Part shown: in pieces, positions 1 through 32,000 of the stretch
How the letters are laid out: every line of letters starts with the position of its first letter
How positions within the stretch are numbered: the stretch's first letter is position 1
DNA from: an uncultured Desulfobacterium sp.
GTDB taxonomy: Bacteria > Desulfobacterota > Desulfobacteria > Desulfobacterales > Desulfobacteraceae
NCBI GenBank assembly: GCA_963675615.2
Contig: CAXXTD010000001.1
Location: 1,229,210 to 1,261,209, forward strand
Direction of reading: 5' to 3'
Length of the DNA stretch: 32,000 bases
Notes under the pieces: model-generated
Seen by the model: the letters and a program-made list of their open reading frames with translations, nothing else
Database searches by the model: none
What the model was told of the DNA's origin: nothing
Position numbers and translations under genes: made by a program

Positions 1-498
1 CCGGATCTCGGGCATGAAGACAGCACCAAGCCCATACCCTTTTGCCCCCATGGGAAGGGGGGTGTCAATGGAGATTTCTCCTGGATAGGGCACCCGTCCC
101 ATGAATACCTTTCCATGGCAGGCGGGCAGCATGGAGACACAGACATCGGTGTCAAGGCGCAACGCCTCGTTACCACGGCAGACCTGGACCCTGTTTTCCA
201 CTCCGTGGAGCTGAAAGAGCGAATCAAGGCTTTTGCTTCCTACGATGGGTCCCTGGCAGAACGGCGCAAGGGCCACAAGGTCAAGGGCATGATCAAAGTG
301 GGTGTGCCCGACAACCATTCCGCCAATGGGGCCTTCACAGTTTCGGGCAAACCCATGGACGGCCCTGCGGTCAGAAACAAGGGGCTTGAAAAAAATTGAA
401 AATTTATTCACCCTAGAGGCATAGGGATCAATCAGAAACGTTTTTTCCCCGGAAAAGATGTCAAGGCCTGCGGCCCCGGTCCAACTTATTTTTACCAT
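1..498 (-). CDS. MBL-fold metallo-hydrolase (5' part; C-terminus lies beyond the left edge)
   Basis: Absent from the ORF track because it runs off the window. Hand translation of the minus strand from ATG 498-496 (preceded by AGGTGGGGG) gives MVKISWTGAAGLDIFSGEKTFLIDPYASR...GGMVVGHTHFDHALDLVALAP... This contains the HxHxDH zinc motif of the metallo-beta-lactamase fold. The frame stays open to position 1. The listed + ORF 115..399 is its antisense shadow. Confidence 0.75.
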   Translation of the reverse strand, partial: MVKISWTGAAGLDIFSGEKTFLIDPYASRVNKFSIFFKPLVSDRRAVHGFARNCEGPIGGMVVGHTHFDHALDLVALAPFCQGPIVGSKSLDSLFQLHGVENRVQVCRGNEALRLDTDVCVSMLPACHGKVFMGRVPYPGEISIDTPLPMGAKGYGLGAVFMPEIR

Positions 499-545
499 CC
501 CCCACCTATATTCAACAACAGCGGAAAGAGCGCTTACCCGGTGGT

Positions 546-1616
546 CTACACCTTGAACCGGATGTTGAGGATGTCACCGTCCACCACGGGATAATCCTTT
601 CCCTGGACGTAGAACTTCCCCGCCTTTTTAACGGCATCCTCAGACCCGAGTGCCATGAGATCGTCATACTTCATCACCTCGGCCCGGATAAACCCCCGTT
701 CCAGGTCTGAATGAATCACGCCCGCAGCCCTGGGAGCCGCAGATCCCTTGCGCACAAGCCACTGCCTCACCTCGTCCTGGCCAACGGTGAAAAACGATAT
801 CAACCCCAGGGCGTTGAGGCAGAGCCGGGTCAACACCCCAAGGGCCGTTTCTTCAATGCCCAGATCTTCCAGAAACGCCGCTCGTTCCTCTTCGCTGTCC
901 AGCAGGGCAATTTCGGATTCCACCTTTGCCGAAACAACCATGGCCACCATGCTCTGGGACGTACAGAGGGGGTTGAACCGGTCAAGGAAAGTATCGCCTT
1001 CCAGGTCATCCTCCCCCACGTTAATGGCGAGAATCATCTGCTTGCGGGTGATGAACGGATAGCTTCTGATGAGCGCCTCATCGTCGGGCGAAATTTCCAT
1101 GAGGCGCAAAGGCTTCTCCTCCTCGAGGTGGGCAAGCATCCGCTCCATCAGGGCAAGCTCCTTGACCTGATCCTCGTCCTTGATCTTTTTGATCATCTCC
1201 CGGATGCGTGCGATCCTTTTTTCAACAAAGATCTGGTCGTGGAGAAGCAGCTCCTGATTGACCGTTTCAGCGTCCCTCAAGGGATCCACTGACCCGTCGG
1301 CATGGTAGATGGACTCGTCTTCAAATGCCCTGACCACATGGCAGATGGCGTCCATGTCAACAATATCCCGAAACAGATCACCCCTGGCGATGGTCTCCTT
1401 TTCAATCTTGGGAAGCAAAACAAGGTCCACCCTTGCCCGGGCCTCTTTTTTGGGCTGATACATGGAAACCAGCCGGTCAAACCGCTGGTCAAGAATTTCC
1501 GCCGTACCCGGCACAGGCTTTGGCGCACCGGACCGCTCTTTTAACTCGCTGCCCGTGAGAATCTGAAACAGGGTTTTTTTGCCTGTCTGGGGAAGCCCGA
1601 TCACTCCTACCTTCAT
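546..1616 (-). CDS. ychF: YchF/Obg-like ribosome-binding ATPase (divergent N-terminal G domain)
   Basis: P-loop GLPQTGKKT at the N-terminus. The C-terminus (VRQWLVRKGSAAPRAAGVIHSDLERGFIRAEVMKYDDL...GKDYPVVDGDILNIRFKV) closely follows the conserved YchF C-terminal (DUF933/TGS-like) region. The usual DxxG region looks atypical. Confidence 0.8.
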   Translation of the reverse strand: MKVGVIGLPQTGKKTLFQILTGSELKERSGAPKPVPGTAEILDQRFDRLVSMYQPKKEARARVDLVLLPKIEKETIARGDLFRDIVDMDAICHVVRAFEDESIYHADGSVDPLRDAETVNQELLLHDQIFVEKRIARIREMIKKIKDEDQVKELALMERMLAHLEEEKPLRLMEISPDDEALIRSYPFITRKQMILAINVGEDDLEGDTFLDRFNPLCTSQSMVAMVVSAKVESEIALLDSEEERAAFLEDLGIEETALGVLTRLCLNALGLISFFTVGQDEVRQWLVRKGSAAPRAAGVIHSDLERGFIRAEVMKYDDLMALGSEDAVKKAGKFYVQGKDYPVVDGDILNIRFKV

Positions 1617-1834
1617 ATTGATTTATCCTTTTCTGATTAATGTCATACGCTTGGTAAACTTGTAGCAACCCTGATCACAAAGGTCAAGAAAGGGCAAATC
1701 CTAGAACCATTATAATTATGGAAACCGCCATGGGGGGGCAGTTTAACTGCTGCAAATAGTAATTCTTTTTTTTTTAAAATCGTGGTAGGTTTCCATATTT
1801 TTTACCCAAAAACAGGAAAATAGGAGGATTTCCA

Positions 1835-2623
1835 GTGAAATGCCATGAAATAGACTACGAAATCTTTGGAAACGACCTGCAGGCCGTGGAGGTGGAGCTT
1901 GACCCCAATGAAACCGTTGTTGCCGAAGCCGGCGCCATGAACTGGATGGACGACGGAATTTCGTTTGAGGCAAAAATGGGTGATGGCTCCCAACCGGACA
2001 GGGGACTGTTTGGCAAACTGCTGGACAGCGGAAAAAGGATGATCACCGGTGAATCGATCTTCATCACCCACTTTACCAACATTTCCAACGCTAAAAAAAG
2101 AGTGGCTTTCGGCGCCCCCTATCCGGGCAGGATTGTTCCCCTGGATCTGGGCAACCAGGGTCAGGAACTTCTGTGCCAGAAGGACGCCTTTTTGTGTGCA
2201 GCCCTTGGGACTGAAGTCTCCATAGCCTTTACCCAGCGACTGGGCGCCGGTTTCTTTGGCGGGGAAGGATTTATTCTCCAGCGCCTCAGGGGGGATGGCA
2301 TGGTCTTTGTCCACGGGGGCGGCACCATTGTCAAAAAAGAGCTCAACAACGAAACCCTCCTGGTGGATACGGGCTGCATCCTTGGATTTTCACCGGGTAT
2401 TGATTACAATATTCAACGATCCGGCAACCTCAAGTCCATGTTCTTCGGCGGGGAAGGGCTGTTTCTTGCCACCCTCAAGGGAACAGGAACGGTCTATCTC
2501 CAGACCCTGCCGTTTTCACGCATGGCAGACCGCATCCTCCAGCATGCACCGGCAACCGGCGGAAAGACCAAGGGAGAAGGTTCAGTACTTGGGGGAATCG
2601 GGCGAATGTTTGACGGCAATTAG
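1835..2623 (+). CDS. TIGR00266 / AIM24 (DUF124) family protein
   Basis: GTG start at 1835, six nt after AGGAGG (1823-1828). The sequence ([38 protein letters not shown]...[25 protein letters not shown]...[26 protein letters not shown]) is typical of this family. Confidence 0.85.
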
Positions 2624-2700
2624 CCCACGGCATTTGTCAATTATTCTATTTTTTTCGCATAAAAACAGGCAATTTAACCACATTACAAAGGAAAAGCCCC

Positions 2701-4758
2701 ATGGGTAAGATGGGTTTAAAGACAAAACTTCTTCTGTCAATCTGTAGCATCGTACTAGTATCGTTGACGGCCTCCATCTCGATCATAACAATAAAGACCT
2801 ATGCCTCGTCAAAACAGATGGCCATGGACATCACCATGGCAATGGCCAAAACAAATGCCACCAATATTCAGGCTGAACTGGAAAAGGCTCTGAACGGGGC
2901 CCGGAGCCTGGCCAAACTCTTTACCAGCCTCAAAGACCTGAAAACCGTACCGGAACGAGAGGACCTCAGCCAGATCATGAAGCAGACCCTTGTCAAAGCC
3001 CCTGATTTTGACGGGGTGTGGACCGTGTGGGAACCCAATGCCCTTGACAACCGGGACAGTGAGTTTGCAGGTAGCGAGGGCCATGATGGAACCGGGCGGT
3101 TCATCCATTACTGGAACACAAATGGCGGCCTCCACCTTGAGCCTGCAGTGGAGTATGAAGACGGAACCACAACCGGATACTATACCAAACCAAGGGCTAC
3201 AAACAAAGAGACGATCATGGAACCGGTCACCTACTCCATCGCAGGTCAACAGATAACCGTTGTCAGCGCCTGTGTGCCCATGACCTTCAAAGACCGCTTT
3301 GTCGGGGTCACGGGGTTTGACTTTTCCATGGAAAAAATGCGGGAGATGGTTTCAAAAATCAAACCCTACACCAGCGGATATGGTTTTCTGCTGTCAGACA
3401 CGGGGCTTATCGTGGCCCATCCTGAAAAAACGGTGATCGGTAAAAACATCAAGGAATTTGTCTCACCAGAAACCTACAACAGCATCCTGCAGGGGAAATC
3501 GGCAGTCCAGGAGTTTGTGTCTGCCAAGACCCACAAAAAAAGTATTTTTGTATTTGCACCCATCTCCCCCGGCAAAACAGGAACCAACTGGAGCCTGGCC
3601 GTGTCCGCTCCGGTTGATGAAATCATGGCAGATGCGATCACCCTTCGCAACATCAGCATCGCCATTGCCGTGGTCACTCTGGTGATACTGTTTGCCGCCA
3701 TTTATTTTATTGCCGGCGCCATTATTGTCAAACCCATCAATCTGGTACTGTCGGGCCTTTATGACATTGCCGAAGGTGAAGGGGACACCACAAAACGCCT
3801 CGAGGTGACATCCCAGGATGAAATCGGAAAACTTGCAGGGGCATTTAACCTGTTCATGGAACGACTGCAGGGTCTGATCAGAACAATCACTGGCGACGCC
3901 CGTACCGTCGATGATTCAGCATCAACCCTTGTTGAAATTGCAGGGGGCATGTCCCAGGGCGCCAGCGACACCTCTGAAAAATCAAGTACGGTTGCCGCAG
4001 CAACCGAAGAAATGAGTTCAACCATCTCATCACTGACGCGGGCAATGGAAGATGCCAGGGCCAACATCAACATGGTGGCATCTGCAACTGAAGAGATGAC
4101 CGCCACCATCAATGAAATTGCCGGCAACTCTGAAAAGGCAAGGGAAATGAGTCAAAAGGCCGTGGCCAAGGCGGGAAATGCCAGCACCTCCATGGCAGAA
4201 CTTGGCAGAGCAGCCCAGGAGATAGGGATGGTGACTGAAACCATAAACGACATTTCTGAACAGACCAACCTTCTGGCCTTGAATGCCACCATTGAGGCCG
4301 CAAGGGCCGGTGAGGCCGGCAAGGGGTTTGCCGTTGTCGCCTCTGAAATCAAGGAGCTTGCACGACAGACGGCCCAGGCCACCCGTCAAATTCAGGAAAA
4401 AATTGAAGGGGTACAGTCAACGGCCATGGGAACGGTCAACGAAATCAAGGATGTTTCAACGGTGATCACCGATGTAAACGACATCGTAACCACCATTGCC
4501 TCAGCCGTTGAAGAGCAGTCCATTGCCACGGCCGAAATATCGGACAACATCGGTAACGCCTCAACCGGCATCGGCGAAGTTGGAGAGAACATGAATCAGC
4601 TCAATGACGCCTCCGATGAAATCGCCAGGGATATTGCCCATGTAAACCAGGCGGCAAAAGAGATGTCAACCAGCAGCAGTGCGTTAAATGACAAGGCGCT
4701 TGGACTTGCTGAACTTTCAGGCAGGCTCAGCAAGATCATTGGAGGGTTCAAGGCTTGA
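2701..4758 (+). CDS. methyl-accepting chemotaxis protein (TM - periplasmic Cache-type sensor - TM - HAMP - MA signalling domain)
   Basis: 685 aa. There is an N-terminal TM helix and a second TM ([26 protein letters not shown]), followed by HAMP ([17 protein letters not shown]). The invariant MCP hairpin [35 protein letters not shown] is present. Confidence 0.95.
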
Positions 4759-5536
4759 CCGGTAAAAGTGGACCGTCGGCATCCATCCAAAACGGAAAAT
4801 TGCGTCTATATTCCTGAAGAACATCATGGGCAAGGGTCATGGTGTGGGTCACAGGTCCCGGGGTGTGGTGGAACAGCACCTCACCCCCGGGATCCACGGC
4901 CGTGGAATCGCCACAGTATACCATGTCATTGCCGTCGGATCCCACACGGTTGACACCAACAACATAGGCCTGGTTTTCAATGGCCCGGGCAACCAGCAGC
5001 GACCGCCAGTGGGCGCGCCTTGATGCCGGCCAGTTGGCCACAAACAGGGCAAGATCGTAGCAGTTGTTCACGTTGCGGGTCCAGCAGGGAAACCGCAGAT
5101 CATAGCAGACGAACGGAGAGATCTTCCAACCGTCCAGCTCAACAATGATCCGCTCGGTTCCAGCGGTGAAATACCGGTCTTCGCCGGCATACCGAAAAAG
5201 ATGGCGTTTGTCGTACCAGTGGATTTCGCCGGAAGCGCATGCCCAGACGAGCCGGTTAAACAGGCAACCGTTCTCGCGGATCAAAAGGGAACCGACCAGA
5301 TCCGCCCCGCTTGCCTTTGCCCTCTCCACCATCCAAGAGACAGCACTGCCGTCCATGGTCTGGGCAAGGGACGGGGCGTCAAGAGAAAATCCCGTGGTGA
5401 ACATCTCTGGCAGAACGATCAGGCGGGTCGGTTCAATGATGGTCTTGAGAATAGCGTCAAAATCCGAAAGATTTTGGTCAATATCCTCCCAGGCAAGGTT
5501 TGCCTGGACAAGGGTAATGACAAGGGAGTTATCCAA
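4748..5536 (-). CDS. carbon-nitrogen hydrolase family protein (omega-amidase/YafV-like nitrilase superfamily)
   Basis: Glu-Lys-Cys triad contexts are present: VLPEMFTTGF, YDKRHLF, ISPFVCYDLRFP. The listed ORF start at 5785 would overlap rho by 257 nt. There is no internal ATG before the catalytic Glu, so I place the start at the in-frame TTG 5536-5534 (MDNSLVITLVQANLAWED...), giving 263 aa and an 8-nt overlap with the rho stop. The 3' end overlaps the MCP 3' end by 11 nt (convergent). Confidence 0.8.
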   Translation of the reverse strand: MDNSLVITLVQANLAWEDIDQNLSDFDAILKTIIEPTRLIVLPEMFTTGFSLDAPSLAQTMDGSAVSWMVERAKASGADLVGSLLIRENGCLFNRLVWACASGEIHWYDKRHLFRYAGEDRYFTAGTERIIVELDGWKISPFVCYDLRFPCWTRNVNNCYDLALFVANWPASRRAHWRSLLVARAIENQAYVVGVNRVGSDGNDMVYCGDSTAVDPGGEVLFHHTPGPVTHTMTLAHDVLQEYRRNFPFWMDADGPLLPVKP

Positions 5537-6599
5537 GATAGTCCAGAAAACGCTGCATGGCAGTGACCTCGTCCAGACTGGAAAGCTCCCTTCGGATACG
5601 GATCGTCTCCTGGTGTTCCGCATCATCGAGCAGAAGATCCTCCTTACGGGTGCCGGACTGATTGATGTTGATGGCGGGCCACACCCGCTGCTCGGCACAG
5701 GCCCTTGAAAGCACCAGGTCCATGTTGCCCGTTCCCTTGAACTCCTGGAAAATGATGTCGTCCATGCGGCTTCCCGTGTCAACAAGGATGGTGGCCAGGA
5801 TTGTCAGAGAACCGCCGCTCTCAAGATTCCGGGCCGCACCAAAAATCTTTCTTGGAAAGGCCATGGCATTTGCCCCAAGCCCGCCGGTCATGGTCTTACC
5901 GTGGCTGTTGGTCTCAATGTTAAAGGCCCGGGTCATGCGGGTCAAAGAATCAATGAACACCACGGCGTTCTGCCCGGTCTCGGCACACCGGATGGCTGTA
6001 TGCATGGCAAGCCGCGTCATTCGCATGTGGTGGGCGATCTGCTGATCGGCCGACGAATAAAAGACCTGGGCCTCCTTGAGGCCCCGCCTGAAATCCGTCA
6101 CCTCTTCAGGCCGCTCGTCCACCAGCAGGACAAACACCTTGGCGTTCGGATGGTTGAGGATGATCGAATTTGCCATGTGCCGCAGTATGGTGGTTTTGCC
6201 CGATTTTGGCGGCGAAATAATCAATCCCCGCTGGCCCTTGCCAATGGGAACGATCAGGTCAAGGGCCCTGCCCGTAACGTCATCGGGGCCCTGGCACAGG
6301 GTGTAACGTTCCAGGGGGTTGATGCTTGTCTGGTCCTGGAGCAGGGCTATCTGGGTGTATTCGTCAAGGGAAAGGCCGTTGACCGTATGAATTTTCAACA
6401 ACGCAAGGTTCTTGTTTTTGCCCCCCTTGCTTTCCCCTTCGCCCACAATAAAACTGCCCTCCCTGAGATCAAACCGGTTGATCAACGGGATAGAGACATA
6501 GGGATCTTCAGGCTCCGGCTGATAATTTTTATCAATGGAGCGTAGAAATCCAAAGCCCCTGTCCATTATTTCAAGATATCCCTGTATAGGTTCCAACAT
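5529..6599 (-). CDS. rho: transcription termination factor Rho (short form, 356 aa)
   Basis: Contains the RNA-binding OB/CSD motif DRGFGFLRS, Walker A PPKSGKTT, LLVDERPEEVTDF, and SGGSLTILATILVDTGSRMDDIIFQEFKGTGNMDLVLSR. GGGAG lies upstream of the ATG, and an in-frame TAG sits immediately 5' of the ATG. Confidence 0.95.
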   Translation of the reverse strand: MLEPIQGYLEIMDRGFGFLRSIDKNYQPEPEDPYVSIPLINRFDLREGSFIVGEGESKGGKNKNLALLKIHTVNGLSLDEYTQIALLQDQTSINPLERYTLCQGPDDVTGRALDLIVPIGKGQRGLIISPPKSGKTTILRHMANSIILNHPNAKVFVLLVDERPEEVTDFRRGLKEAQVFYSSADQQIAHHMRMTRLAMHTAIRCAETGQNAVVFIDSLTRMTRAFNIETNSHGKTMTGGLGANAMAFPRKIFGAARNLESGGSLTILATILVDTGSRMDDIIFQEFKGTGNMDLVLSRACAEQRVWPAININQSGTRKEDLLLDDAEHQETIRIRRELSSLDEVTAMQRFLDYLG

Positions 6600-6726
6600 C
6601 TAACTCCCAAATAAATAATCGAATAAACAATAGAATAAACAACCGATGACGTTTTGCAATTCCCGGATGACTGCCCAGGGTGAAGAAAGACAGCTAAGCC
6701 ATGAGTTTACGTAAAAAACAGTCAGA

Positions 6727-8433
6727 TTACAAGGGGTAAACCGTTTTTTTCCGCTTTGCCCGGTCCCCGGCATCTGTTTCCCCCACCCCCCGGAGGGTAA
6801 TTCCGGCCAGGCCCGAAAGAAACAACGAGACCAGGGATGTGGAAACCGGATGATCAAACACCGTGCCGTCGCCAGTGAACCCCTGGATGCGTCCATGGGC
6901 AAGAAAGCCCGCCACCAGGAGTTTTCCGGCCTCCCTGCGGTTGGAAGGATCGACCCTGGATCTGCTGCCATGGGTCGATCCTGGGTCGGGCAGATCATCC
7001 TCGTCCTTCAACGCCTTCATGAAGTTGAGCAGCCGGGCAAGCCGCAACAGGGTAGCCGCCTCGATCCGTGTGGTGGTGTCGGAAATGGGAAAGGCAGTGG
7101 ACCGCATCCGTTCAAAATCCGGGGGAAGAAGCCCCCTCTGTCTGCACACCCCGAAATCATGGCTTCCCGGTGCCGGATAAAAAATGGACAGCCCCACCAG
7201 GGTCCGCCTGGCCCCGAGGTAAACCAGATCCCTGACCGACTGGCGGGGATCCTGGCCCGGTGCTGCGGCAATAAGGTAGGACACCGCCTCAAGCCCGAGG
7301 GTTTCTGCACTTTCAAGGCAACGGTCAAGGGCCCGGCCTACGTCCGGTCGCTTGAACCGGGCCAGCTGCTCCTTACAGGTGGAACCCAGCGAGAGGTTCA
7401 AGGTCCTGAATCCCGCCTGCTTCATGGCAGAGATCATCCCGTGATCCAGGGAGGGCGCATAGAGCCCGTTCATGGCCCGAAGTTCCAGCTTCCGGGAACC
7501 GTACCGGGCTGAAATTTCATCCAGGAGCGAGAGAAACCAGCCCCGGTCAAGGCTTAAATTTTCATCCTCAAAATCGATAAAACCGACATCCTGGCTGTCC
7601 ATCTGAACCTCAAGCTCGGCCATGACCGAGGCCACCGACCGCCGACGAAAGGGGGCATGGGCCGATGAGGCCCCAAGACAGCAGTAGGTGCAGTGCATGG
7701 GACACCCCCTTGCCGTGACAACACTGATGCTTCCCCGTTTTTTCCGCCGGTAAAACGACTGATCCACCAGCCGGGTGGCAGGCAGGGGGGTACGGTCAAG
7801 GTCATTGATCCAGGCAGGTTCGCCCACATAAAGGGAGGCGTCGGGCCGGCGGAAAACGATCCCAGGCACCGATTCAAGGCCGCTATTTTTTTTAATGGCC
7901 AGGGCAAGCAGGGCCATGGACGCTTCCCCTTCCCCCCGGAGCACAAAATCCACGGCCTCGCACGCCATGGCTTCCCTTGGAAATACCGTGGGATGGTGAC
8001 CGCCCATGACCACACGGCAATTGGGCCAGAAGCGCTTGACAGCCCGTGCCGTGGCCATGGCATCCCTGGAATAGGCCGTGAAAAGTGAAGAGATGCCCAC
8101 AAGGAACGGCTGTTTGTCCCTTGCCCGGGCACCGATGTGCTCAAAGCTGTAACCGTAGTGGCGAAAGTGGTGGAACAGGGCAAAGGGTGACAGGTCTTCC
8201 CGGCCATAAAAGGCGTCAAGATCTCCCAGGGTATCGGGGGGTTCAATGATCCGGGATTTTTTAACGGCAAGGCCGTCCACAATGGAGACCGAAAACCCAT
8301 TTTCATCCAGGACGGCGGCAATGCAGGCAAGACCATAGGGAACGGTCCGCTTGGCCGTAAGGTAGAACTCCTCCATGGGCGGCTGCACCAGGAGCACGTC
8401 GCACCGGGATGCCTGGACGGCAGACAGACTCAA
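6727..8433 (-). CDS. B12-binding domain-containing radical SAM protein (class B), function unknown
   Basis: N-terminal Rossmann-like B12-binding region (DVLLVQPP...PFLVGISSLFT...VVMGGHHPT). Radical SAM cluster motif ARGCPMHCTYC (Cx3Cx2C). The start is uncertain: TTG 8433 (TTGA overlap with the upstream stop) or GTG 8397. Confidence 0.88.
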   Translation of the reverse strand: MSLSAVQASRCDVLLVQPPMEEFYLTAKRTVPYGLACIAAVLDENGFSVSIVDGLAVKKSRIIEPPDTLGDLDAFYGREDLSPFALFHHFRHYGYSFEHIGARARDKQPFLVGISSLFTAYSRDAMATARAVKRFWPNCRVVMGGHHPTVFPREAMACEAVDFVLRGEGEASMALLALAIKKNSGLESVPGIVFRRPDASLYVGEPAWINDLDRTPLPATRLVDQSFYRRKKRGSISVVTARGCPMHCTYCCLGASSAHAPFRRRSVASVMAELEVQMDSQDVGFIDFEDENLSLDRGWFLSLLDEISARYGSRKLELRAMNGLYAPSLDHGMISAMKQAGFRTLNLSLGSTCKEQLARFKRPDVGRALDRCLESAETLGLEAVSYLIAAAPGQDPRQSVRDLVYLGARRTLVGLSIFYPAPGSHDFGVCRQRGLLPPDFERMRSTAFPISDTTTRIEAATLLRLARLLNFMKALKDEDDLPDPGSTHGSRSRVDPSNRREAGKLLVAGFLAHGRIQGFTGDGTVFDHPVSTSLVSLFLSGLAGITLRGVGETDAGDRAKRKKTVYPL

Positions 8434-9263
8434 TACCAGCGCCCCCGGATGCGTTCAACCGTTTCAGCGTCGGCCGAAAAGGGAAGTGCGGGCCGCTGGG
8501 GAAGCGTGAGACCGTGGGTTTTTGCAAAGGGGGTCTGGCCCAGCTTCAGGTTATAAGCCTTGACCATGAGGGTTTCAAGGTTGACCACATCCTCAATGTT
8601 GTAGGCCAGAAGGGTTTCCAGGACCCGTCGATCCTGGTTTCCCACATAGTCGTTCCAGAGCAGAATGGCAAAATAGCCGTCCACCCCGTCAAGGTCCCCA
8701 CGGTCCAGTCCCAGCATCCGCTCACACTCCTTGAGCCCGCCCGTAAACCCGAGACTCTTGAGAATGTAGCGAAGATCAATGTGCACCTGGTCAAGGCGTA
8801 TGCCGAACTCATGTTCGATAAACGGTACGTCAAAACATTTTCCATTGTAGGTGACAAGGGCCTTATATCGGGCAATGTCCCCTGGAAAAAGATCAAGGTT
8901 TTCGCCCTTGACATAGTATCGGATGGCGGTGCCATCGTACAGGGCAATGGTGGTAATGCTCTCATGGTCCGGTTCAAGGCCCGTGGTCTCAATGTCCAGG
9001 TAGGCCATGGAATGGCGGAACTCGGGAAAAAACCGCCAGTGGAAGGCAGGCGGCAGCCGTTCGGCAAAATAGGCGTAATTGCCCTGTTCCATCTCACGCC
9101 TGGACTGGTCCACATGGCGGGTCAGGGTCTCCAGGCGCCGGGGAGAAAGGTTGAGCCCGGATGGGTCGTTCAGCCGGTCCCAGTGATCAAGACCGGCGTC
9201 CCAGAGCTGCTGTTCGGTCTTCAGGCCGATGCCCGGGATGTGGTGAAAGGTGCTGTTAAGCAT
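8430..9263 (-). CDS. RNase H-like (YprB/COG3359-type, PolB-exonuclease-like) domain protein with N-terminal helix-hairpin-helix
   Basis: HhH-like HHIPGIGLKTEQQLWDAGL, then the DEDD-type exonuclease motif AYLDIETTGLEPD and YNGKCFDVPFIEHEF. AGGAG lies 5 nt upstream of ATG 9263. The start overlaps the upstream stop by 8 nt. Confidence 0.75.
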   Translation of the reverse strand: MLNSTFHHIPGIGLKTEQQLWDAGLDHWDRLNDPSGLNLSPRRLETLTRHVDQSRREMEQGNYAYFAERLPPAFHWRFFPEFRHSMAYLDIETTGLEPDHESITTIALYDGTAIRYYVKGENLDLFPGDIARYKALVTYNGKCFDVPFIEHEFGIRLDQVHIDLRYILKSLGFTGGLKECERMLGLDRGDLDGVDGYFAILLWNDYVGNQDRRVLETLLAYNIEDVVNLETLMVKAYNLKLGQTPFAKTHGLTLPQRPALPFSADAETVERIRGRWY

Positions 9264-10491
9264 AATTCTCCTGCTGCTGTTTTAAAAGGTCCAGGACCAG
9301 GTCGATGTCCGATGGGGTATGGGCGGCATTGATCTGAAAGCGGATGGTCTCGTCGCCCTCTGGCACCACGGGAAATGTAAGGCCCACGACCAGCACACCG
9401 TTTTGAAAAAGCGTTTCAACCAGCGCCCGGGTCCTGGGGGTATCCCGCACCATCAGGGGAACCACGGGGTGGGGACCGTCAATGGTTTCCATACCAAGGA
9501 GGGAAAGGCCCGTTCGGAACTGTTGGGTTCTTTGTCCAAGGCGTGACAATCGTTCCAGACCCTCGGCACTGTCACAGAGGTCCAGGGCCGCGGTCGCTGC
9601 GGCGCAGTCGGCAACGCTCAAGGGGTTGGTATAGATGTAGGTGTCGGCCTTCTGCCGCACGGCTTCGACCAGGGTGGCGCTGCCGGCGATAAACCCGCCG
9701 TTGACCCCAAAGGCCTTGCCAAAGGTGCCGACAATGATATCGGGCGACTGGCCGCAGAATTCAGGGGTTCCCCGGCCGCTCCTGCCATAGGCCCCGATGC
9801 CGTGGGAGTCGTCCACCACGGTGATCACCCCGTCCCTGAATCGTTCAATATAGGGATCGACAACGGCCTGGATGCGGTCAATGGGAGCATTGTCCCCCCG
9901 CATGCTGAAGATGCCGTCAAAAACCACCACCACCCGGTCCACACCCGGGTTCACCTGGTCAAGGCAGCGCCGCAGGTCGTCCATGTCATTGTGGCGGAAG
10001 ATCCCCTTGTTGGCAGAGGGCACATTGGCGATGCGCATGGCCCGGATAATGCTGTTATGGTTGAGCTGGTCCCCGATCCAGTGGGTGGCCTGCGTTGAAA
10101 GGGTCAGGGCCAGCCCGCAGTTGGCCGTGTAGGCCGAATTAAAGATTTTTGCCCCGGGTTTGTCCACAAAATCGGCCACCCGGGACTCAAGTGCCCGATG
10201 GTGGACAAAGGTCCCGTCAATAAATCGCACGGCACCCGGTCCCACGCCAAAATCCCGTGTGGCCCTGTCAGCGGCCTGGATCAGTTTGGGGTGATTTGAA
10301 AGGGAAAGATATGAGTTGGAATTCATGCGCAGAAACGGTTTGTCCATGCCTTCAAGGCAGTATCTGGGCCCGTTTTCACCCAAAGGGGGAACATAGCGTG
10401 TGATCACACGTTCGTCGGCCTTGGCCCGTCCCTGGGCCATGAGATCGCCAATCTCGACCCCAAGTGCCCTATCCAGTTTTTCAATCGACAT
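9256..10491 (-). CDS. PLP-dependent alpha-oxoamine synthase, glycine C-acetyltransferase (KBL)/BioF-like
   Basis: Motifs align with E. coli Kbl as I recall it: VRFIDGT, DGIFSMRGD, VVDDSHGIGAYGRSGRG, the PLP-lysine motif GTFGKAFG, and FPVVPEGDETIRFQINAAHT. I chose the start at ATG 10491 (MSIEKLD..., AAGGAG upstream) rather than the listed 10590, which would overlap the upstream gene. Confidence 0.88.
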   Translation of the reverse strand: MSIEKLDRALGVEIGDLMAQGRAKADERVITRYVPPLGENGPRYCLEGMDKPFLRMNSNSYLSLSNHPKLIQAADRATRDFGVGPGAVRFIDGTFVHHRALESRVADFVDKPGAKIFNSAYTANCGLALTLSTQATHWIGDQLNHNSIIRAMRIANVPSANKGIFRHNDMDDLRRCLDQVNPGVDRVVVVFDGIFSMRGDNAPIDRIQAVVDPYIERFRDGVITVVDDSHGIGAYGRSGRGTPEFCGQSPDIIVGTFGKAFGVNGGFIAGSATLVEAVRQKADTYIYTNPLSVADCAAATAALDLCDSAEGLERLSRLGQRTQQFRTGLSLLGMETIDGPHPVVPLMVRDTPRTRALVETLFQNGVLVVGLTFPVVPEGDETIRFQINAAHTPSDIDLVLDLLKQQQENYA

Positions 10492-10505
10492 GATTTTCTC
10501 CTTGT

Positions 10506-10979
10506 TCAAGGGGTCCATCCCCGGTCCTGACATTTCATCACATAATTTTCCTTGAGTTCCCGGATAAATGCCTCCATGGCCGTCCGGCACTGCTCCTGGG
10601 TGGATCCAGGATCCAGCAAAACCGTATCATACGTATTCTTGGCTGTCAGGTCATCAATGATCTCAAGCTCAATGCTCTGTTTGTCTGGAACAGGCATCTG
10701 CTTGTCCACAAGCTCGCACCCCACAAGGTGGGCCTGCCTTGCCACGGCAGACCGTGCCGTACTGGCCTGCCCCTTGTCCATGAGGGCCTGGAGCAGCATC
10801 TCATACCGGTCGATGGGGTTGCGCTGGTTACCGGAAGTCGCCGGATCGGCAGACCATCGCTCGATCTGCCGTTCACCCCGCTGGAACAGGGAGGTCAGGG
10901 TAGACTTGCCCAGGTAATGGATGCAGGCGGAAAAAAAAGCCCAGGTTTCACCGGGGGGGGTTGTCGGTTCTCGGTCCAT
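10506..10979 (-). CDS. hypothetical protein (157 aa), no recognisable motif
   Basis: Complete ORF packed tightly between dusB (20-nt gap) and the alpha-oxoamine synthase (14-nt gap containing its SD). Coding status is inferred from position and length only. Confidence 0.55.
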   Translation of the reverse strand: MDREPTTPPGETWAFFSACIHYLGKSTLTSLFQRGERQIERWSADPATSGNQRNPIDRYEMLLQALMDKGQASTARSAVARQAHLVGCELVDKQMPVPDKQSIELEIIDDLTAKNTYDTVLLDPGSTQEQCRTAMEAFIRELKENYVMKCQDRGWTP

Positions 10980-10999
10980 TTCGATCCTCTCTTTTAAAA

Positions 11000-11992
11000 T
11001 TAAACCAGAATCTCCCTCTGGGCGTCACACACAAGGTCTGCCTCATACCGGCGGATCAACGCCAGGGCCTGATCCAGGGTTTCTATCCCGGTAAGCTCCC
11101 TTCTGAAAACAGCGGCACCGGCAAACCCCTTGACAAACCAGGCCAGCCGGCTTCGCATCATCCTGCAGGCCGGTCTTTCCCCAAGGTATGCCACGTGGGA
11201 TACCACCATCTCCTCCATGATTCGGAAGATCTCCCCGGGGGAAGGTTCGCTCCAGTGCTCCCCCCTGAGAAGGGCTTCAATGCCGGCAAAGAGAAAGGGG
11301 TTGCCCATGGCAGCCCGGCCGACCATGACGGCGTCGCACCCGGTCTGCTGAACCATGGCAACCCCCTGATCGGGGGTGGTGATGTCCCCGTTTCCGATCA
11401 CGGGAATGGTGAGCATCTCCTTTAGACGTGCAATCACCGACCAGTCGGCCCGTCCCCTGAACCCCTGGGTTGCAGTCCTGGGATGGACGGCAATGGCGTC
11501 TACCCCGTTATCTTCTGCCATGCGGGCAATGTCAAAGGCCTGGCAAGCCGAAGGTTCCCAGCCCGAACGGATTTTGATGGTAAAGGGGATGGATACGGCC
11601 CTGCGCACAGCCCGTACAATGGCCCGGGCATTGTCCATATCCTTCATCAGGGCCACACCGGCCCCGGTCTTGGCCACCTTTTTAACGCTGCAGCCAAAAT
11701 TAATGTCAATGATGTCGGCCCCGTTTCTCTCCGCGATCCAGCGGGCCGCATTGGCCATGGACAAGGCCTCGGCACCAAAAATCTGAACAGACACGGGCCG
11801 TTCACCGGGATCGGTCCGAAGCAGCTGAACCGTCTTTTCCGAATTAAATTCAAGCCCCTTGGCACTGACCATTTCAGAACAGACCAGGGCACAGCCGCAG
11901 CGCTTTGCAATGCTCCTGAAAGGAAGGTTGGTAATACCGGCAAGGGGGGCAAGGACCGTGCGCCCCTTGATCTCAAGATCGCCTATTCTCAT
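11000..11992 (-). CDS. dusB: tRNA-dihydrouridine synthase (DusB/NifR3 family)
   Basis: VLAPLAGITNLPFRSIAKRCG, catalytic-Cys context DINFGCSVKKV, and AIAVHPRTATQGF. Start taken at ATG 11992 (MRIGDLEIKGR...). The listed start 12088 would overlap the upstream gene by 44 nt. Confidence 0.88.
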   Translation of the reverse strand: MRIGDLEIKGRTVLAPLAGITNLPFRSIAKRCGCALVCSEMVSAKGLEFNSEKTVQLLRTDPGERPVSVQIFGAEALSMANAARWIAERNGADIIDINFGCSVKKVAKTGAGVALMKDMDNARAIVRAVRRAVSIPFTIKIRSGWEPSACQAFDIARMAEDNGVDAIAVHPRTATQGFRGRADWSVIARLKEMLTIPVIGNGDITTPDQGVAMVQQTGCDAVMVGRAAMGNPFLFAGIEALLRGEHWSEPSPGEIFRIMEEMVVSHVAYLGERPACRMMRSRLAWFVKGFAGAAVFRRELTGIETLDQALALIRRYEADLVCDAQREILV

Positions 11993-12044
11993 GGGATAAT
12001 TTCCTTTACAATGACCTGTCCATGGCAAGCGTTGCCCCCCGGAC

Positions 12045-12422
12045 TCAGGGTTTTGAGCTGTTTTTATTTCTGGCACGCACATCGGCAAGGGAGATCACCT
12101 TGCCGCGGCTCTCCTGGGGGGACTGTCCGGGCGCGTCCTCCTTTTGGGGATCAACCGCTGCATCCCCGGCCGCTTCCAATGCCGTCTCTCCCGGAGCCTC
12201 GACCACCTCAATTTTCATGCGCTTTCCCCCCATGAAGAAATCGTCACCGTTGATGTAAAGATCCTTCAACGTCCAGGTCACGGTCTGGAGGGGGATCTGG
12301 AGCATGAGCAGGGTGATATGGTACCAGTCCTTTTTCACGTCCGGTTCAATGGACTCCACCCTGGCAAACGAGACAGGCGTATCCTCCAGATAAATCAAAA
12401 CAACATCATTTTCCCTGGCCAT
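12045..12422 (-). CDS. hypothetical protein (125 aa): compact N-terminal domain plus acidic, Ala/Pro-rich tail
   Basis: Complete ORF with AAAGGAAAAAAAATG context, first gene of the minus-strand block. No motif recognised. Confidence 0.5.
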   Translation of the reverse strand: MARENDVVLIYLEDTPVSFARVESIEPDVKKDWYHITLLMLQIPLQTVTWTLKDLYINGDDFFMGGKRMKIEVVEAPGETALEAAGDAAVDPQKEDAPGQSPQESRGKVISLADVRARNKNSSKP

Positions 12423-12707
12423 TTTTTTTCCTTTTTGTAAGATTCTGCCACTGTTTTTTACCCGTTTTCTTATAGCACATTATCCCCCCTCCATAAAGGG
12501 AAAGGTGACACCCCTCCCTTCTGGGACCGCCCTGGGAGAGGCTGGACAGCCCCTACGCCATATATAAAATGCCGGGGCTGCCCGGGTTAAAGCCGACCCG
12601 TGGTTCAGGGTTTGGACTTGACAGGAGCATGCCTGTCCGGCTAAGAGGGGTCAGGAGGGTGCCCCGGGTGCCCGCTTTGATTTTCAACCGGTTTGGACTA
12701 AAAGGTT

Positions 12708-13370
12708 ATGGACAAAATCAGCATCCTGTTTGATCTGGATGGAACGCTCACAGACCCCTTACAGGGCATCACAAGGTGCATCTGCCATGCCATGGCTGCC
12801 CTGGACCAGCCATTACCGCCCCAGACGGATTTGCGGTGGTGCATTGGACCGCCCCTGAAAGAAAGCTTTGCCATCCTGCTGGAATCCAATGATGACCACT
12901 TTACCGAAAGGGCCCTTGGGATCTACCGGGAGCGATTTGGCAGTGTCGGCCTGTTTGAAAACAAGGTCTATGAAGGTATCCCCCAGGCACTGAAAAGCCT
13001 TCAGGCTGCTGGCCACGCCCTCTTTGTTGCCACATCAAAGCCTAAAGTTTACGCCCGGCGGATAGTCGACCACTTCAACCTGCGCCAGTATTTCAATGCC
13101 GTCCATGGCAGTGAACTCGACGGCACCCGAACCGATAAAACCAGTTTGATCGCCCACATTCTCCACCGTGAATCCCTTGACTCGTCCAGGACAGTTATGA
13201 TCGGGGACCGCCGGCATGATATGATCGGTGCAGCAGCCAACAAGGTGTGCGGGGTTGGCGTTCTCTGGGGGTTTGGAACAAAAAAGGAACTGACCGATTC
13301 TGGGGCATGCACCTGCGTCCAGAGCCCTCCAGGGCTGGTCACAACATTCAACCCAGAAGGGACCCCATGA
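12708..13370 (+). CDS. HAD-IA family hydrolase (phosphoglycolate-phosphatase-like)
   Basis: HAD motif I FDLDGTLTDP, motif II ATSKPK, motif III GDRRHDMIGA. Confidence 0.9.
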   Translation: MDKISILFDLDGTLTDPLQGITRCICHAMAALDQPLPPQTDLRWCIGPPLKESFAILLESNDDHFTERALGIYRERFGSVGLFENKVYEGIPQALKSLQAAGHALFVATSKPKVYARRIVDHFNLRQYFNAVHGSELDGTRTDKTSLIAHILHRESLDSSRTVMIGDRRHDMIGAAANKVCGVGVLWGFGTKKELTDSGACTCVQSPPGLVTTFNPEGTP

Positions 13371-14323
13371 ATATTGCTCTGTTATACGAACATCCCACCT
13401 GGTCTGACGCCTTGATTCAAACATTTCAATCCAATGGGATTGATTTAAGACTGATCAATGTTGCAGACCTCTGTTTTGCCCCGGACCAGGAGCGCCCCGA
13501 TTTTGATTTTGCCGTCAACCGCATTAATATCATGCCGTCTTCAGGAAGAAATCCATCCGTTGTTTTCCACACCCTTCACTACTTGAACTGGCTGGAAGCC
13601 ATGGGGGTAACCATTGTCAACGGCAGCCATACCCACTTTACGGGCGCCTCCAAGGCCCTTCAAAACGGGCTGTTTGCCAGACTGGGACTCCATTGCCCCC
13701 GGGCGGTGGCCGTGCATCAGCTCCAGGACGTGTTAACGGCCGCCGAATCCATCGGGTTCCCGCTGATTATCAAACCCAATATCGGGGGTTCCGGAAGCGG
13801 AATTGCCCGGTATGATTCCCGTGGAGAACTGGAGACGGCAGTTGAATCGGGGAATTTCGACCTGGGGATTGACGGCACCGGCCTGGTCCAGGAATATATT
13901 CATTCCGATGGCTACGTCTACCGGGTTGAAATTCTTGGCAACCGCCTTTTTTACAGCATCCGGCAGGAAATGGTGGCCGACACCTTTAACTACTGCGCGG
14001 CCGACGGCTGCTCAATTTCCCGGCCGACCCAGGACCAGGGTGCCGCCTTTGACCATTGCGCCCTGAAGCCTGGGGCCCGCATTCAGCCCTTTGAAGCCGA
14101 TGCCGCCATTGTTGCCCAGGTGGTATCCATCATACAGGGTGCCGGTGCCGACCTTGGCGGTGTGGAATACCTCATGGACACCCGAACGGGCACCCCCTGC
14201 TTCTATGATTTCAACCCCTACTCAAACTTTGTCTCCAACGGGCAGGCCCTGCTCGGATTTTCCCCGGAACAGAGATTTGTTGACTATATCCGGGAAGTCA
14301 GGCACAGGCAACGCCCCAGTTAA
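13367..14323 (+). CDS. ATP-grasp domain protein (RimK/glutathione-synthetase-like ligase)
   Basis: Start at ATG 13367 (MNIALLYEHPTWSD...) forms an ATGA overlap with the HAD stop. Typical ATP-grasp core: FPLIIKPNIGGSGSGI, LVQEYI, YRVEILG. The listed start 13247 lies inside the HAD gene. Confidence 0.82.
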   Translation: MNIALLYEHPTWSDALIQTFQSNGIDLRLINVADLCFAPDQERPDFDFAVNRINIMPSSGRNPSVVFHTLHYLNWLEAMGVTIVNGSHTHFTGASKALQNGLFARLGLHCPRAVAVHQLQDVLTAAESIGFPLIIKPNIGGSGSGIARYDSRGELETAVESGNFDLGIDGTGLVQEYIHSDGYVYRVEILGNRLFYSIRQEMVADTFNYCAADGCSISRPTQDQGAAFDHCALKPGARIQPFEADAAIVAQVVSIIQGAGADLGGVEYLMDTRTGTPCFYDFNPYSNFVSNGQALLGFSPEQRFVDYIREVRHRQRPS

Positions 14324-14372
14324 GCTGGTTCCCGTACAACAGGCTGTCCGTAAGGTGTCTGCCAGCCAAGGA

Positions 14373-15434
14373 TCAGGGCAATTGATACTTTCCGATACGA
14401 TCGTTGTGCAGGCTTCCAAGATAGAGGTATCCATTGTATTCCCTGGCAGATGTGATCGCCCCCAGGTGGCTGCCGGTGGGGTCATGCAGGCTCCGGGTGA
14501 TGCGCCCCTGTTCATCCAGGGCCACCACCAGGCCGTAGGGCTTTGGCAGGGGCCACAGATTCTGGGGCAGTTTGGCTATCTGCGCTTTGACAAAGGGATG
14601 GGAGTGAAGCATGTCCAGGGCGTTGTTTCGGACGGTGAAAAGGGCCAGCCAGAAGGTGCCGTTGCGGTTGCTTGAAATATTATCGGGAAATCCCGGCAGA
14701 TTATCAATAAAGATGTCCCATGTTCCGGCCCAGGGTCCCTTTAACCAGTATCGGAGCACCCTGTAACGGCAGGTCTCGTTGATCAAAACAAAATCTTCCT
14801 GGCTGGACAGGGCCACGCCATTGGCAAAATACAGATCCTTCAGCAGCACCTTGACCTCGCCGCTGTCTGGGTCGTATCCCATGAACCGGCCATGGGGTTT
14901 TGCTTCCAGTAGATCGTACAGATACTCATTCAGGGAATACTTTGCACTCGCATCGGTAAAATAGATGGTACCGTCACGGGCAATGTCCAGGGCATCGGTG
15001 AACTTGAAGGCTACGCCGTCGGCCGAGGTACAAAGCACGTTGATCTCTCCTGAAGGGTTGATCGACAGCAATCCCTTAAACCCATCACAGACGATCAAAT
15101 TGCCCTGGGCGTCAAACTGCATCCCCAGGGGACGACCCTGGGTTTCGGCAAAGGTTTCCAGACGCCCATCGGGCAGAAGCCTCACGATTCTGCCCTCCTG
15201 GGTTCCCCCATAGACCCGGCCCTGGCTGTCCACGGCCACCTCTTCCGGTCCGTGGATGTTTCCCAGGGCCAGAAGTTCGGCCTGCTGCAAAAGCGTGTTG
15301 GGTGCAAGGGCGCCGGCAAGGGGATCCAATCGGGCAGGGAGAAAGGCCACCGGGTCAATGGGTGCGGGCTGGACCAGGAAAATTGCAATGATCACAGCCA
15401 GCGCTACACCCGTCCCGACCACTATTTTTCCCAT
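14373..15434 (-). CDS. strictosidine-synthase-like / SMP-30-gluconolactonase-LRE beta-propeller protein with N-terminal membrane anchor
   Basis: N-terminal hydrophobic helix (VVGTGVALAVIIAIFLV). Propeller-type repeats follow: GPEEVAVDSQGRVYGGTQEGRIVRL, DIARDGTIYFTDAS, ANGVALS, PDNISSNRNGTFWLAL. Confidence 0.8.
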   Translation of the reverse strand: MGKIVVGTGVALAVIIAIFLVQPAPIDPVAFLPARLDPLAGALAPNTLLQQAELLALGNIHGPEEVAVDSQGRVYGGTQEGRIVRLLPDGRLETFAETQGRPLGMQFDAQGNLIVCDGFKGLLSINPSGEINVLCTSADGVAFKFTDALDIARDGTIYFTDASAKYSLNEYLYDLLEAKPHGRFMGYDPDSGEVKVLLKDLYFANGVALSSQEDFVLINETCRYRVLRYWLKGPWAGTWDIFIDNLPGFPDNISSNRNGTFWLALFTVRNNALDMLHSHPFVKAQIAKLPQNLWPLPKPYGLVVALDEQGRITRSLHDPTGSHLGAITSAREYNGYLYLGSLHNDRIGKYQLP

Positions 15435-15626
15435 ACCCGAACCCTCCTGTGACTGGTTATCGCCTTATCCCATCGACCATGAACGATCAACCATAACCCA
15501 TCTTCAAATTGTTTTGAACCCTTTATTTGGTTTGCCAATGAATCGGGCCTGCACCTGTGCCCCAGGGCGTCTGCCCCTGCATGTCCAGGCCAGAATTCTC
15601 CAGTGGATACTATCCGGATCTTCAGC

Positions 15627-17730
15627 TCAAGCCCCCTTGCCGGCCTGGGCCTGTATGGCCGTGATGGCTACCGTGTTGACAATGTCCGGAACCGTGCAGC
15701 CCCGGCTCAGGTCGTTGATGGGTTTGTTCAACCCCTGGAGAACGGGACCGATGGCCACGGCTTTTTCCGATGCCCGCTGCACTGCCTTGTAGGTATTGTT
15801 GCCCGTGTTCAGGTCTGGAAAGATAAACACCGTGGCCCTTCCTGCCACCATGGAATCGGGCAGTTTTGTCTTTGCAACCTCAGGATCAATGGCAGCATCG
15901 TATTGAAGGGGGCCTTCAATGGGCAGGGACGGCATCATCTGCCGGGCCAGCAGGGTCGCCTGGATCACCTTTTCCACATCCTTTCCCGTTCCTGAAGATC
16001 CCGTGGCGTAGGAAAGCATGGCAACCCTGGGATCAATACCAAAGACCGCTGCCGTCTTTGCCGACGTGACGGCAATCTCAGCCAGCTGCTCGGCCGTTGG
16101 GTTCGGGTTGATGGCGCAGTCACCAAACACCAGGACCCGATCCTTGAGACACATGAGAAACACCGACGAAACAATTGAGGCCCCCGGACAGGTCTTGATG
16201 ATCTGAAACCCGGGTGTGATGGTGTGGGCCGTTGTGTTGATTGATCCGGACACCATGCCGTCGGCATCCCCCTTGTGGACCATCATGGTACCAAAATAGG
16301 TGGGATCCACCATGGTATCCCCGGCCATGTCCAGGGTGACTCCCTTGGACTTGCGTATCTCGTAAAAGGTCTTGACATAATCTTCCAGAAGGGGACTCTT
16401 GTCCGGCTGCACAATGTTCGCCCCGGACAGATCCAGGCCCAGCGCCTGGCTCTTTTGATTGACGGCATCAACCCGGCCGAGCAGGGTGATGTCACAGACG
16501 CGGCGGCGTAAAAGAATCTCGGCGGCCCGCAGGATTCTCTCTCCAACGCCCTCGGGCAGCACGATATGCTGCCGTATCTTTTTTGCCTTTTCAATAAGAC
16601 CGAATTCAAACATCTGGGGGGTGATGCGCAAAGATTTCCTGGCAGCCAGTTTGTCTCGAAACTCTTCCGTATTTACATGGCTCTCAAACGTGCCAAGGGC
16701 CAGGGCTATCCGCTTGGGATTTTCCGGAGAAATCCTTCCCTGGAGCTGGTTCAGCGCCATTACCGCTGAATAGGTTGTTGCCCCTGACTGGAGAATGGGC
16801 ACGGGCACCCCCTTCCACCCCTCGATAAGCCGGATGATCGTTTCCGGCATCCGGATTCCCTCGGTCACCAGGATACCTGAGATATCGGGATAGGACGTGG
16901 AATACCGGGAGGCAAGACCGGTTAAGACAATGCTTGACCGATCCCCGGAACTCACGACCAGGCTGTCCTTTTTGATGTGGTTGAGAAAGTCCGGGGCCAG
17001 CATGGCGGCAATGACGCAATCCGAAATCTGGTTGTCCATGGCCTCCTGACCGTAGAGCACCTCTGCGCCGAAATAGTTTTGAACGTCCCGGAGGGTGGGC
17101 CGGCCCAGGCCATCCAGCTCCGGAATCGTGTAGACCAGGTTGTCGGACCGGTAAAGTTTCTCTTTAAGGATCGCCCTTAACTCTTCCAGGCAAAGGGGAT
17201 CCACGCGGTTGACCAGCACCCCAAGCACATCCACCCCTTTGCTTTTAAAACTCTCAATGGCAATCTGGTTGGCGCTGACCACCTCATCAATGCTCTTCTG
17301 AAAACCGTTGGACACCACCAGGGCAGGTGTACCGAGATCCGCCATGATGTCAGCGTTGATATCAAACTCAAAGGCTTCACTGCCGGCAGCGCAATCGGTG
17401 CCCTCGCACAGGACAAACCGGCACTTTTCCTCGAGCTGCTTGTACTTGTTGAGTATGGTCTCCATCATTTCAGACTGGCGGCCCGAATTGATCATTTTCC
17501 GCCTCTTCCATGGTATAGGCATAGGTTTCCTCGTACCTTAAGCCCATGTAGAAGTGGGACAGCACAAGATCAATGTCAAAATCTTTACCCTTGTTTCCAG
17601 GCGGATTGATAATCGGCCTGAAAAACCCGACAATTCGAATGTCCCTTAGCAGCAGCTGCATGATCCCGAGCACAATCAGCGATTTTCCACTCCGGGTCTG
17701 GGTGGATGTGATGTATAGACTTTTTGCCAT
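15627..17730 (-). pseudogene. pta: phosphate acetyltransferase, long (about 700-aa) form, split by a 1-nt frameshift (or sequencing error) into ORFs 17470..17730 and 15627..17522
   Basis: The C-terminal PTA domain is unmistakable (SGSINTTAHTITPGFQIIKT, VFGDCAINPNPTAEQLAEIA, ATVFIFPDLNTGNNTYKAVQR). The N-terminal part MAKSLYITSTQTRSGKS...AYTMEEAE continues as (K/N)MINSGRQSEMMETILNKYKQLEEKCRFVLCEGTD only after a frame change within GCGGAAAATGATC (about 17491-17503). The total span of 2104 nt equals 3n+1. Confidence 0.85.
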
Positions 17731-17774
17731 GTTCAAATCCTTTTTTTGTTTTTTGGAGAACTCCATGGCTTTTT

Positions 17775-17790
17775 AGCAAAATAGATGCCA
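17775..17790 (-). promoter_or_regulatory. sigma54 (-24/-12) promoter upstream of pta
   Basis: The minus strand reads TGGCAT(17790-17785)-ctatt-TTGCT(17779-17775), against the consensus TGGCAC-N5-TTGCW. It lies 45 nt upstream of the pta ATG at 17730, in the 255-nt gap after the sigma54 activator gene. Confidence 0.6.
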
Positions 17791-17846
17791 CGGCAGGTGG
17801 TCTGCCGACAATGACGACCGGCCGGCCCCAAAAAGGCTGAAACTTC

Positions 17847-17860
17847 ACCCGTGCACGGGT
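17847..17860. promoter_or_regulatory. perfect 14-bp palindrome ACCCGTGCACGGGT, candidate enhancer (UAS) for the pta sigma54 promoter
   Basis: The palindrome was read directly from the sequence. Its near edge is 57 nt upstream of the -24 element. Function is inferred only from position. Confidence 0.3.
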
Positions 17861-17984
17861 TTTCCACCGTCCAGACAATCCAATGGTCCCCCCCATCGCA
17901 TGCCGCGACAATGGCAGGTCTGATATTTTTTTCATGGTGTAAAAAAAATTGACACCCCTGACCCCTGTGGATCAACGCTCCTTG

Positions 17985-19337
17985 CTACTTATATTCAGAC
18001 GGTTGTATCCCGTACTTTTTCACCTTATAATGGATGGCGCGTTTGCTGATGTTCAAAAGATCGGCAGCATGTTTCTGCACCCCCCTTGATTCTTTCAACG
18101 CCCGGATGATCGTATTCTTTTCGCTTTGTTCGATGGAAAATTCCTGTTGTGCGTCAGAAACCAGGGTCGCATCTTTCCGAATATTCTCAATCTGAAGGTC
18201 CCACGGCTGTATGGTATGGTCCTGGCAGAGAATGGTTCCGGCCTCAAGGGTGTTTTTCAATTCCCTGATGTTTCCGGGCCACGGGTGCTCCATGAGAACC
18301 TTCATGGTTGCATCTGCGATCCGGGTTGAGGCAATGCCCTGGGCCCGGGTATATCTATCCACAAAAAAATGTGACAGTACCGGAATATCCTCTTTTCGTT
18401 CCCTCAGGGGGGGAATGATCAGAGTAATGCCCTTTAACCGGTAATAAAGATCCTTTCGAAAGATGCCGGATTCAATATCCGCCTTTAGGTCGGCATTGGT
18501 CGCTGCAATGATCCTGCAATCGATGATTTCGTCCCTGACCGAACCGACCTGCCGAATTTTCCCATCCTCCAGGAATCTCAACAATCGGCATTGCATGTCC
18601 TGGGAAATGTTACCGATTTCATCCAGAAAAAGCGTGCCCTGGTCTGCAGCCTGGATCAGGCCCCGTTTATCTTTGACGGCATTGGTAAACGCCCCTTTGA
18701 GATGTCCGAACAATTCACTCTCCAGGATACCGTCCGGTGTAGAGCCACAGTCAACAATCCTATACGGATGGGACTTTCTGGTGCTGTTCTGGTGGATATA
18801 GCTGGCAATGCATTCTTTGCCCACACCACTTTCCCCCAGGATCAACACGTTGACCTGGGTGGCCGAGACCTTTTGAACCATGGAATAAAGCGCTTTCATG
18901 ATCCGGCTCTTACCCCAGTAATAATCACCGTCAAAGGCGATCGGACATTTTTTCTCTGCGACCTTGCGCTGGACAGCAAGGGTGTCATTGATTTTCTGGA
19001 TCAGCATCCGACCATCAAAGGGTTTTGAAATATAATCAACCGCCCCCTGCCTTATGGCATCCACCGCATCCGGGATGGTTCCGTATGCGGTCAGGAAAAT
19101 AACGGGAAGATCAGGAAGCTTTTTCTGAATCTGTGTGAATAATTCAATACCGCTCTTTTGGGGCATCTTTATGTCTGAGACGAGTAGATCAATGGACTGC
19201 GTCTCTAATATTTGAATGGCAGTTGCTGCATCCCTGGCCCTTAATACTGAAAAATCGGACGCTGTGAGTCTTGCATCAAGCACTTCAAGGATACTGGGGT
19301 CGTCATCAACGATTAATATTCTGGCACCGGCTGTCAT
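17985..19337 (-). CDS. sigma54-dependent response regulator (REC - AAA+ - Fis-type HTH; NtrC family)
   Basis: REC domain: ILIVDDDPSILEVL...DLLVSDIKMPQKSG. AAA+ domain: Walker A GESGVGKE, sigma54-contact loop GAFTNA, Walker B LFLDEIG. C-terminal HTH: AADLLNISKRAIHYKVKKYGI. The ATG overlaps the upstream stop (ATGA). Confidence 0.95.
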   Translation of the reverse strand: MTAGARILIVDDDPSILEVLDARLTASDFSVLRARDAATAIQILETQSIDLLVSDIKMPQKSGIELFTQIQKKLPDLPVIFLTAYGTIPDAVDAIRQGAVDYISKPFDGRMLIQKINDTLAVQRKVAEKKCPIAFDGDYYWGKSRIMKALYSMVQKVSATQVNVLILGESGVGKECIASYIHQNSTRKSHPYRIVDCGSTPDGILESELFGHLKGAFTNAVKDKRGLIQAADQGTLFLDEIGNISQDMQCRLLRFLEDGKIRQVGSVRDEIIDCRIIAATNADLKADIESGIFRKDLYYRLKGITLIIPPLRERKEDIPVLSHFFVDRYTRAQGIASTRIADATMKVLMEHPWPGNIRELKNTLEAGTILCQDHTIQPWDLQIENIRKDATLVSDAQQEFSIEQSEKNTIIRALKESRGVQKHAADLLNISKRAIHYKVKKYGIQPSEYK

Positions 19338-20044
19338 TGATTTTTCCTTTTTTCCTGAAGATCCTGGTCAATGCTTTCAAGGGTTGAAATCTGGTGCTGG
19401 AGGGTTTTGACAAGGGTCTGCAATTTATGGATCTCCCTGTTTTGTTTTGCGGTTTGGGCTTTCAACCCGGCAATCAGGTTTAAGGCAGCCGCTTGTTCTG
19501 CCGTCATCAGCCGGCTGCCGTGCTCCAGCACCCTGATCAGCAATTCAGAATCTTCAGGAGGAGCAACGCCCACCCCGGCACGGTCTGCCCGGGTGCTGTT
19601 CCGGTTGTAATGCTGCAGAAATGAAACCAGAACCCTATGGAATGCCGAGGCATCTCCGGCGGTGGCCAATGCCACACAGGCAAGACCAAAACGCCCATAA
19701 TTCTGATCTTCAGGATCTTCTGTCCGCTCTGACAGCGCCTCAAATTTTTCTCTGGCAAGGAGGTAATCACCACTTAAAAAGGCCTGGCGGGACTGTTTGA
19801 CCATCATATTTTCCAGGATCACCGTATCCTCTCGGATCACCGGATCTTCCCTGATCGTCGTACCTTCCCGGATCATCATCTCTTCCTCAATCATCATCTC
19901 TTCCCTGTTCACCGGATACCGGCTCTGGCATTGGCATCCAATCAGGACAAATCCCAGGCATAAATATAAAACAGGTCTGTACAACCCAAAGAGCAGGTGT
20001 GCATTAAATTTCAAACTGCCATCATTCACGTATGATCCAAGCAT
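19334..20044 (-). CDS. putative lipoprotein with hexapeptide-repeat linker, TPR-like middle and C-terminal coiled coil (QseG/YfhG-like position)
   Basis: Signal sequence ending in the lipobox LIGC (Cys37). Six tandem hexapeptides follow, then a coiled-coil C-terminus (EIHKLQTLVKTLQHQISTLESIDQDLQEKRK). GGAG lies 9 nt upstream of the ATG. The gene is sandwiched between the HK and RR genes. Confidence 0.65.
   Translation of the reverse strand: MLGSYVNDGSLKFNAHLLFGLYRPVLYLCLGFVLIGCQCQSRYPVNREEMMIEEEMMIREGTTIREDPVIREDTVILENMMVKQSRQAFLSGDYLLAREKFEALSERTEDPEDQNYGRFGLACVALATAGDASAFHRVLVSFLQHYNRNSTRADRAGVGVAPPEDSELLIRVLEHGSRLMTAEQAAALNLIAGLKAQTAKQNREIHKLQTLVKTLQHQISTLESIDQDLQEKRKNQ
19790..19897 (-). 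repeat. six tandem 18-nt (hexapeptide) coding repeats inside the lipoprotein gene
   Basis: Minus-strand units are atgatgattgaggaagag / atgatgatccgggaaggt / acgacgatcagggaagat / ccggtgatccgagaggat / acggtgatcctggaaaat / atgatggtcaaacagtcc. They encode MMIEEE MMIREG TTIRED PVIRED TVILEN MMVKQS. Confidence 0.8.
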
Positions 20045-20056
20045 CAGTCCAATCTC

Positions 20057-21523
20057 CTATACCGATATTTTTTTCTCCACAGGCAGGGTGAACGTAAAGG
20101 TACATCCTTTGTCGATATTATTTTCAACAAATATTCGACCACCGTGTGCCAGTACGATTCTCCTGGAGATATTAAGACCGAGACCGACCCCGCTCATGTG
20201 ATTTCTGACTTCCTCTGCCCGATAGTATCGCTTGAAAATCAAGCCATGCTTTTCCCTTGGAATGCCCGGGCCGGTGTCTGAAATATTGAAACTCAAAAAC
20301 CCATCCTCCCTGGATTTTGACAGCCAGATATCCACCTGGCTGTTTTCATCTGAAAACTTTATGGCATTGCCGATAATATTCACCAATACCTGCATAATCT
20401 CCCTGGCTTCCCCCATCACCCGGGGCGCCCCGGTCAGGGGGTGGACCTGCACATTCGTGTTCTTTATCTTTGCTGTGGCGTCAAGGGACTCAATGGCTTG
20501 AACAATAAGCGGGTTGGGATCAAGGGAGGCTGGATTTGATTTTTGAGTCCCGGCCTCGAGCATGGAAATGTCCAGCAGGTGGTTTAACAGGCTGGTGATC
20601 CGCGTAATTTCAGAACCGGCCAGTTTTAAAAACTTCTTTTGTCGTTCATTTACCGGGCCCAGAATCTCTTCGATAATCATGTTAACGGATTCCTGAACAG
20701 ACGAGAGCGGGGTTCTGATTTCATGACTCAAGGTGGCAATAAAGTCAGACCGGATATCTTCATCAGCCTTGAGTTGATGGCTCATATCATTGAATGCATC
20801 TGCAAGTTCCCCGAATTCATCCCTGGATGAAACAACCACCTCGTGGGCATAATTATCCATTGAGATCTGGCTCAACCCCAGCTTTAATTTATTCAACGGG
20901 ATTAACATTGATTTTGAAATAAACAAAATACCGAAAAATCCGACAACCATGGAGATACCGAATCCGATCACACCGTTACGTACAACCAGGCGGCTTTGAC
21001 GATTTATCCGGATAAGGCCCTGTTTGATTTGCAAATCGTTGGCATCCCTGGCTTTTGAAATAAGATCCATCCACTCAATAATCAGGTCTTCCTGGTCCCA
21101 TTGCGCAGGTAGATCCATGAAGGCATCCTTTGGACGAAATCCTGTAAACCTTTGATATGCCCCCCCAATTTTTCTCCAGGTTTTTGAGGATTCCAGGATG
21201 TCTGATTCCAGGTGGATGATTTGATCCAGGTCCCGGTTGTATGCCTTGCGGGCAGTTTCAAAAGATTCAAAGTACAATGTTTTTTTCAACAACCTGAATT
21301 TTTTATCATTGACCTCCATATCCATGAGGCTGTCCCGCAGATTCTCGGACAATTCCGCTATCTGGTTGTTTACGGTCACGATGCGGGATGATATTTTTGA
21401 CATATCCCGGACCTTTATAAACATATTCACGACTGTACCGTAAAATATGAGAATAAAAAGGGAAAAGAATAGAACCAGTTTTCTTGAGATGCCTAATTTC
21501 ATGGGCCTGCTGCCAATATCCAC
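20057..21523 (-). CDS. sensor histidine kinase (TM - about 150-aa extracytoplasmic region - TM - HAMP - HisKA - HATPase)
   Basis: H-box FIATLSHEIRTPL, N-box VNIIGNAIKFS, G-boxes ISDTGPGIP and GVGLGLNISRRIV. Two hydrophobic helices flank the sensor region. Confidence 0.92.
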   Translation of the reverse strand: MDIGSRPMKLGISRKLVLFFSLFILIFYGTVVNMFIKVRDMSKISSRIVTVNNQIAELSENLRDSLMDMEVNDKKFRLLKKTLYFESFETARKAYNRDLDQIIHLESDILESSKTWRKIGGAYQRFTGFRPKDAFMDLPAQWDQEDLIIEWMDLISKARDANDLQIKQGLIRINRQSRLVVRNGVIGFGISMVVGFFGILFISKSMLIPLNKLKLGLSQISMDNYAHEVVVSSRDEFGELADAFNDMSHQLKADEDIRSDFIATLSHEIRTPLSSVQESVNMIIEEILGPVNERQKKFLKLAGSEITRITSLLNHLLDISMLEAGTQKSNPASLDPNPLIVQAIESLDATAKIKNTNVQVHPLTGAPRVMGEAREIMQVLVNIIGNAIKFSDENSQVDIWLSKSREDGFLSFNISDTGPGIPREKHGLIFKRYYRAEEVRNHMSGVGLGLNISRRIVLAHGGRIFVENNIDKGCTFTFTLPVEKKISV

Positions 21524-21777
21524 GTTTTACAGGAACCAATGGGTCAGCGTTATTCCAAAAGCGTTGAAAGACTGGTTATCCTGCTATTTTTAAAGGTTTT
21601 TAGCATTTGGGGGATCACAAGTCAAACAGGTCATAAGGCCTGACTGCAAAAGCAATCGTGCCCCCTTGGAAACAAAGGGTAAAATTCGTACCCGAGGGTG
21701 CAATTTTCGTAACTTTCAACGGATTGAGCACCATGAAAACACTTGAACACCCCCCATTTATCAACCCCATCAAACCG

Positions 21778-21793
21778 TGGCATGACGGTTGCT
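21778..21793 (+). promoter_or_regulatory. sigma54 (-24/-12) promoter upstream of the glycosyltransferase gene
   Basis: TGGCAT(21778-21783)-gacgg-TTGCT(21789-21793) on the + strand, about 100 nt upstream of the ATG at 21895, in the divergent HK/GT intergenic region. Confidence 0.55.
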
Positions 21794-21894
21794 AAGGTAT
21801 CAGGCAAAACAAAATGCGGATATGGCAACGGATGCCGCATAAGGCACAATTTGAGTCGTATTTTCGAAAATAAGGAAACAGGGAGATTAATAAG

Positions 21895-23292
21895 ATGGTA
21901 CCATGGGTTAATCCTGGGTTACTGGATAAACGAACGGGTAAAATGGCGGCCCTTATCTGCATAGCCATTGTTGTATTTGCAGCCTGGCAGGGTGTTATTC
22001 GTGGCGCCTCCATGGCGAATCTGCTGATCAGTACAACCTGGGGAAAGGGGTTTGTTCTATTTTGCGGAATTTTCATGATACTTACCTTTGCTGAATTTGT
22101 ATGGCGGGCCGTGCTGGTATTGATGTACAAGCCCATTCAAAGCTGCGATGACAATTTTCTTCCGGAATGTACAATCATTGTTCCGGCCTACAACGAAGGC
22201 AGGCAGGTTTTTGTAACCCTTGAAAGCCTTGCGGCCAGCAATTATCCCAGGGATAAATTCAAAATAATTGCCGTGGACGACGGAAGTGTGGATGATACCT
22301 GGAAATGGATTCAAAAGGCCAAAAAAAAGCTGGGAAGCAGGATTACCACCATCAAACAGCCCTGCAACAGGGGAAAACGCCATGCGCTCTATGCCGGGTT
22401 TAAACAAAGTATCGGAGAGGTTCTGGTCACCGTTGACAGTGACTCAACCGTTGATACGGACACCCTGAGAAATATGGTAACCCCCTTTGTTGTGGATCGA
22501 AACGTAGGCGCTGTTGCCGGGAATGTAAGGGTTTTAAATATGGACAAGGGGATTATCCCCAAAATGCTGGATGTGGTATTTGTCTACAGCTTTGATTTTA
22601 TCCGTGCCAGCCAGAGCATGGTCAAGGCAGTGATGTGCACCCCTGGCGCACTGTCTGCCTACCGCAGAAGTGTGGTCATGGATGTGCTGCACGAATGGCT
22701 GAACCAAAAATTCTGCGGTCAGCCGGCCAACATCGGTGAAGACCGTGCAATGACCAACCTGATCCTCAGACAGGGGCACCACGTCCTGTTTCAACAGAAT
22801 GCCAGGGTCTATACCGAAGCCCCGGTTAAGTATGTGACCCTTTGCAAGATGTATTTACGATGGGCAAGGAGCAATATCCGTGAAACCATTGCCATGAGCC
22901 GCTTTATCTTCAAACCCTTCCGCAAGGGTTCAAAGCTTGGGGCAAGAATCAACCTCGTGTCAGGCTGGGTGGCGCTGACCAAGGCCCAGCTTTTTCTTGT
23001 GATCACCTGGGGATTGATTGTCTGTCATCCCATGACCTTTGGCGTGAATACAATGCTTGGGGTCGTTATCTCTTCAAGTCTGGCTGCAACGATCTATGCA
23101 TGGAAATTTGGTCGTTTCTCTTGCCTGTGGGCCTTTGTTTATGGGTTTTACTTTTTTGTCTCTCTGTTCTGGATCAGACCCTATGCACTTCTGACACCCC
23201 ACAAATCAGGCTGGCTGACACGTCAGGTTGAATCTCGACCAGCCCATCCTGGGAAAAATATATTTTTGCAAAAAGCCAAAACAGCGGCCTAA
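21895..23292 (+). CDS. membrane-integrated processive family-2 glycosyltransferase (NodC/HasA/PgaC-like polysaccharide synthase)
   Basis: IIVPAYNEG, AVDDGSVDDT, VTVDSDS (DxD), GEDRAMT, and an LRWARS motif (QxxRW-type). Hydrophobic helices lie before and after the catalytic domain. The start may instead be the in-frame ATG 21943 (MAALICIAIV). Confidence 0.88.
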   Translation: MVPWVNPGLLDKRTGKMAALICIAIVVFAAWQGVIRGASMANLLISTTWGKGFVLFCGIFMILTFAEFVWRAVLVLMYKPIQSCDDNFLPECTIIVPAYNEGRQVFVTLESLAASNYPRDKFKIIAVDDGSVDDTWKWIQKAKKKLGSRITTIKQPCNRGKRHALYAGFKQSIGEVLVTVDSDSTVDTDTLRNMVTPFVVDRNVGAVAGNVRVLNMDKGIIPKMLDVVFVYSFDFIRASQSMVKAVMCTPGALSAYRRSVVMDVLHEWLNQKFCGQPANIGEDRAMTNLILRQGHHVLFQQNARVYTEAPVKYVTLCKMYLRWARSNIRETIAMSRFIFKPFRKGSKLGARINLVSGWVALTKAQLFLVITWGLIVCHPMTFGVNTMLGVVISSSLAATIYAWKFGRFSCLWAFVYGFYFFVSLFWIRPYALLTPHKSGWLTRQVESRPAHPGKNIFLQKAKTAA

Positions 23293-23322
23293 CAGACTGA
23301 ATCTGACGGTTTTTAAAAGAGC

Positions 23323-23365
23323 GGCCTGGAACCGGATTATCTTAACCGGTTCCAGGCCGTTTTTG
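23323..23365 (+). terminator. rho-independent terminator after the glycosyltransferase gene (probably bidirectional)
   Basis: The 13-bp perfect stem GGCCTGGAACCGG (23323-23335) pairs with CCGGTTCCAGGCC (23346-23358), leaving a 10-nt loop (attatcttaa), or 8 nt if the closing A-A is ignored. GTTTTTG follows on the + strand, and CTCTTTT follows on the minus strand. Confidence 0.8.
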
Positions 23366-23407
23366 CTTCCATTCTTTAGCCCATTATTGCTCCAGGATCG
23401 TTTTTGC

Positions 23408-23677
23408 TCAAGGGCACCATGGATAAGGCCGGAAGGTGCTGAAATTCACACTGACAGCAACAATTCGCCGGGTTCTCCCGGTCCGGTATTGTCCTATCCG
23501 CAACGACGTATTCCCGCCATCGCTCCAGTCGATCACATCGGCCAGGGGAATGTCGAGGACATTCAGGACATGGATGGCGTCGGATGCAAGCAGGCGGTAG
23601 TTCAAAGGCCTATTGCCAATTCCAGACTCACCATGCCCCCGGGTGTCCGGCAGCACAACCCGATGACCGGTTGCCAC
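23408..23677 (-). pseudogene. alpha/beta-hydrolase gene remnant
   Basis: The 89-aa ORF carries ATGHRVVLPDTRGHGES and the nucleophile-elbow region VIDWSDGG (GWSDGG-type, with the first Gly replaced by Asp). It lacks both the N-terminal HG oxyanion segment and the whole C-terminal half. The same frame upstream (FFWLSQIPWLV) has no start codon and no LLLHG-like segment. Confidence 0.5.
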
Positions 23678-23919
23678 AAGCCAGGGAATCTGGGATAACC
23701 AGAAAAACCTGTTTAGGCCGGAACCTGGTTTACGACGGACATCATCGCTATTCGGTTCTCTATTGTAATCGCTTCCTTTGGTTTTTTACCAGATATGAGA
23801 CCCTCTTTACATTGCCCGGGCCATGCTTATTCTTTTCTTCTTGAACAATTGTGGAAAACCATGAAAAAAGCCTCCCCCTGCAAAGGGGTTTAACATATTA
23901 GACAACGGAAACCAGCACC

Positions 23920-26841
23920 ATGAAAAACGGCGAATCAGCAATGAAATCCATTATAAAGGATATCAAACCCGGCAAAACCATGGAACTTGACACCATCATC
24001 GTCAAGGGAGCCAGGGAGCACAACCTGAAAAATATTGATGTGACACTTCCCAAGAAACGACTCATCGTATTCACCGGGGTGTCAGGATCAGGAAAGTCAA
24101 GCCTTGCCTTTGACACCATCTTTGCCGAGGGTCAGCGCCGCTACGTGGAATCCCTCTCCTCCTATGCCCGGCAGTTCATCGGACAGATGGAAAAACCCAA
24201 GTACGACACCATACGGGGACTTTCCCCCACCATTGCCATCGAACAGAAGGCTGCCAGCAAAAACCCGAGATCCACCGTGGGGACCATCACCGAGATCTAC
24301 GACTACCTCAGGGTGCTGTTTGCCAGGATCGGCACCCAGTACTGCTTTCGATGCGGCAAAAAGGTGGGCCAGGGCAATGCCGAAACCATGGTTTCCCAGA
24401 TTCTCTCCCTTCCCCTGGGTTCCAAAATCCTGGTCATGGCCCCCATTGTTGAGAACCGAAAGGGCGAACACCGGGACCGGCTGGATGATCTCAAGAAAGA
24501 GGGGTTTGCCCGGGTCAGGATCAACGGCGTGGTCCAGGATCTGTCCGATGTTCAAACCCTGCCCAAGAACAAAAAACACAACATCGAGGTGGTAGTGGAC
24601 CGCCTGGTCATCAAGAAAGACCCGGCGTTTACCCAGCGCCTCACCGACTCGGTGGAGACCGCCCTTAAACTTGGCAGCGGACGGCTCCTGGTACACATCC
24701 CGGGCCGGGAAGACCTCAAGATGAGCGAGGCCCGGTCCTGCTGCGGCATGGCCTATCCCGAACTTGTGCCCCAGCTCTTTTCGTTCAACTCACCCCTTGG
24801 CATGTGCTCTGAATGCAACGGCATCGGCACCCTCCTGTCCATGGATGTGAACAAGGTCGTTGCCGACCCCACCCTTTCCATCCGCCAGGGGGCGGTTATT
24901 CCCTGGAAAAATTATTTTCTGAAAAACCCCCGCTATACCAACAGCTCCTGGGGCAAAGACCAGCTCCTGGCCATGGAAGCGCAGTGGGATCTGGACTTTG
25001 ACACCCCCTGGAAGGATCTGCCCCGGGACCAGCAAAAGTTGATCCTGGACGGTTCCAACGGCAGGGAGCTGACCGTCAACTGGAACTCGGCAAAGATCCA
25101 GGGCGAGGTGACCATGTCCCACGAGGGGATTCTCAACACCCTCATGCGCCGTTACCGGTCCACCCAGTCCGAAGGTTCCAAACGGTACTATTCGGGATTC
25201 ATGACTGCCAAACCCTGCCCGGCCTGCCATGGACGACGACTGAAGGAAGAGGTGCTCCACGTACTGATCAACGGCTGTTCGATCATTGATCTCACCGAGA
25301 TGACCATCCAGGAGGCCCATGAATTCATCTCCCGCCTTGAGCTTGAGGGCAACCAGCAACTCATTGCCGAAGAGTTATTAAAGGAGATCCAGGACCGCCT
25401 GGGATTCCTTGTAAATGTGGGGCTTGACTATCTCTCCCTGGACCGAAACGGCCCCACCCTGTCCGGCGGTGAATCCCAGAGAATACGCCTTGCCTCCCAG
25501 ATCGGATCGGAACTTACCGGCGTTCTCTATATTCTGGACGAACCCTCCATCGGCCTGCACCAGCGGGACAATGGTAAACTGCTCAAAACCCTCCACCACC
25601 TCCGGGACATCGGCAATACCCTCATCGTTGTCGAGCACGACCAGGAAACCATGGAAGAGAGCGACTGGATCGTGGACATCGGCCCGGGCGCCGGCCACCT
25701 TGGTGGCCAGATCGTGGCCCAGGGAACCCCGAACCAGATCAAACACGACCCCATGTCCATCACCGGCCGGTTCCTTAGCATGTCCGAAACCATTGAAATT
25801 CCAGAAAAAAGACGAACCCCAGAGGAGATGGGCAGCCGTTTCGTCACCATCAAGGGGGCCACAGAGAACAACCTGAAAAATGTCACGGCCAGGATCCCCC
25901 TGGGTCTGGTCGTTGCCGTCACCGGGGTCTCAGGGGCCGGCAAATCCACCCTCATCAACCAGATCCTCTATCCGGCCCTGGCCGTGGCACTCAACAACGC
26001 CACCCTGGAGGTTGGCCGTCACAAAGCCATCACGGGCCTTGATCACCTGGACAAGGTCATCAACATCGACCAGAAACCCATCGGAAGGACCCCCAGGAGC
26101 AACCCTGCCACCTACACCAAGGTGTTCGATCCCATCCGGGAACTGTTTGCCAGTCTTCCAGAGGCCAGGGCCAGGGGCTACCAAAAGGGACGCTTTTCGT
26201 TCAATGTCAAGGGCGGCCGGTGTGAGGCCTGCCACGGGGACGGCTACATCAAGGTGGAGATGCATTTCCTGGCCGACGTGTTCGTTCCCTGTGAGGTATG
26301 CCATGGAAAACGGTTTAATACCGCCACCCTGGAAATCAAATACAAGGACCACTCCATTGCCGACGTGCTCGACCTTTCCGTGGTCCAGGCCATGGCGCTG
26401 TTCCAGAACCACCCCAAGATACGCACCATCCTCACCACCCTCATGGATGTGGGGTTGACCTATATTAAACTGGGCCAGGCCGCAACCACCCTGTCCGGGG
26501 GTGAGGCCCAGCGCATCAAGCTTGCCCGGGAGCTTGCCAAAAGGAACACGGGCAAAACCCTCTACATCCTGGACGAGCCCACCACGGGCCTCCATTTCCA
26601 GGACGTCAGACTTCTCCTGAAGGTGCTCCAGCGCATCTCCCTTGCCGGCAACACCGTGATCATCATCGAACATAACCTGGATGTGATCAAGACGGCCGAC
26701 TGGATTATCGACCTGGGCCCCGAAGGGGGGCACAGGGGCGGAAAAATCATTGCCCAGGGGTCTCCGGAACAGGTGGCCCGTTCAAAGCAGAGTTACACAG
26801 GATACTTTCTGAAAAAAATGCTGGCATCCCGGAAAAACTAA
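23920..26841 (+). CDS. uvrA: excinuclease ABC subunit A
   Basis: GAREHNLKNIDV, Walker A GVSGSGKSSLAFDTI and GVSGAGKSTLI, two LSGGE signature motifs, and zinc-finger cysteines (CxxC pairs). Possible alternative starts at 23941 and 23980. Confidence 0.97.
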   Translation: MKNGESAMKSIIKDIKPGKTMELDTIIVKGAREHNLKNIDVTLPKKRLIVFTGVSGSGKSSLAFDTIFAEGQRRYVESLSSYARQFIGQMEKPKYDTIRGLSPTIAIEQKAASKNPRSTVGTITEIYDYLRVLFARIGTQYCFRCGKKVGQGNAETMVSQILSLPLGSKILVMAPIVENRKGEHRDRLDDLKKEGFARVRINGVVQDLSDVQTLPKNKKHNIEVVVDRLVIKKDPAFTQRLTDSVETALKLGSGRLLVHIPGREDLKMSEARSCCGMAYPELVPQLFSFNSPLGMCSECNGIGTLLSMDVNKVVADPTLSIRQGAVIPWKNYFLKNPRYTNSSWGKDQLLAMEAQWDLDFDTPWKDLPRDQQKLILDGSNGRELTVNWNSAKIQGEVTMSHEGILNTLMRRYRSTQSEGSKRYYSGFMTAKPCPACHGRRLKEEVLHVLINGCSIIDLTEMTIQEAHEFISRLELEGNQQLIAEELLKEIQDRLGFLVNVGLDYLSLDRNGPTLSGGESQRIRLASQIGSELTGVLYILDEPSIGLHQRDNGKLLKTLHHLRDIGNTLIVVEHDQETMEESDWIVDIGPGAGHLGGQIVAQGTPNQIKHDPMSITGRFLSMSETIEIPEKRRTPEEMGSRFVTIKGATENNLKNVTARIPLGLVVAVTGVSGAGKSTLINQILYPALAVALNNATLEVGRHKAITGLDHLDKVINIDQKPIGRTPRSNPATYTKVFDPIRELFASLPEARARGYQKGRFSFNVKGGRCEACHGDGYIKVEMHFLADVFVPCEVCHGKRFNTATLEIKYKDHSIADVLDLSVVQAMALFQNHPKIRTILTTLMDVGLTYIKLGQAATTLSGGEAQRIKLARELAKRNTGKTLYILDEPTTGLHFQDVRLLLKVLQRISLAGNTVIIIEHNLDVIKTADWIIDLGPEGGHRGGKIIAQGSPEQVARSKQSYTGYFLKKMLASRKN

Positions 26842-26859
26842 CATTAAGATACAACCCAT

Positions 26860-28281
26860 ATGGCCCAAAAAGAGAAAAACAAATGGCTGATCTTTACCTG
26901 TGTGGCCCTGGGGGTCTTCATGTCCACCCTGGACTCGAGCATTGTCAACATTGCCCTGCCCTATATCATGCAGGACATGGGAACAGGGCTTGCGACCATT
27001 CAATGGGTGGTGGTGATCTATCTGCTCACCATCTCCTCGCTGCTGCTCACCTTTGGCCGCCTGAGCGACATTCGGGGCAAACGGATGGTGTACACGGCTG
27101 GATTCCTTATATTTACAGTGGGTTCGTTCCTGTGCGCCATGGCCCGGACCCCCCTCGTTCTCATCATCTCCCGGGCCGTGCAGGCCTGCGGCGCCGCCAT
27201 GCTCATGGCATGCTCGCCGGCCCTGATCGTGGACACCTTTCCGGTCAGGGAGCGGGGCAAGGCCCTGGGCATGGTGGGCGCCGTGGTGGCAGCGGGTCTC
27301 ACGGCAGGTCCGGTGGCGGGCGGAATTCTCCTGGATCTGTTTTCATGGCGGTTCCTCTTCTACATCAACATCCCCATGGGCATTGGTGCAGCCCTGGCCG
27401 GTTTCCTGATCCTCAAAACCAGCCGGGCCGACCACGCCAATCTTGAACCCATGGACAAAACCGGCAGCCTCCTGCAGGGCATCAGCCTGGTCTGCCTGAT
27501 CGTGGTCCTTACCCACCTCAACCAGTGGCCGTTTTTCTCGGCCAGGACCATGGGGTTCCTGCTCCTATTTGCCATGGCCAGCCTGGGATTCATCTGGAAC
27601 GAAACCCGGACCCCCTATCCCCTGTTTGACCCGGCCCTGATAAAAATCCGGCTGTTTGTGCTGCCCGTCATCACCTCGGCCATCATGTTCGGGGCATTGT
27701 TTGTCATCGTATTCATGATGCCCTTTTTCCTGGTTCATCCCTGTGGCCTGTCGGCATCGGCCACGGGACTTGTAATGATCACCCCCTTTGTCCTGCTTTT
27801 CTTTATCAGCCCCCTGTCGGGCGTCCTTTACAACCGGACCGGTTCAAGACTTCCCTGCACCCTGGGAATGACAATTCTGGCCCTGGCCCTGCTTGCATTT
27901 ACCCGGGTCAAGGCATCCTCGGGCATGACCGCCATTGTATGGTGCCTGGCCCTGGCCGGCACGGGCACCGCCCTTTTTATTTCACCCAACAACACTGCAG
28001 CCATGGGAGCTGTTCCAGCCAACCGCCGGGGCATTGCATCGGCTGCCGTGGCAACATCCAGGAACCTGGGAATGGTCATGGGCGTTGCCATTGCAGGATT
28101 GATCTTCACCAGCACTTTTGCCGGTCTCAACCATGGCATTCCCTTTAAAACATACTCATTGGCCGTGGAGCCGTTCTTCATGGCAGGGTTTCACAGGGCC
28201 ATGGCCGCAGGGGCACTCATGGCATTCCTGGGCAGCCTCCTATCGTTTTTACGGGGGGATGACCGGCCCGGCATTCATTGA
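26860..28281 (+). CDS. MFS transporter, DHA2 (EmrB/QacA-like) drug:H+ antiporter type
   Basis: 473 aa and highly hydrophobic, with about 14 predicted helices. MFS motif A-like GRLSDIRGKRMV. Starts 18 nt after the uvrA stop. Confidence 0.88.
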   Translation: MAQKEKNKWLIFTCVALGVFMSTLDSSIVNIALPYIMQDMGTGLATIQWVVVIYLLTISSLLLTFGRLSDIRGKRMVYTAGFLIFTVGSFLCAMARTPLVLIISRAVQACGAAMLMACSPALIVDTFPVRERGKALGMVGAVVAAGLTAGPVAGGILLDLFSWRFLFYINIPMGIGAALAGFLILKTSRADHANLEPMDKTGSLLQGISLVCLIVVLTHLNQWPFFSARTMGFLLLFAMASLGFIWNETRTPYPLFDPALIKIRLFVLPVITSAIMFGALFVIVFMMPFFLVHPCGLSASATGLVMITPFVLLFFISPLSGVLYNRTGSRLPCTLGMTILALALLAFTRVKASSGMTAIVWCLALAGTGTALFISPNNTAAMGAVPANRRGIASAAVATSRNLGMVMGVAIAGLIFTSTFAGLNHGIPFKTYSLAVEPFFMAGFHRAMAAGALMAFLGSLLSFLRGDDRPGIH

Positions 28282-28348
28282 TCCGCCCTTACCTTTACCG
28301 GGCAGATTTACAAAATGACATGTAAACTGACACAGATTGCATTGCTTC

Positions 28349-28371
28349 CCCTATCCACAAAGGGGATAGGG
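28349..28371 (+). other. GC-rich stem-loop downstream of the MFS gene
   Basis: CCCTATCC (28349-28356) pairs with GGATAGGG (28364-28371) around a 7-nt loop. No U-tract follows on either strand, so its role (terminator or protein-binding palindrome) is undetermined. Confidence 0.35.
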
Positions 28372-28431
28372 CCCCCCGGTTCACAACGTATTCGGAGGTG
28401 AATTTCAAATCTTTCTCCCCCTGAATTTACT

Positions 28432-28447
28432 TGGCATAATCTTTGCT
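28432..28447 (+). promoter_or_regulatory. sigma54 (-24/-12) promoter upstream of the YcaO gene
   Basis: TGGCAT(28432-28437)-aatct-TTGCT(28443-28447). The expected start site at about 28457 sits virtually on the first ATG of the ORF (28460). Confidence 0.6.
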
Positions 28448-28486
28448 GACATTACTTTAATGATAAAAAACCAAGGAGACGTATCT

Positions 28487-30199
28487 TTGACAGAAACCCT
28501 GGAATATACCTTAACCCTGACCGACACCCAGCTTGCCACCGGTTTTTTCAAAGCCCTTCCCGCTTTTGAACCCTCCCTGGAACAGGCCCTTGCCCTGCTC
28601 AATGTCCGGCCCATGGACCAGTTTCTCCACCAGCATGCCCTGGACCTCATGGCCGATTCAAACCCGGAGCAGCTGGCGGCGTTCATCACCCGGGCAAAGG
28701 CTGAAAACAACATGGTTTTAAAGGCCCTGGCCTGCGAACAGCTCCTCCTGTCCCACGCCGTTCCAAAGGTAAAACAATTTTTTTCAAGTCAGACCCTTGC
28801 TGAACTGTGCCACCACACCCCCCTGGTGGATATCCGGTCGGCCCTGATGCCCAACCACCGTCTCCACAGGGGCTGGATCAGAATATTCAGGGCCAACATG
28901 GTTGAGCATACCCCCCTTCCCCCCCTGGAAGAAACAGGCCTTCCCCCCATCTGCCAGGGGGAATGCAGGGTCAGCCACCTGCCCCCCACGACCATTGCTG
29001 AACTGGGGCCGGTCAAAGGCAGAGACACCGGCAGCAAGGAGAAATTCACCCTTGAACAGACCGCCCGGACAGCCATGGAACGGCTTGAAAAAGCCGGCGT
29101 CAGGTTCGAGGAGGAGATGCGCCACGAATCAAGCCTGAGCCCGTTTGCCCTGCTCAGGCGATGGCAGTTTTCCACAACCACCACCAACCGCCGGAACCGG
29201 TTCACCCTCCAGGGCCCCCAGACCAGCTATGGCAAGGGCCTCTCCCTTGAGCATGCCAGGGCCTCCCTTGCCATGGAGATGGTAGAACGGTGCTCGGCCT
29301 TTGCCACGATCTCGGACAAGGAGGTGGTGGGGTATGCAACACCCTATCCCCTGACCCGGGCCACATACCAGGAGCTCCTGGACCAGGGGAAAAAAGCGTT
29401 GAATCCCCAAGATTTGGCCCTTGAGGTGAACTACAATGACGAACCCCTCCACTGGATAGAGGGATCAACTCCTGGAACGAACGGCCTGAAACCGGCCATG
29501 GTACCGGTCCAGGCCCTGTTCCTCTTCTGCAACCTGGATGAAACCGCCCTGTTTTCCGGCCTTGGCTCCACGGGGCTGGCTTCGGGTAACACCATGGAAC
29601 AGGCAAAGGTTTCCGCCCTCCTCGAAGTGGTGGAACGCCACCAGGAGGCAACGGTTCCCTTTACCCCGGAAACCTGCTTTAACCTCATTCCCGGCAGCAG
29701 CGGTATCGCATCCCTCATGGACGGATACCGGGCCATGGACATACATCTCCAGTTCCAGGACCTGACACCAAAGTCGGGCATTCCCTGCTGCAAGTGCTTT
29801 GTCAGGGCCAAGGACGGCACCATCCACAAGGGAACCGCAGCCCACCTCAACGCCAGGCAGGCCATTGTCTCTGCCATGACCGAGACCCCCTTTCCCTTTC
29901 CCTCGGGACCGCCGTCGGCACAGGGAATGGCCGATCTCGTGCCGGTGGGGTACGACAACCTGCCCGACTATTCCACCAGCGACCATGGCCAGGATCTATC
30001 TCTGCTGGAAAAACTGCTGCTGGCCAACGGCAAACGACCCTATTATGTTGATCTGACCCGCAGGGACATCGGCCTTCCCGTTGTAAAGGCCCTGATCCCC
30101 GGAATGGATATCCTTGGAGATTTTGACCGGTTTTCAAGGGTTCACCCTGAACTGTTCCAGAACTATCTCGACCAGTTCAGTCGCCCCAACAACCAATGA
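28487..30199 (+). CDS. YcaO-domain protein with an uncharacterised N-terminal extension of about 190 aa
   Basis: The YcaO core spans roughly aa 195-579 of the listed ORF. It carries the two conserved ExxER ATP/Mg-binding motifs (LAMEMVERCS, LLEVVERHQ), STGLASGNTMEQA, and a C-terminal ALIPGMDILGDF. I prefer the start at TTG 28487, 8 nt after AAGGAG (28473-28478). The ORF-track ATG 28460 has no SD and coincides with the predicted sigma54 start site. Confidence 0.85.
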   Translation: MTETLEYTLTLTDTQLATGFFKALPAFEPSLEQALALLNVRPMDQFLHQHALDLMADSNPEQLAAFITRAKAENNMVLKALACEQLLLSHAVPKVKQFFSSQTLAELCHHTPLVDIRSALMPNHRLHRGWIRIFRANMVEHTPLPPLEETGLPPICQGECRVSHLPPTTIAELGPVKGRDTGSKEKFTLEQTARTAMERLEKAGVRFEEEMRHESSLSPFALLRRWQFSTTTTNRRNRFTLQGPQTSYGKGLSLEHARASLAMEMVERCSAFATISDKEVVGYATPYPLTRATYQELLDQGKKALNPQDLALEVNYNDEPLHWIEGSTPGTNGLKPAMVPVQALFLFCNLDETALFSGLGSTGLASGNTMEQAKVSALLEVVERHQEATVPFTPETCFNLIPGSSGIASLMDGYRAMDIHLQFQDLTPKSGIPCCKCFVRAKDGTIHKGTAAHLNARQAIVSAMTETPFPFPSGPPSAQGMADLVPVGYDNLPDYSTSDHGQDLSLLEKLLLANGKRPYYVDLTRRDIGLPVVKALIPGMDILGDFDRFSRVHPELFQNYLDQFSRPNNQ

Positions 30200-30268
30200 C
30201 AAAGGATGCCTGACCTGAAACGATCCACGGTAATCATATGAGGCTCGACACCCTGAAGCGAGTAAAAA

Positions 30269-32000
30269 ATGCAGCGTTTAAAATCCTTCCGGCACCCCAT
30301 TTTAATCGTTATCCTGCTGACCCTGATGACAACGGGGACAGCAATCCCGGATGAGGGTGACACACAGACAGAGAAACAAGCCCAGGAACAACGCACAACC
30401 CTTGATCCAGTACTGGTGACGGCCCGGGGCAGACAGAGCCTGGCCTCTGAAACCCCTGGGGGTGTGGGTGTCGTCGACCATCAAGAAATTTCAGCATTCC
30501 ATCCCCTAAGCCTTACCCATGCCGCTGTCCGCATTCCAGGCGTTGACAAATCATCGGACGCCGCCTGGGGATCGGCCATGACCATCCGGGGGCTTGGGAG
30601 AAACGCCTTGATTTTTCTGGTTGACGGGTGCCGGGTCAACACCTCAACGGACATCAATGCCCGGTTCGGCCTGATCAACCCCCTTGACATCGAGCAGATC
30701 GAGGTGCTCAAGGGGCCCATTTCAGCCCTCTACGGATCGGGCTCCACGGGCGGCGTTGTCAACGTCATCACCCGGACAGGAAAATTCACCCCAATGCCCA
30801 CCTGGAGCGGAGAAATCACCAACACCATTGCCTCCAATCCCCAGGGCAATGATTCCTTTGGACGGGCCACCTACCACAGCAAAAACCTATGGGTTTCTGC
30901 ATCGGCCGGTTTCCGTGATTATGCCTCCTATGAATCCGGCAGCGGTGAAAAGATCGACAACAGCCAGTTCGAGGATTTAAGTCTTAACGCAAGCCTTGGC
31001 CTGCGGGAAAATTCCCTCAACACCACCCGGTTCCAGGTCCAGCACCTCAGGGGCGAAGAGATCGGCATCCCCGGAAAGGGCCTGGCCCTGCCCGTCGGAC
31101 CGGATGTGACCTATCCCGACGTAAACCGAACCCTGATCAATCTCACCCACACCCTTGCCCCGGAAACCCCTTTGATTACAGAGTCAAGCCTCAACCTCTT
31201 TTACCAGAAAATTGAGCGACGGGTGCGCCTGGACCATTTTCCACCAGGGCCAATCTTACAATTAAGACCCCAGGCCGACCATGACACCTGGGGAGTAAAA
31301 TGGCAGAACACCCTCACCCCCGGAAACCACACCCTTGTTGCCGGTGTGGACATCTGGAACTGGGAAATTTCAAACTCAAACCGTTACAGGGAGTTTGCAA
31401 GCGGCCTGACCGGCGTGGACGCCTCTCTTGCCGATGTGGAGCAATTTTCCGGCGGCATGTTCATGGAAGATGAGTGGCAACTGGGTCAAACCGTCAGCCT
31501 CAACCTTGGGGCCCGCATGGACTACATCAGCGCGGACAGCCAGGATCTCTGCAACTGGATCACCCCCCCCACCCCATCCACGCCCATAACAATTGTACAG
31601 TCTGGACAAAGTTACAGCGACACCAGCTGGAACGCCCATGGGGGCGTCACCTGGAAATTCATGCCCGACTGGAACATGACCTTTATCACGGCCTCTGCCT
31701 TCAGGGCCCCGGACCTGATGGAGCGGTTCAAGTATATCAACCTTGGGGGCGGTGTCGAACTGTTCGGCAATCCAGACCTGGACCCGGAACGATCCCTGTT
31801 CCTGGAATACGGGCTCAACCATACCCGTGACAGGTTCACCGTCTCGGCCTCGGCCTATGTCAATTTTCTGGAAGATCTCATCACGGAAACCGTTGTGGAC
31901 GACACCACCCATGCAATGATGAACGTGGACAGGGCAAGGATCCAGGGAGGTGAGATCGACGCAGCCTGCTTCCTCACCCCCATGCTGACCGCAACGGCCA
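30269..32000 (+). CDS. TonB-dependent outer-membrane receptor (5' part; continues beyond the right edge)
   Basis: Absent from the ORF track because no stop falls in the window. Hand translation from ATG 30269 gives a signal peptide MQRLKSFRHPILIVILLTLMTTGTA and a TonB-box-like LDPVLVTARG. Plug motifs follow: IRGLGRNALIFLVDGCRVN and IEQIEVLKGPISALYGSGSTGGVVNVITR. Beta-barrel-like sequence then stays open to position 32000. Confidence 0.9.
   Translation, partial: MQRLKSFRHPILIVILLTLMTTGTAIPDEGDTQTEKQAQEQRTTLDPVLVTARGRQSLASETPGGVGVVDHQEISAFHPLSLTHAAVRIPGVDKSSDAAWGSAMTIRGLGRNALIFLVDGCRVNTSTDINARFGLINPLDIEQIEVLKGPISALYGSGSTGGVVNVITRTGKFTPMPTWSGEITNTIASNPQGNDSFGRATYHSKNLWVSASAGFRDYASYESGSGEKIDNSQFEDLSLNASLGLRENSLNTTRFQVQHLRGEEIGIPGKGLALPVGPDVTYPDVNRTLINLTHTLAPETPLITESSLNLFYQKIERRVRLDHFPPGPILQLRPQADHDTWGVKWQNTLTPGNHTLVAGVDIWNWEISNSNRYREFASGLTGVDASLADVEQFSGGMFMEDEWQLGQTVSLNLGARMDYISADSQDLCNWITPPTPSTPITIVQSGQSYSDTSWNAHGGVTWKFMPDWNMTFITASAFRAPDLMERFKYINLGGGVELFGNPDLDPERSLFLEYGLNHTRDRFTVSASAYVNFLEDLITETVVDDTTHAMMNVDRARIQGGEIDAACFLTPMLTATA

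Follow-up and report, generated by a model that had tools for sequence, protein, structure and literature searches.

Three sigma-54 promoters lie around the gene of a single sigma-54 activator in the DNA analysed here, a stretch of 32,000 nucleotides from an uncultured Desulfobacterium sp. (the window). Does this cluster constitute one local regulon, or is each promoter under separate control? The preliminary description of the window favoured a local regulon, in which the activator drives the two flanking promoters, those of a phosphate acetyltransferase gene (pta) and of a family-2 glycosyltransferase gene (GT2), and perhaps a third, that of a gene for a YcaO-domain protein.

Occurrence and conservation of the three promoters

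A pattern search reproduced the three exact matches to TGGCAT-N5-TTGCT in the window reported earlier: 17790-17775 on the minus strand, and 21778-21793 and 28432-28447 on the plus strand. Chance is indeed a very unlikely origin for the three sites, as had been argued: shuffling gives an expectation of 0.04, and three copies were reached in 0 of 100 shuffles. Across 1.5 Mb from unrelated bacterial loci, real sequence and not shuffled, the density of the pattern is 0-0.07 per 32 kb.

All three sites are intergenic and correctly oriented, each pointing at a gene 39-101 nt before its start codon, also in agreement with the earlier account. The distance from the promoter end is 44 nt to the pta ATG (17730), 101 nt to the GT2 ATG (21895) and 39 nt to the YcaO start codon, a TTG (28487). 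At 3 of 3 sites the -24 GG and the -12 GC of TGGCAC-N5-TTGCW are present at a spacing of ten bases, and no appropriately oriented sigma-70 consensus competes with any of them. A looser weighted scan of the window (TGGCACG-N4-TTGCW) yielded no further intergenic sites, the next-best matches being intragenic and without a proper -12 element. At orthologous positions, the GT2 promoter is conserved in 3 other genomes, the pta promoter in 2 and the YcaO promoter in 1 of 4. Because every one of them has a counterpart at the equivalent position of one or more related genomes, we consider the three sites credible sigma-54 promoters.

The two-component system and its predicted target

Pfam confirms that the window encodes one sigma-54 activator only, an NtrC-family response regulator (17985-19337, minus strand); the window does not contain rpoN. 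Its Response_reg, Sigma54_activat, AAA_lid_14 and HTH_8 domains make up the REC, AAA+ and Fis-type helix-turn-helix architecture of NtrC-type enhancer-binding proteins. In the sequence, the Walker A motif reads GESGVGKE and the sigma-54-contact loop GAFTNA (canonical GAFTGA); GAFTDA and GAFTHA are listed as fifth-position variants compatible with activity, a list from which the N variant is absent (Kazakov et al. 2015, PMC4641369). Orthologues with 67-93% identity are found across Desulfobacteraceae. The first gene of the operon encodes a sensor histidine kinase (20057-21523, minus strand; HAMP, HisKA and HATPase_c in Pfam), which is kept together with the regulator in relatives. Between the two lies the gene of a conserved 236-aa protein (19334-20044, minus strand), previously read as a lipoprotein, which has no match in Pfam or NCBIfam and keeps its kinase-regulator position in orthologous loci.

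We found that regulator orthologues in Desulfobacteraceae always adjoin sigma-54 promoters bearing tandem GTGCA-N5-CGTAAC sites. Perfect copies no more than about 1 kb from the kinase-lipoprotein-regulator operon are present in the window and at 8 other loci (HRM2, which is L081, L083, L090, L001, L002, L006 with two copies, L007 and L025), and those beside regulator orthologues always flank sigma-54 promoters. By comparison, 900 kb of unrelated loci contain 0 perfect and 7 one-mismatch copies. The helix-turn-helix segment of the regulator is nearly invariant in exactly the motif-bearing orthologues, and diverged in homologues of about 50% identity that are without the motif. We infer here, rather than take from a described system, that GTGCA-N5-CGTAAC is the binding motif of the regulator.

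A position weight matrix (PWM) built from 12 sites, the window's own among them, was used to scan the approximately 64,000 positions of the window, and ranks 1 and 3 both fall upstream of GT2. The stronger predicted site, GTGCAATTTTCGTAAC (21698-21713, plus strand), is a perfect consensus with 26.9 bits, and its centre lies some 100 bp ahead of the predicted GT2 start. The weaker one, GGGTAAAATTCGTACC (21677-21692, plus strand; 9.0 bits), is invariant in four genomes and centred about 120 bp upstream, so that the tandem sites are spaced by 21 bp. Terminator-like matches at 21677-21701 were rejected as terminators, being in fact these palindromic predicted activator sites. Upstream of pta and YcaO the PWM found no resembling site, with best scores of -0.4 and 0.3 bits, respectively. 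There is no motif common to all three promoters, as had already been said, and a 'GGTG-AATTT' likeness among the three upstream regions, seen by eye, dissolved in the PWM scan.

The GT2 promoter, TGGCATGACGGTTGCT (21778-21793, plus strand), is an exact match with a predicted start near 21804. Its counterparts are TGGCATGGCTGTTGCT in Desulforapulum autotrophicum HRM2, TGGCACGGCGGTTGCT in L083 and TGGCACGGCTGTTGCT in L090, and in these three GT2 and the kinase operon are again arranged divergently, while promoter and tandem sites are invariant. Motifs, conservation and synteny are direct observations. The link from the regulator to the GT2 promoter is well supported, because both the divergent synteny and the tandem sites that track the regulator orthologues are conserved, and this makes GT2 a probable target of the two-component system.

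The GT2 gene itself (21895-23292, plus strand; Glycos_transf_2, Glyco_tranf_2_3 and Chitin_synth_2 in Pfam) encodes a protein resembling chitin, NodC and PgaC synthases. Identification as NodC or as PgaC-IcaA is not supported, the scores being far under the NCBIfam equivalog cut-offs (160.8 bits vs 550 for NodC and 120.3 vs 422 for PgaC). By its domain matches the protein is simply a family-2 glycosyltransferase with a chitin-synthase-like domain. The GT2 leader of about 100 nt contains a conserved hairpin (21814-21840, plus strand), for which RNAalifold gives 11 pairs and no compensatory change; an Rfam search over 17000-31000 at E <= 1 returned neither a riboswitch nor any other known RNA for the leaders. 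Relatives carry an M48 peptidase gene between GT2 and uvrA, of which no remnant was found in the window.

Our preferred reading, to which we give a probability of roughly 0.7, is that one two-component system activates GT2 and that the other two sigma-54 promoters use activators encoded elsewhere. With predicted regulator sites at the GT2 promoter only, the three promoters would be separately wired and would not form one local regulon. Of the earlier proposal, the part concerning GT2 is supported, by its conserved tandem sites and divergent synteny, and the parts concerning pta and YcaO, which have no regulator motif upstream, are not.

A single local regulon, with GT2, pta and perhaps YcaO all activated by the adjacent regulator, appears quite unlikely to us. 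The strictly conserved GTGCA-N5-CGTAAC has no counterpart upstream of pta or YcaO, even though two of the three promoters flank the regulator and L086 again has regulator and pta side by side, the promoter being identical. Linkage of the regulator is conserved for GT2 (HRM2, L083 and L090). For pta it is found in L086 only and is lost in L087, where the pta cassette still has both its promoter and its upstream block although the regulator is not nearby; for YcaO it exists only via the GT2-uvrA-MFS neighbourhood of L083, a locus that lacks the YcaO promoter. HRM2 and L083 keep the regulator-GT2 pair, with the pta and YcaO loci elsewhere or promoterless, and in the window YcaO is 9 kb distant, past uvrA and an MFS gene. 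Co-localisation is a recognised predictor of regulation, as in Desulfovibrio (PMC4641369), and the regulator is the only activator in the window. That last argument, on which the preliminary description leaned, is nevertheless weak, because a related sulfate reducer encodes 37 sigma-54 activators, mostly adjoining their targets (PMC4641369). Clustered sigma-54 promoters should hence not be equated with one regulon in bacteria that have dozens of activators.

In the model of separate controls, each of three genuine sigma-54 promoters would have its own upstream control region. We infer the protein binding, phosphorylation and transcription in this model. The kinase, with the adjacent conserved 236-aa protein, would phosphorylate the NtrC-type regulator, which would then assemble on the tandem sites and activate sigma-54 polymerase waiting at the GT2 promoter, so that the chitin-synthase-like glycosyltransferase is switched on. 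The kinase operon would be read divergently from GT2.

This organisation is similar to that of ZraSR-zraP, AtoSC and GlrKR, with a membrane kinase, a REC-AAA+-HTH regulator and a divergent target whose -24/-12 promoter has tandem activator sites, here predicted, about 100 bp upstream. It differs from them in the extra conserved protein of no matched family encoded between kinase and regulator, in the GAFTNA loop, in having a GT2 synthase as target, and in a regulator that scores under all NCBIfam equivalog cut-offs (AtoC 368 vs 714, ZraR 314 vs 760). In more distant relatives the targets are, as for zraP, small secreted proteins, for which a family search gave sub-threshold DUF5818 matches only. 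A target swap is suggested: relatives in Desulfobacula, Desulfobacter and Desulfospira would use the system for small secreted proteins and cation transporters, and the Desulforapulum lineage for a chitin-synthase-like glycosyltransferase. Two sigma-54 activators of Desulfovibrio vulgaris, DVU0110 and DVUA0057, act on exopolysaccharide and biofilm genes (Kazakov et al. 2015, PMC4641369). They share with the window system a response-regulator-type activator, in a sulfate reducer, of cell-exterior or polysaccharide genes at co-localised sigma-54 promoters; of the Desulfovibrio homologues retrieved, the closest have 45-48% identity, a diverged DNA-binding helix and no copy of the motif. The tandem GTGCA-N5-CGTAAC sites and GT2 thus offer a testable motif and target for a Desulfobacteraceae-wide two-component system, the rest of the biology being standard sigma-54 and enhancer-binding-protein control.

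The second pta copy

The pta promoter, TGGCATCTATTTTGCT (17775-17790, minus strand), is an exact match with a predicted start near 17764. It is identical in L086 and reads TGGCATTTCTTTTGCT in L087. A block, GTGTCAATTTTTTTTACAC (17937-17955, minus strand), lies some 155 bp further upstream, counted from the -24 element, and is a candidate activator site. Its core, GTGTCAA..TT.TTTT.CA, is invariant and at equal distance in the window, L086 and L087 (three sequences), and the block does not match the motif of the neighbouring regulator. The loose pattern is not rare, with 12 matches in about 2 Mb, and its regular expression was rejected as stand-alone evidence for being too common.

The gene (15627-17730, minus strand) is a second copy, present besides a gene for a 702-aa Pta (P0256) in the same genome. 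Its AAA_26, DRTGG and PTA_PTB Pfam domains extend over two ORFs: compared with the intact 702-aa gene of L086, it is broken into two frames by a 1-nt deletion, possibly a homopolymer error, beside the A run at 17495-17498. No sigma-54 promoter was found at the glnA-pta-ackA copy in L089 nor at 69 distant pta genes. As a negative control, a metagenome scan with Pta retrieved distant genes only (47-61% identity), none with a sigma-54 promoter.

In two genomes, those of the window and L086, the pta promoter comes directly after the regulator gene, with the same arrangement in both. L087 has the pta promoter and a GTGTCAA-N8-RCA block at the same distance, yet no regulator within 6 kb. Together with the lack of a motif (best score -0.4 bits), this promoter that accompanies pta in a regulator-free locus speaks against the earlier suggestion that the regulator also drives pta. 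The second copy would instead be a cassette in which gene, promoter and upstream block go together, sitting just after the regulator gene in the window lineage and elsewhere in another contig, and the activator that serves it is most likely the product of a gene beyond the window.

A simple consensus search gave nothing terminator-like from the regulator stop codon to pta, and no terminator between the MFS gene and YcaO either, so that read-through may add to the expression of both genes. For pta, we see a minor possibility that the gene is read through from the regulator operon, with the sigma-54 site as a second input and no regulator binding at pta. The two genes are on the same strand with a gap of 254 nt, an arrangement kept in L086. 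The absence of a terminator has the reach of a simple consensus search, however, and the conservation of promoter and block without the regulator in L087 argues that the pta cassette is self-sufficient.

We regard as very improbable a further reading, in which pta, after inserting behind the regulator gene, has been or is being captured by the two-component system. This would use the GTGTCAA-N8-ACAC palindrome, taken as a loose relative of the regulator's own motif. The Pta product acetyl-phosphate is a small-molecule phosphodonor for response regulators, and regulator-driven pta would consequently form a positive feedback loop. Central carbon flux would then be tied to envelope polysaccharide synthesis by that loop.

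A sigma-54-dependent route to pta expression has a parallel in another sulfate reducer, Desulfovibrio vulgaris, whose DVU3025-DVU3033 operon we take to include pta and ackA. This lactate oxidation operon is sigma-54-dependent, under the response-regulator activators DVU3023, DVU0539 and DVU0621 (PMC4641369). Unlike it, the second pta of the window stands alone, outside any por-pta-ackA operon, and has a promoter to itself, and it differs in its sigma-54 promoter from the ordinary glnA-pta-ackA copy of a close relative.

The YcaO module

The YcaO promoter, TGGCATAATCTTTGCT (28432-28447, plus strand), is an exact match with a predicted start at roughly 28458. Elsewhere it was found only in an HRM2-like contig (L088), where it reads AGGCACAATATTTGCT and is equally far from the start. 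The block TTTACAAAATGACATGTAAACTGACACAGAT (28307-28337, plus strand), some 110 bp upstream of this promoter, is a candidate site for another activator; its shared form, TTTACAAAATGACATG, is common to the window and L088 only (two sequences). That the YcaO site arose by chance or has no function, which would leave two real promoters only, seems unlikely to us. The site matches the consensus exactly, points towards the gene and lies 39 nt from its start codon, against a background frequency of about 0.04 per window, and L088 retains GGCAC-N5-TTGCT at equal distance despite diverged flanks. The motif is, on the other hand, missing from the orthologous MFS-YcaO spacers of L083, L084 and L085, the L083 spacer being about 110 nt shorter.

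The promoter sits in a uvrA-MFS-YcaO block that is also conserved in L084 and L088, in both cases without the regulator, and the best PWM score upstream of YcaO is 0.3 bits; the tentative earlier assignment of YcaO to the regulator is thus not borne out. In our preferred reading of separate controls, this promoter of the YcaO and TonB-receptor genes would be lineage-restricted and served, through a third distinct upstream block, by another activator.

The YcaO-domain protein (28487-30199, plus strand; 570 aa) has an uncharacterised N-terminal half, and homologues are found family-wide. The Pfam YcaO domain spans residues 258-476 of the longer ORF. The TTG start at 28487 has an AAGGAG ribosome site and agrees with a 570-aa database protein (P0121). 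Among NCBIfam models, the TIGR00702 YcaO-type kinase domain just reaches its cut-off (75.7 vs 75.65 bits), and the McrA-thioamidation, SagD and S12-accessory models are all far below theirs. An open frame with NCBIfam matches to TonB-dependent receptors follows (30269-32000, plus strand) and runs past the window end. The receptor and YcaO genes are probably in one operon, and the pair recurs in L084 and L088.

Three sigma-54 promoters and one activator

Exactly three copies of TGGCAT-N5-TTGCT are present in the window, at 17790-17775 (minus strand), 21778-21793 (plus) and 28432-28447 (plus). Dinucleotide shuffling gives a mean expectation of 0.04 with 0 of 100 shuffles reaching three, and unrelated bacterial loci, 1.5 Mb in all, have a background of 0-0.07 per 32 kb. 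A looser weighted scan of the window (TGGCACG-N4-TTGCW) found no further intergenic sigma-54 site; the next-best matches are intragenic and have poor -12 elements. As read from the sequence, the promoters end 44 nt before the start codon of pta (ATG, 17730), 101 nt before that of the family-2 glycosyltransferase gene GT2 (ATG, 21895) and 39 nt before that of YcaO (TTG, 28487). An AAGGAG ribosome site accompanies the TTG start, which is consistent with the 570-aa database entry P0121. These searches confirm in full the sites, coordinates and strands of the preliminary description, and the 'identical core' noted there is simply the sigma-54 consensus.

On the minus strand lie pta (15627-17730, in two split frames), an NtrC-type response regulator with REC, sigma-54 AAA+ and HTH_8 domains (17985-19337), a 236-aa protein without family match, previously called a lipoprotein (19334-20044), and a HAMP histidine kinase (20057-21523). 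The plus strand encodes GT2 with its chitin-synthase-like domain (21895-23292), uvrA (23920-26841), a DHA2 MFS exporter (26860-28281), a YcaO-domain protein (28487-30199) and a TonB-dependent receptor (30269 to the window end). The source organism belongs to the Desulfobacteraceae, and its regulator is 85% identical to the counterpart in Desulforapulum autotrophicum HRM2. The sigma-54-contact loop of the regulator reads GAFTNA (residues 218-223, window 18668-18685); the canonical form is GAFTGA.

The two promoters flanking this regulator, and perhaps that of YcaO, had been proposed to form one local regulon, this regulator being the only activator encoded here. It is indeed the sole sigma-54 activator within the window; as an argument this counts for little, given that one related sulfate reducer has 37 sigma-54 activators (PMC4641369). 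Sequence comparisons suggest that, most likely, the two-component system controls the polysaccharide-type GT2 gene and the two other sigma-54 promoters are independently wired.

The regulator motif and the GT2 promoter

Orthologous kinase-lipoprotein-regulator loci were collected by a genome-collection scan and context look-ups. In L002 (Desulfobacula), L006 (uncultured Desulfobacter), L007 (Desulfospira joergensenii), L004 and L025, two divergently oriented sigma-54 promoters lie after the regulator gene. One promoter leads to small secreted proteins (DUF5818 matches are sub-threshold only), the other to a ~110-aa protein and then a gene for a K+ channel or a cation antiporter, and between the two are tandem sites with the consensus GTGCA-N5-CGTAAC. 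The perfect 11-position motif adjoins the regulator operon in the window, HRM2 (L081), L083 (a 5.77-Mb relative), L090, L001, L002, L006 (twice), L007 and L025, and a one-mismatch form is found in L003, L004 and L016; 900 kb of unrelated loci contain no perfect and seven one-mismatch occurrences. The DNA-binding helix of the regulator, GVQKHAADLLNISKRAIHYKVKKY, is near-invariant in exactly the motif-bearing orthologues and diverged in ~50%-identical homologues without the motif. We infer that GTGCA-N5-CGTAAC is the upstream activating sequence of the regulator, whose targets appear to have been exchanged from one lineage to another. The arrangement with divergent promoters lies at 11173-14123 in L002, 11410-12494 in L006 and 11416-14942 in L007; the gene after the ~110-aa one in these Desulfobacula, Desulfobacter and Desulfospira relatives encodes a K+ channel or a Na+/H+-type antiporter with TrkA domains.

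Both window strands were scanned with a PWM derived from 12 of these sites. It predicts two regulator sites, spaced 21 bp apart, upstream of the GT2 promoter: GTGCAATTTTCGTAAC at 21698 (26.9 bits, rank 1) and GGGTAAAATTCGTACC at 21677 (9.0 bits, rank 3), with centres ~100 and ~120 bp ahead of the predicted GT2 transcription start near 21804. The best positions upstream of pta (-0.4 bits, rank 86) and YcaO (0.3 bits, rank 68) score the same as background. GT2 is also divergent from the kinase operon in HRM2, L083 and L090, and a four-way alignment shows no variation in its sigma-54 promoter (TGGCAYGGCKGTTGCT) or in either predicted activator site. Conserved synteny and the ranks of these sites support the proposed action of the adjacent regulator on the divergent GT2 promoter. 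The arrangement has the classic signature of co-localised activator-target pairs described for Desulfovibrio (PMC4641369).

The kinase strand carries a block conserved in four genomes, TTGACT-N17-TAAAAA (21590-21625, minus), which looks like a sigma-70-type promoter of the kinase-lipoprotein-regulator operon; a strict consensus promoter scanner made no call there. The ~100-nt GT2 leader contains a hairpin (21814-21840) with 11 predicted pairs, conserved in four genomes, with no compensatory changes and no Rfam match. The GT2 protein scores far under the equivalog cut-offs for both NodC and PgaC. An M48 peptidase gene adjoins GT2 in HRM2 and L090, preceded by a consensus sigma-54 promoter, TGGCACTGCCATTGCT (L081 4852-4867, L090 2836-2851); it is not in the window, where 23293-23919 has only an unassigned 156-aa ORF (23228-23698).

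The pta paralogue cassette

Two pta genes, 78% identical, are encoded in the source genome: the window copy (P0241, annotated at 622 aa owing to a frameshift) and an intact 702-aa copy elsewhere (P0256). Compared with the intact 702-aa orthologue of L086, the window copy has lost one base next to the A run 17495-17498, which breaks it into two overlapping frames (window 17470-17522: GCGGAAAA-TGATC versus GCAAAGAACATGATC). Since the deletion lies beside a homopolymer, the frame break may be an assembly error instead of a true pseudogene.

L086 shares the regulator-pta order and an identical promoter (pta 92%, regulator 93% identical). In L087 (pta 82%), TGGCATTTCTTTTGCT precedes pta; the neighbourhood includes an M48 peptidase gene, and the regulator is missing from it. 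A sigma-54 promoter is lacking ahead of pta in the ordinary glnA-pta-ackA copy of the L083 genome (L089), and likewise ahead of 69 more distant pta genes. By this distribution, the sigma-54 promoter goes with this pta paralogue cassette and not with the location beside the regulator. Window, L086 and L087 also share a GTGTCAA-N8-RCA block ~155 bp before the -24 element. It does not match the regulator motif and, as a loose pattern, is not rare; it is therefore a candidate site only. With a background PWM score, and with promoter and block kept in L087 without the regulator, the proposed control of pta by the same regulator is not supported. No terminator-like structure was found between the regulator gene and pta, so read-through into pta is possible.

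In Desulfovibrio vulgaris, pta is presumably among the genes of operon DVU3025-3033. This lactate-oxidation operon is under sigma-54 control, with the activators DVU3023, DVU0539 and DVU0621 (PMC4641369).

The YcaO promoter

The uvrA-MFS-YcaO block is conserved in L083, L084 and L088. In L084 and L088 the gene after YcaO encodes a TonB-dependent receptor, unlike in L083 and L085. Only L088, a contig from a sample that also yielded an HRM2-identical contig, retains the sigma-54 promoter (AGGCACAATATTTGCT, at equal distance from the TTG start); it is missing in L083, where the spacer before YcaO is ~110 nt shorter, and in L084 and L085. An upstream block, TTTACAAAATGACATGnAAACnGACACA, is likewise common to the window and L088 (two sequences). 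The promoter is probably real and lineage-restricted. Nothing ties the regulator to it, the PWM score being at background level, and this part of the proposed regulon is not supported.

No obvious partner gene of YcaO, and no TfuA or E1-like gene, lies nearby (window 28487-32000). The N-terminal half of the 570-aa protein (~240 residues) is uncharacterised. The protein belongs to a family common throughout Desulfobacterales, in most cases encoded behind uvrA-MFS and in some with a TonB-dependent receptor gene after it.

Follow-up and report, generated by a model that had tools for sequence, protein, structure and literature searches.

A standalone YcaO-family enzyme of Desulfobacterota with its own N-terminal domain, and its gene neighbourhood

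Organisation of the locus

The window analysed here is the whole 32,000-nucleotide stretch of DNA from an uncultured Desulfobacterium sp., and its 3' part carries three co-oriented genes on the forward (+) strand. These encode a DHA2-family MFS efflux permease (26860..28281, +; 235 bits on TIGR00711 against a cutoff of 230), a YcaO-family protein (28487..30199, +) and a TonB-dependent receptor (30269..32000, +) that runs past the end of the window. The YcaO gene is assigned a TTG start and a product of 570 aa, and an AAGGAG Shine-Dalgarno sequence is found at 28473-28478, 5' of the TTG at 28487. An upstream ATG at 28460 is an alternative, from which the open reading frame (28460..30199, +) would encode 579 aa. 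Close relatives keep the TTG and the Shine-Dalgarno sequence and do not keep the ATG, and a 570-aa database protein, P0001, is 100% identical to the window YcaO.

The MFS gene ends 150 nt 5' of TGGCATAATCTTTGCT, a sigma54-type -24/-12 element (TGGCAT-N5-TTGCT; 28432..28447, +) recognised by exact consensus match only, so that the promoter is a predicted one. The element lies 40 nt 5' of the YcaO start codon, with a predicted transcription start at about 28457 and a 5' UTR of about 30 nt that would contain the Shine-Dalgarno sequence. This pattern matches the window three times against 0.25 expected, each time 5' of a correctly oriented gene, and no sigma70-like promoter was detected in 28100-30500. 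A perfect inverted repeat found by repeat search, CCCTATCC-N7-GGATAGGG (28349..28371), lies 61 nt 5' of the -24 element and is unique in the window. No T-tract terminator was called at this repeat, which could be a candidate activator-binding site or could form a stem closing the MFS transcript at its 3' end.

The receptor gene starts 69 nt past the YcaO stop codon. Its product has a signal peptide, a TonB box, a plug and a barrel (Pfam Plug and TonB_dep_Rec_b-barrel), and all of its NCBIfam matches fall below the subfamily cutoffs. With a gap this short, and no terminator called within it, the receptor and YcaO genes are probably co-transcribed in the window genome and in three relatives. The exporter ending 150 nt before a sigma54-type motif and the receptor about 70 nt after the YcaO gene, both reported in an earlier note on this DNA, were thus located as described.

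Catalytic domain

Residues 189-570 (29051..30196, +; the boundary at 189 is approximate) form a complete YcaO catalytic domain according to Pfam (PF02624, E 7.5e-42), Foldseek and PDB sequence searches. YcaO enzymes activate backbone amides using ATP. Both ExxER motifs of the earlier description are present, E264-x-x-E267-R268 (29276-29290, +) and E380-x-x-E383-R384 (29624-29638, +), and E264, E267, R268, E380, E383, R384 and E466 are invariant in 198/198 family members. An internal P-x-P-x-P is found at residues 468-472. The AF2 model of the whole protein has a pLDDT of 93.5 and a pTM of 0.94. Foldseek matches it to the solved YcaO structures of M. jannaschii (6pe3; E 5e-17, TM 0.76 of the target), LynD, MusD, M. 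kandleri and E. coli. On the conserved ATP/Mg residues, the Pfam match, the AF2 model and the Foldseek results, the domain is genuine and looks active.

Among solved structures, the closest relative by sequence is MJ1094 of M. jannaschii (8.7e-26 in the PDB sequence search), while the YcaO of M. kandleri, the other McrA enzyme, reaches only 39 bits. The protein scores 97 bits on the McrA-thioamidase model TIGR03266 (cutoff 365) and 82 bits on the SagD/TOMM model, also far below cutoff. The likeness to thioamide-forming YcaOs is not discriminating. On NF040716, the E. coli-type model, the protein reaches 14 bits where the cutoff is 700, and it lies outside the E. coli (RimO/uL16) clade.

N-terminal domain and family

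Residues 1-150 (28487..28936, +) form a family-specific N-terminal domain, delimited by AF2 models and conservation, with a predicted fold of a beta-hairpin (about residues 5-25) and then eight helices. Among its conserved positions are Y7, G19, F21, P25, P42, D44, P112, W130 and N137. The Pro-rich linker that follows (residues 151-188; 28937..29050, +) is modelled with lower confidence (pLDDT 71-84) and contains a clade-specific C156-x-G-E-C160 motif, with C156 present in 48/198 members and C160 in 45/198. The earlier note recognised nothing in the first ~190 aa, and our searches agree: residues 1-188, including HTPLPPLEETGLPPICQGECRVSHLPP (141-167), have no match in Pfam, PDB sequences or PDB folds (best Foldseek E-value 0.65). 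Neither Pfam, PDB-sequence nor Foldseek searches gave any RRE, PqqD or E1-like similarity. Aligned by hhalign with a YcaO-linked TPR domain, the N-terminal domain gives a probability of 1.3%.

A profile of the N-terminal domain yields 235 matches among 1.84e9 representative proteins. Among the matches listed, the domain is always N-terminal, in a YcaO of ~550-650 aa or in a shorter protein, and is private to this YcaO family; all seven of the longer proteins checked (7/7) consist of the N-terminal domain plus YcaO. At 90% identity the family falls into 721 clusters, whose alignments cover 96-98% of the query at identities down to 44%, and it is present in at least 296 species genomes. All named records are Desulfobacterota or carry an older Delta-/Proteobacteria label. 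This is a large, vertically inherited family limited to Desulfobacterota (Desulfobacterales and Syntrophobacterales), whose hosts are sulfate-reducing and sulfide-producing.

Gene neighbourhoods

Neighbourhoods were compared across 80 homologous loci from different species, and no neighbouring gene is conserved across the family. The commonest neighbour family, a generic sensor kinase, occurs at 22/80 loci. Tight operon-like junctions vary by clade and involve tatC (12 loci), UDP-glucuronate decarboxylase (8) or a PrmA-like protein methyltransferase (6), the last being translationally coupled to the YcaO gene. In some clades an EF-P-family gene adjoins the YcaO gene, and in one genome (L020) a YcaO-TPR paralogue lies beside it. 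Genes for TfuA, E1-like, dehydrogenase or RRE proteins are found neither among the window ORFs scanned nor in the Pfam-labelled contexts of five diverse family members. No conserved small ORF occurs within 2.5 kb on either side of the YcaO gene across the family, a search that the earlier note had proposed. Its statement that the usual partners and a convincing precursor are missing from the window holds for the window ORFs scanned.

The receptor adjoins the YcaO gene in just 3/80 loci (L003-L005), and the order MFS-YcaO-receptor is seen in L003-L005 and L087. The receptor is absent from L001, which at 83% identity is the closest relative, and also from L002 and L016. In relatives that have the receptor, the next gene encodes an alpha/beta hydrolase, and in those that do not, the same hydrolase gene lies directly 3' of YcaO, which identifies the receptor as an insertion into a syntenic block. 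From these comparisons, the receptor is no conserved partner of YcaO, contrary to the pairing that had been suspected, and appears to be an accident of local gene order.

The MFS gene is upstream of YcaO in 14/80 loci, all from the one clade nearest to the window. The same 14 loci retain other parts of the UvrA / F4 / DUF1848 / Dus block (UvrA in six), so the MFS linkage seems to track the general synteny of that clade. The sigma54-type motif is found in 2/79 upstream regions, being conserved in L016 and nearly so in L002. The receptor and MFS adjacency and the sigma54-type promoter are thus local features of a few Desulfobacterium-like genomes and not a conserved system.

Potential functions

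We lean towards the view that this is a standalone YcaO, with no TfuA at its locus, acting on a protein or peptide whose gene lies elsewhere, and that its neighbours reflect local gene order. The second alternative of the earlier note, in which the YcaO modifies a protein and its N-terminal domain recognises that substrate, fits all findings and is the reading we favour. The YcaO domain would O-phosphorylate a backbone amide in a substrate encoded at another genomic site, which we infer to be most likely a conserved protein and not a hypervariable RiPP precursor, and a nucleophile would resolve the activated amide. Because the hosts produce sulfide and no TfuA lies beside the gene, attack by free sulfide to give a thioamide would be the most plausible outcome, ahead of an azoline, an amidine or hydrolysis, and for it the TfuA-independent YcaOs of M. 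jannaschii (acting on McrA) and E. coli (acting on uL16) would offer a parallel. The N-terminal domain, packed rigidly on the catalytic domain, may serve in substrate recognition or oligomerisation. E. coli YcaO thioamidates uL16 without TfuA, and the authors of that work state that in organisms with high sulfide YcaOs tend to come without TfuA/ThiS, and that additional YcaO protein substrates probably exist (PMC13063428).

Several observations count against the favoured reading. A functional link between YcaO and the receptor may exist specifically in the clade that carries both. The family's median pI of 5.8 is not strongly acidic, so the electrostatic signature by which uL16-type enzymes are recognised is absent. 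Identities among syntenic relatives are 70-83% for YcaO, 86-94% for UvrA and 75-84% for MFS, from which YcaO appears to diverge somewhat faster than its neighbours and not to be exceptionally constrained.

The earlier note had proposed that YcaO, receptor and possibly the MFS exporter form a sigma54-controlled system in which a modified peptide or metallophore is made, exported and re-imported. Its description stands in that the YcaO is an orphan, its N-terminal domain is unrecognised and neither a canonical partner nor a precursor lies nearby; the system itself (receptor 3/80, MFS 14/80, motif 2/79) does not, and we consider it very unlikely. Co-orientation, the short gap without a called terminator, the recurrence of the gene order in four loci and the position of the motif would all fit such a system, but the receptor is generic, is inserted between YcaO and the hydrolase and is missing from 76/80 loci, the MFS linkage is synteny of one clade, the motif is not conserved, and the locus has no precursor ORF, conserved small ORF or other biosynthetic gene. 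Even less probable, to the point of being remote, is a non-catalytic, purely accessory or regulatory protein that retains the YcaO fold. E. coli YcaO was long seen as a mere accessory factor for RimO and provides a precedent, but here the ATP/Mg-binding motif residues are invariant (198/198) and the AF2 model covers the full YcaO domain at very high confidence.

Most characterised YcaOs work on RiPP precursors (PMC13063428), as is well established, and the N-terminal hairpin and helices, as modelled, could in principle bind a leader peptide. A RiPP maturase whose precursor, and possibly partner proteins, lie at a distant locus is nevertheless unlikely, as the protein is conserved over its full length with a fixed architecture across two orders, its gene lies within housekeeping operons (tat, PrmA-like and nucleotide-sugar genes) and not in biosynthetic clusters, and neither an RRE/PqqD signal (Pfam, PDB-sequence, Foldseek) nor a conserved small ORF nearby was found. 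We regard as quite unlikely, too, a Desulfobacterota functional analogue of E. coli YcaO that carries out housekeeping thioamidation of uL16 or another ribosomal protein. The E. coli enzyme is likewise standalone and acts on uL16 without TfuA (PMC13063428), and the coupling to a PrmA-like methyltransferase gene (6 loci) or adjacency to an EF-P-family gene in some clades would suit this role. Against it stand the NF040716 score, the different domain layout with an N-terminal domain unlike TPR (hhalign 1.3%), a family pI of ~5.8 against 4.4 for the E. coli protein, and a taxonomic range that is oddly narrow given a universal ribosomal target. Moreover, the YcaO-TPR paralogue beside the family gene in L020 indicates that the two are not simple replacements for each other.

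Comparison with known systems

MJ1094 of Methanocaldococcus jannaschii (PDB 6PE3/6PEU), known as the TfuA-independent, thioglycine-forming McrA thioamidase, is the best PDB sequence match and among the best by fold. Like the window YcaO, it is standalone, with no adjoining TfuA and a high-sulfide host, and its substrate is a protein whose gene lies elsewhere, as we propose here. It differs in being 385 aa long without an N-terminal extension, whereas the window YcaO carries about 188 additional residues, its private domain plus the linker, and falls well short of the cutoff of the McrA-thioamidase model (97 against 365 bits). The hosts of the window family are Desulfobacterota, bacteria in which MCR would not be expected.

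E. coli YcaO, the uL16 Met82 thioamidase (PDB 4Q84-4Q86; Rice et al. 2026, PMC13063428), is the precedent for a YcaO that acts on a protein. It too is a conserved chromosomal standalone enzyme with no TfuA or nearby precursor, and has an accessory helical domain fused to the catalytic domain. Its layout of YcaO followed by a C-terminal TPR is, however, the opposite of that in the window protein, the two accessory domains are unrelated, it is the weakest fold match among the YcaO structures (TM 0.39-0.40), and its pI of 4.4 contrasts with a family that is not highly acidic.

Fused cyclodehydratases of the LynD/TruD type share the arrangement of an N-terminal accessory region and a C-terminal YcaO, and in the YcaO part the folds match strongly (E 1.8e-17). 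Their N-terminal part is E1-like/RRE, a similarity that the window N-terminal region does not show in Pfam, PDB-sequence or Foldseek searches. Unlike them, the window YcaO has no neighbouring genes for a precursor, protease or oxidase, and its family's gene context is housekeeping and not a biosynthetic cluster.

In peptide-metallophore operons such as methanobactin mbn, biosynthetic genes occur together with those for a TonB-dependent receptor and for an exporter. The order of exporter, modifying enzyme and receptor in mbn-like operons is resembled in the window and three relatives. This resemblance is superficial: unlike those operons, the window locus has no precursor gene or further tailoring genes, and 95% of the family's loci lack the receptor linkage. 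What the locus encodes is a genuine and previously uncharacterised YcaO-family enzyme with its own N-terminal domain.

The YcaO gene and its setting

Three co-oriented genes are found on the + strand at the end of the window: a DHA2-type MFS permease (26860..28281; TIGR00711 score 235 bits, cutoff 230), a YcaO-family gene (28460/28487..30199, from ORF and Pfam analysis) and, after a gap of 69 nt, a TonB-dependent receptor with signal peptide, TonB box, Plug and barrel domains, which begins at 30269 and continues past the window end. The earlier note, made from the sequence alone, had listed this YcaO with a novel N-terminal region, the receptor, the MFS exporter and a sigma54 motif, and all of these observations were borne out by ORF, Pfam/NCBIfam and pattern searches. 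Translation of the YcaO almost certainly begins at the TTG at 28487, giving 570 aa, since a Shine-Dalgarno sequence (AAGGAG, 28473-28478) precedes this codon, an identical database entry, P0001, has the same length, and alignment with close relatives shows both the TTG and the Shine-Dalgarno, but not the upstream ATG (28460), to be shared. No terminator or sigma70-like promoter was called across 28100-30500, and an Rfam search found no riboswitch or other RNA between the genes.

A YcaO enzyme with a private N-terminal domain

The protein matches Pfam YcaO (PF02624) with E 7.5e-42 (144.2 bits; gathering cutoff 25.7), and all 198 full-length family members share, without exception, the ExxER residues E264, E267, R268, E380, E383 and R384 as well as E466. 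In an AlphaFold2 model built with 115 homologues (pLDDT 93.5, pTM 0.94), Foldseek recovers the YcaO fold at E-values of 1e-17 to 1e-12 against 6pe3, 4v1v, 7u58, 6cib and 4q85. Residues ~189-570 superpose on solved YcaOs, best on M. jannaschii 6pe3 (TM 0.76 of target) and LynD, with E. coli YcaO the weakest fold match among them; by PDB sequence search the closest solved relative is likewise MJ1094, the M. jannaschii enzyme (8.7e-26). The YcaO evolves somewhat faster than the neighbouring UvrA and MFS. A candidate Fe-S or sulfur-relay site (C397 and P-C434-C435-K-C437-F), seen in the first 28 sequences, was discarded as a feature of the family, as C435 is replaced by Y in 67 of 198 members and C437 by A in 36 of 198.

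Residues 1-150 are modelled as a beta-hairpin followed by eight helices, and residues 151-188 as a Pro-rich linker of lower model confidence, so that the extra domain precedes the YcaO domain, in contrast to the C-terminal TPR-like region of the E. coli type. The novelty claimed for this region held when HMM searches and structure prediction were run: Pfam recognised nothing there in the 39 members scanned, PDB sequences gave no hit, even with a profile, and Foldseek retrieved no related PDB fold (best E-value 0.65). Identification as an RRE, an E1-like fold or any other known domain was rejected on these results, and a permuted or relocated TPR of an E. coli-type YcaO was rejected on an hhalign probability of 1.3% against the TPR domain of a YcaO-TPR paralogue. 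A profile of the domain searched against 1.84 billion representative proteins matched only 235; among the matches listed it always lies at the N-terminus, in proteins of ~550-650 aa or shorter. Seven of the seven longer family members checked consist of the N-terminal domain and YcaO only, with insertions and no extra domains. Because of this uniform placement, the architecture is, as far as profile searches tell, fixed, and the N-terminal domain is private to the family. The proposal of an orphan YcaO carrying a new domain thus stands.

A C-x-G-[ED]-C motif (GLPPICQGEC) is present in the Pro-rich linker at window 28952-28966 (YcaO residues 156-160). It occurs in about one quarter of the family, only in a Desulfobacteraceae-like clade that includes the window, and these positions are F/Y/V and E/A/S elsewhere.

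Distribution of the family

The full-length protein recovers 721 clusters at 90% identity, which cover 96-98% of it in alignments with identities as low as 44%, and relatives were found in 296 species when one genome per species was scanned. All informative labels are Desulfobacterales, Syntrophobacterales or older Deltaproteobacteria names; the family is vertically inherited in sulfate-reducing Desulfobacterota. Literature searches on YcaO in sulfate reducers or Deltaproteobacteria found no description of it.

One Thermodesulfobacteriota MAG locus (L020) encodes a second, different YcaO of 590 aa (L020:5606-7378, -), 2.6 kb from its N-domain YcaO (L020:9977-11701, +). This second protein has an N-terminal YcaO domain and a C-terminal TPR, which is the E. 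coli layout, and scores only 53.6 of the 700 bits set as cutoff for NF040716; both YcaO types therefore coexist, close together, in this organism.

Receptor, exporter and promoter across homologous loci

The earlier note had proposed that YcaO, receptor and exporter form a system under a sigma54 promoter, making a secreted and re-imported product, and had named neighbourhood comparison as the test of the receptor linkage. To this end, 80 homologous loci with up to 10 kb of flank each, where the contig allowed, were compared, and they were searched by tblastn with the window receptor and, over all of their ORFs, by a three-round HMM search. A receptor homologue lies directly downstream and co-oriented in just three of the 80 loci (L003, L004 and L005, with YcaOs 70-72% identical); none is present in L001, the closest relative (YcaO 83% identical), nor in L002 and L016 (73-74%), and the iterated search added a single further receptor, in L018, 2.2 kb away on the opposite strand. 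Conserved YcaO-receptor linkage was consequently abandoned, and with no such linkage among orthologues the model of a secreted, re-imported product is unsupported.

Where the receptor is present, the gene after it encodes an alpha/beta hydrolase. Because the same hydrolase directly follows YcaO in L001, L002 and L016, the receptor is, judging from gene order, an insertion into a syntenic block of UvrA, MFS, YcaO, [receptor] and hydrolase. Beyond the receptor in a syntenic relative (L087), nothing RiPP-like was found. Fourteen of the 80 loci have the MFS gene ahead of YcaO; all fourteen belong to the clade nearest the window, and they also keep other parts of the block (UvrA, F4, DUF1848 and Dus). 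The order exporter-enzyme-receptor is, on this comparison, ordinary synteny. YcaO and receptor may well share a transcript in the source organism, as a lineage-specific arrangement.

A second, independent YcaO/receptor proximity is seen in a Desulfosudaceae locus (L086:8639-13707, -), where a complete ExbB-ExbD-TonB-receptor-DUF4198-DUF4198 uptake cluster is convergent to YcaO, 2.2 kb downstream. Its receptor is only 23% identical to that of the window, and the proximity is probably coincidental.

An exact sigma54-type -24 GG/-12 GC element, TGGCATAATCTTTGCT, lies at 28432-28447, correctly spaced upstream of YcaO, and the window contains three such matches where 0.25 would be expected, each upstream of a gene and in the correct orientation. 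It is not kept in the family: the window and L016 carry exact matches (2 of 79 upstream regions) and L002 a near-match, and the other 76 regions are without it, so that a sigma54 promoter was dropped as a family trait. A perfect 8+8 inverted repeat, CCCTATCC-N7-GGATAGGG (28349-28371), lies 61 nt further upstream, downstream of the MFS stop. It is unique in the window, has no T-tract and may serve as a binding site for an enhancer-binding protein or form an RNA stem.

The two other exact TGGCAT-N5-TTGCT motifs are at 17775-17790 (-), upstream of a pta gene (15627..17522, -), and at 21778-21793 (+), upstream of a family-2 glycosyltransferase gene (21895..23292, +). They flank genes for an NtrC-type activator (17985..19337, -) and a sensor kinase (20057..21523, -), between which lies a 236-aa ORF without a Pfam match (19334-20044, -).

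Other neighbours, partners and precursors

All-against-all clustering of 1,213 neighbouring ORFs yielded no family present in more than 22 of the 80 loci, and the idea of any conserved neighbour was set aside, the partners being clade-specific housekeeping genes. Tight junctions (gap or overlap of at most 30 nt) occur with different housekeeping genes in different clades: tatA-tatC is upstream of YcaO in 12 loci, UDP-glucuronate decarboxylase is upstream in eight, and a PrmA-like methyltransferase is downstream in six, with EF-P-family, IspD and cytochrome c3 genes also nearby in some loci. The gene looks monocistronic in Desulfocicer vacuolatum and in one divergent member; in the former (L081, strain DSM 3385), 924 nt after YcaO (9702-10624) and 543 nt before it contain no called gene.

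The loci with tatA/B and tatC directly upstream (L023-L026, L028, L032, L038, L050, L070, L071, L075 and L077) include Desulfosarcina variabilis (L070) and D. alkanivorans (L071). Among the called ORFs, a 4-nt overlap of tatC stop and YcaO start is frequent, an arrangement that points to joint transcription of YcaO and the Tat translocase genes in this clade. The PrmA-like protein methyltransferase (270-284 aa; L022, L024, L028, L045, L051 and L075, e.g., L022:2568-3416) overlaps the YcaO stop or begins within 25 nt of it. The PrmA match is limited to the catalytic half (TIGR00406, 102 bits; cutoff 183), and the substrate-binding N-terminus differs; the arrangement could hint at a protein target shared with YcaO.

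The earlier note had seen no usual YcaO partner or precursor in the window, and the ORF scan, Pfam contexts and small-ORF clustering agree. TfuA was found neither in the window ORFs scanned nor in five Pfam-labelled homologous contexts, no TOMM partner genes (E1-like/Ocin-ThiF or dehydrogenase) were found nearby, and clustering of small ORFs (15-75 aa) from the 2.5 kb flanking the gene on each side gave no genuine conserved family, precursor-like clusters all being alternative-frame shadows of tatC, the decarboxylase or the MFS gene. A 568-aa B12-binding radical SAM protein is encoded ~20 kb upstream of YcaO (6727-8433, -) among Rho, aminotransferase and RNase H-like genes, with no link to YcaO found.

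Assignment to known YcaO classes

All NCBIfam matches are sub-threshold, and the HMM scores fail to separate thioamide-forming from azoline-forming relatives. The best of them is to the McrA-thioamidase model (TIGR03266, 97.4 bits against a cutoff of 365, residues 255-476 only), and assignment to the McrA-glycine thioamidation group was rejected because the score is below the equivalog cutoff. Assignment to the azoline-forming TOMM cyclodehydratases was unsupported too: the SagD/TOMM match (TIGR03604, 82.4 bits) is below its cutoff (219), and no partner genes, RRE or E1 signal, or conserved small ORF accompany it. A TfuA-associated thioamide-forming YcaO was rejected as there is no adjacent TfuA and no conserved neighbour family in the 80 loci. 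The E. coli type (uL16 thioamidase/RimO accessory) was rejected as well: NF040716 gives 14.4 bits against a cutoff of 700, the TPR layout is absent and the protein is not strongly acidic (pI 5.9 in the window; family median 5.8, range 5.0-8.0). Placement in this housekeeping, RimO-associated clade, which the earlier note had named as a finding that would count against its own proposal, does not apply. What emerges from sequence comparison is a genuine family of standalone YcaOs without adjacent TfuA, with a private accessory domain and in housekeeping contexts.

Proposed function and relation to known YcaO proteins

YcaO enzymes have long been regarded as RiPP tailoring enzymes; to our knowledge no more than two proteins have been identified as their substrates, McrA and, in 2026, uL16. 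The 2026 study that assigned E. coli YcaO (EcYcaO) to uL16 thioamidation notes that protein-directed YcaOs such as EcYcaO lack TfuA and that organisms of high-sulfide habitats tend to do without TfuA/ThiS; its authors consider that further YcaO protein substrates probably await discovery (PMC13063428). Together with these points, the standalone, TfuA-less, vertically inherited and housekeeping-associated profile of the family, which resembles that of protein-directed enzymes, favours an enzyme that uses ATP to activate a backbone amide of some protein, or peptide, whose gene lies elsewhere. The most plausible chemistry would be thioamidation with sulfide, and the N-terminal domain would serve as a recognition or oligomerisation module. 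In its most specific form, which we put forward tentatively and at rather less than even credence, the family would make up a third class of protein-directed YcaO, independent of TfuA and supplied by host sulfide, whose N-terminal domain docks a conserved Desulfobacterota protein on which a backbone thioamide or other amide-derived modification is installed. If true, sulfate reducers would carry a post-translational modification not seen before, in their core metabolism or their translation apparatus.

The family is a concrete, testable lead for such a third enzyme, and its value as a candidate lies in its presence in hundreds of Desulfobacterales and Syntrophobacterales species with a fixed architecture, a private domain and no TfuA or precursor nearby. 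Were its target identified, a backbone modification not yet described might come to light in environmentally dominant sulfate reducers, and it might become clear how YcaO gains its choice of substrate from a new domain. We would like to emphasize, as a caution, that the suggestive exporter-enzyme-receptor trio dissolved once orthologous loci were compared.

Among known systems, EcYcaO has an N-terminal YcaO domain and a C-terminal TPR-like region and is strongly acidic (pI about 4.4), complementary to the basic uL16 (PMC13063428), whereas the family described here carries its extra domain at the N-terminus and has a pI of ~5.8. In its overall profile the family resembles the protein-directed YcaOs acting on McrA and uL16 more than the RiPP enzymes.
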